Below, piece after piece: positions 1 to 64,000 of a stretch of 64,000 nucleotides of DNA. The notes beneath the pieces were generated by a model, which was given only the letters and a program-made list of their open reading frames with translations, had not been told where the DNA came from and made no database searches. The position numbers were made by a program, and so were the translations under genes. How positions within the stretch are numbered: position 1 is the first letter of the stretch; each line of letters starts with the position of its first letter. Source of the stretch: a virus; the IMG/VR virus record IMGVR_UViG_3300048855_000013, positions 1 through 64,000 of that record; one strand, written 5' to 3'.

Positions 1-466
1 TCCCCGCAGGGGTTCCAGACAGGGCGCAGCGGTACGTGCTGCCAATCTCACGGAGGAGGATGGCCTGCCACGACTTTCCGTAGTTAGCCTGGCGGTGTGT
101 CTCGTCCGCGATCACCACGTCTGCGTACTGACCAGTGATGGCACCCGTCCGCATCATTTCCCAGGTGATCAGGTACCAACCAGGCATCTGCTTCTTGAGT
201 GCGCCGAACGACAGGGTGTTGACCTTCTTGTCGTTGGCAAGCTCGAACACGTTGGTGTCAGGCAGCTGCTCCTTGATGGTGGAAGTCCACGAGCGCTTGG
301 TGTTGCGGGGAAGCACAACGACAACGGTCTTCACGTTGTCCTTGCGCTTCACCCACTCAATCGCTGCGAGGGTCTTGCCCAGTCCAACTTCCCAGGCGAA
401 GAACACAGCGTCATGCTCAGCAAGACGCGCGACTTCAACCTCTTGGTAGTCGTACAGGGTTTTCAA
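1..466 (-). CDS. SNF2/DEAD-like helicase, N-terminal part (3' end lies outside the window)
   Basis: Minus-strand translation from a TTG at about 466 preceded by AGGAGG. Contains LYDYQ, a GLGKT Walker A, DETH (DExH box) and SGTP motif III. Not in the ORF track because it runs off the edge. Confidence 0.55.
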   Translation of the reverse strand, partial: MKTLYDYQEVEVARLAEHDAVFFAWEVGLGKTLAAIEWVKRKDNVKTVVVVLPRNTKRSWTSTIKEQLPDTNVFELANDKKVNTLSFGALKKQMPGWYLITWEMMRTGAITGQYADVVIADETHRQANYGKSWQAILLREIGSTYRCALSGTPAG

Positions 467-474
467 TTTACCTC

Positions 475-1209
475 CTAGTAGATGCCGTAGTTCCAGTAGC
501 CTTGGTGAACCTCGATGAGGAACTCATTGATCTTATCATAGTCGGGAAGGTCAGGTGCATGGGTGCCATCCAACTCACTTAGCAGCAGACTCTCAGTTTC
601 AGAGAGGAGTCGCATCACATCATCGTAGCTGTAGGCACCGGCCCGAATGTTCTTGGCGATGTCGAGTGACCGACCAACCAGGGGGATACCTACATCCCCA
701 TTAGCCATGTACCTACGACCCTGCACACCGAGGCGATACGCATGGTAGGCGAACTTGATGTCGTAGCCGTGCTCTGCCTCTAGGTCGGGTCGCTTCTGCC
801 CTCGCTTGCCCTGTAGAGCGGCGATCTGGCTGTGCAGGTACCCGAGGTAGGCTCGGCCTGCTTTCTTGCTCCAGAAGATGTCTCGTGACAGGATGAGAGC
901 CTCTCCTATCTCAGATGTCACCTCGTACGTAGGAAGGTGCAGAAGAGAGCCAACGGTAGGGTTACCAGCAGCAGCGAGAGAGGCAAACTTACGCAGGGAG
1001 TGGTACGTAGTGTCGGACTCTCCTGCCTTGGACTTCTCGCCTTGGGCTGCGTCACTGACGCGCTTGGTTTCGTACTTGCCAAGACCAATCACTTCCTCTT
1101 CTGTCTCTAGAACGATCCCCATGTAGTCATGGTCACTGCTCTCGGTGGCAGTGCCCTGTGCGGTGGACCCATACTCACCGAGCAGGATCAGTAGATTATC
1201 TTGCATCAT
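475..1209 (-). CDS. Pol-beta superfamily nucleotidyltransferase (minimal NTase fold plus C-terminal domain)
   Basis: GS-x9-DHD motif (GSTAQGTATESSDHDYMGIV). Strong RBS AGGAGGTGACC upstream. ATGA overlap with the next gene. Confidence 0.5.
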   Translation of the reverse strand: MMQDNLLILLGEYGSTAQGTATESSDHDYMGIVLETEEEVIGLGKYETKRVSDAAQGEKSKAGESDTTYHSLRKFASLAAAGNPTVGSLLHLPTYEVTSEIGEALILSRDIFWSKKAGRAYLGYLHSQIAALQGKRGQKRPDLEAEHGYDIKFAYHAYRLGVQGRRYMANGDVGIPLVGRSLDIAKNIRAGAYSYDDVMRLLSETESLLLSELDGTHAPDLPDYDKINEFLIEVHQGYWNYGIY

Positions 1210-2273
1210 CGGTCACCTCCTTTGGGCTCCACCATAGCCCACACCTTTTCCCTGACATCCTTGCCCTGGCGCAGTGAGAACATGAATCCTCGAAGCTCAA
1301 GAGGAATGTGGCGCTGCACAGCCAGGGCGAACGTCTTCTGGTCAGGGTCAGGGTGACCCGCGTTGTCCAGCTGACGACGAAGGAACACCCACTCCTTATC
1401 GATGCGCGAAAGGTGGTTGAACACCTCCTCGTGCAGTTCATCGTAGACTTCCTCGGCCCACTTGTACAGTTCGTCGGGCAGTTGCGCAAGCATTGCCTCG
1501 TACTTGCCATCCTTGATGGCACGCCAAATGCTCTTGCGGTTCAGCCCTGTGACCACACGGTGTAGCTCCACATAGTCAGCCTGCTTGATCTTCACACCCT
1601 TGAACTCACTCGTCCACACTACCCAGCCCTCCGAGTTGGGACGGCTGAGGTTCTGAACGATGTCCTCGAACCCGATGCCATTCTGGTTGGAGAACGCAGG
1701 CACAGGAAGGTAGGCACCCGATGCCACATGGATGTATCCGAGTGGCTGGAGGAACTCTTGGTCATCATAGTTCAGGACGATGCGGTTCTCCGGGTAGATG
1801 ATTTCGAACAGCGGAGTGTAGCCACTGTCGATCCACTCGTCTGCCATGTACGCCTTGCCCGAGGCATGGAGAATCGATGTGCCCTTGACGGCTTGCTCTG
1901 AGTTGAAGCTGCCTCGCGTAGCGATGGCAGGCGTTCCGTTCGGGGTGCGGTACAAGATACCGAGCGAGCCGTCAAACTTGTTGCCATAGGCATAGAGCGG
2001 TGCCTTCCAGTCGAGGATGGCTGGTGCCTCTGCCTCATCCCAGTTGTGCATCTTGGCGAACGGACGTGCGAGCACATCCATTGTCTCCATGTTCACAATG
2101 AGTCCACGGCACAGACGGGTCGCAGCGTTCCACCGACGAGAGAACTGTGCCTCCGGGGTGTAGTTGTAGATCACATAGTGATCGTACAGCGGGTGGTGTC
2201 GGGCAGAGATGAACCCTGCCTCCACCTCAGCTGCCAGCAGATCAACGTCCACAATTTCATTCAGTTTAGTCAC
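1206..2273 (-). CDS. ATP-dependent RNA ligase, T4 Rnl1-like
   Basis: Motif I KFDGSLGILY and a downstream TRGSFNSEQA resemble T4 RnlA KEDGSLVSTY...KSKGSIKSEQA. GTG start with GGAGGTG RBS. Confidence 0.6.
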   Translation of the reverse strand: MTKLNEIVDVDLLAAEVEAGFISARHHPLYDHYVIYNYTPEAQFSRRWNAATRLCRGLIVNMETMDVLARPFAKMHNWDEAEAPAILDWKAPLYAYGNKFDGSLGILYRTPNGTPAIATRGSFNSEQAVKGTSILHASGKAYMADEWIDSGYTPLFEIIYPENRIVLNYDDQEFLQPLGYIHVASGAYLPVPAFSNQNGIGFEDIVQNLSRPNSEGWVVWTSEFKGVKIKQADYVELHRVVTGLNRKSIWRAIKDGKYEAMLAQLPDELYKWAEEVYDELHEEVFNHLSRIDKEWVFLRRQLDNAGHPDPDQKTFALAVQRHIPLELRGFMFSLRQGKDVREKVWAMVEPKGGDR

Positions 2274-2590
2274 AGGTAAATCACCTCCGGTCCTTTAGCT
2301 TTGTTTTCTTTGATCCGCGCGTTCCGCTCATCAATTTCTGCCCATCGGTTTTCGCTGTTCTCCTTGACATAAGCAGCACTCTGCATGATGTAACTCTTTG
2401 AGCCAGCGTATCGAAGTTCTCGCAACAGTCGTGGATGACTGATGATTCCAATGAACTCATCAGGATCATCGGAAGATGGAGTAATGGTGAGCTTCCACTC
2501 ACTCCAGTCAGGATTCTCACTGGCGTCCACTACAACGGGCGGCTCCGGTGTGCCTGGTGCTGGGTGAAACAGTGCGCTTAGAAACTTCAT
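2270..2590 (-). CDS. hypothetical protein
   Basis: ORF with internal ATG at 2590 preceded by GGAGGATTG. Overlaps the stop of the CCA-enzyme gene. Confidence 0.4.
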   Translation of the reverse strand: MKFLSALFHPAPGTPEPPVVVDASENPDWSEWKLTITPSSDDPDEFIGIISHPRLLRELRYAGSKSYIMQSAAYVKENSENRWAEIDERNARIKENKAKGPEVIYL

Positions 2591-3279
2591 CAATCCTCCA
2601 TCGTGGGCTTGAGCCACATGCCACTGCCTTTGAAGGCATAGTCACGTAACTCAGGGTAGTAGTTGTCGAGTAAATGGGCAGTGTAGGTAGTGTCATGCTT
2701 GAAGCACTTGTACAACTCCTCACGTACCCTTTCTATACTGACATTGGGCAGGTTGTCAAGCACACTCAGAGTTCTCAAAGCTCGATGTAGCTCAGAGGTG
2801 AAGGCAAACTCTTTCGTCACACGGAATCGGATAGCTCGGTACATACGTAGAGCATCCTCAGTGAACACCTCTTTGGGGTCACGCACAGTGCGCAGAACCA
2901 GAGCGTAGAGGTCACGCCGCCCGCCGAACGGATCAATGATTCTGCCGATCTCATCCTCGGCCATCGCGTTGACGGTGAAGTCTCGTCGTAGCAAGTCATC
3001 CATGAGGGTGCCTGGCTCTGTGCTGTCAGGACGACGACCGTCAGAGTAGTAGCCATCCTTGCGTGCGAGAACAAAGTCCCCAGCCTCGCCCGAAGAAAGC
3101 CGAGCGCGGATGGTTCCGTACTCTGGCTTTTCCAGAAAAATTTGGCTGATTTTTCCGCGCGTGAGCCAGTCTTTCATCTCGTCGTAGCTGTCGGCAATGA
3201 CCACATAGTCGAGGTCTTTGGGGCGCAGCCCGAGCAGCTTGTCTCGGACTGCACCCCCTACGAGAAACATCTCAGGCAT
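2590..3279 (-). CDS. cca: tRNA nucleotidyltransferase (class II CCA-adding enzyme, head domain)
   Basis: FLVGGAVRD...DLDYVV...RRDFTVNA signature of class II CCA/poly(A) polymerase head domain. RBS AGGAGGAAAAG. Confidence 0.7.
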   Translation of the reverse strand: MPEMFLVGGAVRDKLLGLRPKDLDYVVIADSYDEMKDWLTRGKISQIFLEKPEYGTIRARLSSGEAGDFVLARKDGYYSDGRRPDSTEPGTLMDDLLRRDFTVNAMAEDEIGRIIDPFGGRRDLYALVLRTVRDPKEVFTEDALRMYRAIRFRVTKEFAFTSELHRALRTLSVLDNLPNVSIERVREELYKCFKHDTTYTAHLLDNYYPELRDYAFKGSGMWLKPTMED

Positions 3280-3457
3280 TCTTTTCCTCCTGCATCATAT
3301 TGATAGCTTCTCTGAGTGCGATGTACCGGTCAATCTCCCTGTCACCTATGTGCATAGGACCAAGAAACCGTAACACGCTCTGTGTTTCAGCCAATGTGAA
3401 TCCCTGGGCAGCGCATATCATCGCTGCTATATCCAAGAATGTTACGAAGATGGGCAT
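3272..3457 (-). CDS. hypothetical small protein
   Basis: 61-aa ORF in operon context with weak RBS. Confidence 0.35.
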   Translation of the reverse strand: MPIFVTFLDIAAMICAAQGFTLAETQSVLRFLGPMHIGDREIDRYIALREAINMMQEEKNA

Positions 3458-4356
3458 TAGAAGTCACCGTAGGCGACCTGAAAGGCTGAGATGCCCTTGG
3501 CTCGCCACATATCGATCACTCGGTTGCGGTCATCGAGAACGAAGTCCACATACCAGTTGTCCTTGATGTGGTTCTCGAAAATCTCATCCTTCACGATGGC
3601 ATCGTTGCGAGTATCCTTAGGAGTACGCATGAAGATGCGGTCAAAGATCACCTCGTGCTTCTTGAGCCACTGCTTGAGCACCTCACGGTAGGCTCCGTCG
3701 CGGCCCGACACAATGATGATCTGCACACCCAGGAAGGCCATCTTGTTCACCAGATCACGGACAACCCAGTCAATGCTGTCATCGATGTACTTACTGGTGT
3801 CGTAGGGACCACGATTGGTCATGTGAGCCAGGGTACCATCGATGTCTACGATAATAGCGTGTGGCAGACCAATGGTGGGCTTGTACGGCTTGAAGAGGTC
3901 GCCCTCCAGAAGTTCAGGCACAGGGGGGAAGGTTCCGTTCTTGCCGAGCTTCTTGTTGTAGAAGTCCTCGACCACCTGTGCACCCACCTGTGGAGTGCGG
4001 ATGGCATCACGACGCAGCGCCTCAGGGAGAGGTATGGGGAAGTCCTTGAACTCCACCTCTGCGCCCTCGTAGAACGCGATCACGAGAAGCTCACGGACGG
4101 ACTTGGCGTTCAGGTTGGTGTTGTCCACCACCACGTCGTAGCCCTTGCCCAGGAACTTCTTGATCTGCTCGTTCTGTAGCTCGGTGACGAGCTTCTCGGG
4201 GACACCATATCCCTTGCCGAAGTGACCCCATCGAATATTGTCACGGTTGACACGAGCGCGGTGCTGCCCCTCAGGGGCGTCGAGCACCCACCGGGTTGCC
4301 CAGGTGCTCTTTCCAGAGGCAGGAATGCCTCGGGTGATGATTAGCTTGCGAGCCAT
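3457..4356 (-). CDS. pnk: polynucleotide kinase / 3'-phosphatase (T4 Pnk-like, bifunctional)
   Basis: N-terminal P-loop GIPASGKST and C-terminal HAD phosphatase motif IVDIDGTL. Start reassigned to the ATG at 4356 with a GGAGGAACT RBS. Confidence 0.7.
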   Translation of the reverse strand: MARKLIITRGIPASGKSTWATRWVLDAPEGQHRARVNRDNIRWGHFGKGYGVPEKLVTELQNEQIKKFLGKGYDVVVDNTNLNAKSVRELLVIAFYEGAEVEFKDFPIPLPEALRRDAIRTPQVGAQVVEDFYNKKLGKNGTFPPVPELLEGDLFKPYKPTIGLPHAIIVDIDGTLAHMTNRGPYDTSKYIDDSIDWVVRDLVNKMAFLGVQIIIVSGRDGAYREVLKQWLKKHEVIFDRIFMRTPKDTRNDAIVKDEIFENHIKDNWYVDFVLDDRNRVIDMWRAKGISAFQVAYGDF

Positions 4357-4463
4357 AGTTCCTCCGCTTCGTCGTCTAGTGTAAATTCTGTTACGTTCCA
4401 CCACTCTTCATCTCCAGCGATGAGAGCCATGAGTCTTGCTTCTGCCCCGTACACGATGTACAT
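4341..4463 (-). CDS. hypothetical small protein (40 aa)
   Basis: ATG with strong AGGAGGTATC RBS. Overlaps the pnk start. Below the ORF-track size cutoff. Confidence 0.3.
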   Translation of the reverse strand: MYIVYGAEARLMALIAGDEEWWNVTEFTLDDEAEELWLAS

Positions 4464-4471
4464 GATACCTC

Positions 4472-4807
4472 CTAGTCTTTCAGCCATCCATCTCGGAGTG
4501 GCTGACCAGGCTTACGACTGCAACAGCCGTCGCAGCCGTGGATGTTCTGGTAGTTCTGCCCTACGCTATTCAAGAAGCGAGCAGAATCAGGGTCTGGGTG
4601 GCCCACACCGTGCTCACAGATACGCTCCATGATCCCTCGGTCTGTGCGCCAGTTGTGAGGCCAGTGCTCGACGTTCTCAATGGCTTCACGATCCGGGTTA
4701 TGGATCACGCAGCCATCAGCGCAGCCTGCGTTGATAGTGTGTGTCTTGAGAACGTACGCACCATCGAGCGACCGCAAATCGCCGTTTTTGTCTCTTTCGA
4801 GAAGCAT
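4472..4807 (-). CDS. Cys/His-rich hypothetical protein (putative metal-binding)
   Basis: Start reassigned to the ATG at 4807 (GGAGGTTCC RBS). CxxGC...H...HWPHNW...CEHGVGHPDPD...HGCDGCC. Confidence 0.4.
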   Translation of the reverse strand: MLLERDKNGDLRSLDGAYVLKTHTINAGCADGCVIHNPDREAIENVEHWPHNWRTDRGIMERICEHGVGHPDPDSARFLNSVGQNYQNIHGCDGCCSRKPGQPLRDGWLKD

Positions 4808-4899
4808 GGAACCTCCAAAAAATTTTTTCCATTTTCCGCGCATGGGCCTGCGCTAGTAAGACACTAACACAGGCCCACGCCGATTTTCGTTGTATTCAG

Positions 4900-6411
4900 T
4901 TATTTCCCAGCTAGAACGGCACGAATGTCGTCAAGCGACTGCCATCTGAGGAATTCACCATCTCGGTAGACATCCTTCATCAGGTCATCGTGATCGCTGA
5001 TCCACTCGTCGTACGATAGGTCATCTACAAGCACCAGATCGCCGGTAGGGCTGCTGCGCACAACGAGCCGTCCACGAGCGCTCTTCTTGGTTCCGCTGTC
5101 CGTGATGGGATTCTTGCTGATCGCCTTCTCTTCACCGTTGATCCGAACCCACGTCGCCTTGATGGCCGACGAGAAAGTGTCGCGGGTCTGGTACTGGTAG
5201 GTGTAGCTGCCGACACCGAACACGATATTGGTGGAGGCAAATCCCTTGGCTGCCAGTCGTCGGATGATTTCACGAGCGCGGTCGAAGGTGATCGAGTCAC
5301 CGTAGATCGCACCGATGTGAGGATCGAGCACCTTGTAGCCCTGTGCGTTGACCGTGCCGCCGAAGACATCCCACAGAAGCTCGATGACGCCCTTCTGCGC
5401 AGGAGTACGAGCCGACTCTACAGGATACCCGGCCTCATACACCGTGGGATTCTCACCTGTAATGATGAGCACCGGATCACCCGAGTCAGGGCGCACGACG
5501 AGCTTGCCGTCACGAGCCATGATTTCGTCCTTGAGGTCCGGGAGAATGTTCGTCAGAACGTTCCACAAATCCCAGGTGTCGGACACAACGGACACGATGC
5601 CAGCCGGGTAGAGCTTGAGCAGTCGGGCGAACGTTTCACGCTCATCCTCTTCACCGCCAGCGCACATCACCGAGTGCTCGGTGGCGGGCACAGAGCCAAG
5701 AAGCCAGCCCTCGTAGGGCTGCTCGTAGGCTGCTCCGTAGTGCTGGTCCACCCACTCCAGCGACACCAGGGAATCTGAACCCTGGAAGCTGAGAAGGTGA
5801 CCGGCACCAGAAGCCGCAGCTGCGGTGTTTCCGGCCATTCCACGGTACGAGAAGTCATGACCCTGGAACTGGACTCCTGCGAGGCCATCCTGGTCCGTAT
5901 CCTCGGCACCAGCGACCAGCAAAGTCTTGAAATGATCCGCTAGCGTAGCCGAAGTGCTCGGCTGCCAGACAGAGGCGCTGATCCACGTTTCGAGGTAATT
6001 CACCAGCCAGTAGAAGTCCGGGTGAGTGTTGCGAATCGTGAACGACGGCACCTTGATCGGCACTCGTGTGCCCTCAGGGAGGGAACCGAACGCCAGCGGC
6101 AGGTAGCCTAGTTTGTGCAGCGCACGGATGTGGTCTGAGCCGACCGTGTTCGGGCCGAGAATGGAGTTAACCCTGTTCTCGTATTCGAGAACGATGTCCT
6201 CGATGTCGCCTTCGAAGAAGTCATCGAACTGGTTGGTCAGATCGACCAGGAAGCCCTGGAGTCCGAAGTGAACAACGTGCTCGATACCCTCGATGCGCGA
6301 GCCTCGGTTCGTGTAGTTCGAGAACACCTGCTCGGTACCCTCAGGGTACTGACGACGATGGTCGAGCTTGTAGGCATCGGTCTGGAGAAGTGGTGCTACT
6401 GCCTTACTCAT
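4900..6411 (-). CDS. nicotinamide phosphoribosyltransferase-like enzyme (Nampt/NadV family; candidate Namat)
   Basis: 503 aa. N-terminus LLQTDAYKLDHRRQYPEGTE and C-terminal GTKKSARGRL are typical of Nampt. RBS GAAGGAGG. Confidence 0.7.
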   Translation of the reverse strand: MSKAVAPLLQTDAYKLDHRRQYPEGTEQVFSNYTNRGSRIEGIEHVVHFGLQGFLVDLTNQFDDFFEGDIEDIVLEYENRVNSILGPNTVGSDHIRALHKLGYLPLAFGSLPEGTRVPIKVPSFTIRNTHPDFYWLVNYLETWISASVWQPSTSATLADHFKTLLVAGAEDTDQDGLAGVQFQGHDFSYRGMAGNTAAAASGAGHLLSFQGSDSLVSLEWVDQHYGAAYEQPYEGWLLGSVPATEHSVMCAGGEEDERETFARLLKLYPAGIVSVVSDTWDLWNVLTNILPDLKDEIMARDGKLVVRPDSGDPVLIITGENPTVYEAGYPVESARTPAQKGVIELLWDVFGGTVNAQGYKVLDPHIGAIYGDSITFDRAREIIRRLAAKGFASTNIVFGVGSYTYQYQTRDTFSSAIKATWVRINGEEKAISKNPITDSGTKKSARGRLVVRSSPTGDLVLVDDLSYDEWISDHDDLMKDVYRDGEFLRWQSLDDIRAVLAGK

Positions 6412-6599
6412 CAGACCTCCTTCGTGTTGTACATGAAGCCTTCGAAGTCTGTATTGTATTCGATGGTGCCAATACCGGCTCCATCCTCGTCCTCCAAGAC
6501 GACCTTGCCGATGAACACCTCATCGACCTCGTTGAGCTTGGCGAATTCTTCCACCAACGTGCCGATACGGACCAGCTGATCGCTGCGAAGTAGTGTCAT
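6411..6599 (-). CDS. hypothetical small protein encoded between the Nampt-like and Prs-like genes
   Basis: 62-aa acidic ORF with strong AAGGAGGCAAA RBS. ATGA-type coupling on both sides. Confidence 0.4.
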   Translation of the reverse strand: MTLLRSDQLVRIGTLVEEFAKLNEVDEVFIGKVVLEDEDGAGIGTIEYNTDFEGFMYNTKEV

Positions 6600-7540
6600 T
6601 TTGCCTCCTTGATAGAAAGCTCCTCGTAAAAGTACGGGAGCAGTTTGGTGACCTTTGCACCCACAGCCTCATTGTAGGCTCCGGGATGCGAATCGGTCGT
6701 AAAGATGTTGCCGTATGCCTCAGTCAGCTGTCCAGCGTTACCCGAGAAGATACCATGTGTGACCCAGAGGTCGAGGTTCTCACGGGGAATTCCCAGCACA
6801 CCAGCAAGGCCCATAAAGGTACCTCCACCATCACAGATGTCATCCACCACTAGATAGCGACCTTCGGTAGGCGGATACTCCACCTCGACAACATCTCCGT
6901 TTCCAGCGTATTCCTGATGCGTCCACTGCGCGGGAGCAGTGAACTTGAGCAGCTTGCCACTGTCGAAGTCACGCTCTTTACCAGCGAAGTATGTGGGTAC
7001 TCCGAGCTTGTCTCCGACACGCTGTGCGCGCCTGTGAGCGCCTTTGTCAGGTGCGATGACCCCAGCATACCGGGAACCCGGTTCTGAGCCGCCCACGGCC
7101 CGCACAGTGACCCTCTCGACCGGGATGGGGTACCCCACTAGCGGAGAGATGTTCAGATAGCTGCCCCGGTCCCCTCTGTAAAGGTCGTCGGACACATCAC
7201 TGTGCGGATCGATGTACACAATGCTGTGCGCTGCGATGTTCTCGACCATGTTGCGGTAGATTTGAACTCCTGCTGGCTCTCCTCGGTCTGCACGTGCTGC
7301 TGGGAGGTAAGGCAAGAACAGGTGACGGCGAGCGTGGGTTGTAGCCATAAGCAAGTCAGCCCACATCGCTGCGACCATCAGGTCATCCGTGCTGGCACCA
7401 CGAACCACAGCGAAGTATTCGATGTATTCGATAATGTCTTCCTTGGTGATGTGCCACTCACCGCCTGGAAACTGGAACGGCTTGAAATTGGTACGGACCA
7501 GATGCCCGCTCGGGGCTCTGCCCCAGAATTCGATGCTCAT
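6596..7540 (-). CDS. ribose-phosphate pyrophosphokinase (PRPP synthetase)-like enzyme (candidate Adps)
   Basis: PRPP-binding loop YLVVDDICDGGGT plus a THGIFSGNA segment match Prs. Start set at the ATG at 7540, which overlaps the upstream stop. Confidence 0.6.
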   Translation of the reverse strand: MSIEFWGRAPSGHLVRTNFKPFQFPGGEWHITKEDIIEYIEYFAVVRGASTDDLMVAAMWADLLMATTHARRHLFLPYLPAARADRGEPAGVQIYRNMVENIAAHSIVYIDPHSDVSDDLYRGDRGSYLNISPLVGYPIPVERVTVRAVGGSEPGSRYAGVIAPDKGAHRRAQRVGDKLGVPTYFAGKERDFDSGKLLKFTAPAQWTHQEYAGNGDVVEVEYPPTEGRYLVVDDICDGGGTFMGLAGVLGIPRENLDLWVTHGIFSGNAGQLTEAYGNIFTTDSHPGAYNEAVGAKVTKLLPYFYEELSIKEAK

Positions 7541-7788
7541 TTCATCCGCCCATCTTTCTTTGCTCGTTCTGCGAATTTTTCCTGGTTGCGCTGCTCTACA
7601 TCCACCTTGCGCCACTTGCTTGTATATCCCGCATCGTAAGCCCATGCGAGCCACAAGTGGTGGGAGTTGTCGTAGCAATCGTAATCCTGATTATCGGTGC
7701 GTCCCTCGAAGAAGGTCACAGCCGCCCCAATCAGATAGACAAGTACCAGCACGAAGATAATGATCGCGATAGCTGCAATACCAGCCAT
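7537..7788 (-). CDS. small membrane protein
   Basis: N-terminal hydrophobic helix AAIAIIIFVLVLVYLIGAAV. Confidence 0.45.
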   Translation of the reverse strand: MAGIAAIAIIIFVLVLVYLIGAAVTFFEGRTDNQDYDCYDNSHHLWLAWAYDAGYTSKWRKVDVEQRNQEKFAERAKKDGRMK

Positions 7789-8462
7789 CAGAAAGCCGCC
7801 TTCTCGAAGAGGTCAACAGTCTTCACCTTGACGATGATGCGCTTACCTCGCTGATCGTACAGCGGAACGACCGGGCGTGCAACCACGCCCTCTGCCATCA
7901 CATCTGCACCCGTGTTAGTGGATGCCAGGCGGGACCAGAGGCCACGAGACACAGCCGCCACGATGTAGTCGAGGCTGACTGCTCCGATGGTAACCGGGCG
8001 CAGCACAGGGATGTTCAGCTTGTCGTAGACATCCTCTACGTTGTCTTGGGAGAGCCACGAACCGTTCACACGGATGTCGTAGCCCACAAACTCCTTGTTG
8101 GGGGAGTAGTGAGCACCCGACTGGATGCCAGCACCATAGCCTTCTCCGACGAAGATGACCTCCTTCTCACCGAACATCTCCTCGACCTCTTCTTCCACGC
8201 CGGGAGCGTTGAAGTAGCTGGCGATCTTCTCGATGAGATGACCATGCAGCTGTGCTCGGTCTGTGCGTCCCTCGATGGCGAAGTTGTGCCCATCCCAGAC
8301 AACACGGATGTTGGTGCCATCGATTTTCTCGGTAGCCGTCCAGATGTCAGAGTCTGCCAGAGCCTGCACAGTGGGGTCCACCCAGAGGGAGCGATCCACC
8401 TTCTTGATGTCCTCGGCAGAGCGCTTGAACGGCCCTGCGATCTTGTGGTATTCGTCAGCCAC
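7788..8462 (-). CDS. RNA ligase, Rnl2-like nucleotidyltransferase domain only
   Basis: Motif I EKIDGTNIRV (compare T4 Rnl2 EKIHGTNFS). 224 aa. RBS AGGAGGAAAAAG. Confidence 0.55.
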   Translation of the reverse strand: MADEYHKIAGPFKRSAEDIKKVDRSLWVDPTVQALADSDIWTATEKIDGTNIRVVWDGHNFAIEGRTDRAQLHGHLIEKIASYFNAPGVEEEVEEMFGEKEVIFVGEGYGAGIQSGAHYSPNKEFVGYDIRVNGSWLSQDNVEDVYDKLNIPVLRPVTIGAVSLDYIVAAVSRGLWSRLASTNTGADVMAEGVVARPVVPLYDQRGKRIIVKVKTVDLFEKAAF

Positions 8463-8814
8463 TTTTTCCTCCTAGTGTCTTGCGCTTCCGCGTCCAATAA
8501 CGCTGAGCGCGTAGCTCATGGTTTTTCTTGGGTGTGACAGGCTGTAGATGCTCTTTCCGAACACACGCCCGATTGTTGCACTTATGGTCGAGGTGGGGGT
8601 TGTCTTCTGGTATTTCCAGTTCAGTGTGTCGTAGATTACCACGCCGACTGATCCAGGACCAGCCGATTCGGTGTGCCTGACGCCACTGACCGCGAAACCA
8701 ATAGCGACCATATCCTCGGTGGCACTTCTTTCCTTGCCACTCGTAACATACCCACTTGCCGTTTTGTACAACATCGACGTACCCCATGAATCGAATATAC
8801 TCACTCTGATTCAC
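8455..8814 (-). CDS. HNH endonuclease
   Basis: CHRGYGRY...HRIGW...HLDHKCNNRACVRKEHL HNH/AP2-like motif. GTG start. Confidence 0.55.
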   Translation of the reverse strand: MNQSEYIRFMGYVDVVQNGKWVCYEWQGKKCHRGYGRYWFRGQWRQAHRIGWSWISRRGNLRHTELEIPEDNPHLDHKCNNRACVRKEHLQPVTPKKNHELRAQRYWTRKRKTLGGKSG

Positions 8815-8956
8815 GCAGCACTTCCCGTTCGAAACCTTGTAGGTAGATAATTTCGTTGGCTGCCTCGTTGAGGAGGTCAGCTACACCGTAACGCAGTCCT
8901 GCGTCATTGAACGCTGCGGCGCGATCACGCAGTCGGTCTACTAGATCGGTCACCAT
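8801..8956 (-). CDS. hypothetical small protein (51 aa)
   Basis: ATG with GAGGTGG RBS. Below the ORF-track cutoff. Confidence 0.3.
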   Translation of the reverse strand: MVTDLVDRLRDRAAAFNDAGLRYGVADLLNEAANEIIYLQGFEREVLRESE

Positions 8957-9212
8957 CCACCTCGATGATCCGCAGCCAAGGCCCGCTCATTCTGTCGCAG
9001 GTCTTCCTCCAGCACACGAACGCGCTCTAGCTGTGTTCGCACCAGTTCGTAGTCCTCCTGGATAGAATCATGCACACTCTCGTCTGTAGCATCCATGAGG
9101 TAGTCAGACATGCGCTCCAAGGCTTCGATAGCCATGATCAGCGGGTTGTCTTCGGCCCTCGGTGCCTGTCCTGGGTGGAAGGTTGCTTCCACTTTATCGT
9201 TTGCTCCCATGT
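8950..9212 (-). CDS. hypothetical protein
   Basis: Start reassigned to the ATG at 9212 with GAGGAGGAAG RBS. Confidence 0.4.
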
Positions 9213-9232
9213 GCTTCCTCCTCATATCTTGT

Positions 9233-9270
9233 TTGGCTCCGCGAGTGGGATTTGAACCCACCATTATCCA
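9233..9270 (-). other. tRNA 3'-half-like element (T-arm GTGGG/TTCAAAT/CCCAC, 7-nt acceptor 3' strand, G, CCA). The 5' half does not fold.
   Basis: Reverse complement reads GTGGGTTCAAATCCCACTCGCGGAGCCA. The complementary TCCGCGA lies about 117 nt upstream, too far for a normal tRNA. Confidence 0.35.
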
Positions 9271-9390
9271 TCAGTTTCATAAGGCGATCAACCCCTCCAC
9301 TGATTTCGGACGACTGTACACCTTCGTCCATGACCCTAGCATTCGCGGATCACAGCAGTTTACCCACATGCTTAGGTGCGTCCGTCAGGA

Positions 9391-9615
9391 CTAGAGGGTG
9401 ACGCCTGCCTCTTCGAGGACAGTGAGCGCCTTCTGGACAGCCGCAGCGTGTGCTGCGTCTACCTTGGCCTGCTCCGTGAGGTCGCCAGCCTGACGAATCA
9501 GGCTGTCAGCCGTGTCATTCTTGACCACTGCATTGCGGGCGAGCTTCTCGCCCTTCCCAACCAGCTGTGCTTGCACAGGTGGGATGGAGGACTTTCGAAC
9601 GAATCCGAGTACCAT
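9391..9615 (-). CDS. hypothetical protein
   Basis: ORF in operon. Confidence 0.4.
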   Translation of the reverse strand: MVLGFVRKSSIPPVQAQLVGKGEKLARNAVVKNDTADSLIRQAGDLTEQAKVDAAHAAAVQKALTVLEEAGVTL

Positions 9616-9632
9616 TTGTTACCTCCCCTCGA

Positions 9633-10550
9633 TTACTTCTGAACCTGGACGAACGGGGTAGCTCCCTCGGGAACCACAAACACCGTGCCATCCTTGTATG
9701 CGTCGATCAGCTTCTGCTGGAGCACCTGAGGAGTCAGGGACTCGGAGAGCAGACGGTTGGCATCAGCCGCAGCCTGTGCCTCCACGACCTGCGCCTGAGC
9801 GCTGATCTGGGTGGCGTTCAGGTTAGCCTGAGCCTCGGCTTCCTTCTGGTTCGCGACCTCAACGGCCTTGAGGCTGTTCTCCACGTCGTCGCTGTAGCGA
9901 ATCTCCTGGAGGTTGACGACCTCGATGTTCACACCGAACGGCTTGAGCTTGGCCTGGAGTGCATCCTGAATCTGGCCCTGAGCGGTGCCACGGTCAGCAC
10001 CACGGAAGTCCACAGCGCTGTACTGGCTCGGGACATCACGGGTTGCAGAACGGATTGCGTTCTCGATAACCTGCTTGGTGAACGCTTCCTGGGTGCGGTA
10101 CTTCTTGTAGAGGTCCGTCACCTTCTCAGGATCGATGGAGTAGACCACCGAGAGGTCGAGGTTCACCTGTGCACCGTTGGCGACTGCCGACGTGATCTGC
10201 GGTCCGGTCACTTTACCACCGGAGTAGTTCGTGTCACCGCCCGCCACGTAGGAAATCTCCTGTGCGAACAAGTCCCAGTCGCTGAACGACTGCCACGGTG
10301 CCTTGAGGTCCGACCCTGGGGTCAAGTCCTGACCAGCAATCGTGCCATCGAAGTTCAGGATGACCTTCGCTTCACCGACACTCTGCGTGTAGAAGGACGA
10401 GAAGAAGCCGATGACCAAGGCCAAGGCGATTGCACCTGCTCCTACGCCTCGCCATACCGTTCGCGGGAACGAATCTCGGAACTTGAACGAGAACAGAATT
10501 GCCCCCACAGCCACGACCGCCAGAATGACGATCACGATGATTTCAAACAT
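9633..10550 (-). CDS. SPFH/band-7 (stomatin/HflKC-like) membrane protein
   Basis: N-terminal TM helix followed by a band-7-like core and an Ala/Gln/Glu-rich coiled-coil tail. Confidence 0.55.
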   Translation of the reverse strand: MFEIIVIVILAVVAVGAILFSFKFRDSFPRTVWRGVGAGAIALALVIGFFSSFYTQSVGEAKVILNFDGTIAGQDLTPGSDLKAPWQSFSDWDLFAQEISYVAGGDTNYSGGKVTGPQITSAVANGAQVNLDLSVVYSIDPEKVTDLYKKYRTQEAFTKQVIENAIRSATRDVPSQYSAVDFRGADRGTAQGQIQDALQAKLKPFGVNIEVVNLQEIRYSDDVENSLKAVEVANQKEAEAQANLNATQISAQAQVVEAQAAADANRLLSESLTPQVLQQKLIDAYKDGTVFVVPEGATPFVQVQK

Positions 10551-10663
10551 TGTACCTCCGTTATCTTATACCTCCTTCGTCAGGAAGCGTTCGCTCCTGC
10601 CGTTGTCTCATGTACACTCTAGTGCACATGAATGCTAGCGCGTCAAGCGCTCACAGCACTCTC

Positions 10664-10918
10664 TCAGCGTTTGAGAGTGTCGCTCTTCTCAGGGAGTAAC
10701 CGTCGTGCTGTGTTGTAGTCCTTGGTCCCGAGAGCCGTAGCAATACGGCTAACTGGGATGAGAGCGTAATCAGCCCTTGCTACTACGGGTCGGAGTAGCT
10801 CGTTTTCGAGTGCTTCCTTTAGCTGCGCTGTTTCTCTTTCGAGGCGCTGCCGGAAGTTTCGGTTGGCGTGTGCTACGTCCAGCAGAATCTCCTCCTGCTC
10901 CTGCGTCAGGTTCGTCAT
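10664..10918 (-). CDS. hypothetical protein
   Basis: 84-aa ORF with balanced composition. Confidence 0.4.
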   Translation of the reverse strand: MTNLTQEQEEILLDVAHANRNFRQRLERETAQLKEALENELLRPVVARADYALIPVSRIATALGTKDYNTARRLLPEKSDTLKR

Positions 10919-11072
10919 CTATCCCCACAATCTCATTGAAAAATTTTTCCATTGTGGCCCACGCGGGGTCACCGTCCATCTTTTGCACAGCCTGGGCGAC
11001 AGCCCACCAGGCATGGCGACCCTTCGAACCTTGAAGAGCCACCATGCCTTCGACTGTCTCCTTGAATGTCAT
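10770..11072 (-). CDS. hypothetical protein. The low-complexity C-terminal third overlaps the previous gene in another frame, so its true extent is uncertain.
   Basis: The first 50 aa look real. The tail is R/K/A/P-rich. Confidence 0.3.
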   Translation of the reverse strand: MTFKETVEGMVALQGSKGRHAWWAVAQAVQKMDGDPAWATMEKFFNEIVGIDDEPDAGAGGDSAGRSTRQPKLPAAPRKRNSAAKGSTRKRATPTRSSKG

Positions 11073-11425
11073 GCCACCCTACCCCATGAACGGGAATCGT
11101 AGGGAATCATCTTCTCGTAGATGCCCGGTTCAAAGAACTGCGTATGCAGGACGATCTGAGCAGCGATGTGAATCTCTCGGTGGAGCTTGAGCATTTCTTC
11201 CTCAAGCTCTTCGAAAAACTCTCCGTCCTTGTCCTCATCCCAGTAGATACGCTTGCCATCCACGCTATTCAGGATTCCCCATATATCTTGGGCGATATCG
11301 GAGTTGCCGTAAGGACGCTTGGGATCAGTGGAAAATCCACCATCACCCGCGTAATCATCCTCGTTCGTCTCGACCCATACCTCACCGAGCAGCTTGAGGT
11401 GATCCTCTGTCAGTTTGAATCTCAC
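11069..11425 (-). CDS. hypothetical protein
   Basis: ORF in operon. Confidence 0.45.
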   Translation of the reverse strand: MRFKLTEDHLKLLGEVWVETNEDDYAGDGGFSTDPKRPYGNSDIAQDIWGILNSVDGKRIYWDEDKDGEFFEELEEEMLKLHREIHIAAQIVLHTQFFEPGIYEKMIPYDSRSWGRVA

Positions 11426-11652
11426 AGTCCATTCACCTTCCCTACCACGTAGACGCGAGGAGTCGATACTCGCAGCGCCTCGAACGTTTCCGGGTCAATC
11501 AGACCCATGTAATAGGCCCAGGCAAGTTCCACGCGGGCATCTGGGGCGTTTCTAGCGTACCAGAGGGGGAATCCTTGCCCAGCTGGAGAAAGTGCCTCAG
11601 ATCGCAGCTGGAGGTACTTCTCGGCTGTCTCGAATGCATCGAGGCTAGCCAT
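11422..11652 (-). CDS. hypothetical protein
   Basis: Start reassigned to the ATG at 11652 (GAGGAACAGC RBS). Confidence 0.4.
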   Translation of the reverse strand: MASLDAFETAEKYLQLRSEALSPAGQGFPLWYARNAPDARVELAWAYYMGLIDPETFEALRVSTPRVYVVGKVNGL

Positions 11653-11839
11653 GCTGTTCCTCGATGGTGATCTTGAAGATATCCCCTGCACTCAGTTCGA
11701 CTTCGATCACCGCACCACGGAACTCATCACTCGTAGTGCCGTTTGCTTCGTGGACCGTGTAGTGCTGTCCGATATAGCTGAGCATATCCATGACGAATTT
11801 TTGGTCGTCATCAAACAGTGCTGGCATTATTCCCTCCAT
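11645..11839 (-). CDS. hypothetical protein
   Basis: ORF in operon. Confidence 0.4.
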   Translation of the reverse strand: MEGIMPALFDDDQKFVMDMLSYIGQHYTVHEANGTTSDEFRGAVIEVELSAGDIFKITIEEQHG

Positions 11840-12090
11840 CCCGGTTCGAACTCATCGAACTCATTGGGTTCTGGCTCGTCCTCATCGAAATCGAACTCAT
11901 GCGGATCGAAATCCTCATAGAAATCCTCATCGAAGTCCTGGACGGCCTCATCTGGCTCTCCGTCAATGTTCTCAATGGAGAGGAACTTACCCTGCTTCCA
12001 CTTTCTCATCGCTTCGTCTTCGGTTGCTGCTTCGACCTCGTACCAGGCAATTGCACTGGTGACATCAATTTCGACCTCAAATAATGGCAC
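11827..12090 (-). CDS. highly acidic hypothetical protein
   Basis: D/E/F-rich repeats DFDEDFYEDFDPHEFDFDEDEPEP. Confidence 0.45.
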   Translation of the reverse strand: MPLFEVEIDVTSAIAWYEVEAATEDEAMRKWKQGKFLSIENIDGEPDEAVQDFDEDFYEDFDPHEFDFDEDEPEPNEFDEFEPGWRE

Positions 12091-12098
12091 ATTTCCTC

Positions 12099-12311
12099 CT
12101 AGCGTGCGTTGGCCCAGTCACAGCTGATGCTGTCACCGTCATAGCCGTCGTATACGACACAGGTTACAGCACCCGTAGGTGTCTGCACAACCTGCACCGA
12201 AAATCCATCGTCACTGTATCCAGCATTGCTCCCCGAGGAGCTACAGCCGGTCAGTGTGGCTGCTGCGATGATGAGTCCCAGCAGCCACAGAGCAAATCGA
12301 TTCCTACGCAT
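12099..12311 (-). CDS. lipoprotein
   Basis: Signal peptide MRRNRFALWLLGLIIAAATLTGC with lipobox. GAGGAGG RBS. Confidence 0.5.
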   Translation of the reverse strand: MRRNRFALWLLGLIIAAATLTGCSSSGSNAGYSDDGFSVQVVQTPTGAVTCVVYDGYDGDSISCDWANAR

Positions 12312-12371
12312 CAAGCGCCTCCTCGATTTTATCCAGCAGAGCATCTAGCTCTTCGTAGTCGTATTCGTTCA

Positions 12372-12677
12372 CTAATTGCCCTTGTGCTGTGCCTCTGCAC
12401 GGACTAGCAGAAGCTGCTCAGTCACCAAGACGAGAACATCAGACGGGATGGACTGGAGGAGAGCCAGAACCTCAGCCTGTGCTTGTGCTGCATCAGCGAT
12501 GTCACCCGCATAGAACAGGTGGAGCGCATTGTGCGACAGGGACGTGAGGTAGTCCATGACTCGCTCAGTGGCTTCCATGCGAGCAATTTCATTCTCGATT
12601 TCGTCGTCAGCCATCCCGAATGCGCTACCCAAAGCCTTGAGCATCGCCGTTTCTTCTTCCGTTGTTTCCTTTGACAT
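12372..12677 (-). CDS. hypothetical protein
   Basis: RBS AGGAGG. Confidence 0.45.
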   Translation of the reverse strand: MSKETTEEETAMLKALGSAFGMADDEIENEIARMEATERVMDYLTSLSHNALHLFYAGDIADAAQAQAEVLALLQSIPSDVLVLVTEQLLLVRAEAQHKGN

Positions 12678-12842
12678 GTTACATAACCTCCTATGGTTAC
12701 TCGTTTAGATATACTGGTATTGGCATATGCCAGTCATATTCGGGGCACAAAGGCGAATCTTTCTCGTCTAAGTATATGTCCCCGAAGGCATCCGTTCCTG
12801 CAAAGACTACCGCCTTTCCGCAGGCACCGCAATACCTAATTT

Positions 12843-13274
12843 TCACTGGACTGAGAGTTCGGCAGCCTTCTCCTGGGCCAGTATGAACGCCTCGGTCCAG
12901 AATCCGCCGCCATCCTGCTTGAACTGAGCAGCATTGAGCACCTCGATTGCCTCATCGGTGTACCCGAGTTCACGGAGCACCATGTTGTTGATACCATAGC
13001 CCTTTTCTTCGGCTTCCTGGCTACGCTCCAACTCGATGGGGACAAGCGAGATGTCCTCTTTCAGCTTGAGCAGCCCTTCGCGTCCCTCAGCACGGTAGAC
13101 CACCTGACCAACGATGCAAATCGGGTAGACATCCTCGCCCTCGGCGTAGCTCGGGTCCAGTCCCTCTTCACCGAGATTCGAGTAGTAGCAGTTCGCTCCG
13201 TGCTCACCCTTGTCCTCATCGTCCTCGATGACCTCGGCCAGCTGAGCGATGACTTCTGTAATTCCGTATGTCAT
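12843..13274 (-). CDS. hypothetical protein
   Basis: ORF. Confidence 0.45.
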   Translation of the reverse strand: MTYGITEVIAQLAEVIEDDEDKGEHGANCYYSNLGEEGLDPSYAEGEDVYPICIVGQVVYRAEGREGLLKLKEDISLVPIELERSQEAEEKGYGINNMVLRELGYTDEAIEVLNAAQFKQDGGGFWTEAFILAQEKAAELSVQ

Positions 13275-13282
13275 GATTCCTC

Positions 13283-13462
13283 CTATTCCCCGAGCCAGTT
13301 AGCGGCTCGCTGCGCTGCGTCTTTGATGGAAGTGGCTCCCATCGTGGTAGTGGAGTAATCTCCACCGAGTGTACTCGCCTCGACGTACACGAAGTAATCG
13401 TACGGGTCTTTGCGGGTGATCCTGATTTCTGCCAGGACTACAACATCCTCGTCATCTTCCAT
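13283..13462 (-). CDS. hypothetical small protein
   Basis: Internal ATG at 13462 with GGACGAGGAAG RBS. Confidence 0.35.
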   Translation of the reverse strand: MEDDEDVVVLAEIRITRKDPYDYFVYVEASTLGGDYSTTTMGATSIKDAAQRAANWLGE

Positions 13463-13685
13463 CTTCCTCGTCCTTCCAGTCGTATTTCTGGGGGAAGGTG
13501 TCGATGACCACCCCGCCAGCGATTCCCGAAGCGATGATTGGCAGCCATAGAATTCCACCAATACCAGCCAGTGTACCGCTCCCCACCACGATTGCACCGA
13601 TGAACAGTGCGATCGAGGCGACGAAGAGGAACACGGCGAGCACAACGAGATACCAGCCTAGCTGGCGCTTCTGCTTGTTCTTCAC
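13452..13685 (-). CDS. small membrane protein (2 TM)
   Basis: Two hydrophobic helices. Confidence 0.45.
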   Translation of the reverse strand: MKNKQKRQLGWYLVVLAVFLFVASIALFIGAIVVGSGTLAGIGGILWLPIIASGIAGGVVIDTFPQKYDWKDEEDGR

Positions 13686-14227
13686 TCGTCATCTCCCGTC
13701 AGATAAGCCGTGTAGCCATGGTAGGCGTCCGGGTACTGCGCGTCCACCGCATCGTGGAGCCAGTCAGGCCAGTCATCGTCATCCTCGCCTACAGCGACAA
13801 CAACGGTCACACCCTCCTCGGGCTCCCCGACCTGTACCGTCTGGAGTTCGTCACCGAACTCGACCTGGAACTCATTGGTTCCATCGGGGTACCAGACCAC
13901 AACAGGTGCATCGACCTCTCGCTGAATTTCCGGCGCAGTTTCTCCCGATGCGAGGTCAGCGATGCGCTCCCCGAGACTCTTTCGCTTGTCCTCCAGGAAG
14001 TTCATCATGGAACTCACCTGTGCGAACTGGAGTCCGTCGATGTGAATGCGCCGCGTCGGCACACCAGCGCTAGCAGCCTCGGCTACTGCAAGGCGGATCG
14101 GACCCTTGAGTGCCTCTTTCTTGGCCTCGAAGTCTGCTTCCAACTTGAGCAACTCCTTGTCAAAGCGCTGCTTGCTAGCCTTGACCGCATAGAGCTTACG
14201 CTCCTGGTCATCATTCAGTCGTACCAT
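13682..14227 (-). CDS. hypothetical protein
   Basis: Start reassigned to the ATG at 14227 with AAGGAGGGCAACG RBS. The upstream part of the ORF is S/T/R-rich junk. Confidence 0.45.
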   Translation of the reverse strand: MVRLNDDQERKLYAVKASKQRFDKELLKLEADFEAKKEALKGPIRLAVAEAASAGVPTRRIHIDGLQFAQVSSMMNFLEDKRKSLGERIADLASGETAPEIQREVDAPVVVWYPDGTNEFQVEFGDELQTVQVGEPEEGVTVVVAVGEDDDDWPDWLHDAVDAQYPDAYHGYTAYLTGDDE

Positions 14228-14600
14228 CGTTGCCCTCCTTGAGCCATTCGTTGAAGTGGTAGAGTGTGCTGTAGTGCTCCTGCACTGCCTTGTCCAGACG
14301 ATCGATCTGGTACTCCAGACTGCCGTATGCATTGTAGGTAGTGTACACCAACTCGTCGTTGACATGCACAGTGAAAGTGTAGTCCGTTTCCTGAGTGTAC
14401 TCGGAGTAGCCTCCTGACTCCTCCAGCTGAGTGAAGGAAACGATGCCCTCGGCTTTGCCAACCCGCGCTAGAACCTTATCTGCCAGGTCACCGACGATCA
14501 GGTACTTCCGGTACACATCGGGGTAAGGCCACTCGTCGGGGTCACCACTTCCCGTGCTCAGATCGACGTACTCGTACGCCAAGATGCTCTTCGTTTCCAT
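14211..14600 (-). CDS. hypothetical protein
   Basis: ATG at 14600 with AGGAGGAAAC RBS. Confidence 0.45.
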   Translation of the reverse strand: METKSILAYEYVDLSTGSGDPDEWPYPDVYRKYLIVGDLADKVLARVGKAEGIVSFTQLEESGGYSEYTQETDYTFTVHVNDELVYTTYNAYGSLEYQIDRLDKAVQEHYSTLYHFNEWLKEGNDGTTE

Positions 14601-14608
14601 GTTTCCTC

Positions 14609-14911
14609 CTAGATCGGGTAAACCTTCCAGCACTCTAGTGCCTTGCGGTTGCAGAACTTGCAGACTTTGCCAGAATGCTTGCTAACTTCAATGAGCATGG
14701 CAGCCTGAGTGCAGATGCGGATCGTAATCTTGCAATCCGTAGCGCGATGAGTGATCGTTTTGGTGCAGTTGGTACCTTTGTGAACGTATTCACACTTGAT
14801 GTCATCGAACTCACTCATCTCTTTGATGAACGCCTCGATGTCAGCCTCAGAAATTGGTGCCACATCCGTCTTCGTGGGTGCGGCTGGAGCAATGGGCTCT
14901 ACGATAGTCAT
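14609..14911 (-). CDS. Cys-rich zinc-ribbon-like hypothetical protein
   Basis: ATG at 14911 (AAGAGG RBS). Several CxxC-like pairs. Confidence 0.4.
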   Translation of the reverse strand: MTIVEPIAPAAPTKTDVAPISEADIEAFIKEMSEFDDIKCEYVHKGTNCTKTITHRATDCKITIRICTQAAMLIEVSKHSGKVCKFCNRKALECWKVYPI

Positions 14912-15342
14912 ATTTTCATACCTCTTTTCAGCTTTTCTCCGATCCGAGCAGCAATTTTGTTCTTGCTCGGCGTGATCCCTGTACCATACTTGGGTGCATG
15001 TCCAACATGCCATCCAGTACAGTATATGCATATGTAGGGCGAAAGTTCCTGGGCTCCCGGCATACTCACAGCTTGCAATGCGTCGGCTTCCGTGATGTGC
15101 AGAGCTTTCCGCAGGCAGACGTACCACTCGACGCCCCACTCATAGCCACGGTCGTTCAGGATTCTCATCCCGCGATCAAACCATGCCTGTGTGTCCCGCT
15201 GTGAGTTCGCTGACGCGACTACAGCCTGGTACTGACGCTCCGTGTGCTCGAACCGTTTCCGAGCCTTCTTGAGGGCAGCTGTGGCCTGCTCGAAGTCCGT
15301 ACGAGCCTCGTTTCGCTCCTTACGGGCTTCTGCGGGCTTCAC
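14908..15342 (-). CDS. hypothetical protein
   Basis: ORF. CIYCTGWHVGH motif. Confidence 0.45.
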   Translation of the reverse strand: MKPAEARKERNEARTDFEQATAALKKARKRFEHTERQYQAVVASANSQRDTQAWFDRGMRILNDRGYEWGVEWYVCLRKALHITEADALQAVSMPGAQELSPYICIYCTGWHVGHAPKYGTGITPSKNKIAARIGEKLKRGMKI

Positions 15343-15728
15343 GGGCGCGTCAGATATTCTTCGCCGTCGAAGTCAACCAGTGAGTAGTCCATCCGAACGT
15401 TCTCGCTGGTAGCCTCCCAGTCGATTTCAATGTAGCCAGGAATATCGCTCGGTAGGTCACCGATTTCCACGACCAACCCCTGCACGTACTCCTCGAAGTA
15501 GTTGACGTGAATGAATATCTGTCCATAGTCCCACTCGCCGCTGTCCTTGTTCTCGTCCCGGAATCCAACGAGTGACTGGAGTTCTTCGTGCAAGTCCTCG
15601 TAGTCATCTGCCTGGGCGTAGTCCCAGGGGGATTCGTCCTTGAGGTCTTCCATCTCCTGCTCAATTTCCAGGATTCGCTCGTCCACATCCCGTGAATCGA
15701 TGATGTCTTGTCCGCGTTCGATGCTCAT
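15339..15728 (-). CDS. hypothetical acidic protein
   Basis: ORF. Confidence 0.45.
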   Translation of the reverse strand: MSIERGQDIIDSRDVDERILEIEQEMEDLKDESPWDYAQADDYEDLHEELQSLVGFRDENKDSGEWDYGQIFIHVNYFEEYVQGLVVEIGDLPSDIPGYIEIDWEATSENVRMDYSLVDFDGEEYLTRP

Positions 15729-16129
15729 AGACGTTCTCCTTCTGGTGTGTGAATGATGTTGTACTCCAGGTCAACCTCAGCGTCCCGTAGCACAGATACC
15801 ATTTTGCTGCGCTGTGTGTCCCCGCCACCGACGCGAACCCAGGAATTCTCCTCGATCTTGACAACTCCCTTGTCCTTCGCTGAAATCGAAACAGCACGAG
15901 AAAACAGCGGGTAATCCTTGGCTGTTTTCGGCTCCTCCCAGACTTCCAGCTTGAAAGTTCCGGGGTAAGGAATGCGAATCGGCGCAGCCACCACGTCCTC
16001 GATGGTGTAAATCGAATCATCGTCGTTGATCCGCAGAATTCCCACGATTTGTGTCTCACCCTTGGTGAGTCGTACTTTCTTGTTCTGGGCGTAGCTCCAG
16101 CTACCGCTTCTCCATTTACCGTTACTCAC
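15725..16129 (-). CDS. hypothetical protein
   Basis: ORF. Confidence 0.45.
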   Translation of the reverse strand: MSNGKWRSGSWSYAQNKKVRLTKGETQIVGILRINDDDSIYTIEDVVAAPIRIPYPGTFKLEVWEEPKTAKDYPLFSRAVSISAKDKGVVKIEENSWVRVGGGDTQRSKMVSVLRDAEVDLEYNIIHTPEGERL

Positions 16130-16626
16130 AGGTTGCCCTCCTCATCGAATTCCCAGTCGTTTGCTTCCGCAGTCTCACGGAAAGCCTCGTCGGAAGAAAT
16201 GTACTCGTCTTCCGCAATGAATGCCTCGTACATCTTGCGAGAGAGGTTCACAATGAACTGCTCCGCCGCAACCTGTGCACCCACGGGTACATCGTCCCGC
16301 CATTCATCGTCCGGGTAGAAGAGTTCGATGTCCCCTCCCCAACGGCTCGTGTTTGTCACCAGCTTGTAGGTCACTCCACCGTACTCGAATGGTCCCGTGG
16401 TAGCGAACTTCGGGTAACCTCCCTGAGTGTACAGGCTGTAAGTAAGATCGCTTGCCATACTCAGTCCCGCGTCCTCTAGGATGCCGTCAGCGATGAGTTG
16501 CATGGATTCCTGCATCCATCCCGACTCCCACTCGAACTGGTTGTGCTTGGCCCGAGCGTTCTCCTGCGCCGACTCACTGAGTTCGTCGTAGGTGTACCAC
16601 ACCTTCTCGTATGTCTCCGTGCGCAT
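16126..16626 (-). CDS. hypothetical protein
   Basis: ORF with ACCTCC RBS complement. Confidence 0.45.
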   Translation of the reverse strand: MRTETYEKVWYTYDELSESAQENARAKHNQFEWESGWMQESMQLIADGILEDAGLSMASDLTYSLYTQGGYPKFATTGPFEYGGVTYKLVTNTSRWGGDIELFYPDDEWRDDVPVGAQVAAEQFIVNLSRKMYEAFIAEDEYISSDEAFRETAEANDWEFDEEGNL

Positions 16627-16652
16627 AGCTACCTCCTTGGTTGGTTTTGGAT

Positions 16653-16738
16653 TGGCGGCGATAGATGGAGTTGAACCACCTTACATGGGGAGCGCTCCCC
16701 GCTCAGCTCATTTCTGGGCTGTTGCACCGTGCATCGCC
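16653..16738 (-). other. tRNA-like element (86 nt). Possible degenerate type II tRNA.
   Basis: Reverse complement has a 7-bp acceptor pairing GGCGATG/TATCGCC with G plus CCA, a T-arm GGTGG/TTCAACT/CCATC, and a perfect GGGGAGCGCTCCCC hairpin as a variable-arm candidate. The D and anticodon arms do not resolve. Confidence 0.3.
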
Positions 16739-17126
16739 TGTCCCGTTTTTGTGAGTAGCTAGCTCGCAGGGTACAGGATCGGACCCAATTTTCAAGTTTA
16801 CCTCTAACATATGTGTGTCCGGTTCACCACTCCCGGTTCGTACTGTGCATTACATCGTACCCACCTTCTCAGTTAGCTATATCTTATGCATGTTTTCTAT
16901 TCATTCACAAACAAATTCAGTAAATTACCAGCTTGGGCGGCGCTCTGGCTCCCATACTGACCTCCCTAGAATTCGGTGTCGGTGTAGCTCCCTCGTCCCA
17001 CTCGTGGCTCGACCGGGGGAACTACTGGCTGACTTCTCACATACTCGATGAAGTTGAGAGTCAGTACCACAATCAGGATTACGAATAGTCCCGAAAGTAG
17101 GATTCCGTTGAAGAGTGCTAAATCTG

Positions 17127-17480
17127 TCACCAGTTCTTCGCCACCCAGTCATTGACCGGCTTGATGGCCACTTCGAGCGAGATGTTGTAGTCCGCAATGG
17201 TTTCCCACTCTTCGCCCATGACGACGAACACGTACGCTCCCGACTCCGTGTACAGGTACGCCTCATCGAGATTGAAGACCTGTTCGTAGACCTCCCAGAG
17301 GGTGCTCACGTCATTTTCTTCTTCTGAGTCATCCACCATGATGATCGGATTGTCTGCGGCCTCTAGAGCCTCGTACAGCCGCTTGATGATTTCGGCTTCG
17401 ACGTGGTGTCGATCCACTGCATCCTGAATGTAGCGCTGGAACCGCGCCTTGTTCGCGTCTTCTTGTGATTGAAACGTCAT
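17127..17480 (-). CDS. hypothetical protein
   Basis: ORF. Confidence 0.45.
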   Translation of the reverse strand: MTFQSQEDANKARFQRYIQDAVDRHHVEAEIIKRLYEALEAADNPIIMVDDSEEENDVSTLWEVYEQVFNLDEAYLYTESGAYVFVVMGEEWETIADYNISLEVAIKPVNDWVAKNW

Positions 17481-17481
17481 G

Positions 17482-17619
17482 CTAAACCTCCAACATTTCT
17501 TGGAGAATTTCTACCACGATGCTCGCGGCAGACCTCCAGTCGCCTTGTTCCTTCTCGACCTGAACAGCAGCTTCCAGAGCCTCATTCAGCTTATCTTCGT
17601 TGACTCGTACCAGAGTCAT
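17482..17619 (-). CDS. hypothetical small protein (45 aa)
   Basis: ATGA overlap with the upstream gene. Below the track cutoff. Confidence 0.3.
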   Translation of the reverse strand: MTLVRVNEDKLNEALEAAVQVEKEQGDWRSAASIVVEILQEMLEV

Positions 17620-17987
17620 GCCGTCCAGCCGAATCGCTGGTTAATTGTGTCGTACTTGGTTTCGTATCCGATTCCTGCACGAACCATGCTCTGATGGCGT
17701 CCCGTCGTGTTACTGAATTTTACTGTTGTAAGCACCCATCCCTCAGCCTCAGTCCACACTGCGATGGGCTCCCGGTAGCTGTACACCACGAATTCACGAG
17801 TATGCACTGCCGCAGCACCTGGCACTCCCGTCGAGTAAGTGGAGTTCACGCCCCAGAGGGAACCGTTCGTGACGAAATCCTCCCGGTTCTTGATGGCCTT
17901 GCGGGTCACTCCCACAAGATCACCGTGTTGACTTGCACCCTTGACTGCTCCCGGCATCATGTGGCCGGTCACTGGATTGCGTGGCAT
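17616..17987 (-). CDS. hypothetical protein
   Basis: ORF. Confidence 0.45.
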   Translation of the reverse strand: MPRNPVTGHMMPGAVKGASQHGDLVGVTRKAIKNREDFVTNGSLWGVNSTYSTGVPGAAAVHTREFVVYSYREPIAVWTEAEGWVLTTVKFSNTTGRHQSMVRAGIGYETKYDTINQRFGWTA

Positions 17988-18139
17988 TACTCTGCCTCCT
18001 CGATTTCGATGCTGACGAAATTGCCAGCCCTAAGTTGCTTAACCGCTTCTCCCGTTTTCAGAAAGACATCGATGGTCACGATGATGTTTGACAATGTACT
18101 GGTCTGTACCAGCTTGCCCTGAATCCAGAGATTCAGCAT
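17987..18139 (-). CDS. hypothetical small protein (50 aa)
   Basis: Tightly coupled ORF (TGATG and TAATG overlaps). Confidence 0.3.
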   Translation of the reverse strand: MLNLWIQGKLVQTSTLSNIIVTIDVFLKTGEAVKQLRAGNFVSIEIEEAE

Positions 18140-18639
18140 CAGTCCTCACCTTCTCCGTAGAATCCGCTGTACTTCTTGACCTGATTGCCGCCCCAGAGCC
18201 TGTCGTAGCGCTCGCTAGCCACGAATCCGTGCATGAGTTCCCACTCCCACATGGCGAACTCAGCAAGTCCCGTGTTGTGCCGACCCTTGAGTCGATCCGA
18301 AGGGTACCCGAATTTGCCGTCACTGAATGCGTTCTCGATTGCTCGATCTACGTCGAATTCGAGGTCGTACTCCCCCTTGTGTCCCGAATCGAAAGGCTCC
18401 TGGGGAAGGTCAGTGCTCAAATTGAACATATAGTCCTCCGGCACAATGATGGGTTGGAACTTCGGGGTAGCTACGCCACTCTGAGTGAACACGATGTACG
18501 TACCACCAGACACCGGAGTCGCGCTGAGAACCGGAGCGTACCAATCGTACGCCCATGCCCGGTTTTGATCGGATAAACCGGGAACTCCCAGCAATTCGAT
18601 GACATGACCCACCTTGAGGTCAGCTGCACGGATGGGCAT
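18139..18639 (-). CDS. hypothetical protein
   Basis: ORF. Confidence 0.45.
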   Translation of the reverse strand: MPIRAADLKVGHVIELLGVPGLSDQNRAWAYDWYAPVLSATPVSGGTYIVFTQSGVATPKFQPIIVPEDYMFNLSTDLPQEPFDSGHKGEYDLEFDVDRAIENAFSDGKFGYPSDRLKGRHNTGLAEFAMWEWELMHGFVASERYDRLWGGNQVKKYSGFYGEGED

Positions 18640-18642
18640 CAG

Positions 18643-19062
18643 TTACAGACGCCCCTCAATGCGGTCAGCCGTACGGTGAGCATCTTTCAGGGCATTGCCC
18701 CACGTATCTCCCGCGTCCTGTACATGCTGTGCTGTACGCAGGATTTCGATGGCCTCATGGTCTTCGAATTCGAAGCCATCCTGTCCCAGAATCTCCTGCA
18801 CCGCTTCGGCAGTCACGGAGAATCCTCCCCCGCTGTAGCTCGTGCCCTGGTCCATCAGGCCGATGGCTTCGTGGCTCACTCCCAGCTTGTCGAAGACAAC
18901 TCCCACGATGCATCCCGGTTTGTCCTCTACGAGATAGAGGCAGCCTCCCAAATAGTGGTTGGGCAGGTTTTGCTGGTAGACGTAATCCTCTCCCCGCTCT
19001 TCGACTGCCGCTTCCAGCAAGTCGAGCACGATGGATGTGGTGATGAGTTTGGTCATTGTCAT
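18643..19062 (-). CDS. hypothetical protein
   Basis: ORF. Confidence 0.45.
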   Translation of the reverse strand: MTMTKLITTSIVLDLLEAAVEERGEDYVYQQNLPNHYLGGCLYLVEDKPGCIVGVVFDKLGVSHEAIGLMDQGTSYSGGGFSVTAEAVQEILGQDGFEFEDHEAIEILRTAQHVQDAGDTWGNALKDAHRTADRIEGRL

Positions 19063-19460
19063 ACCTCCTGGTATTCCGACGCCGGGGCGTCAAGTATCTC
19101 TACATTGTCTGTGGTGTGGAACAAATCAAGCGTTGCTCCCCATGAACGTGTGTGGTGTCCAAATACTATCCACACTTGTCCCATCGTGTCAACAACTTTA
19201 TTGGCACGACGTTTCCGCTGGTCGTACCCGGCTGCATAGCCAAGCATGTAGGCGTCACGGTAGAACTCTACCGAATCGTGGTCAGGCGTCGCTGCCTGAC
19301 CGTTCAATCCGGCGTGATGTCCCAGCTTGTATTGGATCGTCTTCTCCGGCGCTTGCACAATGGTCACAGCACCTACCGGAGCACCCTGCAACATTTGATG
19401 CATGCTCACGAGAAAAGCACCTCCTCTTGCTGCATGTAGGCCACCATATCGCTGTACCAT
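19059..19460 (-). CDS. hypothetical protein
   Basis: ORF. Confidence 0.4.
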   Translation of the reverse strand: MVQRYGGLHAARGGAFLVSMHQMLQGAPVGAVTIVQAPEKTIQYKLGHHAGLNGQAATPDHDSVEFYRDAYMLGYAAGYDQRKRRANKVVDTMGQVWIVFGHHTRSWGATLDLFHTTDNVEILDAPASEYQEV

Positions 19461-19472
19461 CTCCAGAACATC

Positions 19473-19700
19473 TCAGTACCCTCCTTGGGTGCAGTAGTCA
19501 TTTGCGTGGTCACATCCGGCATGTCCGTACCGATATGAGTTGTTATGAGCTTCCCGCTTTTCGGGAGTATCGAGCATCCTTGCCCAGTCCTCCCGCATCC
19601 ACTCGTGGAAGGCATCTTGACTTTCAAATCCGTTGTACATGACGTTTACTCCCAGCATTCTATCAGATTGAGTGATGCTCACTAAACTACCACTTTCCAT
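19473..19700 (-). CDS. hypothetical protein (first gene downstream of the 19.7 kb regulatory region)
   Basis: ORF. The start sits inside an inverted repeat. Confidence 0.4.
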   Translation of the reverse strand: MESGSLVSITQSDRMLGVNVMYNGFESQDAFHEWMREDWARMLDTPEKREAHNNSYRYGHAGCDHANDYCTQGGY

Positions 19701-19795
19701 GTATTTGTGCTAGGCGGCAAGTATGTCGTGCCTAGTACAAATACATCGAAATTGGTGGCTACAGATGTTGAATTGAGGCGAGATTTGGGCGAAAT

Positions 19796-19936
19796 GGTAC
19801 GTTATCCCTCCTTTTTTGTCCCAAATCTGACCCCCCTCTTATAAAAGAATATATAATATATAGATAATTCATACCTTTATATCACTATTCTAAGAGGGGG
19901 GTCAAAATCGACCCTTTTTGGTAGGGATAACGTACC
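19796..19936. promoter_or_regulatory. AT-rich palindromic region. Two 14-bp inverted-repeat pairs (GGTACGTTATCCCT/AGGGATAACGTACC and TGACCCCCCTCTTA/TAAGAGGGGGGTCA) flank a 49-bp AT-rich core that contains TATAAT-like elements.
   Basis: Read directly. Candidate origin or divergent regulatory element. Confidence 0.45.
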
Positions 19937-20145
19937 ACTTTTTCAAAACCCCATATTGACTTATACTCAGGACTTGATAGAAAGTTAGGGCTACCTAACC
20001 TCCCGATTGGCCTGCACCTTGATGGAGTGGAGAACCTTCTCCACACTCCGCTCAGCAAAGACCTCCCGAGTTTCGGTGGAACCTTTGGTAGCTCGACGGG
20101 CTGACTTGATGGCCTGTCGGGCTCCCTTACTGATCCGAATCCCGC

Positions 20146-20505
20146 TCACAGCACGATCACCTCCCGCTTTGCGTTGTCGTAGATTGCGATTTGCTTGTGG
20201 TAGTCCCCGAGTTCGATAGCTCTGGCTCGGCTACCAATGTTCATGGTCAGGTCGATGAAGAGCATTCCTTCGAATTTCCAGCTACCAAGGTAGTAGGTTT
20301 CAAGGTTGTCCTTGTTCTGCTCCATCCACTCCCAGAGTTCATCGATGGTCAGACTGTACCGAATCAAGGTGTCCCGAGTTGACACCATATAGCCGGTAGT
20401 GAGTTCCATCTGGTAGAACTCGATGTTACCGTGACTGTCCCACTGAACATCGAACGTCCCACCTTCGATGGTGGTGACGTAGTTCACGAACTCCCGGATG
20501 TTCAT
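20146..20505 (-). CDS. hypothetical protein
   Basis: ATG at 20505 with GGAGAGG RBS. Confidence 0.45.
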   Translation of the reverse strand: MNIREFVNYVTTIEGGTFDVQWDSHGNIEFYQMELTTGYMVSTRDTLIRYSLTIDELWEWMEQNKDNLETYYLGSWKFEGMLFIDLTMNIGSRARAIELGDYHKQIAIYDNAKREVIVL

Positions 20506-20663
20506 GCCACTACCTCTCCTGAGACTGAGTTGATGAACCGCCACCGGTAGCTGGTCTGGTTCTGCAATTGCAGTTCCGTGGCCCTCCGCTTAGCCAGCTT
20601 GAGATTGAACGCTTCTGCCAGAGTCACCCAGTTGAATCCGTTCCAAACTTGAGCCCAAATCAT
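20502..20663 (-). CDS. hypothetical small protein (53 aa)
   Basis: AGGGAGTAATC RBS. ATGA coupling. Confidence 0.35.
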   Translation of the reverse strand: MIWAQVWNGFNWVTLAEAFNLKLAKRRATELQLQNQTSYRWRFINSVSGEVVA

Positions 20664-20775
20664 GATTACTCCCTAGTTGATGATCGTGTTGACGATGCTA
20701 CTGATAGCAGCGAAGAACTGCCATGTCAGAAACGCTACCACAATTATGGCAACGACTACCAGAACTTTGTCAGTC

Positions 20776-21069
20776 CTAGTTGGCATAGTAAACCGTGCCG
20801 TTCAGGACCACGAATGACTGACCCTGCCCGTTACCCATGTTCGCTGCATCCCAGTAGCAGTTTTCGGTCGAATCTTCGGTACTGCAAGCCGGTAGCTGGT
20901 ACACAGGGTAATCCTGTGCAGGTTCGATGATGGGTGCCGGTTCCGTCACTGGCTCGACAATGGGTGCCGGTGCAGGTACCTGCTCATCCGGGATACATGC
21001 TGCCATCCCGAACACTGCCGATACACCCATAGCCGCCCCTGCAAGGGTAGCGATAATTGTCTTCTTCAC
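20776..21069 (-). CDS. secreted protein or lipoprotein
   Basis: Signal peptide MKKTIIATLAGAAMGVSAVFGMAAC followed by a Pro/Ala-rich repeat. Confidence 0.5.
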   Translation of the reverse strand: MKKTIIATLAGAAMGVSAVFGMAACIPDEQVPAPAPIVEPVTEPAPIIEPAQDYPVYQLPACSTEDSTENCYWDAANMGNGQGQSFVVLNGTVYYAN

Positions 21070-21947
21070 TGTGCTCTCCTATCTAGTGGATGACTGGCAT
21101 CCGACACCTAAGGTATACCCACCTAGGTACCGGATACCACACAACCCTATATAGCAGCCTAGTGTTTCTAGTGCCCTATGAGCGCTCGCCCTCGTGTTCA
21201 TCGTGTGTGATTGGCTTTTCAGCTATCATGGGTGCTGTGTTGTATGTGTAGCATGTGTGTCTATGACAGTGACAATGCATTTGTATGCAGCTTGTGTGAG
21301 TCGAAGCTCACTTGCCCATGTAGCCGAAAGTCAAATCTTTGTTTGTTCGGCCTGTTCTCTGTGTAGTTAGTGGCGAGTCGCACGCCGCAGCTGTTAGTGA
21401 CCTGCACTAGGGGATTTCGTCCGGCGAGCCTATGTGTATAGGCCATTCCGCCCTAGCGGGGTAGCTGTGTTCCTGTTGTTGGTATCAACTTAGCATGTGT
21501 GTTTCTGTGTGTCAAGTCTAAATGTTTGTGTGTCTAGGTGACTGGGCAGAGCCCCTTAGGGGATGTCCTACAGCAGAGATACACATAGAGACTATGACAC
21601 TCACACACGCTATGTAGTTGATATAGATACATACAAGCACAATCACAATGGATATGCAAGCGGTGTAGCTGCCTGCGTTTCGTGTGTCTGTGTTGCTATA
21701 TGTATAGCTAATCACACTGGGGTAGGAATCGCAAGCTTTTTCTTTGAAGCTGTGAATTTGATTTCAATGTTGACTTTTCAGTTGCGAAAGATTTCCACAT
21801 GCTGTACTATGCAACGACAGCGGAGTCGATTCTACTCATGTGTGTATTTGCCCACTTTCCTACATGAGTGCGAATACCCACATTTCGCTGGCTGGAAATT
21901 TGCTGGGTGATTTCTCACGCATGGACTTCTTCTGCTAGACTGCATGC
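21070..21947. repeat. Roughly 900 bp non-coding region with degenerate repeats (CATGTGTGT, TGTGTGTCT, CTATGACA, AGGGGAT). The ORFs listed here look spurious.
   Basis: Read directly. No plausible CDS. Lies at the strand-switch between the left and right arms. Confidence 0.4.
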
Positions 21948-22075
21948 ATGAGAGAATATATTGGTGATCGCCTACGCGCTCGGGCACAGTACGCTGGACC
22001 GGAGCTAGCAGAATTGCTGCTCGATGCCGCAGATGCTGTTGACTGGCTAAACGAAGTGATTGAGGAGTTGCGACT

Positions 22076-22218
22076 ATGACAGACTATAAGCTAGAGAACG
22101 AAATCAGGCGCACGCTTATGGCTGCTGGCCTGGAGCCCAATGAGGGCAACGTGAATATCGTGCTCGCACTGATGAGCCAGGGCTTCTTCAATTACCCTAC
22201 TGAGGGGGCGATAGATTC
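22076..22218 (+). CDS. hypothetical small protein (47 aa)
   Basis: GAGGAG RBS 9 nt upstream. Overlaps a 43-aa ORF (21948..22079) via ATGA. Confidence 0.3.
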
Positions 22219-22268
22219 GTGAGCTATAACTTCTAGCTGAGAAAACGCACTGAAAGTAATACTAGAGC

Positions 22269-22297
22269 TTGACAACATGCGCGCACGCATGTAAACT
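22269..22297 (+). promoter_or_regulatory. sigma70-like promoter TTGACA-N17-TAAACT. A near-palindrome ACATGCG...CGCATGT sits in the spacer.
   Basis: Read directly. Followed by GGAGGAGG and the ATG at 22328. Confidence 0.45.
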
Positions 22298-22327
22298 AAG
22301 AACATCAGTTCGGAGGAGGAATAGATT

Positions 22328-22513
22328 ATGAAGACAACACTAGCGGTAACGAACTACAACGACGAGGTGATCGCGAAGTTCGATGACGTGGACGCGGTGG
22401 AGATTCAGAACGGCGGAGTGCTCGCGGTACTGACTTCTTACAACGGCAAGCCGCGCGCGGACTACTTCGCCCCTAACACCTGGGATCGTGCACATGCGAA
22501 AGAGGCCGAGTGA
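22328..22513 (+). CDS. hypothetical protein
   Basis: Strong RBS. Confidence 0.5.
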   Translation: MKTTLAVTNYNDEVIAKFDDVDAVEIQNGGVLAVLTSYNGKPRADYFAPNTWDRAHAKEAE

Positions 22514-22776
22514 TGCAGACACTAGAGCAGACACTTCTGGATGCAGGAGTGCGGGAAGCGGATGTAGAGAGCATCGCTCGACAGGTCCGTCAGTCGGACT
22601 GGCTGGACTATGTTACCCAGATTGCCCGTGACGAGGGTGAAGAGTATGGCTACGAAATCGGGTACGACAGCGGTTTCGATACTGGCGAGAGCCAGGGTTA
22701 CTACACTGGCTATCGCGATGGTCAGTCCGATGGGCGCGAAGAGGGCTACAACGACGCAATGGAGGAACGCGACTAA
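22510..22776 (+). CDS. hypothetical protein (Gly/Tyr/Asp-rich C-terminus)
   Basis: ORF. Confidence 0.45.
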   Translation: MMQTLEQTLLDAGVREADVESIARQVRQSDWLDYVTQIARDEGEEYGYEIGYDSGFDTGESQGYYTGYRDGQSDGREEGYNDAMEERD

Positions 22777-23177
22777 TGGGAACGACTTACGCAACGACAG
22801 TGAGCTTCGGCTCGGTCATCCCGGATAAGGCCATCGAAGCCTTCAACGCGAAGCAGGCTGACCTGGAGGAGGCTGGTGAGGACTACTATGAGGACATCAC
22901 AGACTTCTTCTGGGAGGCTGCAAGCGCCAGTAAGTACCCGCTGCTGGAAATTGAGCAGAGCGGCAATTACAACTGGGACGAGCGGGACTACGCGGTCACC
23001 TTCAAGGGCAAGAGCAAGACGGTCTACGACCTTACCTTTGTAAGGGGTTTGGATTCCCTCGCTCTCTACGAGGATGAATACGACGACTTCGTTATCCAGC
23101 TGAACAGCTTCTTCCTCGATGTACTGGCAATCGATCCTGTGCAGCCTGAGTGGCTCGTTGGAACGACGGTGGGCTGA
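22776..23177 (+). CDS. hypothetical protein
   Basis: ORF. Confidence 0.45.
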   Translation: MGTTYATTVSFGSVIPDKAIEAFNAKQADLEEAGEDYYEDITDFFWEAASASKYPLLEIEQSGNYNWDERDYAVTFKGKSKTVYDLTFVRGLDSLALYEDEYDDFVIQLNSFFLDVLAIDPVQPEWLVGTTVG

Positions 23178-23563
23178 TGAGCGATTACGTCAAGGTAACA
23201 GCTAAGCACAAGGACGGCAAGCAGTACCTGGAGGGATACACTCATTCGGCTGATCTAATCAATCATGCCCCGCTCGTTTTCTGGAGCGATGCAAATGCCG
23301 ATGTGGTTTCTGTTTTCATCTATGCTCAGAACCGCGAGGACTGGACCATCGAGAAGGTAGAGCCAACCTCCACAGAAATTGTGCACCGGCTCAAGCCAGG
23401 CAGTGTCTTCGAGGAGTGGGGCAAGAGCAGTCACTCCTACAACAACACATGGTTCGTGCAGAATAATGACAAGATCATCGATCTGGATGGTAACATGATT
23501 CGTCGGCACGCTACTGACACTTGGGACAACTATATCATCGTGATCAAGGAAGAGGTGCTCTAA
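23177..23563 (+). CDS. hypothetical protein
   Basis: ATG overlaps the upstream TGA. Confidence 0.45.
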   Translation: MSDYVKVTAKHKDGKQYLEGYTHSADLINHAPLVFWSDANADVVSVFIYAQNREDWTIEKVEPTSTEIVHRLKPGSVFEEWGKSSHSYNNTWFVQNNDKIIDLDGNMIRRHATDTWDNYIIVIKEEVL

Positions 23564-23565
23564 TT

Positions 23566-23736
23566 GGGAAACAAGGCACGATCACCCTTATGGTTTCCCA
23601 AGATGAAGGTGCGAGGAGCGGGACGACGTAACCGCGCGAGATGGGATCGAGCAGCACGGGCATTCATGCTCGCAGGGCAGGGCGTAGAGCGTAGTGCCTA
23701 CTCGATGGACAATCTAGTCAAGATTCTAGGAGGTAA
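23566..23736 (+). CDS. hypothetical small Arg-rich protein (TTG start)
   Basis: AAGAGGTG RBS then TTG. TGATG overlap with the next gene. Confidence 0.3.
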
Positions 23737-23739
23737 TTG

Positions 23740-24054
23740 ATGGGCTACTACTCAACGTTCAAGATTACTCTGAAAGATGAGAGCTTCTCTGATGCGTTCA
23801 TCCTGGCGCTCACTGAGCTAGAGGCGGTCAAGGGTTACGCACAATACCTGGAGTCGGGTTACAGCACAACATTCACGATGGGGGAGGGTACCAAGTGGTA
23901 TGACTTCAATCGTGACATGGACGCGGTGGCTGCGGCTCTGCCTCAGGTGGACTTCGACACGGAGCGGCTGGGTGAAGATGGAGAGGGCGAGCGCCGGTAT
24001 TACCGAAATGGCATCGTAACACACGAGCAAAAGAGAAGCTGGGGGACTGTCTGA
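23740..24054 (+). CDS. hypothetical protein
   Basis: RBS TAGGAGG. Confidence 0.45.
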   Translation: MGYYSTFKITLKDESFSDAFILALTELEAVKGYAQYLESGYSTTFTMGEGTKWYDFNRDMDAVAAALPQVDFDTERLGEDGEGERRYYRNGIVTHEQKRSWGTV

Positions 24055-24386
24055 TGGGAATACACCCAACGACATATGTGGGATTCGGTGCGCTGCTGAG
24101 CTATGAAAAGCTCCGTGTAACCAACGAGAATCTCTGGGATGACATCGAGAAGCTATATGAGACACATCCTAACGTGGAGGTCTTCACGGGAGAGGGCGAT
24201 CCGGTCTTCGTGACCTATGATGGTCACTACTTCCAGACGGACTACTACACCGAGAGCGGAGCGTTCGAGGTCAACAACATCACCGGCAGCACACGTCAGG
24301 TAGCCGATGAGCTACGATCTGCCGTCCGTGCCATTGGTGGAGGAGAGCCAATGCTCAAGACCTACTACGCAGTGATCTGGAGCTAG
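24054..24386 (+). CDS. hypothetical protein
   Basis: ORF. Confidence 0.45.
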   Translation: MGIHPTTYVGFGALLSYEKLRVTNENLWDDIEKLYETHPNVEVFTGEGDPVFVTYDGHYFQTDYYTESGAFEVNNITGSTRQVADELRSAVRAIGGGEPMLKTYYAVIWS

Positions 24387-24387
24387 C

Positions 24388-24603
24388 ATGCCCAACAACA
24401 CAGGCGGGGCATCTACGTTCTTCCGTGTGCGATATATTGATCGAGGCGACGAAGAGCGCTTCGTCGGTCCCTATGCACAGCTGGGATGGGCTAGACGGGC
24501 TGTCGAAGACCTTCAGATTCCTGTGTCCTACAGGGCACGTCCCAAGGAAATCAAGATTCAGAAGCTCACGGGCGAATGGGAAGACGTAGAGGAAATTGAG
24601 TAG
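24388..24603 (+). CDS. hypothetical protein
   Basis: ORF. Confidence 0.45.
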   Translation: MPNNTGGASTFFRVRYIDRGDEERFVGPYAQLGWARRAVEDLQIPVSYRARPKEIKIQKLTGEWEDVEEIE

Positions 24604-24761
24604 CATCACCAACTTGAGCTTGCAACAGTATCTCGATGCTCATCAGCGCTTGGTAGATATCCTGGATGAGAGCTACAACGACGAACAGCGAGCAGAGAAC
24701 CTGCTCAAAAAGGGAATGATCGATTTGAGGAGCCCCTTTTTCAACAACATAGGAGGAAACA

Positions 24762-25058
24762 ATGACTGACGATTCAACTGAGGTTGTCAAAGAACAACAG
24801 GAGTTCACTATCGCGTGGGGTGCGCCGCTAGGAGGTCTGTTCCCCTTCTCGCTATCGAGTCTGCCAGCCGCTCTGGACAAGGCCCGTAGCCTTGTGGAAG
24901 AACTCAAGAACACTTACGGCTTCGAGTCTGTGCCTTACAGCATCCTGACGCGTCGTAGCGTCCTTACACGCACGGGATGGGCAAATGCCTATGGGCTTGA
25001 TCCTGACGCCCCAGAAGAGCCCACAGAGGCTCCTGAGGAGGTTCCTGATGAGCTTTGA
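24762..25058 (+). CDS. hypothetical protein
   Basis: RBS AGGAGGAAAC. Confidence 0.45.
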   Translation: MTDDSTEVVKEQQEFTIAWGAPLGGLFPFSLSSLPAALDKARSLVEELKNTYGFESVPYSILTRRSVLTRTGWANAYGLDPDAPEEPTEAPEEVPDEL

Positions 25059-25299
25059 GGTCACTGATTTGCTCGGAAAGCCGATTGCGAAGGGCGATAC
25101 CATCGCTGCGGCCTTCCGAACAGGCAATAAGGCCGAACTTCGCGTTGGAACTGTCATGGGATTCGGTGAGAGGGGCAATAACGTCACTGTCGCGGTCTGG
25201 TGGTACAAATCGAGCGGTTTTGGGCGGAATTCTGCCGATATCGACATCAATGGGGCTATTGAAGCCGATTTGCACCGATTTATCCGTCTGGAGGCGTGA
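25048..25299 (+). CDS. hypothetical protein
   Basis: ATG at 25048 with GAGGAGG RBS. Confidence 0.4.
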   Translation: MSFEVTDLLGKPIAKGDTIAAAFRTGNKAELRVGTVMGFGERGNNVTVAVWWYKSSGFGRNSADIDINGAIEADLHRFIRLEA

Positions 25300-25452
25300 T
25301 TTTGCCGATTTCACTCGAATTTGACGAAAATCCGTTCGTTTTGGTCGTTTTCGACCGAAAAACGCATGAAATGGTGCTAGACTATAACATTGGCGAAGAA
25401 GAGGCCGAATTGCTTGTACGGCAGGCTGCTATGGCCTTTGTGAAGGAGCAAA

Positions 25453-25695
25453 ATGGATCGGGAGATTAGAGATGTGATCATTGGAACCAGTGTGATGCTC
25501 TTCGGAGCATTTGCTCCACTCACGGTGGTTACTTTGCTCGGAATTCAGGTCTGGATCGGCCTTTTGCTCGCCGTTATCGTCACCGGAGTCGGTGTATGGA
25601 TGGTGGTAGACGCCTTTTTGCGCTATCGCTGGGTAGAGTTCAAGGAATTTGCACGGACTGCCATTGATGTATTTATGCCTAAGGGGGCCAATTGA
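25453..25695 (+). CDS. small membrane protein (2 TM)
   Basis: Hydrophobic helices. Confidence 0.45.
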   Translation: MDREIRDVIIGTSVMLFGAFAPLTVVTLLGIQVWIGLLLAVIVTGVGVWMVVDAFLRYRWVEFKEFARTAIDVFMPKGAN

Positions 25696-26249
25696 CAACT
25701 ATCGTCGCAGCTGAAATTGACGGTGAAGTGGTATGGGCTTGGGATTCCCAAGTGACGATGGGCGGCGAAGGCTCGGAACTGGAGTATGACAAGGTGTTCC
25801 ACAACGGCAGTGTCGTTGTGGGGCTCGCTGGGGCCATTGTGGACTCACAGACCTTCCGCTACACCGATCTTCCCGAGCTTGATACGTGGGATATCGACCG
25901 CTGGGTGACTGAGAAGCTCGCTAAGCGTGTCAAAAAGAAGACCAAGTACCACGGTGCTATCCTCGCGGAGGTTGGTGGCCGTGTCTACATCATCGGTCAG
26001 GAAGGCTCGTGGGTGCGTAACACCTCGGGAATCTATGCCATTGGCTCGGGAGCGGACTACGCTATGGGAGCTATGCTCAGTGGCGCTAGCCCCGGCCAGG
26101 CTGTGCTCGTTGCAGCGCAGCTGGACCTCGGCACAGGGGGCACTATCGTCATGGCGACCTCTAAGGAGATTCGCTCAGGGCATATTGCCTTCGATGAGGA
26201 GGAAGAGCCGAAGAAGGCCAAGAAGAAAAAGAAGGACAAGAAAAAGTGA
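25692..26249 (+). CDS. HslV-like Ntn-hydrolase (proteasome beta-type peptidase) with a C-terminal poly-Lys tail
   Basis: N-terminus MTTIVAAEIDGEVV (compare HslV MTTIVSVRRNGHVV, Thr1 nucleophile), YDKVF lysine, and YAIGSGADYA (compare IAIGSGGPYA). Tail KKAKKKKKDKKK. Confidence 0.6.
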   Translation: MTTIVAAEIDGEVVWAWDSQVTMGGEGSELEYDKVFHNGSVVVGLAGAIVDSQTFRYTDLPELDTWDIDRWVTEKLAKRVKKKTKYHGAILAEVGGRVYIIGQEGSWVRNTSGIYAIGSGADYAMGAMLSGASPGQAVLVAAQLDLGTGGTIVMATSKEIRSGHIAFDEEEEPKKAKKKKKDKKK

Positions 26250-26470
26250 ACGTCGCTATTGAGGTCACGCCTGAGGAAGAAGAGGCGTGGCTGGAGAAGT
26301 ATGCTGACAAGTATCCTGGTTTGGTGATCGTGGATGAGGCAGGTCCGCTGGTGTTCAACATCGAGAAGCAGCGTATCCTGCTTATCGGCAGTTCTGATGA
26401 TCCGATTTCGAGCTTTCCCATCTGGAAAGATGAGGAATTCGAGGACGATCTGCCCCCCTTTCGGGACTAA
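26246..26470 (+). CDS. hypothetical protein
   Basis: ORF. Confidence 0.45.
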   Translation: MNVAIEVTPEEEEAWLEKYADKYPGLVIVDEAGPLVFNIEKQRILLIGSSDDPISSFPIWKDEEFEDDLPPFRD

Positions 26471-26492
26471 CCTGAAAGAATCCTGAGTCGGC

Positions 26493-26521
26493 TTGACAAA
26501 CCACTCAGAAGCTGCAATACT
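26493..26521 (+). promoter_or_regulatory. putative promoter TTGACA-N17-AATACT upstream of the tRNA array
   Basis: Read directly. Confidence 0.35.
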
Positions 26522-26595
26522 TTACTTATTGATCCCAAGGCAGAGCTTTGGCGGCTATGATGAAAACCTTCGCCGTGAGGAAGGTTACCAACTAT

Positions 26596-26667
26596 TCCCC
26601 CGTAGCTCATTGGCAGAGCGGCAGGCCGTTAACCTGCGCGTACTTGGTTCGATCCCAGGCGGGGGAG
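26596..26667 (+). tRNA. tRNA-Asn (anticodon GTT) with unusual C33
   Basis: Manual cloverleaf: acceptor TCCCCCG/CGGGGGA, D GCTC/GAGC, AC GCAGG-CCGTTAA-CCTGC, T CTTGG-TTCGATC-CCAGG. Confidence 0.6.
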
Positions 26668-26732
26668 CGTTTGCTGGTTGCAGAGAAACCAGCTGGTTGT
26701 GGTTGTGAGTGATTCCCTTGTAAACTCTCGAT

Positions 26733-26809
26733 ACCGATTGTGTTCCCGTTGGACGGGAGGCGGCTTCCAAACCCGCTAAGCTATAGGGGTTCGATTCCTC
26801 CAGTCGGTG
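26733..26809 (+). tRNA. tRNA-like. Possible tRNA-Trp (CCA) with an irregular connector and variable region.
   Basis: Acceptor ACCGATT/AGTCGGT, T-arm AGGGG-TTCGATT-CCTCC, loop TTCCAAA. 77 nt. Confidence 0.3.
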
Positions 26810-27045
26810 CGACTTAGTGGCTACTAGTCACCAAAGGAGATGGCAGCGGGGCGCGACCAGTACCCAATAACGGGGCCACTAAGTTTTACTTGACAAAACC
26901 CAGTTCGTCTGGGAGAATGGTTACATGATGTTTGAACTTGATCTACACCTGGCGGCTTACCCCGCTTAGTAGTCGAGCCTACGCAAAATGTAGCCTTTGA
27001 CTCTCAGAGTCGGGGGCATTTTTTATAACTACACAGAGTACACAT

Positions 27046-27117
27046 GGGCCTGTGGCTTGATAGGGAAGCAGCACCTTTGCAAGGTGTTATATGGGGGTTC
27101 GAATCCCCTCGGGTCCA
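27046..27117 (+). tRNA. tRNA-Ala (TGC)
   Basis: Acceptor GGGCCTG/CGGGTCC, D GCTT/AAGC, AC GCACC-TTTGCAA-GGTGT, T GGGGG-TTCGAAT-CCCCT. Confidence 0.6.
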
Positions 27118-27188
27118 CGTAAGGTTCCGCTCAGATGGAGTAGCGGACGAAAGTAGCGGCAGATGGAGTTCGCTAGCCTCACTTACAT

Positions 27189-27262
27189 TGCGGGTTAGAC
27201 TGGAGGCGGTTCCAGCCAAGTCTCATAAGCTTAGGAGAGAGGTTCGATTCCTCTACCCGCAA
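27189..27262 (+). tRNA. tRNA-Met/fMet-like (CAT) with an atypical D region
   Basis: Acceptor TGCGGGT/ACCCGCA, AC CAAGT-CTCATAA-GCTTA, T AGAGG-TTCGATT-CCTCT. Confidence 0.4.
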
Positions 27263-27338
27263 CTACAGGTAGCCTACTATCCTCTGGCCTCGGGCCAGTC
27301 TGACCGCAGAAGCGGAAGGGAACAAATCAGTAGGATGA

Positions 27339-27413
27339 CTGGGTGTGGGGCAGTTGGTCAGCCTGCTTGATTTGGAATCAAGAGTATCGTGGGTTCGAAT
27401 CCCACCACCCAGA
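27339..27413 (+). tRNA. tRNA-Pro (TGG)
   Basis: Acceptor CTGGGTG/CACCCAG, AC CTTGA-TTTGGAA-TCAAG, T GTGGG-TTCGAAT-CCCAC. Confidence 0.65.
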
Positions 27414-27444
27414 CGGCGGGTGCCGCAATGGTAGACGGTGAGCG

Positions 27445-27537
27445 TAGTAAAGCACAGGGCAGATGTCCTAGGAAACCCCTCGTGCTTAGGGCGCGAAAAG
27501 TGACGACTAAGTACAGGTTCGAATCCTGTCCTGCTAA
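27445..27537 (+). tRNA. tRNA-like with a clear T-arm (ACAGG-TTCGAAT-CCTGT). The 5' half does not resolve. Possibly degenerate or type II.
   Basis: T-arm read directly. The best acceptor pairing is poor. Confidence 0.25.
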
Positions 27538-27554
27538 CGAAACAACTGAATATG

Positions 27555-27629
27555 GTGGCCGTAGCCCAAGCAGGTAGAGGCGGTGGACTGTGAATCCACT
27601 CAGTGCGAGTTCGATTCTCGTCGGTCACC
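27555..27629 (+). tRNA. tRNA-His (GTG) with encoded G-1 and C73
   Basis: Acceptor GTGGCCG/CGGTCAC, AC GTGGA-CTGTGAA-TCCAC, T GCGAG-TTCGATT-CTCGT. A G precedes the acceptor. Confidence 0.65.
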
Positions 27630-27652
27630 CGAAACAACTAAATAGAGAACTT

Positions 27653-27721
27653 GTGGTGGTAGGTGATACTGATACCTTGAAACTCAACCCTGTGGGATTC
27701 AATTCCTAAAAGGCCACCACA
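27653..27721 (+). tRNA. tRNA-like (69 nt). Perfect 7-bp acceptor GTGGTGG/CCACCAC but no canonical T-loop. Probably degenerate.
   Basis: Read directly. Confidence 0.3.
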
Positions 27722-27727
27722 ACATAT

Positions 27728-27799
27728 GCTCATGAAGCTGAATGGTTAAGCAGCACCCTGTCACGGTGTGTGTCGCCGGTTCGATCCCGGTCATGGGCG
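27728..27799 (+). tRNA. tRNA-Asp (GTC)
   Basis: Acceptor GCTCATG/CATGGGC, AC GCACC-CTGTCAC-GGTGT, T GCCGG-TTCGATC-CCGGT. Confidence 0.65.
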
Positions 27800-27803
27800 C
27801 TCT

Positions 27804-27876
27804 GGTCCCGTAGAGTAGCGGTTATCTCCCCTGATTCTCAATCAGGAAAACGTCGGTTCGAATCCGACCGGGATCA
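27804..27876 (+). tRNA. tRNA-Glu (CTC)
   Basis: Acceptor GGTCCCG/CGGGATC, AC CCTGA-TTCTCAA-TCAGG, T GTCGG-TTCGAAT-CCGAC. Confidence 0.65.
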
Positions 27877-27879
27877 CGC

Positions 27880-27907
27880 TTGACAAAAGTGTAAACTCGT
27901 GTAAACT
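27880..27907 (+). promoter_or_regulatory. promoter TTGACA-N16-TAAACT (same -10 as the 22.27 kb promoter)
   Basis: Read directly. Immediately upstream of the HNH gene. Confidence 0.45.
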
Positions 27908-27913
27908 AGAGGA

Positions 27914-28192
27914 ATGGTTTACACACGAGAGCAGCGCAAGGTCTATCAGGCAGAGTATCGTCGGAAGCGGCGAGATGAAGCCGTAGAGTATCTAGGCGGC
28001 ACGTGCGTCGTCTGCGGTACAACAGACCGGCTAGAAATCAACCATATTGATCCGCGCGAGAAGGCATTCAACCCTTCCCGTTTCTGGGGAAAGCTGGCAG
28101 ATTACTGGACAGAGATTGACAAGTGCAACCTTCTGTGCAAAGATCATCATGTAGAAGAAACAAGACGGCAGTACCGCGAGGGACTGCTATAA
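27914..28192 (+). CDS. HNH endonuclease embedded in the tRNA array
   Basis: CVVCG...EINHIDP...CNLLCKDHH. Confidence 0.6.
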   Translation: MVYTREQRKVYQAEYRRKRRDEAVEYLGGTCVVCGTTDRLEINHIDPREKAFNPSRFWGKLADYWTEIDKCNLLCKDHHVEETRRQYREGLL

Positions 28193-28264
28193 CTCTCCGT
28201 TGGGTAGGTTACCTGGCGCTGGCCGTAACCCAGTAGCCTGAGACTTCGAGTGTTTCCGGGGAGA
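28193..28264 (+). tRNA. tRNA with probable anticodon GTA (Tyr-type, class I length) and a short D-loop
   Basis: Acceptor CTCTCCG/CGGGGAG, AC GCTGG-CCGTAAC-CCAGT, T GAGAC-TTCGAGT-GTTTC. Confidence 0.4.
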
Positions 28265-28396
28265 CGCAACACAAGAGGGACTCAGCGCCTACGACCAGCT
28301 GAATACAGGATCACGACCCCACCGTGCGGCCTACGCTCTAGCAGCGTAAGCTGAACACATTGTTCCCCACCCTCCTCCGGGATTGGTGGGGCATTT

Positions 28397-28468
28397 GCCC
28401 TCAGAGCTTTGCAGGTAAAGCGCCTGGCTGAAACCCAGGAGTCATCGGTTCAAAACCGGTTGAGGGCA
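28397..28468 (+). tRNA. tRNA-Phe (GAA)
   Basis: Acceptor GCCCTCA/TGAGGGC, D GCTT/AAGC, AC CCTGG-CTGAAAC-CCAGG, T ATCGG-TTCAAAA-CCGGT. Confidence 0.7.
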
Positions 28469-28530
28469 CAGGGAATCATAACCTTGTCAGTTCAAAACAA
28501 CCCTACAAAAGATTCAGGGAACTGTCGTAT

Positions 28531-28616
28531 GGCCTAGTGGTGAAATTTGGTATACGCACTGCGCTTAGAACGCAGCGCCTTCGGGCATGTCGGTTCGATC
28601 CCGACCTGGGCTACCA
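28531..28616 (+). tRNA. tRNA-Leu (TAG), type II, CCA encoded
   Basis: Acceptor GGCCTAG/CTGGGCT-A-CCA, AC CTGCG-CTTAGAA-CGCAG, variable-arm hairpin GCC-TTCG-GGC, T GTCGG-TTCGATC-CCGAC. Confidence 0.7.
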
Positions 28617-28618
28617 TT

Positions 28619-28776
28619 TGACAAACAAGAAAAAGTATGGGAAGATTGATTCATGAACGTAACGCAGGGAACCACAAGTAAGCGAGGCCAGTCGGTCATC
28701 GTGTCCTTTGTGGTCCTCTAATAACAGTTCCTGTTATCACACCGACCCTCTTGACACCGCCAGGAGGGTCTTTTTT
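28619..28776 (+). other. promoter-like TTGACA, then a 22-codon mini-ORF, then a rho-independent terminator (GACCCTC...GAGGGTC + T6). The cassette sits inside the tRNA array.
   Basis: Read directly. Terminator stem at 28744..28770 with T-run to 28776. Confidence 0.35.
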
Positions 28777-28778
28777 AT

Positions 28779-28863
28779 GGCGTGTAAAGCTCTAATGGTT
28801 GGGCACTAGTCTTGAAAACTAGGGGTCGGGAAACCGGCAGGGGTTCGATTCCTCTGCGCGCCG
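28779..28863 (+). tRNA. tRNA-Ser (TGA), type II
   Basis: Acceptor GGCGTGT/GCGCGCC, AC CTAGT-CTTGAAA-ACTAG, variable-arm hairpin GTCGG-GAAA-CCGGC, T AGGGG-TTCGATT-CCTCT. Confidence 0.65.
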
Positions 28864-28902
28864 CTTGTTCAGGAACACTGAACTGAACGAAAAACTGAAC
28901 AT

Positions 28903-28987
28903 GGCTAGTAAACCGTGAAGGTCACGGACCTCCCTGCTAAGGAGCGTGCTCGGGAAACCGGGTGGGAATCGTTCTCTCTGCTAGCCG
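28903..28987 (+). tRNA. tRNA-Ser (GCT)-like, type II, with a truncated T-loop (GGGAA-TCG-TTCTC). Possible pseudogene.
   Basis: Acceptor GGCTAGT/GCTAGCC perfect. AC loop CTGCTAA. Confidence 0.35.
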
Positions 28988-29000
28988 CGCAACACACTAA

Positions 29001-29072
29001 CCCCTTGTAGCTCAGAAGCAGAGCAGGCGGCTCTTACCCGTCGGGCCGGGATGGCAGAATTCCCCAGGGGGA
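29001..29072 (+). tRNA. tRNA-Lys (CTT)-like with a non-canonical T-loop (GGCAGAA)
   Basis: Acceptor CCCCTTG/CAGGGGG, D GCTC/GAGC, AC GGCGG-CTCTTAC-CCGTC. Confidence 0.4.
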
Positions 29073-29088
29073 CGTAACAACTAAATAT

Positions 29089-29162
29089 GGGACATATGCC
29101 GATATGGTGCGGCGTCAGGCTTCCACCCTGAAATAGAGCGAGTTCGAGCCTCGCATGTCTCT
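29089..29162 (+). tRNA. tRNA-Gly (TCC)
   Basis: Acceptor GGGACAT/ATGTCTC, D GCCG/CGGC, AC TCAGG-CTTCCAC-CCTGA, T GCGAG-TTCGAGC-CTCGC. Confidence 0.65.
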
Positions 29163-29166
29163 CTTT

Positions 29167-29235
29167 CGTCCTCGCATCGGCATGCAACCGAACTTTACAC
29201 GTTTGGTCTACAGGGTTCGACACCCTGGGGGACGA
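29167..29235 (+). tRNA. tRNA-Val (TAC)-like, 69 nt with a shortened D-arm
   Basis: Acceptor CGTCCTC/GGGGACG, AC CGAAC-TTTACAC-GTTTG, T CAGGG-TTCGACA-CCCTG. Confidence 0.4.
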
Positions 29236-29267
29236 CAATGGTATTACGTCCATTCAAAACGTAGTTG

Positions 29268-29340
29268 TGCCCCTATAGCTTAATGGGCAAAGCATGTGTC
29301 TTGTAAACACAAGTCAGGAGTTCGAATCTCCGTGGGGGCT
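29268..29340 (+). tRNA. tRNA-Thr (TGT)
   Basis: Acceptor GCCCCTA/TGGGGGC, D GCTT/AAGC, AC TGTGT-CTTGTAA-ACACA, T AGGAG-TTCGAAT-CTCCG. Confidence 0.65.
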
Positions 29341-29386
29341 CTGTGCAACTTTTATGGTAACACCGATTACAACAATAACTAAACAT

Positions 29387-29460
29387 GCCGCTATAGCTCA
29401 GCAGGACAGAGCAGATGCCTACGAAGCATCGTGTCGGGGGTTCGAATCCCTCTAGCGGCA
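29387..29460 (+). tRNA. tRNA-Arg (ACG)
   Basis: Acceptor GCCGCTA/TAGCGGC perfect, D GCTC/GAGC, AC GATGC-CTACGAA-GCATC, T GGGGG-TTCGAAT-CCCTC. Confidence 0.7.
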
Positions 29461-29521
29461 CAATAGAGAGTGTGCAGCCCGGTAGGATGGACGCATAAGA
29501 TGAAACCGCACTCCTAGATTT

Positions 29522-29592
29522 ACCCGATTAGTGTAACGGCAACACGTCTGACTCTGAATCAGATAGTCTTGGTTCGAATCCAGGATCGGGTG
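29522..29592 (+). tRNA. tRNA-Gln (CTG)
   Basis: Acceptor ACCCGAT/ATCGGGT perfect, D GTGT/ACAC, AC TCTGA-CTCTGAA-TCAGA, T CTTGG-TTCGAAT-CCAGG. Confidence 0.7.
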
Positions 29593-29637
29593 CGTTAGAA
29601 TAGACTTATCGAGCGATAAGTCAAGTGTAATGTACAT

Positions 29638-29708
29638 ACCGGGTAAAGACACTGGCCGTCTAGCGCTCTTTTAAAGCGTGAGAAGGAGTTCGATTCTCCT
29701 ATCCGGTA
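29638..29708 (+). tRNA. tRNA-Lys (TTT)
   Basis: Acceptor ACCGGGT/ATCCGGT, D AGAC/GTCT, AC GCGCT-CTTTTAA-AGCGT, T AGGAG-TTCGATT-CTCCT. Confidence 0.7.
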
Positions 29709-29712
29709 CTGT

Positions 29713-29784
29713 GCCGATGTGGCTGAATGGTTCAGGCAGCGGATTGCAAACCCGCGTACTCCGGTTCGATCCCGGACTTCGGCT
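29713..29784 (+). tRNA. tRNA-Cys (GCA)
   Basis: Acceptor GCCGATG/CTTCGGC (one T-T mismatch), AC GCGGA-TTGCAAA-CCCGC, T TCCGG-TTCGATC-CCGGA. Confidence 0.55.
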
Positions 29785-29788
29785 CTTT

Positions 29789-29855
29789 CCCGCTAGTCGT
29801 GGATGCACGAGGGTGTTCTAAGCCTAGAGTCTCGGTTCGATTCCGAGTAGTGGGA
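29789..29855 (+). tRNA. tRNA-Arg (TCT)-like, 67 nt with a 4-nt D-loop
   Basis: Acceptor CCCGCTA/TAGTGGG, D CGTG-GATG-CACG, AC AGGGT-GTTCTAA-GCCTA, T CTCGG-TTCGATT-CCGAG. Confidence 0.35.
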
Positions 29856-29871
29856 CTCATATTGGAGGAAT

Positions 29872-30561
29872 ATGACGAACGTTATGGTGGCTACCCCTGC
29901 TTATGGGGGCCAAGTCACAGAGCCTTACCTACAGTCGATGCTGAATCTGGTCTTCGAGTCTCACCGACTCGGCTTCAAGATCAACGTTCACACGCTGACA
30001 GGTGAGTCCCTCATCACGAGGGCACGCAACAACATGCTCCACACCTTCCTATCGCAGCCTGAGTACGATCAGCTACTGTGGATTGACTCGGATATCGGGT
30101 TTGCTCCACTCAATGCTCTTCGACTCATCCATAGTGAGCACGAGGTCACAGCAACACCTTACCCTCTCAAAGCTATCTGGTGGGATGCAGTGGCAGGTAG
30201 CACTGCTGCGGAGAAGCAACTCAGTGGCAAGCACTATGTGGTCAATCGGATCGGTGACGAGAAGGATGAAAACGGCTTCTCTGAGGTCATGGATGCTGGC
30301 ACCGGGTTCATGTGCATCAAGCGATCAGCCCTAGAGAAGATGATTGATGCTTATCCTGAGCTACAGTACACGTCAGATGGCAACAATCACAACGAAGACG
30401 AAGACCGTAAGCGCTACCTGTTCTTCGACACTATGGTAGACGATGGGCGTTATCTCTCCGAGGACTACGCCTTCTGCCGTCGCTGGCAGAGAATCGGTGG
30501 TAAGGTCATGCTGGACATGAGTGCACCGCCGCTCCGACACTTCGGAAACTACGCCTACTAG
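29872..30561 (+). CDS. putative GT-A fold glycosyltransferase (DxD-type) embedded in the tRNA array
   Basis: LWIDSDIGF DxD-like motif. N-terminal MVATPAYGG. RBS GGAGGAAT. Confidence 0.4.
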   Translation: MTNVMVATPAYGGQVTEPYLQSMLNLVFESHRLGFKINVHTLTGESLITRARNNMLHTFLSQPEYDQLLWIDSDIGFAPLNALRLIHSEHEVTATPYPLKAIWWDAVAGSTAAEKQLSGKHYVVNRIGDEKDENGFSEVMDAGTGFMCIKRSALEKMIDAYPELQYTSDGNNHNEDEDRKRYLFFDTMVDDGRYLSEDYAFCRRWQRIGGKVMLDMSAPPLRHFGNYAY

Positions 30562-30568
30562 GCGTTAT

Positions 30569-30642
30569 TGGCAATAGCTCAGCTGGTTGCTGAGGGCAAC
30601 CTGATAAGCTGCTTGAGGTGGGTTCGATCCCCGCATTGCCAA
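30569..30642 (+). tRNA. tRNA-Ile (GAT)
   Basis: Acceptor TGGCAAT/ATTGCCA perfect, D CTCA/TGAG, AC GCAAC-CTGATAA-GCTGC, T GTGGG-TTCGATC-CCCGC. Confidence 0.65.
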
Positions 30643-30654
30643 CTCTCTGTGAAT

Positions 30655-30686
30655 CCCCTGCGTGCGTTTGACGCAGGGGATTTTTG
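30655..30686 (+). terminator. rho-independent terminator (CCCCTGCGT-GCGTTTG-ACGCAGGGG plus T-run) after the tRNA array
   Basis: Read directly. Confidence 0.55.
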
Positions 30687-30705
30687 GGTCTAAGATGGAG
30701 TCTCT

Positions 30706-30927
30706 ATGGAAAAAATTACACTCTACAGCAAGCCCAACTGTGTCCAGTGCACAGCCACCAAGACTTACCTCGACAGGAACGAAATCCCGTATGAGCCAGT
30801 CGATGTTACCCAGGATGAATCCGCTTACAACCACATCGTAGGACTCGGATACCAGCAGGTTCCAGTGATCGAGGTGGGAGGACGCCACTGGTCAGGATTC
30901 GACCCTAACCAGCTTGCAACTCTGTAA
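30706..30927 (+). CDS. nrdH: NrdH-like glutaredoxin
   Basis: YSKPNCVQCTATK with CVQC active site. 73 aa. Confidence 0.65.
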   Translation: MEKITLYSKPNCVQCTATKTYLDRNEIPYEPVDVTQDESAYNHIVGLGYQQVPVIEVGGRHWSGFDPNQLATL

Positions 30928-31008
30928 CTGATACTGTATACTGGTATGTACGTGAACTCCTCCGTCACGCCATAGACTCGCCGTGTGAACATGGCTTGAG
31001 TCCGAAAA

Positions 31009-31039
31009 GCCCCCAGGCTCCTCCTCCTGGGGGCTTTTT
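31009..31039 (+). terminator. rho-independent terminator (GCCCCCAGG-CTCCTCCT-CCTGGGGGC-TTTTT)
   Basis: Read directly. Confidence 0.6.
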
Positions 31040-31045
31040 GTATAT

Positions 31046-31075
31046 TTGACACATGATCAATACCCATGATATCAT
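31046..31075 (+). promoter_or_regulatory. promoter TTGACA-N18-TATCAT. It would give a leaderless or near-leaderless terS transcript.
   Basis: Read directly. No SD before any candidate start at 31053, 31074 or 31083. Confidence 0.4.
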
Positions 31076-31598
31076 GTCGTCTATGGCTGAAAACGACGGA
31101 CTAGTACAAAAACTCCTCGATGAGCGCGTCAAAGGCCGCTCCTACGTGGAGATTGGTAACAAGCATGGCATCCCGCCCGAGGAAGTCCACGCCCTTGTGC
31201 GTGAGGCTCTGTCTTCGCATACCATCACCGACCCTCTGGAGTTCCGCACGCTTGTGCAACTCCGTATCGAGAAGGTCATCGAGAATATGTGGACGGGGCT
31301 GGAGAAGGGTGAGTGGAAGCAGGCCGAGGTCATTCTCAAGGCTGTTGAACGTCTCCAGGAACTGTACGACCTCAACGAGCAGCGTATGACGACAGATCGT
31401 CATGAGCTAAGTGCTCGTGAGGTGCAGATCATTCTCACAGTGATGGAGCAGCAGTCTGAGCGACTGTTTGAGTGGGTGACCTCTTTGCCTCTGGGCAAGA
31501 AGGCCAATCAGCTAGTTCTTGAGTCGTGGTCCGAGCAGGCAGCCGAGGTAGCCACAGGGGTTATCGAAGAAGTAGTGTATGCCGAGGTGGAGGAGTAA
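31053..31598 (+). CDS. terS: terminase small subunit (putative). The true start is probably 31074 or 31083.
   Basis: N-terminal HTH (RSYVEIGNKHGIPPEEVHALVREAL). Lies immediately upstream of terL. Confidence 0.45.
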   Translation: MINTHDIMSSMAENDGLVQKLLDERVKGRSYVEIGNKHGIPPEEVHALVREALSSHTITDPLEFRTLVQLRIEKVIENMWTGLEKGEWKQAEVILKAVERLQELYDLNEQRMTTDRHELSAREVQIILTVMEQQSERLFEWVTSLPLGKKANQLVLESWSEQAAEVATGVIEEVVYAEVEE

Positions 31599-31599
31599 G

Positions 31600-31764
31600 A
31601 TGCTGAGCGACATCGCACAGGGATTGATCGAACTGACGGAGGATGTGTCTCATGATCCCGATGAGGCTGACTGGTACGACGTAGACGAGTACCTGTCCAA
31701 TATCCCCAATTCGTCACGAGTCCTCAAGGAACTCGTACGATACATCCATTCTGAATACCTGTAA
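31600..31764 (+). CDS. hypothetical small protein
   Basis: ATG with GAGGTGGAGGAG RBS. Confidence 0.4.
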   Translation: MLSDIAQGLIELTEDVSHDPDEADWYDVDEYLSNIPNSSRVLKELVRYIHSEYL

Positions 31765-31776
31765 GGAGTCACCAGC

Positions 31777-33387
31777 GTGACGACTACGTTCAACTCTTCA
31801 CTGCTCGATGCAGCGAAGCTCATGAAGCGCAATGCCCGAGCGAAGCGCTACGCTGTTGACCCTGTGATGTGGGCCGAAGATGTTCTCGGTATCCAGCTGT
31901 GGAGCAAGCAGAAGGAAATTCTGCGGTCGCTGGTGACTAACAAGCGCACCGCTGTCAAGTCCTGCCACTCCATCGGTAAGACCATCATCTGTGCTGTAGC
32001 TTCTGCGTGGTGGGTATCGACCCGTTATGACGCAATGGTGCAGTCCACAGCGCCGACGTACCAGCAGGTACACGAGCAGCTGTGGGAGGCGATTCGCAAG
32101 TTCCACCTGGAGAGCGACCTAACTGGCCGCGTCACTCTGGGTGACGAGTGGTTGATCCCTATCCATAAGGATGGGCGTCAGAAGGACATCCTGGTCGGCG
32201 TGGGTAAGAAGCCCGCTGACTCAAACATCCACGGCTTCCACGGTACTCACCGCCCCGGCGGTGTGCTTGCTATCCTCGATGAGGGCTGCGGTCTGCACGT
32301 ATCAATCTTCACGGGTGCTGAGGCCATCACCACGGCTCCACAGGACCGCATTCTGACTACGGGAAACCCTGACGATCCGAACACTGAGTTTGGGCGCATC
32401 TTCCGCGAAGCTGACAGCGAGTGGAACCTGATCACTGTGTCAGCGTATGACACCCCTCACTTCACTGGTGAAGATGAGCAGATCATGGAGCTTGCACGTC
32501 AACTGGACGCGGCTATCCCTGAGGCTGATCGCGACCCCGAGAACCCTAACCCGAACACCAAGGCAGCCGAAGCTCTTCTAGAGGGTATGCCTAACCCCGA
32601 GTGGATCGCCTCTCGTGCCCGAGACTGGGGTGAGGAGTCTCCGCGATTCATCTCGAAGGTTCTCGCCCAGTTCCCGCTTACGTCAATCGATAGCCTCTTC
32701 ACTGCGGCAGAGATTGAAACAGGCCGTAATTCAGTCATCGAGCCCACTCCGAGCGCCTTCAAGACACTCGGCGTTGACGTTGCCCGTTACGGATCGGACA
32801 AAAGTGTGGTAGTATTGAACGTTGAGGGACATATAGAAGTTCTTGCAGCGTTCTCTACAATGGACACCATGCAGGTTGCCGCTCAGGTTCACAAGCTTGC
32901 TCTAGAGCACAAGGTGGATCAGGTTCGCGTCGATGGTATTGGTGTCGGTGGTGGTGTGGTTGACCGCCTCGTGTCACTTTCACGCTCTGTAGACGAACCA
33001 TACATCGTGGTCGAAATGATCGCGAACGCCAGCCCGCCTGACCGTACACTCCACCGTAACTCTCGTGCCTACTGGTATGACTCGGTGAAGTACCAGCTGG
33101 CTAATGACCTCATCGATTTGCCGGATGGACCTCTCGGTAGTGATGCAGCTAAGCTGCTCCAGGAGATGACCGGCATCAAGTATTCATACCCTAACGGTAT
33201 CATGCAGATCGAGTCTAAGGAAGACATTCGCCGTCGCGGCGACAAGTCTCCTGACTACGTTGATGCTCTCGTACTAGCCTGTGCGCCGATCAATTATCTC
33301 CAGAACGACCCTCTAGCCAATATGCGACCAGGGCAGATGGTGGAGATTGACGTTCTCAGTCAGGTAGAAGAAGTCAGCCCGTACTAA
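31777..33387 (+). CDS. terL: terminase large subunit
   Basis: Walker A-like KSCHSIGKT, Walker B LAILDEG, C-terminal nuclease region. 536 aa. Confidence 0.8.
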   Translation: MTTTFNSSLLDAAKLMKRNARAKRYAVDPVMWAEDVLGIQLWSKQKEILRSLVTNKRTAVKSCHSIGKTIICAVASAWWVSTRYDAMVQSTAPTYQQVHEQLWEAIRKFHLESDLTGRVTLGDEWLIPIHKDGRQKDILVGVGKKPADSNIHGFHGTHRPGGVLAILDEGCGLHVSIFTGAEAITTAPQDRILTTGNPDDPNTEFGRIFREADSEWNLITVSAYDTPHFTGEDEQIMELARQLDAAIPEADRDPENPNPNTKAAEALLEGMPNPEWIASRARDWGEESPRFISKVLAQFPLTSIDSLFTAAEIETGRNSVIEPTPSAFKTLGVDVARYGSDKSVVVLNVEGHIEVLAAFSTMDTMQVAAQVHKLALEHKVDQVRVDGIGVGGGVVDRLVSLSRSVDEPYIVVEMIANASPPDRTLHRNSRAYWYDSVKYQLANDLIDLPDGPLGSDAAKLLQEMTGIKYSYPNGIMQIESKEDIRRRGDKSPDYVDALVLACAPINYLQNDPLANMRPGQMVEIDVLSQVEEVSPY

Positions 33388-33398
33388 GAAAGGCCCGC

Positions 33399-34931
33399 AT
33401 GGCTAACGCACTACAGCGTATGTTCCGTCCGAACTACGTGGAGAAGCTCGAAGAGAGCCAGGCTACTGTAACGACCCTGCGTCATGAAGTTCTGGCCCTT
33501 GACTCTGAGCGTATGACGCTGCGTGAGTCTCTCACTGACCTTATGCGTTTTGTTGAGGATGTGGGCTGGGAGAAGATCGAGGGGTTCGAGCAGGACAAGG
33601 GTATGACCCTTGATGCTATCAAGAAGAACTCTGAGGTTCTACGCTCGATGCTGACTGCTAACCCTACCATCAAGAAGGCAATCAACGCTCGCGTTGGTTA
33701 CATCTGGGGACGCGGTGTCACATTCAAGGGATCGGGAACGAAGCAGTTCACCGAGAACCCATGGAATGAGCGCGTCCTGTTTGATGACTCTGCGCACTGG
33801 CGCATCGAGGCACAGCTAGCCACAGACGGAAACATCTGGGCTGCCAAGAGCGGTGGCGAGGTCACTATGATCCCCATTGAGCAGATTGCTGGCTGGGTAA
33901 CCGACCCGAACAATCCCACTCGTGTGCATTACTGGCTGCGCTCCTACACCGTTATCGAGAAGAACTTCTCCAACGGTGTTGAGGCTGCTAAGCACATCGA
34001 GGTCTTCTACCCTGCTTCTGACTACACCGGCAACAAGGTGGGGTCCATCGACGGCATCAAGGTAGACCGCAGCACGACGATGGTACATCTAGCTGCCAAT
34101 CGTCAGGAGGGTTGGCTCCTTGGTGTGCCAGACCTGTTCGCTGCGATGTTCTGGACAAAGGCTCACAAGGAGCTATTCGAGGCCGGTACGCAGTACGTAA
34201 AGGCTCAGGGTAAGTTCGCCTCGAAGGTCATCTCAAAGACCGCCAACGGGGCTACAAACGCCGCTGCGCGTATCGCTGACGTTGCTCGCCGCGACCCCGT
34301 GACCGGCGAGGTTATGGACGCTGCCGGTACTGCCGTCATGTCTGGTGGTCTTGACTATCAGCTGATGGGCAAGATGTCGAGTGGCGTGGACTTCTCCGCG
34401 TTCGATCCGGTAGCTGGACTCATCGCCGCTGGCCTGGGGGTCCCTGTGCGCGTCCTACTGGGCGACTCCGACACCGAGGAGAAGAGCCTAGAGCAGAGCA
34501 CAGTCGATGAGATGGTGCTGCGTCAGAAGCTCTGGAGCTACTTCTTCAAGAGCCTCATGGGACCGGCCAAGATCGAGGTGCTATTCCCCAAGCTCAAGAC
34601 TGAGCCTGAGTACCGTCGTATGCAGTCCGTTGAGATTGCCAACAAGACCAACGTCCTGCACCGCGAGGAGCTTCGACAGCTGACTCTTGATGGCTTCGGT
34701 ATCATCGGTGATCCTAACGACCTGCCTGAGATTGAAGAGCAGCCTGATGTTGCTATCGCTAAGGCGAAGGGCGACGACGCATTCGAGCACGCAGAGGTAC
34801 TAGCCGACAAGGCAGCCGCTGCGCAGTCCACACCCGAGCAGGGCAAGGACGCTGGAGTGGGCAAGCTGAGCACCGGCAAGGACCGAAACGCGGCTCGTGA
34901 CGACAAGGGCGACAAAACTGTAAAGCGCTAA
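33399..34931 (+). CDS. portal protein
   Basis: 510 aa, directly after terL. Acidic C-terminus. Confidence 0.65.
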   Translation: MANALQRMFRPNYVEKLEESQATVTTLRHEVLALDSERMTLRESLTDLMRFVEDVGWEKIEGFEQDKGMTLDAIKKNSEVLRSMLTANPTIKKAINARVGYIWGRGVTFKGSGTKQFTENPWNERVLFDDSAHWRIEAQLATDGNIWAAKSGGEVTMIPIEQIAGWVTDPNNPTRVHYWLRSYTVIEKNFSNGVEAAKHIEVFYPASDYTGNKVGSIDGIKVDRSTTMVHLAANRQEGWLLGVPDLFAAMFWTKAHKELFEAGTQYVKAQGKFASKVISKTANGATNAAARIADVARRDPVTGEVMDAAGTAVMSGGLDYQLMGKMSSGVDFSAFDPVAGLIAAGLGVPVRVLLGDSDTEEKSLEQSTVDEMVLRQKLWSYFFKSLMGPAKIEVLFPKLKTEPEYRRMQSVEIANKTNVLHREELRQLTLDGFGIIGDPNDLPEIEEQPDVAIAKAKGDDAFEHAEVLADKAAAAQSTPEQGKDAGVGKLSTGKDRNAARDDKGDKTVKR

Positions 34932-34983
34932 CATTTGCACACCTAACAATATGTGTGCTATACTTCTCTACGAAGGATTTTGA

Positions 34984-35964
34984 ATGACAACACAGATCAA
35001 GCTACACGAATCAGTAGCCTCTTCTGCCGAGACTAAGAAGATCGGTAAGAAGTTTCGCTCGCTGATTGTCGCAGCAGACCGTTGGGGAAGCTCAGCTTAC
35101 TATCCAGCCGAAGTGCTGGAGCGTGACGGCTCTCGCGTCTTCCACGCTGGTGTCCAGATGTACGCGGACCACCAGAAGGAATCTGAGAAGTGGGACCAGC
35201 CTGAGCGTTCTATTGACCGCCTGGTAGGCTCTCTTGCATCCGATGCCGTATTTGAGGCAAATGGTGAAGAGGGTCCGGGTCTATACGCAGACGTTGAGTT
35301 CCACGAGAGCTTCGTCAATCGCATCAATGAACTCAAGAAGGACGTTGGGCTGTCGATCAATGCGACTGGCCTAACTGAGGATGCCGAGATGGACGGGCGC
35401 TACGGCCCCGTCCTGGTCGGACTACTCGCAGCTGACAGCGTAGATGTTGTCACTCGTGCTGGAGCAGGCGGAAAGCTTGTCAGCATCATCGAATCGGATC
35501 GTGGCCTAGCTGGTCGCGAACTAACCGAAAGTGGAAAGGATCAGTCAGTGACTGACGTAACTAAGGAAGACTTCGAGGCGCTGTCTAAGACGCTCATCGA
35601 GGCTATCAATGCGATTCCTGGCGCACTGGCTGAGTCACTCAAGCCTGCTGCGGAGGTGCAGCCTACCGCTGAGGAGCTAGCCGCAAAGGCAGCTGCTGAG
35701 GGTAAGCCAGAGGACAAGGACGAGGTGACTGTGGACGCGACTGAGGTTGCTACTGCTGTCATTGAGGCAAAGCTTCCCGCTTCTGCCATCGCTCCTGTGG
35801 CCGCAGCTGTCAAGGAGGGCAAGACCCTTGAAGAGGCAGTGAAGATTCAGACCGACTATCGTGACTCTCTCATCGAGGCCACAGAGGTCGGGACCGTCAC
35901 TCGTATCAACGAGAGCGACAAGCCTAAGGGGCTTGCATACGCTGTAGCAAAGCTCAACAGCTAA
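34984..35964 (+). CDS. capsid maturation protease / scaffolding protein
   Basis: Position between portal and capsid. Ala/Glu-rich coiled-coil C-terminal half. Confidence 0.45.
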   Translation: MTTQIKLHESVASSAETKKIGKKFRSLIVAADRWGSSAYYPAEVLERDGSRVFHAGVQMYADHQKESEKWDQPERSIDRLVGSLASDAVFEANGEEGPGLYADVEFHESFVNRINELKKDVGLSINATGLTEDAEMDGRYGPVLVGLLAADSVDVVTRAGAGGKLVSIIESDRGLAGRELTESGKDQSVTDVTKEDFEALSKTLIEAINAIPGALAESLKPAAEVQPTAEELAAKAAAEGKPEDKDEVTVDATEVATAVIEAKLPASAIAPVAAAVKEGKTLEEAVKIQTDYRDSLIEATEVGTVTRINESDKPKGLAYAVAKLNS

Positions 35965-35974
35965 GGAATAGGCA

Positions 35975-36358
35975 ATGGCAAATAACGTAGTTTTCTCAGC
36001 TGATGACTACATCAGCGTAAACGTCGGACTTGAGAAGAAGTCCGGTGACATCTTCGTTGTTGGTGACCTCGTGGGCGTGCTCACTACAGGTTCCGGCAGC
36101 GCAACTACTCCTACCCCCGAGGGCATGGAGCTTGGTGTTGGTAACAAGCCAGGGTGGGCTTCCGTAGCCCTGTACGGTGGTGTGCGTGTAAACGTCGCTG
36201 CTGGTACTGCATATGCCGTGGGTGATCGCGTGTACGTGACCGCTGGCGGAACGGTTACCAAGACCGCATCTGGAAACAAGAACCTCGGCGTGGTAACACA
36301 CGAGCCCAAGACATCCACGACTGGTGCAGGCCAGATCGTTGTGAAGCTAGGATACTAA
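35975..36358 (+). CDS. putative head decoration protein
   Basis: 127-aa Gly/Val-rich beta protein between the scaffold and the major capsid gene. Confidence 0.35.
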   Translation: MANNVVFSADDYISVNVGLEKKSGDIFVVGDLVGVLTTGSGSATTPTPEGMELGVGNKPGWASVALYGGVRVNVAAGTAYAVGDRVYVTAGGTVTKTASGNKNLGVVTHEPKTSTTGAGQIVVKLGY

Positions 36359-36360
36359 GC

Positions 36361-37521
36361 ATGAATCAGGACCAGTACGACGCTCTGATCGAGAAGTACA
36401 CTGACCTTCTCGAAGGTGCAAGCAAGGGTGACTGGATCGCTCGTGCCCACCTAAAGGAGGCTGCTCTCAGCACCTCTGACTTCCCCTTCGCGTTCACCGA
36501 CATCAAGACTGCTCAGCTACAGGCTAAGTATGCGCTTGAGGATGAGCAGCAGGTCTGGCGCAAGATTGCCCGCAAGGTCACTGTGCCGAACTTCCTACCG
36601 CAGTCGTTCATCGACCTCGGTTGGGATGACAGCGCCTTCGACAACATCCTAGCCACCAACGGTGGTTATGATACTGTTCCTGGCACTCTGCCTAACGTCC
36701 CTGAGGGTACCGAGTACCCTACAGCCTTCAAGCTGTACAGCAGCGCAGAGCAGCTAGAGATTCGTAAGGCCGGTATGCGTATCGCCTTCACGTTCGAGGC
36801 TATCATCAACGACCAGTGGAACGTTGTGGACGACCTTCCGGGCTGGCTGCTACGCACCGCTCTCAACTCCGAGGACGCAGAGGTTGCTAAGCTTCTCTCT
36901 GACGGCGACGGACCGAACAGCACCTACTTCAACGCAGGCAACAACAACCTGCTTGAGTACGGTACCAACACCGATGGTCAGGCTGCCCTGACTCGCGAGA
37001 CTCTCAAGGTCGCGCTCAAGCAGGCTAACTCCCACAAGGCAGGACCGAACAACAACCGTCCTGTGCGCTTCAACCGCTTCGCGCTGGTTGTGCCGCCGAG
37101 CCTGGAAGACCTAGCCAACGAGCTAAAGGATGTTCCTACTCAGTTCATCGTTCACGATGGCAACCTGGAGTACCCGGCAACCTTCACCTATGGTGTTGCG
37201 TTCGAGGTAGTCGTTCTCGACTGGCTTGAGGCTGTGGACAAGACTCACGGTGCTACTGCGTGGTACGTGGTTCCTTTCGCTGGCGATGGTATCCGTACCT
37301 CGCTCGGCCTGGGATTCCTCCAGAACTACGACCGTCCCGAGCTTCGCCTCCACAACGACCAGGGTGTATACCTTGGTGGTGGAGATGTCCCGGCTCGCCA
37401 GGGATCGTTCCTGAACGACACATGGCAGCTACGTCTGCGTCACATCTTCGGCGGTGTCGCCCTGAACGGCGGAATCGGAACCGTGGCCTCTTCGGGCCAG
37501 GCTGCTCCGGTACTAGCCTAA
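36361..37521 (+). CDS. major capsid protein
   Basis: 386 aa in the HK97-type position. Followed by a strong hairpin. Confidence 0.6.
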   Translation: MNQDQYDALIEKYTDLLEGASKGDWIARAHLKEAALSTSDFPFAFTDIKTAQLQAKYALEDEQQVWRKIARKVTVPNFLPQSFIDLGWDDSAFDNILATNGGYDTVPGTLPNVPEGTEYPTAFKLYSSAEQLEIRKAGMRIAFTFEAIINDQWNVVDDLPGWLLRTALNSEDAEVAKLLSDGDGPNSTYFNAGNNNLLEYGTNTDGQAALTRETLKVALKQANSHKAGPNNNRPVRFNRFALVVPPSLEDLANELKDVPTQFIVHDGNLEYPATFTYGVAFEVVVLDWLEAVDKTHGATAWYVVPFAGDGIRTSLGLGFLQNYDRPELRLHNDQGVYLGGGDVPARQGSFLNDTWQLRLRHIFGGVALNGGIGTVASSGQAAPVLA

Positions 37522-37527
37522 TTGAGA

Positions 37528-37551
37528 GAGGAGGGCAGTGATGCCCTCCTC
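37528..37551 (+). other. 10-bp stem-loop (GAGGAGGGCA-GTGA-TGCCCTCCTC) after the capsid gene, with no T-run
   Basis: Read directly. Confidence 0.4.
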
Positions 37552-37571
37552 ACTCACTAGAAAGGATTCAC

Positions 37572-37874
37572 ATGCCACAGATTGACAACCGCTCTCTCTT
37601 CAACCAGCCACCGCGTCCGCTGGCCCTCGTTGTTCAGCAGCCTGCTGCTGGAACCTCTGAGTACGTCACCGATGCAGGTCAGACTGTTGATCCGGTTCCG
37701 GTCTACTTCCCCGGTGGAGTTCCTGGAACTGCCGCTGCAACTACGACAGTCAACGGTACGGTAAAGCGCGCTGCGGCTCAGGCCAACAGCACAGCAACCG
37801 ACGTAGCAGGCATCGTAGCTGACTTCAACGCTCTGCTAGCAAAGCTCCGCACTGCGGGCATCCTAGCTCCGTAA
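37572..37874 (+). CDS. hypothetical protein (head-associated)
   Basis: ORF. Confidence 0.4.
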   Translation: MPQIDNRSLFNQPPRPLALVVQQPAAGTSEYVTDAGQTVDPVPVYFPGGVPGTAAATTTVNGTVKRAAAQANSTATDVAGIVADFNALLAKLRTAGILAP

Positions 37875-37954
37875 CCCCTAAGCTGCTACCTTAGGAACTG
37901 AAAGCCCTTGGCCCTCACACAGGGGTCAAGGGCTTTCTTACATTAGGAGAGAAC

Positions 37955-38419
37955 ATGGCAAATGTCTACCCAGTAGACTACACGTCCGATGTCGGTCGTG
38001 TTCGTAAGTTTATTCCAGATGTCACTCTGCTAGGCGACCCGGCTAACCCGTTCGCTGAGCCAGATTACATCTGGTCTGATGAAGCACTACAGTCATTTAT
38101 TGATGACGAGCTACCCGTAGCTTGGGTGTCTGGCGCAGCCGCACCTCGCGTGACCATCTGGCGCGCAGCTGCTATGGCAATGATCGCTACAGCGAATGAT
38201 GTCAACCTTACACTCAAGAAGCTCGTTACAGAAGACCTTGAAACTGACGGTCCAGCTGTTGCAGACAAGCTCATCAAGGCAGCACACGAACTGCTTGGTA
38301 AGGCTCTGATCGAAGAGAACGGCGCAGCTAGCGAAGAGATTTTCTTGACTGTATTCCCTGAGCCCACTACCCGTCACCCCGAGGGTACCGAATGGGTCAA
38401 CTTCTGGAGCACTCACTAA
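37955..38419 (+). CDS. head-tail connector (putative)
   Basis: Synteny. Confidence 0.35.
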   Translation: MANVYPVDYTSDVGRVRKFIPDVTLLGDPANPFAEPDYIWSDEALQSFIDDELPVAWVSGAAAPRVTIWRAAAMAMIATANDVNLTLKKLVTEDLETDGPAVADKLIKAAHELLGKALIEENGAASEEIFLTVFPEPTTRHPEGTEWVNFWSTH

Positions 38420-38916
38420 TGGCACTGCGTGGTAATGGGGTGTTCCACCCGAACTTCTTCTACATGCCTCGACCTACTGTCGAGAGCGCGATGATTACTG
38501 CGGTGAGAGTTTCTAAGCCCACAGGTAACGTAGCTAAGTGGACACCAGGTACCGGCATGTCATCAGGAATCTATGTGCCTGTCTGGGAGGGACGCGCTCG
38601 TATCCAGCCTAATAAGGACTGGCGAGCCCGCCCGCGTGAGCAGGTCGGAGAGTTCGATGCTGTTCACGCCATCCGTGTGCAGCTACCCATCGGCAAGAAT
38701 GAATACGGTGGAACCTACGACGACGAGGCCAACCTAGTTGCCTATGGACCTGACCCTGAGTTTTATAAGGATTACATGGTCGAGGTAGTGGATACCACTG
38801 TCATTGGTGCTGAGCAGCTGGAGGGCGACGTGTACTACATCCGCAACGCTAAGACCAGCGCAAACCTCTGGCTCTACAACCTTCTATGTGATACAGGAAC
38901 TCGCTCCAGTGGCTGA
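38419..38916 (+). CDS. head-tail joining protein (putative)
   Basis: Synteny. TAATG overlap. Confidence 0.35.
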   Translation: MALRGNGVFHPNFFYMPRPTVESAMITAVRVSKPTGNVAKWTPGTGMSSGIYVPVWEGRARIQPNKDWRARPREQVGEFDAVHAIRVQLPIGKNEYGGTYDDEANLVAYGPDPEFYKDYMVEVVDTTVIGAEQLEGDVYYIRNAKTSANLWLYNLLCDTGTRSSG

Positions 38917-39325
38917 TGGACTCAACTTCTTCACCGATCTGAATAAGCTCGCGCAGAGTGTCTCTGCCGCGCCTGACAAGATCGATGACAATGTTGCTGA
39001 AATCGTTGAGACTGCTCTAAAGCATGCAGCCGATTCTGTTCGAGACATCGTGAATGATCCCGGTGGGCGGGGCACCAAGAAGGGTGGCCCTCGTGTGCTA
39101 TCCGGTGAGATGCTTGAATCCGTGGGATACGACATGGGCATGAACCGTCGTGGTCGCATCCAGGGTAAGTATGGATTCGTGCACGGAGCACCGTTCTGGA
39201 CTAAGTATCAGGAGCGTGGTACTAGCCGTATCCCTGCCATGATGGCGCTCGCAACTACTAACCAGAGCTTTGTAGATGAACTAGAAGATCAGCTACAGAG
39301 CGGACGATGGATGGACGTGATCTAA
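38906..39325 (+). CDS. tail completion or neck protein (putative, GTG start)
   Basis: Synteny. Confidence 0.3.
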   Translation, partial: PVADGLNFFTDLNKLAQSVSAAPDKIDDNVAEIVETALKHAADSVRDIVNDPGGRGTKKGGPRVLSGEMLESVGYDMGMNRRGRIQGKYGFVHGAPFWTKYQERGTSRIPAMMALATTNQSFVDELEDQLQSGRWMDVI

Positions 39326-39762
39326 TGGCAGACTTTGAAACTGTACAAGACGCTCTTCTAACCCGTCTTCGAACCTCGCAAATTCCGAACGTGTTCGAGA
39401 CTTCCGTACCTCCCGGATTCCTTCTGCCCAAGCAGAACGGTGTCCACCTTCCCTACGCTCTTATCACCTTCGGTGGTAAGTCGCCTATGGCGAACCGCTA
39501 TAAGAACCTCCAGAGTACCAAGCTGGATGCCAAGTGGACGAGTGTAGCTGTTGAATGCGTTGGTGACAGCCAGCGTGATTGCCGTACAGTGAGCAAGATT
39601 GTGCGTAACCTCTTCGAGGGGTACTCACCTGACATCACTTGGGGCGAACTAGAGGAGCAGCTGAGCGGTGACTACACCGTGAAGGTTCCTGAGTACGAAC
39701 TGTGGCCTGTCCGATACGCCACAGGGATCGTCTTCAATACTGTGGTAGACACAGCAAGTTAG
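39307..39762 (+). CDS. tail terminator (putative)
   Basis: Synteny. Confidence 0.35.
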   Translation: MDGRDLMADFETVQDALLTRLRTSQIPNVFETSVPPGFLLPKQNGVHLPYALITFGGKSPMANRYKNLQSTKLDAKWTSVAVECVGDSQRDCRTVSKIVRNLFEGYSPDITWGELEEQLSGDYTVKVPEYELWPVRYATGIVFNTVVDTAS

Positions 39763-39789
39763 ACGGATATACATATATCATGCTATAAT
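39759..39789 (+). promoter_or_regulatory. internal promoter with extended -10 (TGcTATAAT) ahead of the major tail genes
   Basis: Read directly. Confidence 0.35.
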
Positions 39790-39841
39790 TGAGCAGGACA
39801 AATTCGCTCTGCCTGACTTCCTCTAAGGAGGGGAACCTTAC

Positions 39842-40354
39842 ATGCCAACCAAGATGCTCAACCCGAACACTACGCTAATCGTGGTGCCCGAGTCTTTCAT
39901 CACGAACCCGGCTGCTCCGAGTGCGGCAGTGCTGAATGGTGTCAACGCCATCAACATCTCGTGCGCAGTTACTCGTGGGTATACTCTGAACCCAACCGAC
40001 TCTGACACAGACGACACTGCGTCGATCTGCGACACCGGAAACGTTCAGACTCGCCTCTTCGATAACTACGAGGGCGAAGTGACCATGTTCCGCGATGCGA
40101 ACATTGCCGACAACACTTCTATCTTCAACATCGCGTTCAACTACTTCAAGAATGTTGACCAGCGCTACTACGTCTTCCGCCGCCTTGGCAAGAAGAGCAC
40201 CGTAGCTATCGCAGTTGGTGACCTGCTTGAAGGCTTCCTATTCACCAACGACCGCACACGTAGTGTGGATGGTGGAGACTCCGGTCCCATCCAGTTCACT
40301 GTGCCTATGCTTCCTCAGGGAATCTACACTGGCTACGTCGCAGCTGTTGCCTAA
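39842..40354 (+). CDS. major tail protein (short form)
   Basis: 170 aa. Same N-terminus MPTKMLNPNTTL as the next gene. Strong RBS AAGGAGGGG. Confidence 0.6.
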   Translation: MPTKMLNPNTTLIVVPESFITNPAAPSAAVLNGVNAINISCAVTRGYTLNPTDSDTDDTASICDTGNVQTRLFDNYEGEVTMFRDANIADNTSIFNIAFNYFKNVDQRYYVFRRLGKKSTVAIAVGDLLEGFLFTNDRTRSVDGGDSGPIQFTVPMLPQGIYTGYVAAVA

Positions 40355-40364
40355 GGAGTAATCT

Positions 40365-41135
40365 ATGCCTACCAAGATGCTCAACCCCAACACTACCCTG
40401 TGGGTAGTGCCTGTGGCGAACGTGGTGAACCCACTAGCGCCTACAGCTGCCGAGCTAAACAACGCTCCGGCTATCAACATCTCGTGTGCCGTGACCCGTG
40501 GCTACACGCTGAACCCTACAGACTCAGACACTGACGACACCGCCAGCATCTGTGACACTGGTAACGTCCAGACCCGTCTGTTTGACAACTACGAGGGAGA
40601 GCTTACACTCTTCCGTGAGGGTAACCTCGCTGACGCTGCCTCTGTGTATGCGACATCGTTTGCTTACTTCCGTGACCCGGACAAGCAGTTCTACATCTAC
40701 CGTCGTCTAGGCAAGAAGAGCACGCTCGCTGCCGCTGATGGCGATATCGTTGAGGGCTTCCTGTTCACCAATGACCGCGTTCGCTCGGTCGATGGTGGCG
40801 ACTCTGGCCCTATCCAGTTCACCGTGCCACTCCTTGCACAGGGATCGTACCTTGGGTACACCTACGTGGGTACTGTGGTCGCTCCGACTGTGACTGCCGT
40901 CAGCCCCACAACCGGTGGAACCGCTGGTGGATTCGCCGTCACTGCAACAGGTACTGGCTTCGGCTCAGCATACTCTGTACAGGTCGGAACCACTGTCGTT
41001 CCTGCCACTGTGGTGAACGCCACTACCATCACGTTCATCTCCCCGGCACAGACCTCGGGAGTCAAGAACGTGCGTGTCACCAACCCGGCTGGTATCTCGG
41101 CAACTGCCACAGGTAACCAGATTACATACTCGTAA
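40365..41135 (+). CDS. major tail protein paralogue with C-terminal Ig-like domain
   Basis: About 170 aa collinear and highly similar to the previous gene, plus about 85 aa of Ig-like extension (VTAVSPTTGGTAGGFAVTATGTGFG...VRVTNPAG). Confidence 0.6.
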   Translation: MPTKMLNPNTTLWVVPVANVVNPLAPTAAELNNAPAINISCAVTRGYTLNPTDSDTDDTASICDTGNVQTRLFDNYEGELTLFREGNLADAASVYATSFAYFRDPDKQFYIYRRLGKKSTLAAADGDIVEGFLFTNDRVRSVDGGDSGPIQFTVPLLAQGSYLGYTYVGTVVAPTVTAVSPTTGGTAGGFAVTATGTGFGSAYSVQVGTTVVPATVVNATTITFISPAQTSGVKNVRVTNPAGISATATGNQITYS

Positions 41136-41221
41136 TAGTAGGTTTGACAACAGCAATATAAATTGCTACAATGAGGGAGTCGTCATCATGACGACTCCCT
41201 TATTCGTTTCTGGAGGAAACA

Positions 41222-41815
41222 TTGTCTTTTGAAATCGCTGCCCCTGACATCGCCGTAGTTGATGAGGCTCTCAACTCAGAAGAGTTCGATGTCCTGGCAT
41301 TCGTTCGTGGGGCCAATCTTCCTACCGACACTGAGACTATCTTCACCGATGCTGATGCAGCTGTTCGTATGGCTGCCTTGCTCGAAGAGGAAGAACACGC
41401 CGAGAACGACCCGTACAGCATCACTGACGGAAACGACGCTATCGATGATGAGCTTACTGAGCTTCACGAGCGTCTGGTGGAGAGCGCCCTGGAGTTCACG
41501 CTACAGGGACTTGCTCCTCGTGCTCGTGTAGCGCTGGAGAATCACCTCAAGGCTACCCTTCCCTACAAGGAGGGCGACCTCAACCCTGAGTATTACGAGG
41601 CACTGACCAACGAGGTTGTTGCTCGCAGCATCAAGAGCGTCACCAACGCAGCGTCTGGTAAGACCAGCACCGCCGCCTGGGACGCCACAAAGGTAGCTGA
41701 CTTCTTCGTAGACCTTTATCCCACCGAGCAGGCTAAGCTTTACAACAAGGCAATGGGTCTGACTTACATCCAGGCTGAGGTGTTCGACCGAGCGGTCAAC
41801 GCGGATTTCTCGTAG
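41222..41815 (+). CDS. tail assembly chaperone (TTG start)
   Basis: Acidic protein between the major tail and tape-measure genes. Confidence 0.45.
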   Translation: MSFEIAAPDIAVVDEALNSEEFDVLAFVRGANLPTDTETIFTDADAAVRMAALLEEEEHAENDPYSITDGNDAIDDELTELHERLVESALEFTLQGLAPRARVALENHLKATLPYKEGDLNPEYYEALTNEVVARSIKSVTNAASGKTSTAAWDATKVADFFVDLYPTEQAKLYNKAMGLTYIQAEVFDRAVNADFS

Positions 41816-41820
41816 AGGCG

Positions 41821-42234
41821 TTGACGTGGGATCAGAACCTTCGCTATCTAACTAGATTGCAGTCGGCTGTTGACCACGGACAGCGCCCTACTGCCGCTCT
41901 CCTCGAAGAGGATGACCCGCATAAGGGTTGGACATCTCACGATTACAGACTCCAAGAAGCCGTAGACATTCTCAGTCGCGACAAGTGCCAGTCATGCGGT
42001 AATCCGGTGTGGCTATGTCACTCAACACATGCCGGTATCGAATTCGATATCCGTGTTGGTGCCTGCTACGCAAAGGCCGAACTCGATGACTTCGAGAAGG
42101 CACACCCTGGCACCGAGGATACCCTCGAATCTGGTGAATATCGTTATGCCGTAGCAGTGGGCATTCTGAACGAGGATGGCACTCGCGATCCTCTTCCCTC
42201 CCGAGCAGAAGCCCTAGCTGTGCTCAAGTCCTAA
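41821..42234 (+). CDS. second tail assembly chaperone-like protein (TTG start, -1 frame relative to the previous gene)
   Basis: Frames overlap over 41779..41815, but no canonical slippery heptamer was seen. Confidence 0.35.
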   Translation: MTWDQNLRYLTRLQSAVDHGQRPTAALLEEDDPHKGWTSHDYRLQEAVDILSRDKCQSCGNPVWLCHSTHAGIEFDIRVGACYAKAELDDFEKAHPGTEDTLESGEYRYAVAVGILNEDGTRDPLPSRAEALAVLKS

Positions 42235-42245
42235 GAAAGTAGTGT

Positions 42246-45200
42246 ATGGCTGACGATCTAAACATCAGAGGCTCTGTCGATATTCAGACGAGCGCCGCAC
42301 GACGAGCGATGAACGCGCTTGCTCGTGAGATTGAGTCATACAACAAGCTTACCGATAAGAGCAGCGCATCGGCTCGTGCCCAGCGCGCAGGTATCAAGCA
42401 GCTATCTGATACCGTCAACATGCTCACGCAGAACCTCGCTAAGGCTGAGGCTGCACAGAAGAAGCTCAACGCTACTTCAACTGGAAGCACCGTTCGTGCG
42501 CCACAGACAAGCACTCCTGTTGCCGATGCAGGTCTGAACGTATCAGACCGCGCAATGTCACAGGCGGCTAAGTACCGTGTAGATCAGCAGACAGAACTCA
42601 ACGCTAAGAAGCAGCAGGAAGCTGCTATCAATCAGCGCCTGGAAACTGAGTCTCGTGCTGCCCTGAACAATGCTCGCGCAGCGACAGAGAGTGTCAAGCA
42701 GCGCGTAGCTCTGGAGAATGCAGCCGCTGCCGCTGCCCGTCGTTCAGCCGATGCAGCTGAGAAGCACACGCAGCAGCTGAATGGAATGCGCTATGCGCTA
42801 TATGACGTGTCGCGCACCGCGACCGTCAGCTTCGCCGCGCTTACTGCGCTAGCTGTTGCCCCATTCGCTATTGCTGTACAGTGGGAGCGAGACTTCGCTA
42901 ACGTCCAGCGAACTGTTGGTGGCACCTCTGAGGAAATCAAGGCGCTCAAGCAGGACTTCGTAGGACTAGCTCAGACTATTCCTGAGAGTTGGGAAGAGCT
43001 AACCAACATCGGTACTCTGGCGGGACAGCTGGGTATCGCTCGTGAGCAGGTCACTGCGTTCACTGGCGTGGTGGCTAAGTTCTCGGCTACTACAGATGTG
43101 TCTACAAACGACGCTGCTACAGCGTTTGGTCGCCTTGACAACATCCTGCTTGACAGCAGTGGTAACTTCGAGGGACTTGCGTCCTCCGTGCTCCGCGTGG
43201 GTGTGAACTCGGTTGCTACTGAGTCTCAGATTCTCAAGATCAGCACACAGATCGCTTCAACCGCTAAGCTAGCGGGCTTTACTGCTGATGAAGTTATCGG
43301 TCTATCAGGTGCGCTTGCCTCTCTCGGTGTGCCTCCTGAGCTATCGCGTGGTGTTATCACCCGTGTCTTCGGACAGATCAGCCGCGCCATCTCTGAGGGT
43401 GGAACAAACCTCCAGCGCTTTGGTCAGCTGGCGGGCACCTCGGGAACAGAGTTTGCTGCTGCCTGGAATGCAGATGCCGCTGGCACCTTCCAGCAGCTGC
43501 TTGCGGGTATCAAGAGCGAGGGTCCAGCCGCTGAGGCTGCCATCCGTAGCCTGGGCATCACCTCTGTGCGTGACGTTCCTGTTCTTCTTCGTCTGGCTAA
43601 CTCGGGAACCGTTGTTGCTGACGCCTTCCGTGACGCTGCTATTGGTATGAAAGATGCTAGCGAACTGGGTGACCAGTACGCTATCATCGCTTCAACCATT
43701 GACAGCAAGATCAAGATTCTGGGCAACAGCCTACAGGCTCTTGGGGACGCTGTAGGTAGCGGTGGACTGCCCATCATCGGTAGCCTGCTTGACGCTATCA
43801 ATGAGCGCCTTGCACAGTTCACCGACTTCGCTAACACGGATGCTGGACGTTGGGTTACAAGCATCGGCCTTATCGTCGTTGCTGTGGGTGCCCTGCTGTC
43901 TGCTGTTGTTGCTATCGGTTCTATCAGTCTTGCTGGATACGCCGCTCTCATCACAGCGATGGTCGGACTCCAGACCAGTGCCGGTGGTGCGGCTATCAGC
44001 TTTGGTAGCATGAATGCTATGCTTGCAGCTACTGGACCTCTTGGGGCCAAGGCTGCAACAGCCATTCGCTTGCTGGGTACTGCTCTCAAGGCAGCCTCGG
44101 TTATCGGACTGGTGCTGGCCTTCCCTGACGTTGTAGGCTGGGCTCGTGAGGGTCTAGACACGCTCAAGGGCTGGGAGAATACCTACGCTGCTACGATGAA
44201 GCGTGTCACCGAGGTCAACAGTGACTACGCCAGCGGACTATCGAACATCAACGCTGATGCTCCTATCGCTGCCGTAGCCAAGATGAACGACTTCCTTCGT
44301 GGCTCTAGCCGTCTCTTCGCTAATGCTAACCTCAGCTGGGATGCCAGCATCAACGAGGTCAAGAAGCTCGATGATCAGCTAGCCCAGCTAGCCGCCAACG
44401 GCTCTGTGCAGGATCTTCGCGACAAGTTCCAGGAACTGCGTGATGCTACTCCTGAGCTTACATTCAAGCAGCTAATGGATACCCTTCCTGCCCTGCGCGA
44501 CTCAATGACCGCTGCTGGTCTGAGCTTTGGCACAGGTGCTGATGGAGCGGTTACCCTAACTGGTGCTGCTACCGGAACAACCGCAGCTGTCGAGCAGCTG
44601 ACCGAGGCCGAGGAAGAGGCCAACCAGGCTACCCAGGATTTGCTGGATACGTTCGCTAGCGCGGATGCCTCATTCATTGACATTGGTACGATCTACGACA
44701 GCATGATCGAGGCCAACAAGAAGCTGGCTCAGGATACAGCTGACGACACCCTTGAGAATGCTTCGGACTCGTGGCAGGACTACTTCGACGGATTCACTAT
44801 CAATGTCGATGAGTACCTAGCTAACCTACAGAAGATGGTAGACGCCCAGAATAACTGGGAGAAGAACCTACTCACACTCAAGGCAGCCGGTGCTTCTGAT
44901 GAGGTACTGTCTGAGCTATCCAAGCTCGGTGTCGAGGGTGCTCCTCTCGTACAGCAGTTCGTGGATGGACTGGTCAACGGTACTGGGCAGCTGGATACCT
45001 TCACCGAAATTCTCGGCCAAAAGGGTACAGACGCAACAACTGCGTTTGCCACAGCTCTCCAGACAGCTGGGCCTGCGTTCTGGGCCGAGGCTGGTAAGCT
45101 GGGTGACGGTGCCGTACAGGAAATCATCGCCAAGCTTGCTAGCGGCCAGTCTACTGTCGAGCAGATCGTCAAGGACTACAACCTCGACCTAGAGTTCGGG

Positions 45201-45992
45201 ATCAGTCCAGTTGTCGATCCTGCAAAGCAGCAGATTGCCCAGCAGACGCTGATCGATCTTGCCAAGGAACAGGGCGTAGACTACAACCCGTCTGTGCTTG
45301 AGGTTCCGAGCGCAACAGTACAGGCTGCCCTTGACGCACTGGCTAAGGCTCGTGACGCTAAGTACAGCCCCCAGACGGTAGAGACTGCTAAGGCTGCTGT
45401 GGCAGCCGCGCTCGCTGAGCTAGCAGCTACACGTAACCCACTCATCAACCCTGTCGGTAGCAGTAGCTTCTCGGTTATCGAGAACGCGCTCAACGACCTA
45501 GCTCGTGACCGCTATACATCGGTCATTGCCAGCTTCCGTGTTGATGGAGCTATCCCGCCTGGGATCGCTCGACCACCAGGAACCTACAACGGTGGGCTAG
45601 TCGGGGAAGTCCACGGCCTACCAGGATTTGCTGGCGGTGGGTTGGTGGGCGGTGCTCGTGCAGCACAGCGCTATCAGGACACACTGGTGGCGACCCTACG
45701 TCCGCGTGAGTTTGTCGTACAGGAAGATGCCGTGGACCACTATGGTAAGGGCTTCTTCAACGCACTCAACAATCGAGCGCTCGATACGAGCGACTTCATG
45801 CGCCCTGTGCCTGTGGCTCAGCGCCGCAGCAACGGTGGCGGGCCACAGCTGGTTGAACTTGTCGCCAGCGACAAGGCTCTGCTCGCATCGCGCGCCGGGT
45901 CTGGCGTGGCTGTTGTCACATTCGCACCGAGCGAAGCCGCTGCGGCAGCTAGCAAGGGCAACACATCGAACTTCAAGAAGGGTGGGAACTAA
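42246..45992 (+). CDS. tape measure protein
   Basis: 1248 aa, Ala-rich coiled coils and TM segments. Confidence 0.8.
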   Translation: MADDLNIRGSVDIQTSAARRAMNALAREIESYNKLTDKSSASARAQRAGIKQLSDTVNMLTQNLAKAEAAQKKLNATSTGSTVRAPQTSTPVADAGLNVSDRAMSQAAKYRVDQQTELNAKKQQEAAINQRLETESRAALNNARAATESVKQRVALENAAAAAARRSADAAEKHTQQLNGMRYALYDVSRTATVSFAALTALAVAPFAIAVQWERDFANVQRTVGGTSEEIKALKQDFVGLAQTIPESWEELTNIGTLAGQLGIAREQVTAFTGVVAKFSATTDVSTNDAATAFGRLDNILLDSSGNFEGLASSVLRVGVNSVATESQILKISTQIASTAKLAGFTADEVIGLSGALASLGVPPELSRGVITRVFGQISRAISEGGTNLQRFGQLAGTSGTEFAAAWNADAAGTFQQLLAGIKSEGPAAEAAIRSLGITSVRDVPVLLRLANSGTVVADAFRDAAIGMKDASELGDQYAIIASTIDSKIKILGNSLQALGDAVGSGGLPIIGSLLDAINERLAQFTDFANTDAGRWVTSIGLIVVAVGALLSAVVAIGSISLAGYAALITAMVGLQTSAGGAAISFGSMNAMLAATGPLGAKAATAIRLLGTALKAASVIGLVLAFPDVVGWAREGLDTLKGWENTYAATMKRVTEVNSDYASGLSNINADAPIAAVAKMNDFLRGSSRLFANANLSWDASINEVKKLDDQLAQLAANGSVQDLRDKFQELRDATPELTFKQLMDTLPALRDSMTAAGLSFGTGADGAVTLTGAATGTTAAVEQLTEAEEEANQATQDLLDTFASADASFIDIGTIYDSMIEANKKLAQDTADDTLENASDSWQDYFDGFTINVDEYLANLQKMVDAQNNWEKNLLTLKAAGASDEVLSELSKLGVEGAPLVQQFVDGLVNGTGQLDTFTEILGQKGTDATTAFATALQTAGPAFWAEAGKLGDGAVQEIIAKLASGQSTVEQIVKDYNLDLEFGISPVVDPAKQQIAQQTLIDLAKEQGVDYNPSVLEVPSATVQAALDALAKARDAKYSPQTVETAKAAVAAALAELAATRNPLINPVGSSSFSVIENALNDLARDRYTSVIASFRVDGAIPPGIARPPGTYNGGLVGEVHGLPGFAGGGLVGGARAAQRYQDTLVATLRPREFVVQEDAVDHYGKGFFNALNNRALDTSDFMRPVPVAQRRSNGGGPQLVELVASDKALLASRAGSGVAVVTFAPSEAAAAASKGNTSNFKKGGN

Positions 45993-46843
45993 TGGTACAC
46001 GAACGTGAAATGTACATCGGTACTCGCGAGCGTGGCGTGTGGGTTCCTGCCCCGAAGATCAGCAACTACGAGAACTCAGCGGTGGGGTGGCAGACACGGC
46101 AGGACTTCCTCAATGGAGGTGTTCGTGTCCGTCGCTCCATCGCTTCTCACCGCAAGTATTCCTTCACTTGGGACTACATCAGCCGTGAGAATGCTCGTAA
46201 GATCACTGACCTCTATGGTGGGCTGTCAGGCACTGGGCCGATTTACTTCCTCGACCCGTTCGCTATCGATCAGAACCTGGCACCCGCACACTGGGCTGCT
46301 CCAATGCAGGGAGCGTACGATGCTCCGCTGCTCATCAAGGGAGCCAAGCCTACGCTGTCTGACACGTCAGCTGTAAACAACCTGGGGTATCCGCTCAAGA
46401 CAGCGACTTACCCTAGCAGTTCGGGCGAGAAGCGCAAGCTCTTCGTTCCGCTGCCTGATGGGTTCACACTGTGGGCTGGTGTTCACGGACCTGTGACTGG
46501 CGGCACTGTCACCGCAGCCCCTGTGCTAACCGGTAACTCGGTCGGTACAGCTGTAGGGCTCACTGCCCTAGGAACAGACTCTACGACCCGCGTCAACACA
46601 TCGTGGGCGCAGTCATCTGGGTACTCTGGAGTCGAGTTTTCGGTCCAGGATGCTGTTAGCTACACTGGCCTCATCATCCAGGTGCTCCCCACAGGGGCTA
46701 CACCGGCCACTGGCGGGTTTATTTCGGGTCAGGGGCACTCGGGGTCGGACTTCACATCTACGCCCCACCAGGAGCCGTACAGCGCCGCTCGTGACTATGT
46801 GGGTGTGACGGTCGAACTAGAAGAAACGAATGATTGGCTCTAA
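45992..46843 (+). CDS. distal tail protein (Dit-like minor tail protein)
   Basis: Synteny directly after the tape-measure gene. Confidence 0.45.
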   Translation: MVHEREMYIGTRERGVWVPAPKISNYENSAVGWQTRQDFLNGGVRVRRSIASHRKYSFTWDYISRENARKITDLYGGLSGTGPIYFLDPFAIDQNLAPAHWAAPMQGAYDAPLLIKGAKPTLSDTSAVNNLGYPLKTATYPSSSGEKRKLFVPLPDGFTLWAGVHGPVTGGTVTAAPVLTGNSVGTAVGLTALGTDSTTRVNTSWAQSSGYSGVEFSVQDAVSYTGLIIQVLPTGATPATGGFISGQGHSGSDFTSTPHQEPYSAARDYVGVTVELEETNDWL

Positions 46844-49593
46844 TGGCTATTGAGATTGAGGTTCTCGCTGGTAAGGGTGGCTGGGAAGGTTCCAAGGGGA
46901 ACCTGACCGGCTACACCTACAAGGAGGCAGCGACCCCACTCGCAGCTGACGACTCGTCAGGTGCAACACCTTCCTTCACAGCCGGGGTGTCCGAGGATGA
47001 CGACATCAACGGTACCTTTGCGCTGCTCGAAAGTAAGATCAAGCTGACGGACGACCTCGCTGGTAACACTGTTGGTGTGGTTCGTGCAATTAGTTCGACG
47101 GACGGAGCAGCTGGGCTAGAGATTGAATCGATCCTCTCAGCGCTGAACGCAGATGTATCCGTAGCTCCGTACAACGGAACTCTGTCAGGAGCCGTCACCT
47201 TCTACATGACCGTGGCTGGCATTGCCGGGAGCGACTACTCTGTAGACCCCGACATCGCAACGCGCAACGTTACCTTCCCCGGTTGGTATGGCCCTATCTG
47301 GGATAACCTCAAGCGCATGTGCATCGCCCAGCAGATTGAGATTGCAGCAGTCAACGGTCGTATCATCTTCCGTGCTGTGCGCAAGCTGACGGGTAATGAC
47401 GAGCGCAACATGAGCGTACGTTTCGATGTGGATAACCAGACTATTGCCAAGGCTGTCGAGGTCTACTACTACAACAATGAGTATCGTGCCAATGGCCTGT
47501 TCTACCCGCTCAGCGGAGCAGAGGCTACCCCCTTCCAAGTTGGTGCAGGCGAGGTAACCGTCACTTCTGTGCCGATCAACGCCTACATCTCAACTATCGC
47601 GCAGCCGATCCCTGCCATCTCTGTGCCGCTGGAAGCTACGACAGCGAGTATCTACACCGTCATCGACAAGGACGGTGCTATTGTTGACCCTGCCGTCTGG
47701 GCTGGCTCTGGTGGATCGATTACAGCTGCGGCTGGCAACGACCCTGACGAGCTTATCATCACCGTCACAGGTGCTGCTATCGATGCGCGTGCTCCGTTCC
47801 GTATCGCTATGCCGATGAACCCTCTCGACAAGGAGAACAAGGATACCTTTCCGTCGCTTCGTATTGCAGGCTCGGGTGTCTTCTTCAACAAGAAGCTATT
47901 CACCATTCCCACAGGAGCAGACCCTAAGCTAGCCATCGCTGCTGTGGGTCAGACTATCGACAACCCCTTCATCAGCACAGTAGACCAGGCATCCAAGGCT
48001 GGTGTGCTTGCTGCTAAGAACTGGTCTGGGCGCAACAAGACGCTTTCGATCAAGGCTACTAGTGTGGCTAACATCGGGCTCAATGGCTCAATTGTCTTCT
48101 ACCCATACAGCCAGTTCCAGGTGGATGAGGTAGGTCACACCTACGCGCAGTTCCAGACCGCATGGTCGGGCAAGACTTACAGTGACTTCGTGGCGTACGC
48201 ACGACAGAAGAGCGTAGATCAGAAGCTTGTTCAGGCGTTCGGTAACATCGTTGGTGCCCGCATTCCCTTCCGTGATTCTATGTATCGTATCCGCGATGTG
48301 CAGTATAGTGAAGAGGGATTGAATTATACGGCAGAGTCTGATACAATTGCGAAAGACTTCGCCTCTCGATTTTCTGGTGTTTCATACGACCAGTATGCTA
48401 CTACCGTTGCTGGACGAACATATAACGATTTCGCCCTAGCGCCGCTCTACCGTGCACCTATCTTTGACACAATGCGTAAGAATGTGCACTGGAATCCCAA
48501 GGCTCAGAACAATGCTACTGGGTTCCAGGGAGCTAATGGTTCTGTTGTTAGTCGTGTGGCTAACACCGTTCTCGGAACAGCGTTTGCAATGAAGACGGAG
48601 TTTCCAACCGGAGGTGTAACAGACACCGGCATCAACATGACTACTAGTATGAATTTCAACAACAGTAGCATTCTGCCGAATACCACATACACGATGTCAT
48701 TCGATATTGTGGCTACCTTTACTGGCCCACTGCGCTTCTCGCGACAGGGTAACGGCCAGGCAACTGGACAGTCGCTACATCTAGCATTCAATGTGGTAGC
48801 TAATGTTCCCCAGCGAGTGAGTTTTCAGTTCACTACAGGGTCAACACCCGGTGGCGGGTTCTCACTATATGTACTGCGTGGTACGGCTAATCAGACCGGA
48901 ACCTTCTACACCAGTAAGTTCATGATCACGGAGGGCACCTACAACGGTGTGTTCAGCGATGGTGATACACCAGGGTGGCGTTGGCTTGGGTCGAGTGGTA
49001 ACAGTGCTAGCTCTGGATTTGAGTACACTCTTGAAAGAGCAGCGGGCCAGAGTATTTGGCTGGATGTCGAGGGTGTGGGTAATGCCACAGATACTGTCAA
49101 GCTGGCAGCCAATGAGGATCGTACTGCCTTTGCCGTGTACGATATTCTGGGAATGACTATGTACCCTACCCTCATCAATCTCCGCGATACTGCTGATGCA
49201 AACCGTAGCACTCGTCTGTATGCTCACAACACCATCGACAGTCGTGTCTTTGCTCGTGTGCAGCTGAGCAGCACTGTCGGACAGTACCAGGACATTTCAC
49301 TGAACGCTACTGGACTTCGAACCAATGGTCGTCGTCTGGGCGGTTTCCGTACTACTAACAATATGTCGAGTGCTTCCGCCTTTGCTGTAACACCGGCTGG
49401 ATTCCTGGCTTCATTTAGTCAGGGCTTCTCCTCTACTATTCAGCACCAGGCGAATATGATTCAGGCTGCGAACACAGCCGATCATAACATCATTCGCACC
49501 ATCGCGTTCAAGGGCTCTGTAACCGATACTCAGCTTACTAATGTTGCCAAGTGGCTTGCTAACAAGTACAACGTATATGTCACTGGCATCTAA
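46834..49593 (+). CDS. minor tail protein (Tal-like tip/hub, 919 aa)
   Basis: Synteny and size. Confidence 0.5.
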   Translation: MALMAIEIEVLAGKGGWEGSKGNLTGYTYKEAATPLAADDSSGATPSFTAGVSEDDDINGTFALLESKIKLTDDLAGNTVGVVRAISSTDGAAGLEIESILSALNADVSVAPYNGTLSGAVTFYMTVAGIAGSDYSVDPDIATRNVTFPGWYGPIWDNLKRMCIAQQIEIAAVNGRIIFRAVRKLTGNDERNMSVRFDVDNQTIAKAVEVYYYNNEYRANGLFYPLSGAEATPFQVGAGEVTVTSVPINAYISTIAQPIPAISVPLEATTASIYTVIDKDGAIVDPAVWAGSGGSITAAAGNDPDELIITVTGAAIDARAPFRIAMPMNPLDKENKDTFPSLRIAGSGVFFNKKLFTIPTGADPKLAIAAVGQTIDNPFISTVDQASKAGVLAAKNWSGRNKTLSIKATSVANIGLNGSIVFYPYSQFQVDEVGHTYAQFQTAWSGKTYSDFVAYARQKSVDQKLVQAFGNIVGARIPFRDSMYRIRDVQYSEEGLNYTAESDTIAKDFASRFSGVSYDQYATTVAGRTYNDFALAPLYRAPIFDTMRKNVHWNPKAQNNATGFQGANGSVVSRVANTVLGTAFAMKTEFPTGGVTDTGINMTTSMNFNNSSILPNTTYTMSFDIVATFTGPLRFSRQGNGQATGQSLHLAFNVVANVPQRVSFQFTTGSTPGGGFSLYVLRGTANQTGTFYTSKFMITEGTYNGVFSDGDTPGWRWLGSSGNSASSGFEYTLERAAGQSIWLDVEGVGNATDTVKLAANEDRTAFAVYDILGMTMYPTLINLRDTADANRSTRLYAHNTIDSRVFARVQLSSTVGQYQDISLNATGLRTNGRRLGGFRTTNNMSSASAFAVTPAGFLASFSQGFSSTIQHQANMIQAANTADHNIIRTIAFKGSVTDTQLTNVAKWLANKYNVYVTGI

Positions 49594-49601
49594 GGAGACA
49601 A

Positions 49602-51911
49602 ATGGTAGACACACTACCTCCAATCAATCTGCCTGATGCGGCTCTGCCGTGGGCAAAGGAAGTGGAACGCCGTCTACGCCAGACCTCTACGCGAGTTCGT
49701 CAGACAGCAGATCAGCAGCAGGCAACCGCCTCTGCTGTTTCTGCTGCTAACGACTCAGCTACACACGCTGCCGTTCAGATCAACGACGACCGTCGTGTGC
49801 CTGCGCAGACTGGTGGTGTCGCTGCTGTAGGGGATGGCTACTACGACAACGACGGTGTGTCCCGTGGATACGTCACCGTTACCTGGGATGTGGCGCTACT
49901 TGGTGCTGATGGCGCGGAGATGACAGGCGTTCAGTATGAGGTCTGGTATCGTAACTCCAGTGAGCCTGAGTCGGCTATGCGCCGCTCAACTACGACTGCT
50001 GACATCAGCACTCGTATCAACAACCTAGAGACTGCCAAGGTCTACTACATCCAGGTCCGTACGCTTTCTGCCACAGGAGTTCCCGGAGCATTCTCACCTA
50101 TCGTCACTGCGACGACTGCTGTACCCTCCACTGTGCCTCCAGCGCCCACAGCGCCTCAGCTGGCGTCTTCGCTCGGTACTGTGGCAGCTACGTGGGATGG
50201 ACTAGACTCTACAGCAGCACCTATGCCCAAGTGGGTGAACAAGGTTCAGCTGTATGTGTCTACTACTGCGGGAGGAACCTACACAGCAACAGGTCCGCAG
50301 CTGCTCAAGGCTGGTACGGTCACCATCACAGGACTCACTGTCGGATCGACCTACTACTTCAAGTGGGCTGGTGTAGCCTACACGGGCACTGTTGGCACGC
50401 TGTCGGCCTCAAATTCCACAACCGTCCAGGGTATCGCCCCCGTTGATATTAGTGGCCTGACGGCTAACCTGGCGACGATGAACGCCAACACAGCTAACGC
50501 ATTCGCCAATGCTAACGCTGCATTTGCGCAGGCTAATACTGCATCTGCGTATGCATCTTCAATCGTAGCGTCATCCCCCGATATGTTCAGCAACCCTGGA
50601 TTTGAGGATGACTCCTTCTGGACGCTGACTGGTAGTTCAATCTACAGCACTGCACAGTCACACACTGGGCTGCGTAACGTTATCACTGGTGGAGCACTAG
50701 GTGAGATTCTGTCTCCGCTGTTTCCCACTATTGCAGGAACAGCGTATCGTGTCACCTACTGGGTGTACTCGGGTTCTGTGCCTGCGGGTGGGATTCGAGT
50801 AGCTAACTCTGCTGGTGCAACTATCGGCGGACTACAGCTAGCCCTCACCAACACAGGCAACACCTGGCAGAAGGTCGTTTACGAGTTCGTAATCCCTGCT
50901 GGGGTAACGCAGTTCAGGATTCGGTGGGCATCCTCATCAGGGACATGGCGTCTAGATGATGTATCGCTGCTAGACATCACAGATATCTATTACGCATCTC
51001 TCAACTCTGAGGCTGCGTATGACCAGGCCAATACTGCTACAAGCGATGCGGCAAACGCCGCTGCTAACGCAGCAACAGCCCAGTCCACAGCTAATGGTAA
51101 GAGCACCACCTATCGCAGCGCCGACGCTGCACCTACAACAGGTCTACCCGGCATCTATCGCGAGGGTGACCTGTGGTTTCAGTATGTTGGTGGTGTCATT
51201 GTCGGGCAGTGGCGCTTTACCTCAGGATCGTTCTCGTCACAGCCTATCGACAACGCAGTCATTGCGAACCTCGATGCGGGTAAGATCAACACTGGACTAC
51301 TGAGTGCTGATCGTATTGGAGTAGGCTCGCTTGATGCTAAGGTACTTACGGCCAACACTGCTTATGCCTATGAACTCATCGTGCCTGGTAGCATCGTTGC
51401 TAACCTTATGGATGTGGGATCGGTCACAGCGGGAGCTATTGCTGTAGGAGCCATCCAGGCTATTCACATGGATGTAGACTCGGTGACATCCAACGCTATT
51501 GCGTCGGGCAACATTCTAACCAACCACATTGGTGCCGGTCAGGTTGTCACCTCGCATCTTGCAGCTGACGTAGGTGGACAGCTGGACATCAGTGCCAACG
51601 ACTCGGTGAACATCATCGTGGGTCAGATCGGTGCCGTGTCCAACACTGCCACAGCTACGGCAGATAGCCTAGATGACATGCAGACCTTCTATCAGTTCGG
51701 TCCAACCGGAGCCGTTATTTCTAGCCCCGACTCACTGACTGCTCTTGCTCTCCGCAATGACCGTATCGAAATTCTCCAGTCAGGTGCTGTGGTGTCGTAC
51801 TGGAACGCCGGTCAGATGTTCGTCAAGTCGTTCGTTGGTGAAGAGGTTATCCTCGGTAACCACAAGATTGAAAAGTATGGTACTGGTACCGTAGTAAGGA
51901 GCCTTAGCTAA
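49602..51911 (+). CDS. minor tail protein with fibronectin-III-like domain(s)
   Basis: YEVWYRN...YYIQVRTLSATGVPGAFSP FN3-like segment. 769 aa. Confidence 0.5.
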   Translation: MVDTLPPINLPDAALPWAKEVERRLRQTSTRVRQTADQQQATASAVSAANDSATHAAVQINDDRRVPAQTGGVAAVGDGYYDNDGVSRGYVTVTWDVALLGADGAEMTGVQYEVWYRNSSEPESAMRRSTTTADISTRINNLETAKVYYIQVRTLSATGVPGAFSPIVTATTAVPSTVPPAPTAPQLASSLGTVAATWDGLDSTAAPMPKWVNKVQLYVSTTAGGTYTATGPQLLKAGTVTITGLTVGSTYYFKWAGVAYTGTVGTLSASNSTTVQGIAPVDISGLTANLATMNANTANAFANANAAFAQANTASAYASSIVASSPDMFSNPGFEDDSFWTLTGSSIYSTAQSHTGLRNVITGGALGEILSPLFPTIAGTAYRVTYWVYSGSVPAGGIRVANSAGATIGGLQLALTNTGNTWQKVVYEFVIPAGVTQFRIRWASSSGTWRLDDVSLLDITDIYYASLNSEAAYDQANTATSDAANAAANAATAQSTANGKSTTYRSADAAPTTGLPGIYREGDLWFQYVGGVIVGQWRFTSGSFSSQPIDNAVIANLDAGKINTGLLSADRIGVGSLDAKVLTANTAYAYELIVPGSIVANLMDVGSVTAGAIAVGAIQAIHMDVDSVTSNAIASGNILTNHIGAGQVVTSHLAADVGGQLDISANDSVNIIVGQIGAVSNTATATADSLDDMQTFYQFGPTGAVISSPDSLTALALRNDRIEILQSGAVVSYWNAGQMFVKSFVGEEVILGNHKIEKYGTGTVVRSLS

Positions 51912-53893
51912 TGGCTAACTGGGATGCCGGTCTAAACAATGGTGCGTTCCTGCGCCTCGGTGTAGACCAGATCAATCAGAGTGTCAATGACAATGCTTCT
52001 GCTGACTCATGGATTCTTGTTATGGCACGAGGCTCTAACACAGCTTCGTGGACGGGATCGCCTATTGCGTGGAACGTCAACATCAATGGTACGCCTTACA
52101 GCGGAACATTCACCTTCGACTTCCGTAGCTCAGACTCCGTAGTCATCGCCTCCAGCACCATCGTAGTTCCCCACAACTCTGATGGAACCAAGACCATCGC
52201 TGTGTCTGCCTCAATTGGCCCTACAGGCACAGCGGTGGGTGGACCTGCTTCGGTCAGCGGTAACTTCACGCAGACTACGATCCCTCGTGCTTCCAACATC
52301 ACCCTGAGCAACGGAGACTTCGTTGCTGCTGGTGGGAACATGACGGTCTTCACCAACCGTGCCTCGACTAGCTTTACCCACGACGTTGACTACACCTTCG
52401 CTGCTGCATCGGGTCGTGCGCTAACCAACATCACCGACTCTGGTGTGTGGACCGCGCCGCTATCGTTGATGAATCAGATTCCAAACGCTACAGTTGGCTA
52501 TGGAACCTTCATCACCAAGACCTACTCGACTGGGGGCTCTTACGTCGGCCAGTCCAACAAGGTCTTCGGCGTTACTGTTCCGTCTAACATCGTTCCTACG
52601 GTCACGGGCATCACTCTCTCCGAAGCAACGACTACGCCCAACGTATCTGGGCTCGTAGGTGCCTACGTCAAGGGAATCTCTAAGCTCAACTTCTCGATGA
52701 CAGGTGTAAGCGGTGTCTATGGCTCAACCATCACAGCCCGCAAGCTGGAGGTTGCGGGACAGACCATCAGCACACAGTCAGGAGCTACACCAGCCCCGAT
52801 CAATGCCTCAGGCACTGTGCCGGTCAAGGCTACGGTTACTGACTCGCGTGGTCGTACTGCATCGTACACACAGAACATCACCGTTCTCAACTACGCCCCT
52901 CCAGTCATCAACTCTATCGGATTCCAGCGCGCTCTGAGTGATGGTACTCCCAACAATGAGGGCACCTACATCCGTATCAACATGAACCTCACGGCTTCAT
53001 CGCTGATGAACGGCACTGAAAAGAACAGCCTCACATATCGCATCTCCACACGTCAGCGTGGTACGACAACTTGGATTCCTAAGACCCCCGTCACCGTTAC
53101 GGGACTGAACTTCACCAACTACGCCGTGATTGGTACTTACCCTATCACACAGGCGTTCGAAGTCATGGTCGAGGTCTACGACATCTTCGCCACCTCCACT
53201 GTGCAGAGCACTGTGTCCACCTCTGCTGTGTTCATGGACTGGCAGAGCGTAGGTATGGGAATCGGGAAGTTCTGGGAGAAGGGAACGCTCGACATCGCGG
53301 GTAACGTGTATGTCGAGGGACGCCTGTTCGGTACTCCTGCTATCCCTACGTCGGCTCGCGCAGCTATGTTCCCCAGCCCCGTTGCTGGTGATCGCTACTA
53401 TGACCTCACACTAATGTGTGAGATGACGTACTTTACTGTGGCTACAGGCGTGGTTCGTGTAGCTGGCTGGTACCCTGTAACTGGAGCACTGCCCAGCTGG
53501 AACCTTACCCGCAGTTCGGCGCAGAGCATGCCATCAGGTGTGCTAACTAACGTCGCATGGAACGGGTGGGATCAGCAGCCAGCAGCAGCGTGGGGTGGTG
53601 GAGGTATCTTCGCTTCGCCTTCCGTTACCATTCCCCAGGCGGGTAAGTACATGGTGTCGTTCTCGGCATCCATTGCACTGTCCACGCCTGTACGACTTAT
53701 CTCCCGCATCACCGTGAACAGTACATTCTATGAGTCCGGTATGCAGTCCGGGGCAGGCACCTCTGTGCACAAGCAGGAGGAGATTCTCAACCTAGCATCT
53801 GGTGATGTGGTCACCCTGTCGTTCCGTCAGGATGACTCTACACGCAACCTGGATAGTGCGCGATTCAACTTCGCATACTTGATGCCCGCCTAA
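51911..53893 (+). CDS. minor tail protein or tail fibre (660 aa)
   Basis: Ser/Thr/Gly-rich beta protein. Synteny. Confidence 0.45.
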   Translation: MANWDAGLNNGAFLRLGVDQINQSVNDNASADSWILVMARGSNTASWTGSPIAWNVNINGTPYSGTFTFDFRSSDSVVIASSTIVVPHNSDGTKTIAVSASIGPTGTAVGGPASVSGNFTQTTIPRASNITLSNGDFVAAGGNMTVFTNRASTSFTHDVDYTFAAASGRALTNITDSGVWTAPLSLMNQIPNATVGYGTFITKTYSTGGSYVGQSNKVFGVTVPSNIVPTVTGITLSEATTTPNVSGLVGAYVKGISKLNFSMTGVSGVYGSTITARKLEVAGQTISTQSGATPAPINASGTVPVKATVTDSRGRTASYTQNITVLNYAPPVINSIGFQRALSDGTPNNEGTYIRINMNLTASSLMNGTEKNSLTYRISTRQRGTTTWIPKTPVTVTGLNFTNYAVIGTYPITQAFEVMVEVYDIFATSTVQSTVSTSAVFMDWQSVGMGIGKFWEKGTLDIAGNVYVEGRLFGTPAIPTSARAAMFPSPVAGDRYYDLTLMCEMTYFTVATGVVRVAGWYPVTGALPSWNLTRSSAQSMPSGVLTNVAWNGWDQQPAAAWGGGGIFASPSVTIPQAGKYMVSFSASIALSTPVRLISRITVNSTFYESGMQSGAGTSVHKQEEILNLASGDVVTLSFRQDDSTRNLDSARFNFAYLMPA

Positions 53894-53925
53894 CACTATT
53901 TTCGAGAAAGTGATACAATAGATAA

Positions 53926-54660
53926 ATGGTTACTACATCCCCCGACGCACTATGGTCGCCTGACGGCAGCGACGGTATCGATGATATCGTTGCAGACCTT
54001 GCGCAGATGCAGAGCACCGCACAGACAGCGCTCAACGGCCTACGTGCCTCTATCGTAGCACCTACGGTAGCCAGTGCAGCTGCCCGTGACGCACTCTATC
54101 CAGCACCCGTACAGGGTAACCGTGTGTTCCGTTCGGACGGCGGCTGGGAAGAGGCATACTACGGACTATATAACGCTAGCACTAACCCTGCTGGTATGAC
54201 TCCTGCCGGATGGTACCCTATTGCGGGTTCCATGCCGAAGTACGCCGCTTGGCGTAACATTTCATCCAACCTAGCCGCTGGTGCGTGGACAACGTGGCAG
54301 TGGATCGCCGGTACGGTTATCGAAAACCGTGGAGGATTCTCCGTCGTTGCAGGTACCCCGACAAACATCGTGGTTCCTTATCGCGGATGGTACGACGTGA
54401 CCTTCAAGCAGGAATGGGTAGCTGGCGCTGCTGGTGACCGATTCCTTCGCGTTGACAGCAACGGTGTCGCACCTTTCAACAGCTTCCAGGGAATCGATCG
54501 ACAGACTGCTTACGCAGATGCCGCTGTAACCAGCATCATGACTGTTCAGATTCACGCAGCGAGCTACATCACTGTGGGAGCCTGGAACACTAACTCTGGT
54601 GGTCTGAATGGTATGAACCCTCAGGTCAACATTACCTTCCGCCAGCCAAGTTCTATCTAA
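53926..54660 (+). CDS. minor tail protein (244 aa)
   Basis: Synteny. Confidence 0.4.
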   Translation: MVTTSPDALWSPDGSDGIDDIVADLAQMQSTAQTALNGLRASIVAPTVASAAARDALYPAPVQGNRVFRSDGGWEEAYYGLYNASTNPAGMTPAGWYPIAGSMPKYAAWRNISSNLAAGAWTTWQWIAGTVIENRGGFSVVAGTPTNIVVPYRGWYDVTFKQEWVAGAAGDRFLRVDSNGVAPFNSFQGIDRQTAYADAAVTSIMTVQIHAASYITVGAWNTNSGGLNGMNPQVNITFRQPSSI

Positions 54661-54673
54661 CCGGAGGCTACAC

Positions 54674-55495
54674 ATGGCGCAATACGCCAACGGTCGCGCT
54701 CCACGTTCCGCACTCGTATCTTATCGAGGCGTCCTAGCTTCTCCTGACATGGCTCGCCGTGTCGCCTGGGCCGAGCGTGAGTACATGCGACGCAACCCAG
54801 GGGGCTTCATCACCCCCAATGAAATCTACCGCACTTACGACGATCAGGTGTACTGGAAGAAGTATTGGTCTGATCGCGGCCTTCCCGGCAATGCCTCTAC
54901 TCCCGGCTACTCCAACCACGGAGACTGGGACATCGGAGCTATCGACTGGAATGCTGACAACATCGGACTACGTGATCAGGTCGCCGCACAGGTTGGCCTT
55001 GTCCGTACTGTGCCGAGTGAAACATGGCACTACGCAGTACGTGGTGCACCTACTGTAGACCTATCCGCATTCGCGGGAGGTAACTACACATCTATCGAAG
55101 AGGACGACATGTACGACGAAAATGCTCGTGTCGAGGTTGTCGGGCGCATGGATCAGAAGATCATCCCGGCCCTCAACACTATCATCGCTATGCTGGGCAA
55201 CGACGACGCTCAGGTGGACCGCATCCTTGATGCCCTTCGCCGCGAGAACCGCCCTCGTGTGTACCAGATCAACCAGCCAGGTAGCAAGCGTCACTCGCTA
55301 GCTGCTGCAATCGACGTAGACCAGGGCTACTACCGCAGCTACGGCTCAGCGGCAGAGCTTGCCAACGATCAGCGCCTCAGCCTTGTTGCACCGGAAACAC
55401 TCCAGGTGACAGAGGCTGAGTTCAATGACCTCTACGCTCGTGCACAGAAGCGCCTAGTGCAGCTGACTACACCGGCAGTAGCTCCGGCTTCCTAA
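54674..55495 (+). CDS. endolysin: M15-family peptidase (VanY-like) plus shared C-terminal module
   Basis: SNHGDWDIGAIDW (SxHxxGxAxD-type M15 motif). C-terminal RENRPRVYQINQPGSKRHSLAAAIDVDQGYY is repeated in the next gene. Confidence 0.55.
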   Translation: MAQYANGRAPRSALVSYRGVLASPDMARRVAWAEREYMRRNPGGFITPNEIYRTYDDQVYWKKYWSDRGLPGNASTPGYSNHGDWDIGAIDWNADNIGLRDQVAAQVGLVRTVPSETWHYAVRGAPTVDLSAFAGGNYTSIEEDDMYDENARVEVVGRMDQKIIPALNTIIAMLGNDDAQVDRILDALRRENRPRVYQINQPGSKRHSLAAAIDVDQGYYRSYGSAAELANDQRLSLVAPETLQVTEAEFNDLYARAQKRLVQLTTPAVAPAS

Positions 55496-56340
55496 TGGTA
55501 TACCCCGGAGCATACCGCGTCGGGAATTCACCTAACCAGTCCCCTCGCCAGCGTTCAGTATCCCAGGTCATCCTCCACCACACCGCCAACGCGGGTAATG
55601 TGGAGGATGTCTGGAATATGTTCATGCAGCCCAACAGCCGCGACGTATCTGCCAACTTCCTTGTTGCGCAGGATGGCCGCGTGTTTGAGGCAGTCAACCC
55701 GGACTCGGGTCGAGCATGGACCTCTGGCTCTGGACCAAATGGTTCGATTAGTCCCGACCACTCAGCCATCACCTTCGAGGTGATGGATGAAGTAGGCGCA
55801 CCGTACTGGACTATCAGCGCTAAGGCAGCAGAGGCTGTCGCTCAGGTCATGGCCTGGGCAGCCAAGCGCTATGGCTTCCAGCTAGTTCGTGGGTCCACTG
55901 TGCGTGGGCACCGTGAGCTACCCGGTCAGTCCACAGCTTGCCCTGGGGCAATGCCAATGGATGACATCACCAACCGGGCCAACGAAATTCTCGCTGGCCC
56001 TAAGCCTCTAACAGAGGAAGAAGAATTGGGACAGGTACTAGATCAGGTTCTCCAGCGCATCGCTGCTGCGGAATCCAAGATCGTCAATGCGGTACAGCGT
56101 GAGAATCGTCCGCGCGTGTACCAGATCAACAAGCCCGGCGATAGCCGACACACAATGGCAGCGGCTATCGATGTTGACCAGGGATACTGGCACACCTATG
56201 GCTCAGCAGCCGAGCTAGAGCGAGACAAGGCACAGAGCCGCGTGGCACCCGAGCTTCTACAGGTATCACCTGAGGAGTTCGATGACCTGCTGGCTGATGC
56301 CAAGGCTCGACTGGCTCAACTAACCAACGACAAGGAGTAA
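55495..56340 (+). CDS. endolysin: N-acetylmuramoyl-L-alanine amidase (amidase_2/PGRP) plus the same C-terminal module
   Basis: ILHHTA...HRELPGQSTACPG. C-terminal RENRPRVYQINKPGDSRHTMAAAIDVDQGYW. Confidence 0.65.
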   Translation: MVYPGAYRVGNSPNQSPRQRSVSQVILHHTANAGNVEDVWNMFMQPNSRDVSANFLVAQDGRVFEAVNPDSGRAWTSGSGPNGSISPDHSAITFEVMDEVGAPYWTISAKAAEAVAQVMAWAAKRYGFQLVRGSTVRGHRELPGQSTACPGAMPMDDITNRANEILAGPKPLTEEEELGQVLDQVLQRIAAAESKIVNAVQRENRPRVYQINKPGDSRHTMAAAIDVDQGYWHTYGSAAELERDKAQSRVAPELLQVSPEEFDDLLADAKARLAQLTNDKE

Positions 56341-56342
56341 CT

Positions 56343-56645
56343 ATGTCACACGTAGCAGTAGAAAGCGTGCAGGACATCTGGTTCAAGGCCCAGCGTGTCC
56401 TGCGCACCGTTGTGCAGGTAGGCATTCCGGCCTTCCTAGCATTCGCAGTGGTGCTCCCTCAGATCATTGAGGCTGCTGGTCTTCCGGTAGACTCTGGACT
56501 GTACATTTGGCTGGTCGCAGTCGCAGCTGGTATCACCGCTGTTGCTGGTGGCCTTGCCCGCATCATGGCGATTCCTCAGGTGAACGCATGGCTAGTCCGC
56601 ATCGGGCTTGGCTCTGTGCCAAAGAGTGCAGTAGAAGCCAGCTAA
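56343..56645 (+). CDS. holin (putative, 2-3 TM)
   Basis: Small protein with hydrophobic helices directly after the lysins. Confidence 0.5.
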   Translation: MSHVAVESVQDIWFKAQRVLRTVVQVGIPAFLAFAVVLPQIIEAAGLPVDSGLYIWLVAVAAGITAVAGGLARIMAIPQVNAWLVRIGLGSVPKSAVEAS

Positions 56646-56650
56646 GCGCC

Positions 56651-57064
56651 ATGATGAATCGTGGCCTACTAGCCGGGGTGTATAGCGTGTCTATACTCCT
56701 CGGCCTAGCCACGCTCTTTTTCCCCTCACCTTCTGTCGAAGGTGCCATCGGATTGACTCTCTCCTACACCTACGGTGCGTTCATCCTAATTGGGGCAATC
56801 GCAGCGTTGGTGGGAGTGATCCTCCCTAACTATAAGATCGAACTAACCGCTCTCTGGGCAGTAGCCGGTGGTTATTTCATCTATGATATTGCTCTCTGGG
56901 CGCTCTTCGCTGAGCGTATCGGGGTGCGTGATGGGCTGCCGCCTCCCTACGGTCCAGCCCTCGCTGTTCTTGTTCTTTCGATCTTCCTGTGCGCAAAGAT
57001 TGCTTTGCTCATCAAGAAGAATCACCAACTGGTAAAGGCTTCCGATAATGGAATTTTGGGTTGA
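56651..57064 (+). CDS. membrane protein (4 TM; second holin or antiholin candidate)
   Basis: ATGATG start after the holin stop. Confidence 0.4.
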   Translation: MMNRGLLAGVYSVSILLGLATLFFPSPSVEGAIGLTLSYTYGAFILIGAIAALVGVILPNYKIELTALWAVAGGYFIYDIALWALFAERIGVRDGLPPPYGPALAVLVLSIFLCAKIALLIKKNHQLVKASDNGILG

Positions 57065-57467
57065 GCTTCTTGCCAGCGGTAATCTTCCTAACCTGCTCAT
57101 CATCGTTGCGATTGCTATTGTAACTGGTGGAACTGGTGCTGCTATCGTTAGTGGCGTCGTTGCCAGTCGTCGTGGCATCAAGGGTGATGCGCTGGTGAAA
57201 GAACAGAATGCTATCAATGGCCTTGGTACACTAACAGAAGGGCAGCAGGGATTCATTACACAGATTACCGCACAGCTAGCTACGGTTGAAGCGAAGGCTG
57301 AGAATCGCATCAAGGAACTCAAGAAGGAACTTGAAGCGAAGAACCTAGTTCTAAGCCACCGCATCGACTCTGAACTACAATACTCTAACTCGCTGATCGT
57401 GCTACTCGCACAGCACGGTATCCCAGCACCACCGCGACCTCTAGTATTGGAGATTGATGACGAATAA
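57048..57467 (+). CDS. membrane-anchored coiled-coil protein (lysis-associated candidate)
   Basis: N-terminal TM helix then coiled coil. Confidence 0.35.
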   Translation: MEFWVELLASGNLPNLLIIVAIAIVTGGTGAAIVSGVVASRRGIKGDALVKEQNAINGLGTLTEGQQGFITQITAQLATVEAKAENRIKELKKELEAKNLVLSHRIDSELQYSNSLIVLLAQHGIPAPPRPLVLEIDDE

Positions 57468-57515
57468 CTTCCCACCGTCTAACGACTAAGTGAGGTGATC
57501 CGGTATCTACAAAGA

Positions 57516-57546
57516 AAGCCCCTGACTTGTAATAAGTCAGGGGCTT
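57516..57546. terminator. bidirectional rho-independent terminator (13-bp stem AAGCCCCTGACTT/AAGTCAGGGGCTT, A-run upstream, T-run downstream) between convergent operons
   Basis: Read directly. Confidence 0.6.
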
Positions 57547-57566
57547 CTTTGTTGCCATATAAGGGT

Positions 57567-57665
57567 TTACCCGAATGGATCATCGTCATCGAAGAACCCA
57601 AGTCCTGCTGCGATGATAAGCATAAGAGCGATGATCGAAGCCATGTAGATTAGTGCAGCAATCAT
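57567..57665 (-). CDS. hypothetical 32-aa hydrophobic peptide
   Basis: ATGA overlap with the upstream phosphoesterase gene. Below the track cutoff. Confidence 0.25.
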   Translation of the reverse strand: MIAALIYMASIIALMLIIAAGLGFFDDDDPFG

Positions 57666-58966
57666 AGGATGCTCAGCGTGTCAAGGATCAGACCGTTGTC
57701 ATCCACCTGGAAGACCAGGAGGCCGGGGCTGGAGTCATTGCCCCACTTGTTGCGCACCCAGCTAGAACCGTTGTCCATCGTTGGTGCCTGAATCCAGAAG
57801 CGAGGCTTGTCGAGCCCGTCCTTGCCAGCGTTGACCTCCTCCATACGGAAGTGGTGGAAGTGACCAGTCAGGAGGATGTCTGCGTCAGCGCTAGCCTGTC
57901 GGCCAAACGCCTGCTTCTTCCACCAGTCCACGATGTTGTTAGGACCATTGACCTGATGACCATGAGCCATCGCGATCTTAGTGCCAGCCACGGTAACTGC
58001 GTTTGTCTCATCCCAGTCGTCAGGGTAGACGAAGGTGACGTGATCGAACGAGGAGTTGAGGCGCATAGCCCTCTCCAGCGTGCGCTTGAGATACAGGCCG
58101 TAGTCATCGCTAGGCTTACCCAGGATGTCCTTGCCCTTACGCCACGCACAGTGGTTGCTGCTGGTGCCTGCGACTAGAACGTCCTCGTGTGCAGCGGCTA
58201 GGACTCGGATGAAGTCGAGTTCGAAGGTGAGTTCGAGGTCAAGCTGCTGGGGGAAGGAGAGGTCGTTGAGGAACTGCTGGGAAGGAACATTCTCGAAAGA
58301 CTCGACTTCATCACCGACAGAAAGGAACGCCGCTTCGGGGGCGGGGTGGGATTCGAGCCAATGAACCAACGCATCTTTTGCTCCACCCATTCGTTCGATG
58401 AGTTCGGGAGTTCCGCCTCGGCTGTCTCGCTTGCCTGTCTGTGGGTCGGCCCAGACAACCACGTTAGCTCGCCCTGATGCAGGTCGCGTAGCCACAGGTC
58501 GAAGCTCTCTTGCTCTGACCTCGGAGAAGAGGAGAGGGAGGTCTTCGACGGTGAGTTCTTCGTTGGTGATGTACTCCGTCTTGAACTTCCAGCTGTGCTT
58601 CCAGCCAGCCTCATCCGACCCCCAGTGACTTTCACTGAGGACGCCAACGATCCGATACTTCTCGGGGTCGCGCCCGAACTTACGGAGGATGTCAGCTGGG
58701 CTGAGGTCTTCAAAGACCTGTGCAGTGATTGTTCCTTCGTCACCTGACTTATCCTCCTTGAAGAACTCGCCCTCTTCGCGTCCGCGTTCGGGTGTTGGCG
58801 TGGTGTAGTTGTATGGGAGTCGGCCACCATTATCTCGTGCAATAGCACGAGCGTCCGTGATCGTAGTCTTACCAACGCCTAGGACTTCGCCCGCTTCGCG
58901 GGACGATAGTCCTGCTACGCTGTTTAGCTGCTCCTGAGTGATGCTGGTGGTCTTACTCTTCGTCAT
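57662..58966 (-). CDS. calcineurin-like metallophosphoesterase
   Basis: GDEVE...GTSSNHC...MAHGHQ...LLTGHFHHF phosphoesterase motifs. Confidence 0.55.
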   Translation of the reverse strand: MTKSKTTSITQEQLNSVAGLSSREAGEVLGVGKTTITDARAIARDNGGRLPYNYTTPTPERGREEGEFFKEDKSGDEGTITAQVFEDLSPADILRKFGRDPEKYRIVGVLSESHWGSDEAGWKHSWKFKTEYITNEELTVEDLPLLFSEVRARELRPVATRPASGRANVVVWADPQTGKRDSRGGTPELIERMGGAKDALVHWLESHPAPEAAFLSVGDEVESFENVPSQQFLNDLSFPQQLDLELTFELDFIRVLAAAHEDVLVAGTSSNHCAWRKGKDILGKPSDDYGLYLKRTLERAMRLNSSFDHVTFVYPDDWDETNAVTVAGTKIAMAHGHQVNGPNNIVDWWKKQAFGRQASADADILLTGHFHHFRMEEVNAGKDGLDKPRFWIQAPTMDNGSSWVRNKWGNDSSPGLLVFQVDDNGLILDTLSIL

Positions 58967-59450
58967 CTGTTTCCTTTGGTTTCGGCCAACCCCGTAGGAT
59001 GGTCGGCATGTGCTTGAAGTTGTGCACTACGTAAGCGATTGCGTGCCTCTGTGCGTCGTTGGCATGTCCGTTTGACACGAGATACCACCCGAAGCGTTTT
59101 AGAGCGTCAGGCACCCCTCTACGGGCCGGAGAGACTAGGGTTTTAGCCATGTCTGGAATCTGCCATACAATTTTGAACCCAGTGATGTTGTTTTGGATGT
59201 CTCGATTGATGAATTTCGGTGTGAAATCCGGTCGCACGACACCGGGTCGCTGGTCGAACTGCTCAGCTACGAGTACAACCTCTTCGCCGGGGTACTTCTC
59301 CTCGTAGAACACGAGGGTGTCTCTGATCTTCCGCCACACATAGTCAGGGTCACCCCACTGTGCGTAAGCTAGACGCTCTGACGCATCCTCTGTGAAACGG
59401 AAGACAGCAACACCCGTCGTGACACCGGGGTCTACAGCCACAACGATCAC
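58953..59450 (-). CDS. RuvC-like Holliday junction resolvase
   Basis: VAVDPGVTTGVAV motif. Confidence 0.6.
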   Translation of the reverse strand: MIVVAVDPGVTTGVAVFRFTEDASERLAYAQWGDPDYVWRKIRDTLVFYEEKYPGEEVVLVAEQFDQRPGVVRPDFTPKFINRDIQNNITGFKIVWQIPDMAKTLVSPARRGVPDALKRFGWYLVSNGHANDAQRHAIAYVVHNFKHMPTILRGWPKPKETDDEE

Positions 59451-59707
59451 TCGTCTGGCCCTTCCTCAACGCCATCGACATCCTCGATACTCACGATGGG
59501 GGTGGTGCGGGTGATCCAATACTCGGGGTGGGTGGTGCTCAAGCTGGCACCCACCTCAAGTCCCTCGATATCCCAGTACCGGTACCACTGGTTGTTCTCC
59601 AGGAACCACCACGGGTTGTCGCGTGCTGGAATCTTGAGCCACAGATGACGTTCCTCATCGATGTAGTAGCGTGAGCCACTCTCAGTTGTCACTTTCTTCA
59701 TCGTCAT
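59447..59707 (-). CDS. hypothetical protein
   Basis: ORF. Confidence 0.4.
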   Translation of the reverse strand: MTMKKVTTESGSRYYIDEERHLWLKIPARDNPWWFLENNQWYRYWDIEGLEVGASLSTTHPEYWITRTTPIVSIEDVDGVEEGPDE

Positions 59708-59906
59708 CCTCCCAAGGCCACGGACCTGTGTATAGGTCCATCTCTGCGGTTAGCAAACGCATGTCTGCTTCATCGCACCAGACACACGGCCCTGCTTCTG
59801 GACGCTCGTCTGTATCGATGTAGTGTTGGATCATCTCACGCTGACGTGAGGTGAGTGTCCGTCCGAAGATGAGTTCGACCTCATCTACATTACTAAAGCT
59901 GCTCAT
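59682..59906 (-). CDS. hypothetical protein
   Basis: ORF. Confidence 0.4.
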   Translation of the reverse strand: MSSFSNVDEVELIFGRTLTSRQREMIQHYIDTDERPEAGPCVWCDEADMRLLTAEMDLYTGPWPWEDDDEESDN

Positions 59907-60166
59907 TTTTGTAGTAGACCAATCTCCTGCTGCATTTTGTGGATACGTTGGTCACTCATAATGAAATGCCCTAGCTTCCCAGCCTCACTCAGCGACCATC
60001 CCATGTTGGGATACTTCTCGCGGAGCGTGGTACGAGGAATGCCCAACGTACGACAGACTTCACGGTATGAAAGTCCCTCAACAAGCATATCATATGCGCG
60101 CGTGAATTGCTCGGGAGTTACACTCGGTGGCCGTCCTGTAGGACGACCAGTTCTCTTACCACCCAT
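59903..60166 (-). CDS. HTH DNA-binding protein
   Basis: LSYREVCRTLGIPRTTLREK helix-turn-helix. Confidence 0.45.
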   Translation of the reverse strand: MGGKRTGRPTGRPPSVTPEQFTRAYDMLVEGLSYREVCRTLGIPRTTLREKYPNMGWSLSEAGKLGHFIMSDQRIHKMQQEIGLLQK

Positions 60167-62301
60167 TAGATTCCCTTCCAGGATTCACCCATCGTAGCCT
60201 CTGTTGCAAAAGGCACTACTCCATTGAATACATAGTCACCCGAAGCGATCATTCGGCCCTGGGTGAAGTCAGCTACCTCTTGTGCGATGTCCGCTCTCAC
60301 GTCCATCAAGATAGCGTCATGGATGGTGGCGATAATCACCGCGTCATCCTGATACATCGTGGTCAGATGATCGTGTACCTCCATAGCAGCCACTACGCAC
60401 AGGTCGCTGGCTGTGGACTGGGGCAGGAACGCCAGACCTGAGTTGATCACGTTCTGACGGTTACGCCCTGTGATCAGTTCGCTCTGGAATGTGCGCCCGA
60501 ACGGGGTGATCAGATCACCCTGGAGGTCTAGCACCTTGGCGGTGACAGTCTGTCGCCACTCGTAGAACTCGGGTGCCGCGTTGAAGTAGTTCGTGATGAT
60601 GCGCTGGGCATCTCGCGTTGGCATCTTCAACTCCTGGCCGATGGCAAATGCCTGGCGACCGTAGGACAGGCCGTAGATCACAGCCTTGAGCTTGGCTCGC
60701 AGATTCTTCTTCGTGCCCTTATCGATCTTGTCGAAGTCCACGTTGGGGTAAGCAACAGGCATCAGCGAGTCGAAGAAGTCAGGCATCCCCGGTTGGAACA
60801 GACTGATGAGGTACTCATCCTCAGAGAGACAGGCCATCACACGAAGCTCAGCCTGACTGTAGTCCACTGACACCAGCACTCGATCCTCTGCACGAGGGAT
60901 GAAGGTGCGGCGGATGCTCATCATCTCAGTGTTGTCATCGTCAGGATCACGAGGTTGGTTCTGAATGTTCGGCTTGCTGCTGGACAGACGCCCGGTGTTA
61001 GTGCCCTGTACGTGGAACGTCGGGTACACCATGTTGCCGTTGCGGATGTGCTTCTTCAAGCCGTAAGCGTAGGTACCATCCATCTTGACGAATCCACGGA
61101 CATCGAGCAAGTTGTCGATGAACGACTGCACAGTGCCGGTGACCTGAGGTCGAAGCTCTTCGAGCACCTTCTCTGCTGTGGACTCTACCTTGATCCCGGC
61201 AGAGAGCAACGCTTCCTTGACCTGCTTTGGAGAGTTCGGATTGAACGTGTCGCTTCTCGTGATCTTCTGTAGCTCAGCAAGACTCTCTGCCTTCTTGCTC
61301 GAAAAGAATTCGTGTAGGACTTCAATGTACTCCAAATCAACAGCCGCACCATTCATCTCGATGTCCTGAAACAGATTCACCATCTTGAATTCGTGGAGGG
61401 CTAGCTTAGTTGTGCGCTCATCTACTAGCTTGGATAGGTACTGTAGCAGATGCCATGTCCAGTATACGTCGTAGGCGTTGTACTTGTACAGTACGTCACG
61501 GGGAATCTGAGCGAAGTCAGGGTTGCCCTTCTTGAGGTACTTCTTCTGATCCTTCTCCCACTCAGGTGCCCCTAGAAAGTGGCGGCAGGACTCCTTGAGC
61601 TTGAACTCGCCTAGTCCTGGGAACAGAGTGTGCAACAGAATCATGGTATCGAGGTGACCGTAGACATTGATACCTAGCAACGCGCCGAGCGAACGAAAGT
61701 CAAACTTCATGTTATGAGCAATGAGCTTGCGCCCACTCTTGAGGATGCGAATGATCTGCTCGATAGTCTCGGCAGTCTGTAGGCTCTCCTCACAGAACAC
61801 ATAGATATTCTTCCCGTCATTGATACCGATGCTTAGCAGCGGCTTCTCTTCGGGGTTGAGGGAGTCGTAATCCTTGCCGTTCGAAGACGTTTCGATATCG
61901 ATTACGATGTGCTGGCCTAGAGCCCGCTCCTGTGCAGGAGAGAGCAGACTCACCACCGTGTATTCCATCGGCGCATAGACTGGGGGATGGTACAGCAGTT
62001 CAAGCGCTGCTCGGACCTCTGTCATCGGTGATGCCTTGGTCATGATCTGACCCTGACTGATCGTGGTGACGTAGTTCCAGCCCTGTAGCTCTTCGGTGTG
62101 CTCGTGCTTGTGGCCGAAGGCCAGCACCCGTGTGCTTCTAGGAAGCTTCGGGTGCCAGACCACGACCTCGGTCTTCATGAACTCATCCCACTGCTCATCG
62201 TTCATACCGTTGTCGTAGAACTGGCGCAGCAAGTTGTAGAAGAACTGCTGGACAAGCGGACGAAACTTCGCCTCTTCGAAGTAGAGCGCTAGCTCAGGCA
62301 T
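60166..62301 (-). CDS. polA: DNA polymerase I (family A)
   Basis: Motif A DYSQAELRVMA plus C-terminal motifs. 711 aa. Confidence 0.85.
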   Translation of the reverse strand: MPELALYFEEAKFRPLVQQFFYNLLRQFYDNGMNDEQWDEFMKTEVVVWHPKLPRSTRVLAFGHKHEHTEELQGWNYVTTISQGQIMTKASPMTEVRAALELLYHPPVYAPMEYTVVSLLSPAQERALGQHIVIDIETSSNGKDYDSLNPEEKPLLSIGINDGKNIYVFCEESLQTAETIEQIIRILKSGRKLIAHNMKFDFRSLGALLGINVYGHLDTMILLHTLFPGLGEFKLKESCRHFLGAPEWEKDQKKYLKKGNPDFAQIPRDVLYKYNAYDVYWTWHLLQYLSKLVDERTTKLALHEFKMVNLFQDIEMNGAAVDLEYIEVLHEFFSSKKAESLAELQKITRSDTFNPNSPKQVKEALLSAGIKVESTAEKVLEELRPQVTGTVQSFIDNLLDVRGFVKMDGTYAYGLKKHIRNGNMVYPTFHVQGTNTGRLSSSKPNIQNQPRDPDDDNTEMMSIRRTFIPRAEDRVLVSVDYSQAELRVMACLSEDEYLISLFQPGMPDFFDSLMPVAYPNVDFDKIDKGTKKNLRAKLKAVIYGLSYGRQAFAIGQELKMPTRDAQRIITNYFNAAPEFYEWRQTVTAKVLDLQGDLITPFGRTFQSELITGRNRQNVINSGLAFLPQSTASDLCVVAAMEVHDHLTTMYQDDAVIIATIHDAILMDVRADIAQEVADFTQGRMIASGDYVFNGVVPFATEATMGESWKGI

Positions 62302-62689
62302 TCAGCCTCCTATAGATAGTGGTGCGTGACATCAGAGTGAGGTCAGCAATAGTGTTGACGCTGGTGCCATGCTCCACCATGTCCTTGAGCCACTCCGTTG
62401 CTGCCTTGCGTGAGCCAGTCAGCAGGTAAGTGAGGTAGTCCAAGTGTGCCGGGTTTAGCTTTCCCCGAGCCTCCGGTCGGTTTGGGCCAACAGCTTTACG
62501 TACGCGGCTCTTCGTGGTGCCCACGACTGCCGCGATGGCTGCGATACTAAGCACTCCAAAGGAGTTTAGCTTTCGTATCGCAGCCACCTGGAGGGACTTA
62601 TCGAGTTCATTGAAGAGCCTATTTTGATAGGCAGACTTTGCTGCCATGAGCAGCCGTAGCCGCTCTTCAATCAGATCATCTGGAGACAT
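62294..62689 (-). CDS. HTH DNA-binding protein
   Basis: C-terminal VNTIADLTLMSRTTIYRRL HTH. Confidence 0.4.
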   Translation of the reverse strand: MSPDDLIEERLRLLMAAKSAYQNRLFNELDKSLQVAAIRKLNSFGVLSIAAIAAVVGTTKSRVRKAVGPNRPEARGKLNPAHLDYLTYLLTGSRKAATEWLKDMVEHGTSVNTIADLTLMSRTTIYRRLNA

Positions 62690-64000
62690 AGGTTCCCATC
62701 TGTATCCTTACCAACAATGATACGCTCGCCATCCTTGAGGATGTCGAATAGTGCCAGGTACTCGTGACGCTGCTTGCCGTGCTTGACAGCCCAGTTCACA
62801 GCATCTTTCTGGTAGACAGTGCCACCATTGAGTTCTAGGAACGTCAGGAACATATCGATGTCGCGCTGGATAGCATTCGATGCGACACCCTCAACCATGA
62901 TGATGAGGTCTTCCGTCCACTGTGTGCCGTAGTAGATAGCGGTGAGTGCGTCATTGAGACTCACTTCGTCGCGCTGGTCTGCCATTGCCAACAGGGCTGC
63001 GGTCTTCTTGAGGTTCCAGCCTAGACGCTCGATGCCCGAATCAAGTACCTCAGCACGGGGGTGCTTCTTGATGTAGTCTTCGAGCAGGTCTGCGTAGTCC
63101 TCCAGCCGATCCCATGCCTCTTCTGAGAAGTCGATCATGGCTGGCATGAACCCTCCCTTGACATCGGACGGGAATTCACCCACCTTAGCCTTCCAGAAGT
63201 CGCGAGAACGCATGAGTTCCAGAGCCAGCTTGCGCTTCGTGGTGTCGGCCTGGCCGTTACCACGACGCAAGTTGCGACGACGCTTACCAGACTGGTTGGG
63301 TACTTCACCACGAACAAAGATGTTACGTGGTCCCCAGCCCGAGGCGAAGTCGGATAGCTCTAGGTTCTCCTGAATCTGTGAACGGATTCCGAGGAAGAAC
63401 TGCACGAAGACGACCGGAGTCTCCTCCGTGGCGTTCCCCTTACGGTGCCGAGCGTGAGCCCAGCCATCATAGAGTTCGTTCAACGTCGTGAACAGACCCT
63501 TGAGGTAACCCTTACCACCCTTGATACCCTCGATCAAGTCCTGCACCTCGTCACGGTCGAACATAGATGCTCGGTACGGACGCTTGGCAAGCTCATCAAT
63601 CAGAGTTTCAGGGGTGATGTCGCTGGTGAAGAGGTACTGGTAGTTTCCGATCTGAGTTGCACGAAGCATCTCTTTTACGTAGTCACGAGCGGTACTCTTA
63701 CGAGTCTTGGTAGTCTCACCAGCTAGCACAAAGAACAGGCCGAGCCCGAAGGAATCACTGAACTCTGTTTGAGTTCGTCCCCACTCTCCGAAGATGCACG
63801 AGAGGATCGCTAGGGCACCTGCGATGTGGTATCCACGAGCAGAGTCAGGTGACTTGCTCATGGCCCACTCGGTGTAGCGAGAGATGAAGGTGGACTCTAG
63901 TCCATCAAGCTCTCCCTCACGGAAGAACCTATCCTGCAACTCCTGTGCTGTACCGATTGCAGATGGGCGGAATGTAGCCGGTGCCTTGTGGGCTGGCGTA
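62671..64000 (-). CDS. replication-associated protein of unknown function (primase/helicase-region gene; 5' end lies outside the window)
   Basis: The ORF stays open upstream of the TTG at 63939 to the window edge. Lies upstream of polA. Confidence 0.35.
   Translation of the reverse strand, partial: TPAHKAPATFRPSAIGTAQELQDRFFREGELDGLESTFISRYTEWAMSKSPDSARGYHIAGALAILSCIFGEWGRTQTEFSDSFGLGLFFVLAGETTKTRKSTARDYVKEMLRATQIGNYQYLFTSDITPETLIDELAKRPYRASMFDRDEVQDLIEGIKGGKGYLKGLFTTLNELYDGWAHARHRKGNATEETPVVFVQFFLGIRSQIQENLELSDFASGWGPRNIFVRGEVPNQSGKRRRNLRRGNGQADTTKRKLALELMRSRDFWKAKVGEFPSDVKGGFMPAMIDFSEEAWDRLEDYADLLEDYIKKHPRAEVLDSGIERLGWNLKKTAALLAMADQRDEVSLNDALTAIYYGTQWTEDLIIMVEGVASNAIQRDIDMFLTFLELNGGTVYQKDAVNWAVKHGKQRHEYLALFDILKDGERIIVGKDTDGNLCLQMI

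What the first reader, a model, noticed from the sequence alone, without database searches (positions are those of the whole stretch)
1..8814. Composite leftward 'counter-defence island': RNA repair plus tRNA end repair plus NAD rescue in one operon
About nine kilobases of one operon encode, in this order: helicase, Pol-beta NTase, Rnl1-like RNA ligase, CCA-adding enzyme, Pnk kinase/phosphatase, a Cys/His-rich protein, the Nampt-like gene, the Prs-like gene, an Rnl2-like ligase and an HNH endonuclease. Pnk plus Rnl1 is the T4 strategy against anticodon nucleases. A CCA-adding enzyme suggests repair of tRNA 3' ends. This co-localisation with the NAD module, together with about 25 phage tRNAs elsewhere, suggests a dedicated anti-defence locus. 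The unannotated small genes (3272..3457, 4341..4463, 4472..4807, 6411..6599, 7537..7788) are candidate new components or inhibitors.
Basis: inference. Interest (0 to 1): 0.75.

Follow-up and report, generated by a model that had tools for sequence, protein, structure and literature searches.

The report
Phage RNA-repair plus NAD-rescue gene array
An uncultured phage of actinobacteria packs a tRNA-repair kit, an NAD+-rebuilding pair and a tRNA CCA-adding enzyme side by side; all three are known kinds of module that mix and match between related phages, so the array is a mosaic rather than a new system.

Summary
All ten named genes are present, in the stated order, on the minus strand. They are tightly packed, usually overlapping by 1-16 nt.

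The "Nampt/Prs" pair is NARP1 (Adps + Namat). The Namat-like protein carries the Namat-specific motif GSYTYQYQTRD. Its best solved relative is SpbetaL1 Namat (511 bits, against about 220 for true Nampt).

The rest is a Pnkp/Rnl1/RlaP RNA-repair cassette plus an Rnl2-type adenylyltransferase-domain-only ligase. The "CCA enzyme" is a 229-aa head-and-neck-only version.

Relatives show a mosaic:
- A close relative, assembled as three contigs, keeps every part visible.
- A more distant relative (L086) keeps the RNA-repair backbone but lacks NARP1 and the CCA gene.
- NARP1 lies near Pnkp in only 1 of 31 Pnkp-anchored metagenome loci, about the base rate.
- Similar juxtapositions recur in cluster L mycobacteriophages, large Microbacterium phages and contig L101.

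At least 17 of the 19 phage tRNAs lack an encoded CCA, so tRNA maturation rivals "3'-end repair" as the role of the CCA enzyme.

Verdict: known modules, plausibly a counter-defence accretion zone. "One dedicated system in one operon" is not shown. The uncharacterised extras (a Cys/His protein family, g106, a 116-nt tRNA-like element) are the most novel leads.

The parts
1..466 (-). N-terminal part of an SNF2/ResIII-type helicase; first gene of the replication block downstream of the array
   Evidence: PF04851 2e-9, PF00176 7e-9, phrog_62 1.5e-23. It is 452 aa on the source contig L082. 76% identical in L086 and 99% in L093.
475..1209 (-). RlaP family Pol-beta nucleotidyltransferase (RNA-ligase-associated)
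   Evidence: PF10127 7e-21 and phrog_388 2e-52. A GS...DHD motif is visible in the sequence. It lies directly downstream of Rnl1 with a 4-nt overlap. The same Rnl1-RlaP-helicase order occurs in L086, and in L093 with two small genes between Rnl1 and RlaP.
1206..2273 (-). Rnl1-type (T4 RnlA-like) RNA ligase
   Evidence: PF09511 2e-13, phrog_562 7e-69, TIGR02308 4e-15 (below that model's cut-off). KFDG motif I is present. 44-51% identical to the ligase next to Pnkp in phages Yappy, CN1A and L086.
2590..3279 (-). Short (229 aa) class II CCA-adding / poly(A)-polymerase-type nucleotidyltransferase: head and neck only
   Evidence: PF01743 1e-22 and phrog_24229 7e-53. It matches only positions 23-207 of 396 in the CCA model NF009814 and lies far below that cut-off. 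GGAVRD, DLD, RRD and EDxxR motifs are present. Homologues in other phages are consistently 243-247 aa. Homologues occur in 430 of 50,697 phage records.
3272..3457 (-). s61: small gene between Pnkp and the CCA gene
   Evidence: Overlaps both neighbours and has a GGTGA-type purine-rich site upstream. Partly conserved in the 67-aa gene after Pnkp in L086 (50% over 28 aa, 2e-5). No Pfam hit.
3457..4356 (-). Pnkp: bifunctional polynucleotide 5'-kinase / 3'-phosphatase
   Evidence: PF25109 HAD_PNKP 3e-47 plus AAA_33 6e-15, and phrog_505 4e-87. The P-loop GxPxSGK(S/T), the RD motif, DIDGTLAHM and DDR are invariant in an alignment with five phage Pnkps.
4341..4463 (-). s40: 40-aa ORF between the Cys/His gene and Pnkp
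   Evidence: GGAGG lies upstream and it overlaps Pnkp by 16 nt. The close relative L183 has an ORF of the same length and position, 85% identical. It is absent from L086.
4472..4807 (-). Cys/His-rich 111-aa protein of a large uncharacterised family
4841..4880 (-). 20-bp hairpin followed by an A6U6 run, between Namat and the Cys/His gene; probably a terminator, attenuator or processing site
   Evidence: dG -39.9 kcal/mol, z = -5.4, matched by 0 of 200 shuffles. A hairpin plus U run occupies the same position upstream of the Cys/His gene in L183 and, with a different sequence, in L086, which lacks NARP1.
4900..6411 (-). Namat (nicotinamide ADP-ribose transferase), second enzyme of NARP1; annotated elsewhere as Nampt
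   Evidence: phrog_448 8e-189. The best solved relatives are 9W5X/9W5W, which are SpbetaL1 Namat: 511.6 bits against about 220 bits for human and bacterial Nampt. The Namat-specific motif GSX-phi-X-phi-X-phi-TRD is present as GSYTYQYQTRD (sequence; motif from PMC12774641).
6411..6599 (-). s62: small gene between Adps and Namat
   Evidence: Overlaps both neighbours and has GGAGG upstream. Only one non-identical homologue is known (81%), in the same position in L181. No Pfam hit.
6596..7540 (-). Adps (ADP-ribose pyrophosphate synthetase), first enzyme of NARP1; Prs-like
   Evidence: phrog_619 3e-60. It is far below every NCBIfam Prs cut-off (62.8 against 113 bits), and PDB Prs hits are weak (3e-5). 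The motif VVDDICDGGGT is present. A homologue lies within about 10 kb, mostly just upstream of Namat, in 71 of 81 Namat-bearing loci.
7537..7788 (-). s83: small predicted membrane protein that travels with the Rnl2-type ligase
   Evidence: A hydrophobic N-terminal segment is visible. Conserved directly downstream of the ligase in L086 (49%) and L181 (51%), so with or without NARP1.
7788..8462 (-). Rnl2-type ligase consisting of the adenylyltransferase domain only (224 aa)
   Evidence: PF09414 9e-15 and phrog_548 3e-21. Weak PDB match to the T4 Rnl2 N-terminal domain 1S68, covering KIDG and the motif V region. 60% identical in L086 and 97% in L181.
8455..8814 (-). HNH endonuclease (likely homing type)
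   Evidence: PHROG HNH families at about 1e-12; Pfam HNH_3 at 4e-4, below the cut-off. The gene caller for the source contig did not call it, but the ORF is intact and 84% identical in L181. It is absent from L086.
9234..9349 (-). Outside the reported interval: a 116-nt tRNA-like element with encoded CCA, at the head of the array
   Evidence: It has an acceptor-like 7-bp stem, a D-like stem, two internal hairpins and a T arm with loop UUCAAAU. The homologue in L086 preserves all 15 stem pairs, 8 of them by changes on both sides. It is about 98% identical in L181. ARAGORN and Rfam do not call it.
9633..10550 (-). Outside the reported interval: an SPFH/Band-7 membrane protein that accompanies the RNA-repair backbone in relatives
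   Evidence: PF01145 8e-24. 68% identical in L086, 97% in L181, 47% in phage Yappy and 60-65% in L100 and L102, always within a few kb of Pnkp.

Best explanation
The interval is part of a long, co-directional early-gene array of an uncultured actinobacteriophage. Its nearest cultured relatives infect Curtobacterium, Clavibacter, Microbacterium, Rhodococcus and Mycobacterium. Three separable modules sit side by side.

1. A conserved RNA-repair backbone. Pnkp converts the 2',3'-cyclic-phosphate and 5'-OH ends left by tRNA-cutting nucleases into 3'-OH and 5'-phosphate ends. RlaP adds back one or two nucleotides lost from the 3' end. The Rnl1-type ligase seals the break. A domain-reduced Rnl2-type ligase and an uncharacterised Cys/His protein accompany them.

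2. NARP1. Adps pyrophosphorylates ADP-ribose. Namat then joins it to nicotinamide and rebuilds NAD+ after host NADase defences have split it.

3. A minimal CCA-type nucleotidyltransferase with a coupled 106-aa partner. Its most economical job is to add CCA to the phage's own tRNAs, nearly all of which lack an encoded CCA. 3'-end repair would be a possible second use.

The modules work independently. They are neighbours because NARP1 and the CCA pair occupy exchangeable cargo slots in the backbone. The NARP1 slot is bounded downstream by a conserved hairpin.

Basis: gene identities, motifs and comparative gene orders are shown here. The enzymatic activities and the counter-defence roles are inferred from characterised homologues.
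For: Domain assignments.

Catalytic motifs intact: Pnkp alignment; KxDG in both ligases, GS...DxD in RlaP, GGAVRD/DLD/RRD in the CCA enzyme, and the PRPP-loop-like DDICDGGGT in Adps (sequences).

Namat identity: the best PDB hit is SpbetaL1 Namat at 511 bits, against about 220 bits for Nampt, and the motif GSYTYQYQTRD is present. A Prs-like/Adps homologue lies within about 10 kb, mostly just upstream, in 71 of 81 Namat loci.

The RNA-repair cassette is a real unit. Rnl1 is adjacent to Pnkp in 17 of 31 metagenome loci and in phages Yappy and CN1A. Rnl1-RlaP-helicase occurs in L086, and in L093 with two small genes between Rnl1 and RlaP.

Modularity: L086 has the backbone at 50-76% aa identity. 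It carries 58aa-DUF6915-160aa-64aa where the window has Adps-s62-Namat, and a single 92-aa gene where the window has CCA-g106. The hairpin upstream of the Cys/His gene is present in both.

A close relative keeps all parts.

17 of the 18 ARAGORN-called tRNAs lack an encoded CCA.

Published function of homologues: NARP1 (10.1101/2024.02.11.579819); RlaP (PMC12776372); phage RNA-repair sets including RlaP and CCA enzymes (PMC7824862).
Against: - Nothing here shows expression, activity or a defence-specific phenotype.
- The host and its defence repertoire are unknown.
- The direction of change (gain in this lineage, or loss in L086) cannot be determined from the few relatives available.
- The CCA enzyme lacks the body and tail domains that bind tRNA in characterised class II enzymes, so even its substrate is uncertain.
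- The Rnl2-type protein lacks the C-terminal domain. From memory of the T4 Rnl2 work, T4 Rnl2 needs that domain for complete nick sealing.
- No promoter was found between the hairpin and the Cys/His gene, so the downstream genes may still depend on read-through.
- NARP1-Pnkp adjacency in two lineages (this phage and cluster L mycobacteriophages), plus L101, could hint at more than chance.
Confidence: 0.65

Rival explanations
1. Ordinary early-gene neighbourhood. These are auxiliary RNA, nucleotide and cofactor metabolism genes that support phage translation and replication: maturing about 20 phage tRNAs, keeping NAD+ available, and processing phage RNAs. They cluster only because early genes cluster. 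No dedicated anti-defence role is needed.
For: - The array runs on into replication genes (helicase, DUF3310, AAA_24) on the left and about 12 kb of small unknown ORFs on the right, with no island boundaries.
- 17 of the 18 ARAGORN-called tRNAs need CCA addition.
- NARP1 near Pnkp occurs at about the base rate: 1 of 31 loci against 4% of phage records.
- The consensus promoter/terminator scan is no better than shuffled sequence.
Against: - NARP1 homologues were shown experimentally to act by reversing NADase defences, and Namat prefers ADPR-PP, a substrate that arises from NAD+ cleavage products.
- Pnkp plus Rnl1 has no known housekeeping role in phages other than repair of nuclease-cut tRNA (established for T4).
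- RlaP prefers damaged RNA ends.
- Relatives place further conflict-type genes in the same zone: rIIA/B and SpoT-like in Cece; RyR, cREC, 2H and an RF-1/GGQ rescue factor in L101.
Confidence: 0.2
2. Integrated pathway. The NAD and RNA modules are functionally coupled. For example, the HAD phosphatase / cyclic phosphodiesterase of Pnkp, or the Cys/His protein, could convert phosphorylated ADP-ribose species (ADPR-1''-phosphate made by aRES defences, or ADPR cyclic phosphate formed from ADPR-PP) back into ADP-ribose for NARP1. That would be an extended NARP1 analogous to NARP1-AP with its Macro phosphatase.
For: - The order Adps-Namat-small gene-Pnkp occurs both here and in cluster L mycobacteriophages, although the Pnkps are only 37% identical.
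- NARP1 operons are known to recruit phosphatases.
- Phosphoesterases flank NARP1 in Pumpernickel (2H/Acb1-like, metallophosphoesterases) and in L101 (2H, cREC, Metallophos).
- ADPR-PP decays to an ADPR cyclic phosphate.
Against: - In L086, L091, Yappy and CN1A the same Pnkp sits with RNA ligases and without NARP1.
- A conserved hairpin separates Namat from the Cys/His-Pnkp unit.
- All Pnkp residues known from T4 for polynucleotide end healing are conserved.
- The Cys/His family occurs in many contexts unrelated to either module.
Confidence: 0.08
3. The CCA-type enzyme with g106 is a dedicated counter-measure against host toxins that damage or block tRNA 3' ends (3'-end nucleases, nucleotidyl- or pyrophosphoryl-transferase toxins).
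For: - It is embedded between Pnkp and Rnl1 in the repair cassette and is translationally coupled to both sides.
- CCA-g106-Rnl1 is kept in three relatives.
- The Pnkp 3'-phosphatase next door could clear blocked 3' ends.
- CCA enzymes are listed among phage RNA-repair genes in PMC7824862.
Against: - The phage's own tRNAs give it an obvious maturation substrate.
- L086 keeps the repair cassette without it.
- The enzyme lacks tRNA-binding body and tail domains.
- In Microbacterium phage Cece the homologue sits with NAD and ppGpp genes rather than repair genes.
Confidence: 0.2

Closest known systems
NARP1 (Adps + Namat) NAD+ reconstitution pathway of phages (Osterman et al., 10.1101/2024.02.11.579819; Namat structure PMC12774641)
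   Same: - A Prs-like gene is followed by a Nampt-like gene on the same strand.
- The Namat-specific selectivity-helix motif is present.
- The best solved relative is SpbetaL1 Namat.
- The Prs-like protein fails the Prs thresholds, as expected for Adps.
   Different: - A 62-aa gene is inserted between the two enzymes. It is conserved only in the closest relative.
- No Macro (Adpp) or RyR accessory gene is present.
- Activity was not tested.
T4 Pnkp + Rnl1 tRNA repair that counters the PrrC anticodon nuclease (established knowledge)
   Same: A bifunctional kinase/HAD-phosphatase with all catalytic motifs, and an Rnl1-family ligase, in one co-directional cassette.
   Different: - Here the pair is interrupted by s61, the CCA-type gene and g106.
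- It is extended by RlaP, a second ligase and a Cys/His protein.
- In T4 the two genes are not adjacent (from memory).
- The nuclease being countered is unknown.
RlaP-containing RNA-repair gene sets described computationally (Burroughs & Aravind 2016, PMC5062991; Iyer et al. 2021, PMC7824862) and biochemically (PMC12776372)
   Same: A PF10127 NTase lies immediately next to an ATP-dependent RNA ligase, together with Pnkp, a CCA enzyme and many phage tRNAs. This is the combination those papers describe for large phages.
   Different: This is a roughly 70-kb-contig phage rather than a jumbo phage. Those papers treat NAD-salvage and RNA-repair systems as separate categories, whereas here they abut.
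Cluster L mycobacteriophages (e.g. LeBron gp71-gp74, gp85)
   Same: The order Adps - Namat - small gene - Pnkp, with an RNA ligase a few kb downstream. Namat is 56% identical.
   Different: - LeBron's small gene is unrelated to the Cys/His protein (no hit).
- Its ligase is a 425-aa PF09414 type.
- No RlaP or CCA homologue was detected in the 20-kb stretch examined.
- Its Pnkp is only 37% identical.
Metagenome contig L101 (Ga0164242_10000083, 111 kb)
   Same: One co-directional block of about 17 kb holds Adps, Namat, Pnkp, Rnl1, RlaP and a Cys/His-family protein.
   Different: It has different intervening genes: NMNAT-like, RyR, 2H, cREC, an RF-1/GGQ rescue factor and a metallophosphoesterase. 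It has no short CCA enzyme within reach. NARP1 is 4 kb from Pnkp rather than adjacent.

Membership tests
NARP1: Namat | Selectivity-clamp helix motif GS-X-phi1-X-phi2-X-phi3-TRD, with aromatic X (PMC12774641) | tested here: met
   The window protein reads GSYTYQYQTRD (translation; motif definition).
NARP1: Namat | Closer to characterised Namat than to true Nampt | tested here: met
   9W5X/9W5W (SpbetaL1 Namat) score 511.6 bits (E 2e-152). Human and bacterial Nampt score about 220 bits.
NARP1: Adps | A Prs-like gene directly upstream of Namat that is not a bona fide Prs | tested here: met
   phrog_619 3e-60. TIGR01251 scores 62.8 bits against a cut-off of 113. The gene lies upstream of Namat on the same strand, separated only by s62.
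NARP1 | Makes NAD+ from ADP-ribose, ATP and nicotinamide, and rescues phage from NADase defences | not testable with these tools
   Needs enzyme assays and infection assays.
T4-type Pnkp | N-terminal P-loop 5'-kinase plus C-terminal HAD 3'-phosphatase with DxDGT | tested here: met
   AAA_33 6e-15 and HAD_PNKP 3e-47. GIPASGKST, DIDGTLAHM and DDR are conserved across six phage Pnkps.
Rnl1 (T4 RnlA) RNA ligase | PF09511 nucleotidyltransferase domain with lysine motif KxDG | tested here: met
   PF09511 scores 50.9 bits, above the 28.3 cut-off. KFDG is present. The NCBIfam equivalog TIGR02308 is below its cut-off (55.7 against 242), so this is a distant member.
Rnl2 RNA ligase | Adenylyltransferase domain (PF09414) with KxDG and motif V | tested here: met
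   PF09414 scores 55.6 bits, above the cut-off of 27. KIDG and the VKVK region align to the T4 Rnl2 N-terminal domain 1S68.
Rnl2 RNA ligase | C-terminal domain of T4 Rnl2 (residues about 250-334) | tested here: not met
   The protein ends at residue 224. Its matches cover only positions 25-223 of the 326-position Rnl2 model and fall below the cut-off. It should be called Rnl2-like, NTase domain only.
RlaP | PF10127 Pol-beta NTase encoded next to an RNA ligase | tested here: met
   PF10127 scores 75.5 bits, above the cut-off of 23. It overlaps the Rnl1 gene by 4 nt.
Class II CCA-adding enzyme | Head domain with motifs A-D (GGxVRD, DxD, RRD, EDxxR) | tested here: met
   PF01743 scores 81.1 bits. 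The motifs are visible in the translation.
Class II CCA-adding enzyme | Full-length architecture with tRNA-binding body and tail domains, scoring above the equivalog cut-offs | tested here: not met
   229 aa. It matches positions 23-207 of 396 at 126 bits, against a cut-off of 290. It belongs to a family of short phage proteins of about 245 aa. CCA, CC, A or poly(A) specificity cannot be told from the sequence.
HNH endonuclease | HNH motif domain | tested here: inconclusive
   PHROG HNH families hit at about 1e-12, but Pfam HNH_3 scores 20.4 bits, below the 24.8 cut-off. The ORF is conserved at 84% in L181.
Single operon | One promoter, no internal terminator, co-transcription | tested here: inconclusive
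   Genes overlap or abut. However, a strong conserved hairpin plus U run follows Namat, and the promoter scan is uninformative. Transcript data are needed.

The most novel reading that the evidence does not exclude
The uncharacterised conserved pieces may be new working parts of a phage tRNA-protection system, not filler. Three candidates stand out.

1. The Cys/His protein. Its family has more than 1000 members, no Pfam model and no solved fold relative, and 19 invariant residues suggest metal sites. Its gene lies directly upstream of Pnkp, with overlapping reading frames in L086.
2. g106, which could supply the tRNA-binding function that the truncated CCA enzyme lacks.
3. The 116-nt tRNA-like RNA at the head of the array. 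Its stems covary and it has an encoded CCA. It could act as a decoy or scaffold for tRNA-targeting nucleases or for the repair enzymes, rather as Y RNAs serve Ro-type repair complexes.

Alternatively, Pnkp or the Cys/His protein may extend NARP1 by recycling phosphorylated ADP-ribose.
Probability: 0.12. Interest if true: 0.7.

Novelty: new member of a known kind. Interest (0 to 1): 0.35.

Why it matters
If the array acts as inferred, one small stretch of an actinophage genome carries answers to two of the commonest last-line bacterial defences: cutting tRNA and destroying NAD+. It would also show how such answers are assembled, by dropping self-contained cassettes into fixed slots of a conserved backbone. 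That makes the locus a practical place to look for further counter-defence genes in poorly studied actinophages. Candidates include the genes that occupy the same slots in relatives (DUF6915 and its neighbours in L086 and L091), the Cys/His family and g106. It adds no new principle, because each module and the idea of clustered phage counter-defence genes are already published.

Tried and rejected
- DNA-level search of 50,697 phage records found no close relative; the best hit was 79% over 335 nt.
- A search of IMG/VR with the SPFH protein found nothing.
- The small proteins (s61, s40, s62, s83, g106, Cys/His) had no tblastn matches in 84 Namat- or Pnkp-bearing loci and no Pfam hits.
- I suspected that the 'RNA ligase' next to NARP1 in Microbacterium phage Pumpernickel matched the window's Rnl2-type gene. 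It does not: it is a 2H/Acb1-like phosphoesterase.
- I suspected that Cece gp238 (106 aa, downstream of its CCA gene) was a g106 homologue. The similarity is not significant (E 0.065).
- s62 as a RyR-domain protein: no Pfam hit.
- LeBron gp73 as a Cys/His homologue: no hit.
- Rfam and ARAGORN do not recognise the tRNA-like element, and its folding energy alone is unremarkable (z = -1.4). The MAFFT alignment of the two divergent copies was not structurally consistent, so I did not build a covariance model and counted pairs by hand.

Full report
**Source and setting.** The window is part of a 70.4-kb Logan assembly contig (SRR35925185). It has no close relative among 50,697 deposited phage genomes (best DNA hit 79% over 335 nt). 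By protein similarity the nearest cultured relatives are phages of Actinobacteria: Curtobacterium phage Yappy, Clavibacter phage CN1A, large Microbacterium phages, and Rhodococcus, Gordonia and Mycobacterium phages. GC skew indicates minus-strand coding from position 1 to about 21.5 kb. A cluster of tRNA genes lies on the plus strand at 26.6-30.6 kb.

**Checking the observation.** In order of transcription (high to low coordinates) the array is:

| Coordinates | Gene |
|---|---|
| 8455-8814 | HNH |
| 7788-8462 | Rnl2-type ligase |
| 7537-7788 | s83 |
| 6596-7540 | Prs-like |
| 6411-6599 | s62 |
| 4900-6411 | Nampt-like |
| 4472-4807 | Cys/His protein |
| 4341-4463 | s40 |
| 3457-4356 | Pnkp |
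| 3272-3457 | s61 |
| 2590-3279 | CCA-type NTase |
| 1206-2273 | Rnl1-type ligase |
| 475-1209 | RlaP |
| 1-466 | start of an SNF2-type helicase |

Most genes overlap a neighbour by 1, 4, 8 or 16 nt, and most are preceded by GGAGG. The only gap inside the interval is 92 nt, between the Nampt-like gene and the Cys/His gene. The window holds 19 tRNA genes: 18 from ARAGORN plus one more from Rfam.

**What the parts are: the NAD module.** The Nampt-like/Prs-like pair is NARP1. In NARP1 the Prs-like enzyme (Adps) makes ADP-ribose pyrophosphate and the Nampt-like enzyme (Namat) converts it with nicotinamide into NAD+.
- The window protein carries the Namat-specific helix motif as GSYTYQYQTRD.
- Its best solved relative is SpbetaL1 Namat, 9W5X/9W5W, at 511 bits. 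True Nampt proteins score about 220 bits.
- The Prs-like protein falls far below every curated Prs threshold.
- A Prs-like homologue lies within about 10 kb, in most cases immediately upstream, in 71 of the 81 Namat-bearing loci compared (80 from IMG/VR plus phage Pumpernickel).

**What the parts are: the RNA module.** Pnkp has every catalytic motif of the T4 enzyme. The Rnl1-type and Rnl2-type ligases both have the lysine motif KxDG. The Rnl2-type protein consists of the adenylyltransferase domain only. RlaP is a clear PF10127 member. That family was recently shown to add one or two nucleotides to damaged RNA 3' ends. The 'CCA-adding enzyme' is a 229-aa head-and-neck version of a class II enzyme. 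It belongs to a family of short phage proteins of about 245 aa and lacks the tRNA-binding body and tail.

**Are the small genes real?** Conservation in relatives supports most of them:
- s61: partly conserved in L086.
- s40: 85% identical in L183.
- s62: 81% identical in L181.
- s83: about 50% identical in L086 and L181, always directly after the Rnl2-type gene.
- g106: 57-62% identical in two relatives; in both (and in a short duplicate contig) it lies between the short CCA gene and Rnl1, with overlapping stop and start codons.
- The HNH ORF was not called by the contig's gene caller, but it is intact and 84% identical in L181.

The Cys/His protein belongs to a family of more than 1000 proteins with no Pfam model. 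It has 19 invariant residues, including five cysteines and five histidines. A confident AF2 model has no solved structural relative. The only viral structural matches are uncharacterised actinophage proteins. Its gene sits directly upstream of Pnkp in the window, L183, L086 and L091. In three other contigs, and in cultured Gordonia and Streptomyces phages, it sits in unrelated contexts.

*Tier 1, a close relative.* A metagenome assembly (GCA_040384165.1) gives three contigs with 83-99% aa identity for the enzymes; the small ORFs are more divergent (s62 81%, p104 77%, g106 62-65%, s83 51%). Together they reproduce the array:
- L181: SPFH ... HNH - Rnl2-type - s83 - Adps - s62 - Namat.
- L183: Namat - Cys/His - s40 - Pnkp.
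- L093: CCA - g106 - Rnl1 - two small genes - RlaP - helicase.

*Tier 2, L086 (a 68.8-kb contig).* It shares SPFH (68% aa), the Rnl2-type ligase (60%), s83, Cys/His (55%), Pnkp (58%), Rnl1 (51%), RlaP (62%) and the helicase (76%), in the same order. Where the window has Adps-s62-Namat it has four other genes, one of them DUF6915. Where the window has CCA-g106 it has one unrelated 92-aa gene.

*Tier 3, more distant phages.* L091, L100-L104, Yappy and CN1A keep Pnkp with an RNA ligase, often with SPFH, the helicase or the Cys/His protein.

**How often do the modules sit together?**
- Among 31 Pnkp-anchored metagenome loci of at least 8 kb, Rnl1 is adjacent in 17 and NARP1 is within 10 kb in one.
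- Namat homologues occur in 4.0% of phage records and Pnkp homologues in 4.2%.
- Among 80 Namat-anchored viral contigs, Pnkp is within 10 kb in 10. A short CCA gene is within 10 kb in 15 contigs, belonging to a few lineages of large phages.

The RNA-repair cassette is therefore a genuine conserved unit. NARP1 and the CCA pair are optional cargo.

**A boundary inside the 'operon'.** The 92-nt gap after Namat holds a perfect 20-bp hairpin (dG -39.9 kcal/mol, z = -5.4) followed by A6U6 and the ribosome-binding site of the Cys/His gene. L183 has the same hairpin. L086, which lacks NARP1, has a hairpin of different sequence plus a U run at the same place upstream of its Cys/His gene. The structure therefore belongs to the backbone and marks the downstream edge of the slot that holds NARP1 here and DUF6915 with its neighbours in L086. 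Transcript data are needed to say whether it terminates, attenuates or only processes transcripts. No promoter is evident between it and the Cys/His gene.

**Does the juxtaposition mean anything?** Similar neighbourhoods do recur in independent lineages:
- Cluster L mycobacteriophages have Adps - Namat - small gene - Pnkp, with an RNA ligase 4.7 kb further on.
- Microbacterium phage Cece has, within 13 kb, rIIA/rIIB-like genes, Adps, Namat, a PnuC-like transporter, an adenylyltransferase, a SpoT-like protein and the short CCA gene.
- Contig L101 has, in one 17-kb co-directional block, an NMNAT-like gene, Adps, Namat, a RyR-domain protein, a 2H phosphoesterase, a cREC domain protein, HNH, Pnkp, Rnl1, RlaP, an RF-1/GGQ-domain protein, a Cys/His-family protein and a metallophosphoesterase.

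This fits the published view that phages gather genes against attacks on translation and on NAD+, and that NARP1 operons recruit accessory enzymes. It supports 'accretion zone of counter-defence and translation-support genes'. It does not support 'one dedicated system', because the closest backbone-sharing relative lacks two of the three modules.

**The CCA enzyme.** Seventeen of the 18 ARAGORN-called tRNA genes lack an encoded CCA; only tRNA-Leu has one. Maturation of the phage's own tRNAs is thus the simplest role. 3'-end repair is possible but not required. The missing tRNA-binding domains make the substrate uncertain. They also make the tightly coupled g106 a candidate partner. The g106 model has a confident beta-beta-beta-alpha core with only weak structural matches.

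**Most likely mechanism.**
- *Shown here:* gene identities, intact motifs, gene order, modular presence and absence, the hairpin, and CCA-less tRNAs.
- *Inferred from characterised homologues:* Pnkp heals the ends, RlaP fills in lost nucleotides, Rnl1 seals cleaved tRNA, Adps and Namat rebuild NAD+ from ADP-ribose and nicotinamide, and the short NTase adds CCA.
- *Inferred from the comparative pattern:* the modules act independently and were assembled by cassette exchange.

**Novelty.** Each module is a new, divergent member of a described kind. The combination in one array has not, to my knowledge, been described. Neither of the two NARP1 papers I searched mentions RNA ligase, polynucleotide kinase or tRNA, but I did not search the literature exhaustively. 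The combination is not a new kind of system. The uncharacterised conserved elements are where something new could lie.

Noticed in passing
window 9234-9349, minus strand (also L086 4599-4713 and L181 about 5950-6065): A 116-nt tRNA-like element lies in the 180-nt gap upstream (in the sense of transcription) of the array. It has a 7-bp acceptor-like stem, a 3-bp D-like stem with a GG loop, two internal hairpins, a canonical T arm (GUGGG-UUCAAAU-CCCAC) and a discriminator plus encoded CCA. The divergent copy in L086 keeps all 15 stem pairs, 8 of them through changes on both sides, but ends ACGA instead of GCCA. ARAGORN and Rfam do not call it. It recalls the T4 stable RNAs C and D, whose functions are unknown (PMC9697503). 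A conserved -35/-10-like pair (TTGATC-17-GATAAT; CTGATC-17-GACAAT in L086) lies inside it, so a promoter reading is a rival.
   Followed up: partly
window 9356-9378, minus strand: The 23-mer CACCTA[AG]GCATGTG[GT]GTAAACTG ends 6 nt before the tRNA-like element. It occurs once in the window (none expected by chance) and again at the same place in L086 (two substitutions) and L181. Exact matches also occur in four unrelated AT-rich IMG/VR contigs (L096-L099). There it lies 25-60 nt upstream of start codons, with a second, diverged copy (4-5 mismatches) nearby in three of them. It looks like a promoter or operator conserved across very different phages; what recognises it is unknown.
   Followed up: partly
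L021 (4 copies), L044, L053/L054, L058 (2 copies), L063: A second family of long (95-130 nt) tRNA-like elements occurs in Namat-bearing IMG/VR contigs. Members share an acceptor stem AGTCAGG/CCTGACT and a T arm ACAGGTTCGAATCCTGT, and most have a tRNA-like D arm (GGCGGAATTGGTAGACGC). A variable 40-70 nt stretch replaces the anticodon arm.
   Followed up: no
window 9633-10550, minus strand: An SPFH/Band-7 membrane protein accompanies the RNA-repair backbone in relatives (L086 68%, L181 97%, Yappy 47%, L100 and L102 60-65%). More distant homologues lie within 10 kb of Namat in about a dozen IMG/VR contigs. The reason for the association is unknown.
   Followed up: no
L101 1-17000 (metagenome contig Ga0164242_10000083): An independent and larger composite block: NMNAT-like, Adps, Namat, RyR-domain protein, 2H phosphoesterase, cREC domain, HNH, Pnkp, Rnl1, RlaP, RF-1/GGQ-domain (ArfB-like) protein, Cys/His-family protein and a metallophosphoesterase, all on one strand.
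   Followed up: partly
L001 15190-15729 (Microbacterium phage Pumpernickel gp206): The gene annotated 'RNA ligase' next to NARP1 is a 2H phosphoesterase (2'-5' RNA ligase superfamily / Acb1-like), not an ATP-dependent ligase. With the metallophosphoesterases and phosphatase on the other side of NARP1 (beyond Namat), it may form another extended NARP1 neighbourhood.
   Followed up: partly
window 27728-27799, plus strand: Rfam finds a tRNA here (55.4 bits) that ARAGORN did not report.
   Followed up: no
window 2474-2590 (g106 residues 1-39): The first 39 residues of g106 are almost invariant across three relatives whose middle part is only 57-62% identical. This suggests a conserved binding peptide or an overlapping nucleic-acid signal.
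   Followed up: no
L086 6828-7247 and L091 7885-8289: A DUF6915 protein occupies, in two relatives, the slot upstream of the Cys/His-Pnkp unit that holds NARP1 in the window. That makes it a candidate alternative cargo gene of unknown function.
   Followed up: no
L091 about 8880-8945 and about 7480-7520; L085 about 600-640: Short tRNA-like or T-arm-like hairpins (GGTTCGAxTCC loops) recur in intergenic regions of related phages, including directly upstream of the Cys/His gene in L091.
   Followed up: no

What the first reader, a model, noticed from the sequence alone, without database searches (positions are those of the whole stretch)
9233..9350. Minus-strand tRNA 3'-half mimic (T-arm plus acceptor plus CCA) without a foldable 5' half
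GTGGGTTCAAATCCCACTCGCGGAGCCA matches a tRNA T-arm and 3' end exactly. The only complementary acceptor strand is about 117 nt away and no D or anticodon arm forms. It could be an attP-type core copied from a host tRNA gene, although no integrase is in the window. It could also be a decayed tRNA, a tRNA-fragment-like decoy, or an intron-containing or split tRNA.
Basis: seen in the sequence. Interest (0 to 1): 0.5.

Follow-up and report, generated by a model that had tools for sequence, protein, structure and literature searches.

The report
Conserved tRNA-like RNA element in phage
The flagged sequence is a conserved, folded tRNA look-alike that cannot decode codons, sits between two phage genes, and appears to be an enlarged member of a widespread, unannotated class of mini tRNA mimics in phage genomes.

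Summary
On the minus strand at 9349..9234 there is a perfect T-arm, a 7-bp Watson-Crick acceptor stem, discriminator G and an encoded CCA, 116 nt in all. It is not a canonical tRNA, not a tmRNA and matches no Rfam family. It is not an attP core either, because its 3' end matches no sequence in 185,579 species genomes.

It is not decayed. Two related phage contigs carry a homologue in the same slot, after the SPFH gene. Their sequences differ, but acceptor and T stems are kept by compensatory changes and the multi-hairpin fold is the same.

Eight more distant relatives carry, in that slot, a ~45-nt mini version: an acceptor-like stem, a D-loop-like AAUGG linker and a T-arm, with no anticodon arm. 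This mini motif is common in IMG/VR contigs and in cultured Streptomyces, Mycobacterium, Microbacterium and Streptococcus phages. It shows strong covariation, is never annotated, and is absent from Rfam.

A second CCA-ended element lies at 16738..16653.

The most likely role, by inference only, is a tRNA top-half mimic within an operon transcript. It would be handled by tRNA-processing enzymes (RNase P, 3' trimming, CCA-adding enzyme), setting mRNA ends and/or releasing a small stable RNA. A trans-acting decoy role is not excluded.

The parts
9343..9349 (-). E1 5' acceptor strand UCCGCGA
   Evidence: It forms seven Watson-Crick pairs with 9244..9238. The equivalent stems in L003 (GCCACCG/CGGUGGC) and L002 (GGGUGG/CCAUUC) have different sequences.
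9330..9342 (-). E1 D-loop-like segment AUG-CUAGGGU-CAU (possible 3-bp stem, loop with GGG)
   Evidence: Read from the sequence. L003 has CGU-AUAUGGC-ACG and L002 has GUAG-UCUGGCAGA-CUAC at the same place. The mini versions have AAUGG here. The pairing itself is not in the MFE fold, so this part is tentative.
9308..9329 (-). E1 hairpin 1: GGACGA / UCGUCC stem with a 10-nt interior AGGUGUACAG
   Evidence: Present in the MFE and centroid folds. There is no 7-nt anticodon-type loop.
9270..9304 (-). E1 hairpin 2: AUCAGU / ACUGAU outer stem with an inner AGGG/CCUU stem-loop
   Evidence: The outer stem is in the MFE and centroid folds. L003 has an analogous outer stem of nine pairs enclosing an inner hairpin.
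9245..9261 (-). E1 T-arm GUGGG-UUCAAAU-CCCAC
   Evidence: The T stems covary in the homologues: GAGGG/CCCUC in L003 and GUUGG/CCAAC in L002.
9234..9244 (-). E1 3' acceptor strand UCGCGGA, discriminator G, encoded CCA
   Evidence: CCA is encoded here and in E2, but in only one of about 20 tRNAs of the phage's own array. It is absent from the L002 and L003 homologues.
9355..9379 (-). Conserved 25-nt motif GCACCTAAGCATGTGGGTAAACTGC that ends 5 nt before E1; it contains a -10-like TAAACT that ends 7 nt before E1
   Evidence: It is unique in the window and present before the E1 homologues in L002 and L003. It is widespread in unrelated phages, with a covarying 5-bp stem around the conserved loop TGTGKGTAAAC. 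GTAAACT occurs at five other sites in the window, none inside an ORF of 150 aa or more; two of these follow TTGACA at promoter spacing.
9208..9223 (-). Ribosome-binding site GAGGAGGA and ATG start of the downstream 86-aa ORF (8950..9210)
   Evidence: Read from the sequence; ORF table. It lies 11 nt after the CCA, and no terminator-like site was found between them.
16653..16738 (-). E2, a second tRNA-like element of 86 nt: GGCGAUG ... GGUGG-UUCAACU-CCAUC-UAUCGCC-G-CCA with two internal hairpins
   Evidence: It lies just upstream of the RBS of ORF 16126..16626. The L003 contig has no equivalent upstream of the homologous ORF.

Best explanation
E1 (9349..9234, minus strand) is a functional, conserved tRNA-like structured RNA. 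It is not a tRNA gene and not an integration site. It keeps the 'top half' of a tRNA: a 7-bp acceptor stem stacked on a canonical T-arm, a GG-containing D-loop-like segment that could form the elbow, and a G-CCA 3' end. In place of the D-stem, anticodon arm and variable region it has two idiosyncratic hairpins, so it cannot read codons.

It lies inside a minus-strand gene train, between a 74-aa ORF downstream of an SPFH (band-7) gene and an 86-aa ORF. That ORF opens a run of genes that includes RNA ligase, NAD-salvage enzymes, PNKP, a CCA-adding-type nucleotidyltransferase, Rnl1 and RlaP. A -10-like TAAACT ends 7 nt before its 5' end.

It is the expanded form of a ~45-nt mini tRNA-like element (acceptor-like stem, AAUGG linker, T-arm). 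The mini form occupies the same slot in more distant relatives and is widespread in phages.

Inferred mechanism, not shown: once transcribed, the element is treated as a pre-tRNA by host, and perhaps phage, tRNA-processing enzymes. RNase P would cut at its 5' edge unless transcription starts there. 3' trimming would stop at the encoded CCA, or RNase Z plus the CCA-adding enzyme would act on the CCA-less homologues. This would punctuate the operon transcript. It would define or protect the 3' end of the upstream message and the 5' end of the downstream one, and would release a small stable CCA-ended RNA.
For: **Shown: the structure is real and non-random.**

**Shown: conservation with compensatory change.** L002 (SPFH protein 81% identical) and L003 (68%) carry a 115-121-nt element in the same place.
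- Acceptor stems are UCCGCGA/UCGCGGA, GCCACCG/CGGUGGC and GGGUGG/CCAUUC.
- T stems are GUGGG/CCCAC, GAGGG/CCCUC and GUUGG/CCAAC.
- Each of the three folds on its own into a multi-hairpin junction closed by the acceptor stem, with the T-arm as the last hairpin. The z-scores are -1.4, -2.3 and -5.2.

**Shown: the mini element in the same slot.** Eight more distant relatives (L004, L007, L008, L009, L145, L147, L148, L149) have a ~45-nt mini element there.

**Shown: the mini motif is a real RNA family.**
- Of 115 unique IMG/VR pattern hits, 77 have 5-7 consecutive acceptor pairs of diverse sequence. The mean was 4.3 pairs against 1.8 for mismatched partners.
- On a 58-sequence alignment, 87.8% of cells pair against 54.6% in shuffles. 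The covariation score is 0.78 against 0.16, reached by 0 of 500 shuffles. The T helix is 99.4% paired.
- The same DNA pattern in cellular genomes gives mostly unstructured hits, with 11 of 113 structured.

**Position.** True minis are co-oriented with flanking ORFs. In 40 of 74 the first paired base lies within 15 nt after the upstream stop codon.

**Context consistent with processing.** The phage encodes a PolyA_pol/CCA-adding-type enzyme and an RNA-repair gene set. CCA is encoded in E1 and E2, but in only one of the phage's ~20 array tRNAs.

**Established knowledge.** RNase P, RNase Z and the CCA-adding enzyme recognise the acceptor/T-arm minihelix and the elbow, not the anticodon arm. Plant mitochondrial t-elements (PMC1920247) and mascRNA work this way.
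Against: - No expression or cleavage data exist, so every mechanistic step after 'conserved fold' is inference.
- The window copy's fold is only weakly better than shuffles (z = -1.4).
- Homology between the 116-nt form and the minis rests on synteny and shared architecture. The covariance model built from the minis does not detect E1 at E <= 10.
- The D-like 3-bp stem is not in the MFE fold.
- The three long forms differ in how many interior hairpins they have and how large these are, so the interior may not matter or may do something unknown.
- If transcription starts at the TAAACT box, RNase P is not needed at the 5' side. The element would then be a 5' leader rather than an intercistronic punctuation mark.
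- Minis show no U preference at position -1.
- The acceptor-helix statistics come from sequences pre-selected for at least 5 pairs. The unselected figures are those.
Confidence: 0.5

Rival explanations
1. E1, E2 and the minis are trans-acting tRNA top-half mimics. They would be released or separately transcribed small RNAs that bind, titrate or distract host factors that recognise the tRNA elbow and acceptor end. Candidates are tRNA-targeting defence nucleases or toxins, RNase P, the CCA-adding enzyme, EF-Tu, modification enzymes and SmpB. They might also serve the phage's own RNA-repair enzymes.
For: - CCA is encoded in both E1 and E2, but in only one of the phage's array tRNAs.
- A -10-like box lies 7 nt upstream of E1, and the same GTAAACT lies 6 nt before tRNA-Trp.
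- E1 opens a run of genes rich in RNA-repair functions.
- The motif is strongly enriched in phage contigs relative to cellular genomes.
- No protein family recurs among the neighbouring genes, so any partner would be a host factor.
Against: - There is no anticodon loop, so the element cannot act as a decoy for anticodon nucleases.
- Most minis lack both CCA and a recognisable promoter, and sit tightly between ORFs of one operon. That fits a cis role at least as well.
- Nothing here shows that a free small RNA accumulates.
Confidence: 0.2
2. E1 is a cis-regulatory leader for the downstream genes. In this reading the tRNA-like fold sits in the 5' UTR, after the conserved upstream hairpin/promoter motif. 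It would control stability or translation of the mRNA that starts with ORF 8950..9210 and runs into the RNA-ligase and NAD-salvage genes. It might do so by sensing tRNA-directed damage or processing capacity.
For: - The order is conserved motif, then E1, then RBS 11 nt after the CCA, with no terminator between.
- The upstream motif in other phages sits 10-30 nt before an RBS and start codon.
- The motif's flank CACCU is complementary to AGGUG in the loop of E1 hairpin 1 (read).
Against: - The genes downstream of E1 differ between the window, L002 and L003, whereas the upstream SPFH gene is constant.
- Minis are positioned more tightly relative to the upstream stop codon than to the downstream start.
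- No alternative structure that would occlude the RBS was identified.
Confidence: 0.15
3. E1 is a non-canonical but chargeable tRNA-like molecule. It would be aminoacylated through acceptor-stem identity elements (U1-A72 and G73 resemble bacterial tRNA-Gln) and used for something other than normal decoding.
For: It has a perfect acceptor stem, a discriminator and an encoded CCA. It is established that minihelices can be charged by some synthetases.
Against: - The acceptor sequence and the discriminator are not conserved: G in the window, A in L002 and L003.
- G3:U70 is not conserved among the minis.
- There is no anticodon loop, and GlnRS needs the anticodon.
- ARAGORN and Infernal reject it.
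Confidence: 0.05
4. E1 is an attP-type core, a decaying tRNA pseudogene, or a chance resemblance.
For: Only the surface resemblance of the 28-mer to a tRNA 3' half.
Against: - No exact host match and no match in IMG/VR.
- No integrase was found among the ORFs scanned.
- The stems covary in relatives.
- The shuffle tests argue against chance.
Confidence: 0.03

Closest known systems
Plant mitochondrial t-elements and the tRNA-punctuation model (Forner et al. 2007, PMC1920247)
   Same: These are tRNA-like folds embedded in longer transcripts next to coding regions. They are not decoding tRNAs and are proposed to be cut by RNase P and RNase Z to create mRNA 5' and 3' ends. The intercistronic, co-oriented position is the same.
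   Different: They occur in organelles, not phages, and there is no sequence relationship. Cleavage is documented for t-elements and only inferred here. E1 encodes its CCA.
mascRNA / MEN-beta tRNA-like RNAs (Rfam RF01684)
   Same: Each is a small tRNA-like module at the end of a longer RNA, with a reduced or absent anticodon arm. It is processed by RNase P and RNase Z and then receives CCA. RF01684 was the best, though sub-threshold, Rfam hit for a mini element, at 20.9 bits against a gathering score of 42.5.
   Different: These are mammalian nuclear lncRNAs. The score is far below threshold, so this is an analogy and not membership.
tRNA-like domain of tmRNA
   Same: Both have an acceptor stem plus T-arm, with a D-loop analogue that lacks a D stem and no anticodon arm.
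   Different: E1 has no mRNA-like reading frame, no pseudoknots and no conserved G3:U70. The sizes are 116 nt, or 45 nt for the minis, against about 360 nt. The ARAGORN tmRNA search and the Rfam tmRNA models do not call E1 as a tmRNA; one call gave only sub-threshold T-arm-length matches elsewhere in two mini-bearing contigs.
Bacterial Y RNA YrlA (Chen et al. 2014, PMC4201824)
   Same: It is a non-coding RNA with a tRNA-like domain that is encoded in RNA-repair gene neighbourhoods and also occurs in some phages.
   Different: YrlA has a Ro-binding stem formed by its ends and no free CCA-type acceptor end, and it is linked to a Ro60/TROVE gene. No Rfam Y-RNA hit was found, and no TROVE protein was seen among the ORFs scanned.
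3' tRNA-like structures of plant RNA viruses (TYMV, BMV and TMV types)
   Same: They are viral tRNA mimics with an acceptor/T-arm analogue and a CCA end that is recognised by host tRNA enzymes.
   Different: They lie at the genomic 3' terminus of plus-strand RNA viruses, have a pseudoknotted acceptor arm and are aminoacylated. E1 is internal to a dsDNA phage operon and has an ordinary helical acceptor stem.

Membership tests
Canonical tRNA (Rfam RF00005 / ARAGORN) | 7-bp acceptor stem and 5-bp T stem with a 7-nt UUCRANY loop | tested here: met
Canonical tRNA (Rfam RF00005 / ARAGORN) | Anticodon arm with a 5-bp stem and 7-nt loop, a D arm, and a total length of about 70-95 nt | tested here: not met
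   The element is 116 nt. Its interior hairpins have a 10-nt interior and a compound stem. ARAGORN at default settings and Infernal at E <= 10 give no tRNA call. Lowering thresholds only forces a model with a 29-nt 'intron'.
tmRNA | Tag reading frame with resume codon, pseudoknots, and a G3:U70 alanine identity pair | tested here: not met
   The third acceptor pair is C3-G70. No ARAGORN tmRNA call was made even at lowered threshold, and Rfam gave no hit.
Phage attP core derived from a host tRNA gene | Exact identity of about 20-45 nt with the 3' end of a host tRNA gene | tested here: not met
   The 23-mer had no exact match in 185,579 species genomes. The host itself is unknown, so absence from the true host cannot be proven.
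Phage attP core derived from a host tRNA gene | Integrase encoded nearby | tested here: not met
   No integrase family appeared among the scanned ORFs of the window. About 6.5 kb of the 70.5-kb source contig lies outside the window and was not examined.
   compare.
   E1 has 81 nt with two or three hairpins between the strands. R1 gives no full-length hit in the window at E <= 10. E1 is therefore best described as an expanded derivative, not a typical member.
t-element / mascRNA-type processing signal | Cleavage by RNase P at the 5' edge, and by RNase Z or exonucleases at the 3' edge, in vivo | not testable with these tools
   This needs end-mapping RNA-seq or in-vitro cleavage assays.
Y RNA (YrlA-like) | Ro-binding terminal stem and a linked Ro60/TROVE gene | tested here: not met
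   No Rfam Y-RNA hit. The ends of E1 form a tRNA acceptor stem with a free GCCA. No TROVE hit appeared among the scanned ORFs, and not all ORFs were scanned.

The most novel reading that the evidence does not exclude
Phages of many bacterial phyla carry a dedicated, so far unannotated class of tRNA 'top-half' mimics: minis of ~45 nt and expanded CCA-ended forms such as E1 and E2. In this reading they act in trans on the host tRNA machinery or on tRNA-directed immunity. For example, they might sequester or misdirect elbow/acceptor-recognising nucleases, RNase P or the CCA-adding enzyme, or cooperate with phage RNA-repair enzymes. This would go beyond merely punctuating mRNAs.
Probability: 0.2. 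Interest if true: 0.85.

Novelty: new variant of a known kind. Interest (0 to 1): 0.62.

Why it matters
tRNA mimicry is well known in RNA viruses, organelles and mammalian lncRNAs. Intercistronic tRNA-like elements have not, as far as the searched literature and Rfam 15 show, been described as a class in dsDNA phages.

If the inference is right, many phages use the host's universal tRNA-processing enzymes to cut and stabilise their operon transcripts. That mechanism would work across host phyla. It would also explain dozens of unannotated intergenic gaps in well-studied Streptomyces, Mycobacterium, Microbacterium and Streptococcus phages.

If the elements instead act in trans, they would be a new kind of phage counter-measure aimed at tRNA-centred host functions.

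Either way the elements are directly testable in cultivable phages. They also supply a ready covariance model for annotation.

Tried and rejected
- **tRNA finders and Rfam.** ARAGORN at default settings, in intron mode and at lowered thresholds gave no credible tRNA or tmRNA. The ARAGORN tmRNA and metazoan-mitochondrial modes were also negative. Rfam at the gathering threshold and at E <= 10 gave nothing.
- **Exact-match scans.** The T-arm/acceptor 29-mer found nothing in IMG/VR. The 23-mer found nothing in species genomes.
- **Searches against cultured phages.** Megablast of the surrounding 3 kb found no match. tblastn with the two small flanking ORFs also found none. A blastn search with the element itself returned only weak T-arm-level hits to ordinary phage tRNAs.
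- **The search for related loci.** The SPFH protein as query in IMG/VR found nothing. Relatives were reached through the protein database and contig look-ups instead.
- **Curtobacterium phage Yappy.** This is the closest cultured relative by SPFH DNA. It has no element in the syntenic position.
- **A protein partner.** Clustering the neighbouring ORFs of about 120 mini loci gave only lineage-specific clusters and no shared family.
- **Flanking bases of the minis.** A U(-1) or RCCA signature would have supported RNase P. The flanks are A at -1 and A then a pyrimidine at +1 and +2, which is not diagnostic. Relatedness of the sequences also inflates these counts.
- **Literature.** Searches by motif sequence and by topic found no description of either the hairpin motif or the mini element. 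A 2023 catalogue of 10,006 viral candidate structured RNAs mentions tRNA-like candidates in general terms.
- **The upstream hairpin motif as a preQ1-type or other known riboswitch.** There is no Rfam support.
Full report
**1. The observation**

Read on the minus strand, window 9349..9234 is UCCGCGA-[81 nt]-GUGGG-UUCAAAU-CCCAC-UCGCGGA-G-CCA. The T loop is canonical. The T stem has five Watson-Crick pairs. The 7-nt strand after it pairs perfectly with UCCGCGA at 9349..9343. A discriminator G and CCA follow.

The site stands out statistically.
- The T-loop pattern GGTTCRANYCC occurs 17 times against 0.35 expected. Fifteen copies are in the plus-strand tRNA array at 26.6-30.6 kb. Two are on the minus strand, here and at 16667-16677.
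- Outside the array, only three places have a 5-bp T stem, a TTCRANN loop and a 7/7 acceptor complement within 200 nt. Only two of those also have CCA. One hundred dinucleotide shuffles averaged 0.21 such places and never produced one with CCA.

**2. It is not a tRNA, a tmRNA or a known RNA family**

- ARAGORN finds 18 tRNAs, all in the plus-strand array, and nothing here.
- Rfam at gathering thresholds and at E <= 10 reports no tRNA, tmRNA, Y RNA or other credible family for 9100-9500.
- ARAGORN run locally with introns allowed finds nothing at default stringency. With lowered stringency it forces a tRNA-Ile model with a 3-bp wobble D stem and a 29-nt 'intron' at a non-standard position. The tmRNA mode finds nothing.
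- The thermodynamic fold closes the acceptor stem and T-arm. It places two hairpins between them: GGACGA/UCGUCC with a 10-nt interior, and AUCAGU/ACUGAU with an inner stem-loop. The energy is only modestly better than shuffles, z = -1.4.
- There is no 7-nt anticodon-type loop, so the RNA cannot decode.

**3. Context**

The window is most of a 70.5-kb metagenomic contig from a siphovirus-like phage.
- The plus strand carries terminase, portal, protease, capsid, tail and endolysin genes.
- The minus strand carries PolA, an exonuclease and a long train of small genes.
- The closest cultured phages are only distantly similar actinobacteriophages.
- E1 lies in a 180-nt gap between a 74-aa ORF (9391..9615), which follows an SPFH/band-7 gene (9633..10550), and an 86-aa ORF (8950..9210). 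The GAGGAGGA ribosome-binding site of the 86-aa ORF starts 11 nt after the CCA.
- Further downstream on the same strand are an HNH protein, an RNA ligase (PF09414), ribose-phosphate pyrophosphokinase, NAMPT, PNKP, a PolyA_pol/CCA-adding-type protein, Rnl1 and RlaP.

**4. The attP idea fails**

- The 23-mer spanning T-arm and acceptor has no exact match in one genome for each of 185,579 bacterial and archaeal species.
- The 29-mer has no match in IMG/VR.
- None of the window ORFs submitted to Pfam or PHROGs is an integrase.
- More importantly, an attP core would not need the distant 5' strand, and that strand is conserved by compensation (section 5).

**5. Homologues show selection for the fold**

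Proteins related to the SPFH gene led to related phage contigs. In L002 (81% identity) and L003 (68%) the gap after the SPFH gene holds an element of 121 and 115 nt.

| Contig | Acceptor stem | T stem | Discriminator | CCA encoded |
|---|---|---|---|---|
| Window (E1) | UCCGCGA/UCGCGGA | GUGGG/CCCAC | G | yes |
| L003 | GCCACCG/CGGUGGC | GAGGG/CCCUC | A | no |
| L002 | GGGUGG/CCAUUC | GUUGG/CCAAC | A | no |

- Five of the seven acceptor positions, and T-stem positions 2 and 3, change on both sides while staying paired.
- The interiors share no sequence. Yet each RNA folds on its own into a junction closed by the acceptor stem, with the T-arm last. The z-scores are -2.3 for L003 and -5.2 for L002.
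- Just after the 5' acceptor strand each has a short hairpin or loop with GG: AUG-CUAGGGU-CAU, CGU-AUAUGGC-ACG and GUAG-UCUGGCAGA-CUAC. This is where a D loop would sit.

This pattern excludes a decaying pseudogene and excludes chance.

**6. A mini version occupies the same slot in more distant relatives**

Eight contigs with 62-69% SPFH identity (L004, L007, L008, L009, L145, L147, L148, L149) carry a ~45-nt element after the SPFH gene, with or without a small intervening ORF, and before the RBS of a small membrane-protein gene. An example is UGGGCG-AAUGGCAUACA-CUCAGG-UUCGAGU-CCUGAG-CGCUCA-C.

The element consists of an acceptor-like stem, an 11-12-nt linker that begins with the typical D-loop sequence AAUGG, and a T-arm. 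The same GAAUGGUU occurs in the D arms of this phage's tRNA-Cys and tRNA-Asp. There is no other arm and no CCA. The stems covary, for example GGGCG/CGCUC against GGGUG/CACCC.

E1 is therefore most simply read as an expanded derivative of this element. The caveat is that homology rests on synteny and architecture. The covariance model built from the minis does not detect E1.

**7. The mini element is widespread and apparently undescribed**

- Of 115 unique instances, 77 have 5-7 consecutive acceptor pairs with very diverse sequences. The observed mean was 4.3 pairs. The mean was 1.8 when 3' strands were swapped between instances.
- On a 58-sequence alignment, 87.8% of cells pair against 54.6% in shuffles. 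The covariation score is 0.78 against 0.16, reached by 0 of 500 shuffles. Sliding the partner columns destroys the signal. The T helix, which was not used for selecting sequences, is 99.4% paired, with two-sided changes at four of its six pairs. The acceptor helix in that alignment was pre-selected for at least 5 pairs, so one search is the unbiased figure for it.
- As a control, the same pattern in cellular genomes gives mostly unstructured hits. Only 11 of 113 have at least 5 acceptor pairs.
- The element is present and unannotated in cultured phages. Examples are many Streptomyces phages (Caliburn, Hydra, Izzy, phiCAM), Mycobacterium phages (Send513, Rope, LittleE), Microbacterium phages and Streptococcus phage SA-TP2.
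- True minis are co-oriented with their neighbours. In 40 of 74 the first paired base is within 15 nt after the stop codon of the upstream ORF. The next start codon is at a median of 67 nt.
- No protein family recurs next to them.
- Rfam 15 has no family for them. The best hit is mascRNA-menRNA at 20.9 bits against a gathering score of 42.5.
- Full-text searches found no description. A 2023 catalogue of viral candidate structured RNAs mentions tRNA-like candidates only generically.

**8. A second element in the window**

E2 is at 16738..16653, minus strand, and is 86 nt long. It has the same logic: GGCGAUG, a 10-nt GG-containing linker, two hairpins (one capped by GAAA), GGUGG-UUCAACU-CCAUC, UAUCGCC, G and CCA. 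It lies just upstream of the RBS of ORF 16126..16626. L003 has no counterpart upstream of the homologous ORF.

Both E1 and E2 encode G-CCA, whereas only one of about 20 tRNAs in the phage's own array does. This suggests that the CCA matters for these two RNAs.

**9. The motif just upstream**

Five nucleotides before E1 ends a 25-nt motif, GCACCTAAGCATGTGGGTAAACTGC (9379..9355). It is conserved in L002 and L003 and unique in the window.

Unexpectedly, its core recurs in many unrelated phage contigs and in Roseobacter, Clostridium tetani, Microcystis and Lactococcus phages. In the true (stem-forming) instances it is co-oriented and lies 10-30 nt before an RBS and start codon, or a few nucleotides before a tRNA.

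A 5-nt stem on each side of the conserved loop TGTGKGTAAAC covaries. The observed pairs are AAGCA/TGCTT, AGGCA/TGCCT, GAGCA/TGCTC, GAGTA/TACTC, GAACA/TGTTC and TAGCA/TGCTA. No Rfam family matches.

The motif also contains TAAACT. GTAAACT occurs at five other sites in this phage, none inside an ORF of 150 aa or more. Two follow TTGACA at a 16-17-nt spacing, and one ends 6 nt before tRNA-Trp.

I could not decide whether the motif is a -35-independent promoter, an RNA hairpin, or both. If it is a promoter, E1 is transcribed from about its first base and forms the 5' end of the downstream mRNA.

**10. Mechanism**

What is shown:
- E1 is a conserved fold that reproduces the acceptor/T-arm minihelix, and probably the elbow, of tRNA.
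- It lacks decoding parts.
- It sits inside a gene train.
- It belongs, at least by position and design, with a large phage-enriched family.

What is inferred from established enzymology is the following. RNase P, RNase Z, the 3' exonucleases that stop at CCA, and the CCA-adding enzyme all recognise exactly these parts of a tRNA and ignore the anticodon arm. The most economical explanation is that the element is processed like a pre-tRNA. That would punctuate the polycistronic RNA, leave structured ends on the neighbouring messages, and release a small CCA-ended RNA. Plant mitochondrial t-elements and mascRNA behave in this way. I put about 0.85 on 'conserved functional tRNA-like RNA' and about 0.5 on this processing role.

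The main rivals are:
- a trans-acting mimic or decoy for tRNA-binding host factors or defences (0.2);
- a cis-regulatory leader of the downstream genes (0.15);
- a chargeable non-decoding tRNA-like RNA (0.05);
- attP, remnant or chance (0.03).

**11. Limits**

- There are no expression data.
- The host is unknown.
- About 6.5 kb of the source contig was not seen.
- Only three long-form homologues exist.
- Many IMG/VR instances are related to each other.
- My literature check covers open-access full text only.

Noticed in passing
window 9355-9379 (minus strand); also L002 5224-5248, L003 10953-10977, L011-L141: This is a 25-nt motif: CACCT, a 5-nt stem, the loop TGTG[G/T]GTAAAC, then the complementary 5-nt stem. 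It is widespread in unrelated phages, including Roseobacter CRP-13 and CRP-6, C. tetani phiCT19406B, Ma-LMM01 and Lactococcus AM4. In the true (stem-forming) instances it is co-oriented and lies 10-30 nt before an RBS and ATG, or 4-8 nt before a tRNA or tRNA-like 5' end. The stem covaries at four of five positions, and there is no Rfam match. Whether it is a promoter (its -10-like TAAACT) or an RNA hairpin is unresolved. Its flank CACCU looks like an anti-Shine-Dalgarno sequence.
   Followed up: partly
window 16653-16738 (minus strand): E2 is a second non-canonical tRNA-like element of 86 nt. It has a 7-bp acceptor stem, the T-arm GGUGG-UUCAACU-CCAUC, an encoded G-CCA and two interior hairpins, one with a GAAA tetraloop. 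It lies directly upstream of the RBS of ORF 16126-16626. No equivalent exists in L003.
   Followed up: partly
L004 ~10913-10954, L007 ~11051-11092, L147 ~6901-6942 and L151-L270; cultured phages L271 1501-1543, L272 1501-1542, L273 1501-1554: A ~45-nt mini tRNA-like motif (acceptor-like stem, AAUGG linker, T-arm, no anticodon arm) is common in phage contigs and in cultured Streptomyces, Mycobacterium, Microbacterium and Streptococcus phages. It is unannotated, absent from Rfam, and shows strong covariation.
   Followed up: yes
L001 (Curtobacterium phage Yappy) 323-421, minus strand: An unannotated 99-nt tRNA-like element lies immediately upstream of the annotated tRNA-Leu(caa). Its acceptor stem is CGGGUAG/CUACCUG and its T-arm is GCAGG-UUCAACU-CCUGC.
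   Followed up: no
window 26500-30700 (plus strand): The tRNA array holds 18-19 callable tRNAs. No tRNA-Tyr was called, and CCA is encoded in only one of them. Several further T-arm-bearing stretches are not called by ARAGORN or Rfam, at about 27440-27535, 28193-28267 and 29789-29858. Several called tRNAs score poorly, and two match the tRNA-Sec model better than the general tRNA model.
   Followed up: partly
window ~27925-28190 (plus strand): A small ORF with an HNH-like motif (…CVVCGTTDRLEINHID…CKDHH…) sits inside the tRNA array, just after a TTGACA-N16-TAAACT promoter-like site at 27880-27907.
   Followed up: no
window 475-8462 (minus strand): This is a dense RNA-repair and NAD-salvage block. 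It holds RlaP (475-1209), Rnl1 (1206-2273), a short PolyA_pol/CCA-adding-type protein (2590-3279), PNKP (3457-4404), NAMPT (4900-6411), ribose-phosphate pyrophosphokinase (6596-7678) and a PF09414 RNA ligase (7788-8462). The same set, in varying order, occurs in the related contigs L002-L010.
   Followed up: partly
window 9315-9322 and 9374-9378 (minus strand): The loop of E1 hairpin 1 contains AGGUG, which is complementary to the conserved CACCU flank of the upstream motif. The L002 hairpin loop contains UAGG (complementary to CCUA) and the L003 loop contains CUAG (complementary to the CUAG in its motif flank). This could reflect a long-range pairing or be a coincidence.
   Followed up: no

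Follow-up and report, generated by a model that had tools for sequence, protein, structure and literature searches.

What is the role of the 141-bp nested palindrome at positions 19796 to 19936 of this phage DNA? The stretch analyzed here, 64,000 nucleotides long and referred to below as the window, holds at this locus two inverted repeats around an AT-rich core, which a first-pass annotation had read as a candidate replication origin or master regulatory site.

Genome context

The window covers most of the ~70.4-kb genome of an uncultured phage, and the identical sequence is present on Logan contig SRR35925185_6620 (70,432 bp) and on a JGI contig (70,529 bp). No nucleotide match to the window was found among 50,697 phage records, in either the near or the distant search mode. 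The nearest known phage is Curtobacterium phage Yappy (46% identity for PolA, 62% for the terminase, collinear modules), which makes an actinobacterium of the Microbacteriaceae the probable host. Structural genes run rightward from ~31 to 56 kb. Leftward genes extend from position 21069 down to position 1 and occur again beyond 56.5 kb, and they encode NAMPT, RNA ligase, PNKP, PolA, and a DUF3987 protein.

Between 26.6 and 30.6 kb lies a tRNA array of 18 to 19 genes (ARAGORN, Rfam). At 27728-27799 (+) the Rfam tRNA model scores 55 bits where ARAGORN calls no gene, and the array therefore probably has 19 members. A further tRNA-like fold, with a 6- to 7-bp acceptor stem, is found at 16651-16737 (-) inside a 298-nt gap (16627-16924). 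It harbors a hairpin, GGGGAGCGCUCCCC, at the position of a long variable arm, a T-arm loop UUCAACU, and then GCCA; it is called by neither ARAGORN nor Rfam, and its fold z-score is only -1.35.

A long, single-copy nested palindrome

The two nested 14-bp inverted repeats described in the first-pass annotation are both perfect and lie where it had placed them (Table 1). They are concentric, sharing the center 19866, and are the top two inverted repeats of the 64-kb window. Allowing mismatches, the outer arms extend to 18 nt (19792-19809/19923-19940, 94% complementary) and the inner arms to 20 nt (19828-19847/19885-19904, 90%). When the whole window was scanned for ungapped symmetry, this center scored best, with 47 of 75 positions complementary; the runner-up center reached 39, and the maxima in five shuffles ranged from 35 to 38. 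Neither arm occurs a second time within the window, and no 13-mer of the surrounding spacer recurs meaningfully, even with one mismatch allowed. These scans confirm that the palindrome is far beyond chance and single-copy in the window. It was recovered independently from Logan SRR35925185, from the JGI contig, and from a relative, L002 (SRR28602748), and is therefore no assembly artifact.

The 49-bp core measures 83.7% A+T (41 of 49 bp), slightly less than the figure of more than 85% given at first, in a window that is 45% A+T overall. The TATAAT (19852-19857) and TATATA tracts reported for it are present. An alternative pairing, AGATTTGGGCGAAA with TTTGTCCCAAATCT, would enclose one outer arm and compete with the outer stem; in the alignment with L002, read by eye, this pairing is roughly kept.

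Table 1. Coordinates of the palindrome, its spacer, and the genes and regions discussed
Feature	Position	Strand	Description
Structured non-coding spacer	19641..19990	-	350 nt, between the 52-aa gene and the next leftward gene
Long nested palindrome (big hairpin)	19792..19940		149 nt; symmetry center 19866
Outer perfect inverted repeat	19796-19809/19923-19936		14 nt
Inner perfect inverted repeat	19828-19841/19891-19904		14 nt
AT-rich center	19842..19890		83.7% A+T; itself an imperfect hairpin, 71% complementary
Alternative pairing AGATTTGGGCGAAA/TTTGTCCCAAATCT	19781..19828		19781-19794 with 19815-19828; 14 nt, 86%
Second hairpin (inverted repeat)	19689..19756		arms 19689-19715/19730-19756, 27 nt, 89%; loop 14 nt
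Extended -10 promoter-like TGATAGAAT	19657..19665	-	putative; 17 nt upstream of ATG 19640
Hexamers TTGACC-N18-TATAAA	19876..19905	-	putative, weak; inside the palindrome, by eye; kept in L002
Hexamers CTGACC-N19-TATAAT	19827..19857	+	putative, weak; facing TTGACC-N18-TATAAA, by eye
52-aa protein gene (small, basic)	19991..20149	-	immediately upstream of the spacer in all three phages
55-aa protein gene	19473..19640	-	first gene 3' of the spacer; public-contig gene call and sequence
Divergent region	21070-21947		880 nt, non-coding, GT-rich
PolA	60166-62301		
DUF3987 primase-helicase	62671-63939		

The palindrome belongs to a structured spacer between leftward genes

We found no credible ORF in the spacer that holds the palindrome, and its 350 nt fold on the sense strand with a z-score of -12.2. 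The spacer also contains a second hairpin. A 17-bp inverted repeat at about 19699..19746 had been reported here, overlapping the first leftward start codon. The repeat is real, but it is larger than was stated and its 17-nt core has one mismatch; as sense RNA, the full hairpin has a predicted energy of -34.9 kcal/mol. That it overlaps a start codon is questionable: no ribosome-binding site precedes the ATG at 19700, which is probably not a start, while the gene call on the public contig begins at 19640, behind a GGGAG ribosome-binding site. The 55-aa gene that starts there is missing from L002, where another gene comes after the shared spacer, and the downstream edge of the spacer is thus a point of gene-content exchange. 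In L002 (5017 onward), the spacer directly precedes a gene whose remnant in the window (MFWRWYSDM...) corresponds to approximately 19406-19468.

On the other side, the 52-aa gene encodes the same residue as its L002 counterpart at 49 of 53 aligned codon positions (stop included), while only 13 of 26 four-fold sites are identical. A second relative, L003, encodes a 47-aa homologue in which RIS..R..IK..RR..K is kept. An AF2 single-sequence model of the 52-aa protein (pLDDT 89) predicts an extended N terminus followed by two helices (residues 8-21 and 25-51). The protein has no match in Pfam, in PDB sequences, or by Foldseek, and the small proteins neighboring the spacer likewise gave no family match. 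A ribbon-helix-helix assignment was considered for the 52-aa protein and dropped, since it was supported neither by comparing profiles with CopG and Arc nor by Foldseek against the PDB.

Both genes flanking the palindrome run leftward, which does not fit the convergently controlled switch region suggested at first. The palindrome lies ~1.2 kb from the real divergent region, and the leftward path from there leads through four small genes (21069 to 19991) and the spacer into a long leftward operon. The divergent region itself is 85% identical to that of L002, with blocks of 100% identity (21850-21949). It ends in TGCTAGACT, 6 nt ahead of the ATG at 21948, which is probably leaderless, and it is reminiscent of a GT-rich non-coding stretch (694 nt) in the Yappy terminal repeat (DTR). 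In the "non-coding" left part of that Yappy repeat we noticed an apparently unannotated ORF with a signal-peptide-like start (MRRLIAVALIAAIVAST..., L018 210-421, minus strand).

The hairpin stems are conserved, while the loop tip drifts

Few relatives were recovered: a search of ~5.8 billion proteins and three contig collections returned only L002 (SRR28602748, continued on L021) and L003 (SRR30224738), both short Logan contigs, in each of which a spacer gap of ~350 nt occupies the same slot. L002 is collinear with the window; the flanking 119-aa protein is 51% identical and the spacer 94%. The palindrome is present in L002, whereas its absence from close relatives had been named as evidence against an origin or regulatory site.

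Within the spacer, identity to L002 is uneven. The palindrome stems are 97.5% and hairpin 2 is 98.5% identical, whereas the loop apex, the inter-hairpin spacers, and local four-fold sites are ~69 to 80% identical. One half of the palindrome (19813-19861) is identical throughout. As a local neutral proxy, we used the two spacer segments together with the four-fold sites in the 3' half of the 52-aa gene, a set in which 24 of 95 positions differ from L002. Outside its apex, the big hairpin differs at 3 of 122 positions (Fisher p = 3e-7 against the proxy) and hairpin 2 at 1 of 68 (p = 1e-5), whereas the apical 30 nt (19861-19890) differ at 6 positions (80% identical), which is near neutral. Changes in the stem and in hairpin 2 are thus far below the neutral proxy, indicating that both hairpins are under purifying selection and that the loop tip and the inter-hairpin spacers are not. 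Stems that change little while the apex drifts are the pattern expected if the stems matter and the tip does not. Identity also changes stepwise near 20077, within the 52-aa gene: synonymous changes affect 16 of the first 24 codons, the first half of the gene being saturated at such sites, and after codon 25 the gene is as similar to L002 as the spacer is.

L003 is more distant, its 119-aa protein being 43% identical to that of the window. There, the homologue of the small basic gene is followed by a 352-nt gap with no significant sequence similarity to the window spacer. Nevertheless, this gap contains an AT-centered hairpin of ~145 nt (48 of 75 symmetric positions complementary) and then smaller hairpins, and the 351-nt fold has a z-score of -8.3. 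A hairpin in the same slot without sequence similarity indicates that structure and position are conserved beyond the reach of sequence comparison. Because L003 is not alignable by sequence, RNAalifold covariation with it was uninformative; no compensatory double change separates the window from L002, so the two relatives provide no covariation proof.

Searches of IMG/VR with the inner arms, the outer arms, hairpin 2, and three neighboring proteins revealed no relative of the element. In the JGI metagenomes, the inner-arm pattern occurs at 14 loci, none of which encodes a relative of a window protein. One of them, L010, was rejected as a relative, since it is an archaeal ribosomal-protein operon instead. 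An unrelated palindrome family occurs on JGI contigs L004, L006, L009, L010, L012, L014, L015, and L017 (Ga03153xx); its arms are TAGACCCCCCTCTA, its repeats are of the ATTTGGATCC type, and GTGCGCACACACA lies alongside. L010, at least, is archaeal, and these palindromes could be a mobile or regulatory element in their own right.

RNA and DNA forms of the palindrome

As sense-strand RNA, the palindrome folds at -75.3 kcal/mol (z = -10.3) with 58 predicted pairs, 7 of them G-U. The corresponding values are -32.8 kcal/mol (z = -6.4) for DNA and -60.5 kcal/mol for RNA of the opposite strand; it is the G-U pairs that make the sense-strand helix nearly continuous. In L002, two substitutions at the stem extension (C to U and A to U) preserve pairing in the sense RNA or add to it. 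However, the perfect arms contain Watson-Crick pairs only, and the ratio of G-U to A-C positions in ungapped comparison (7:3 in the window, 6:1 in L002, 5:7 in L003) gives a strand asymmetry that is non-significant and inconsistent across the three phages. Action at the DNA level is therefore equally compatible with the data, which fit an RNA hairpin and a DNA palindrome or cruciform alike.

The base of the hairpin (19940, minus strand) lies 50 nt past the stop codon of the co-directional 52-aa gene (19991-19993). No U-tract follows the stem on the sense strand, where the sequence continues AUUUCGCCC, and T5 runs after the stems occur on the plus strand only. A consensus scan detected no terminator and no promoter within the palindrome. 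Its stem, 58 predicted pairs over 149 nt, far exceeds the normal range of terminators, and the terminator-like hairpins elsewhere in this phage are much smaller (15- to 17-nt arms), so the palindrome is more than a routine terminator. The predicted sense-strand double helix consists of an 18-bp outer stem and an inner helix of ~29 bp; RNase III sites call for at least 20 bp of near-continuous double-stranded RNA. At the gathering threshold, Rfam reported only tRNAs, and below it the palindrome resembled microRNA precursors, as a generic hairpin would.

Downstream of both hairpins, the putative promoter TGATAGAAT is conserved in L002, and the like motif TGCTAGACT sits 6 nt before the first rightward ATG (21948). 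The count of this shared 9-nt motif in the window is nevertheless at chance level.

A candidate boundary element on the early leftward transcript

Taken as a whole, the palindrome is a non-random, conserved, single-copy cis element with, likely, some regulatory or cis-acting role, and the description that suits it best is that of a phage intergenic hairpin or cis element. For the role itself, we tentatively favor, with a probability of roughly 35%, a model in which the spacer, through its structure, forms a boundary on the early leftward transcript, with the promoter-like TGATAGAAT coming next. The palindrome would be the main stem-loop of this 350-nt structured spacer, which would divide the short four-gene leftward cassette (21069 to 19991) from the long operon starting at 19640. 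Leftward transcription from the divergent region would cross the spacer, and two hairpins would form in the RNA one after the other, the first of 58 pairs (19940-19792) and the second of 27 pairs (19756-19689). These hairpins may stop or pause transcription or be excised from the RNA by cleavage; such insulation, of a terminator-like or RNase III type, could also shield the upstream message at its 3' end. For the downstream genes, expression would then resume at TGATAGAAT, just ahead of the ribosome-binding site, or be adjusted there. Three parts of this scheme are inferences: activity of the RNA rather than of the DNA, an effect by termination or processing, and a promoter at TGATAGAAT. A more specific proposal, to which we give low odds, is that the 52-aa protein binds the long hairpin, as RNA or as extruded DNA, and gates the passage from the first cassette to the long operon, so that protein and hairpin would form a conserved module.

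Alternative explanations

The replication origin first proposed seems to us unlikely, although it deserves more weight than the other alternatives. The AT-rich center would unwind, and the arms would place copies of an initiator or helicase (the phage's own DUF3987/D5-type primase-helicase, for example) head-to-head or stabilize a cruciform. SF3-helicase initiators load on palindromic origins, and this phage encodes its own PolA and DUF3987 protein. The architecture claimed for the locus is indeed there, an AT-rich core (83.7%) clamped by perfect GC-rich arms, in a single copy per genome, with arms and internal-loop segments conserved in primary sequence; the lack of a significant strand asymmetry also fits a role at the DNA level. 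That architecture is, however, backed by neither skew, iterons, nor adjacent replication genes. Direct repeats between 19500 and 20200 (10 to 18 nt, two or three copies) are at chance level, so that there are no iterons or repeated boxes, and PolA and DUF3987 are encoded far away, at 60 to 64 kb. The skew analysis recommended at first places the cumulative G-C minimum at 21193, in the 880-nt divergent region and not at 19866, an outcome that had been named beforehand as counting against an origin; this test is weak, since skew mostly follows gene orientation in this phage and its sign change coincides with the orientation switch at 21 to 22 kb. Moreover, the AT-rich apex is the least conserved part, and L003 keeps the hairpin without the arm sequence, which would need a co-evolving initiator. 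Slightly less probable is a site tied to the physical genome end, such as terminase recognition or concatemer processing at a DTR boundary. The DTR would cover the first leftward genes, with the spacer at or beside its left boundary. In T7, a palindrome-derived hairpin has been proposed for concatemer maturation. In the syntenic Yappy, the corresponding leftward early region holds an exact DTR of 1602 bp, which includes a GT-rich 694-nt non-coding stretch like window 21070-21947; in Microbacterium phage WaterT, a 1545-bp DTR encodes homologues of the 97-aa protein (20776-21069). By analogy with these two phages, the window phage probably has a DTR covering the first leftward genes, collapsed in the assembly, and the spacer may lie at its boundary. 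The ends of the Logan contig map inside a tail gene, so the assembly was circularized or collapsed, which leaves the position of the genome end free; the palindrome is also single-copy and conserved. On the other hand, the DTR of the window phage is deduced from relatives, no comparable palindrome lies at or near the DTR boundaries of Yappy or WaterT, and we saw by eye no similarity to the Yappy termini.

An operator or promoter switch acting on DNA is more doubtful still. The inner arms would provide the -35-like hexamers of two face-to-face, mutually exclusive promoters, and a phage regulator, possibly the basic 52-aa protein encoded next to the spacer, would use the inverted repeats as operators. 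Both hexamer sets are present and kept in L002, a conserved small basic protein with an extended N terminus and two helices is encoded upstream in all three phages, and the center of hairpin 2 lies ~70 nt upstream of the putative downstream start. Yet neither hexamer set passes the consensus scan, and AT-rich sequence is expected to contain such hexamers by chance; TATAAA is missing the conserved T at its end, and no hexamers match in register in L003. Spacings of 113 and 49 bp between half-sites are unusual for dimeric repressors, and the 52-aa protein has no family or fold match. We consider it very improbable that the locus is a MITE-like miniature mobile element or a recently exchanged mosaic block without function for the phage. 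The 18-nt terminal inverted repeats (94% complementary) and the recombination-like identity step near 20077 speak for this reading, but there is no target-site duplication (the flanks GGGCG and TTTCA differ), and no further copy was found in the window, IMG/VR, the JGI metagenomes, or 185,579 species genomes. The flanks are also collinear and conserved in L002, and the stems are far more conserved than local neutral sites. A protelomerase or site-specific recombinase target, which calls for a palindrome unbroken at its center or for short arms flanking a 6-8-bp core, was rejected, the central 49 bp being only ~71% self-complementary; no integrase or protelomerase was found among the ten large ORFs scanned.

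Comparison with known systems

The proposed transcript boundary has its closest parallels in the T7 RNase III hairpins R0.3 to R1.3 and in the lambda N-leader and sib. As there, the early polycistronic transcript of a lytic phage bears a large, mostly double-stranded hairpin between its cistrons, and its stem is conserved while its loop is variable. T7 RNase III sites, however, are ~50 to 60 nt long, have a defined internal loop, and occur several times per genome, whereas the palindrome is 149 nt long, single-copy, and AT-centered; the likeness is one of predicted fold, and cleavage is putative. Like an intrinsic terminator, the element places a GC-rich stem soon after a stop codon, here followed by a promoter-like element, but it has no U-tract on the transcribed strand, and its stem exceeds the usual length roughly three- to tenfold.

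A small basic protein gene beside a conserved RNA-hairpin region that heads a very long operon is also reminiscent of lambda N/nut and of HK022 put. Unlike in lambda nut, we saw no boxA/boxB consensus at the locus: the nearest match to boxA (CGCTCTTA-like) that we found by eye is CCTCTTA in the inner arm, with no adjoining 5-bp stem carrying a pentaloop, and the hairpin is ten times the size of boxB. We looked for an arginine-rich, RNA-binding partner of the lambda N type; the adjacent 52-aa protein is basic and conserved, with no homology or fold match and no detectable relation to N.

With the lambda ori, the core origins of SV40 and papillomaviruses, and the P4 ori, the palindrome shares a single-copy AT-rich tract clamped by symmetric GC-rich sequence, and as in P4, with its SF3 primase-helicase, the phage encodes its own primase-helicase. 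In contrast to those origins, it has no iterons, no adjacent initiator gene, and no skew signal, and its AT-rich apex is the least constrained part. The T7 concatemer junction, in a lytic phage with a DTR, contains an imperfect palindrome of more than 100 bp near the DTR boundary. The resemblance to our locus would hold only if the DTR position deduced for the window phage is right, and, unlike in T7, the DTR-bearing relatives Yappy and WaterT have no such palindrome.

Significance

Our literature search returned no description of such a palindrome element; for Microbacterium phage clusters, the repeats described are short and multi-copy only. The practical value of the finding is modest: with two relatives only, the locus lends itself well to experiment but is no surprise on its own. 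How lytic actinobacteriophages regulate their genes, and what cis-acting sites they have, is almost uncharted. If the palindrome were an origin or a terminus site, it would show where such phages start replication or cut their genome ends. If the 52-aa protein did act on the hairpin, the pair would control the early-to-middle switch in an N/nut-like manner or through processing, a type of switch undescribed for actinobacteriophages. As a selected 149-nt hairpin heading the main early operon, the palindrome offers a handle on how such phages separate their temporal gene classes.
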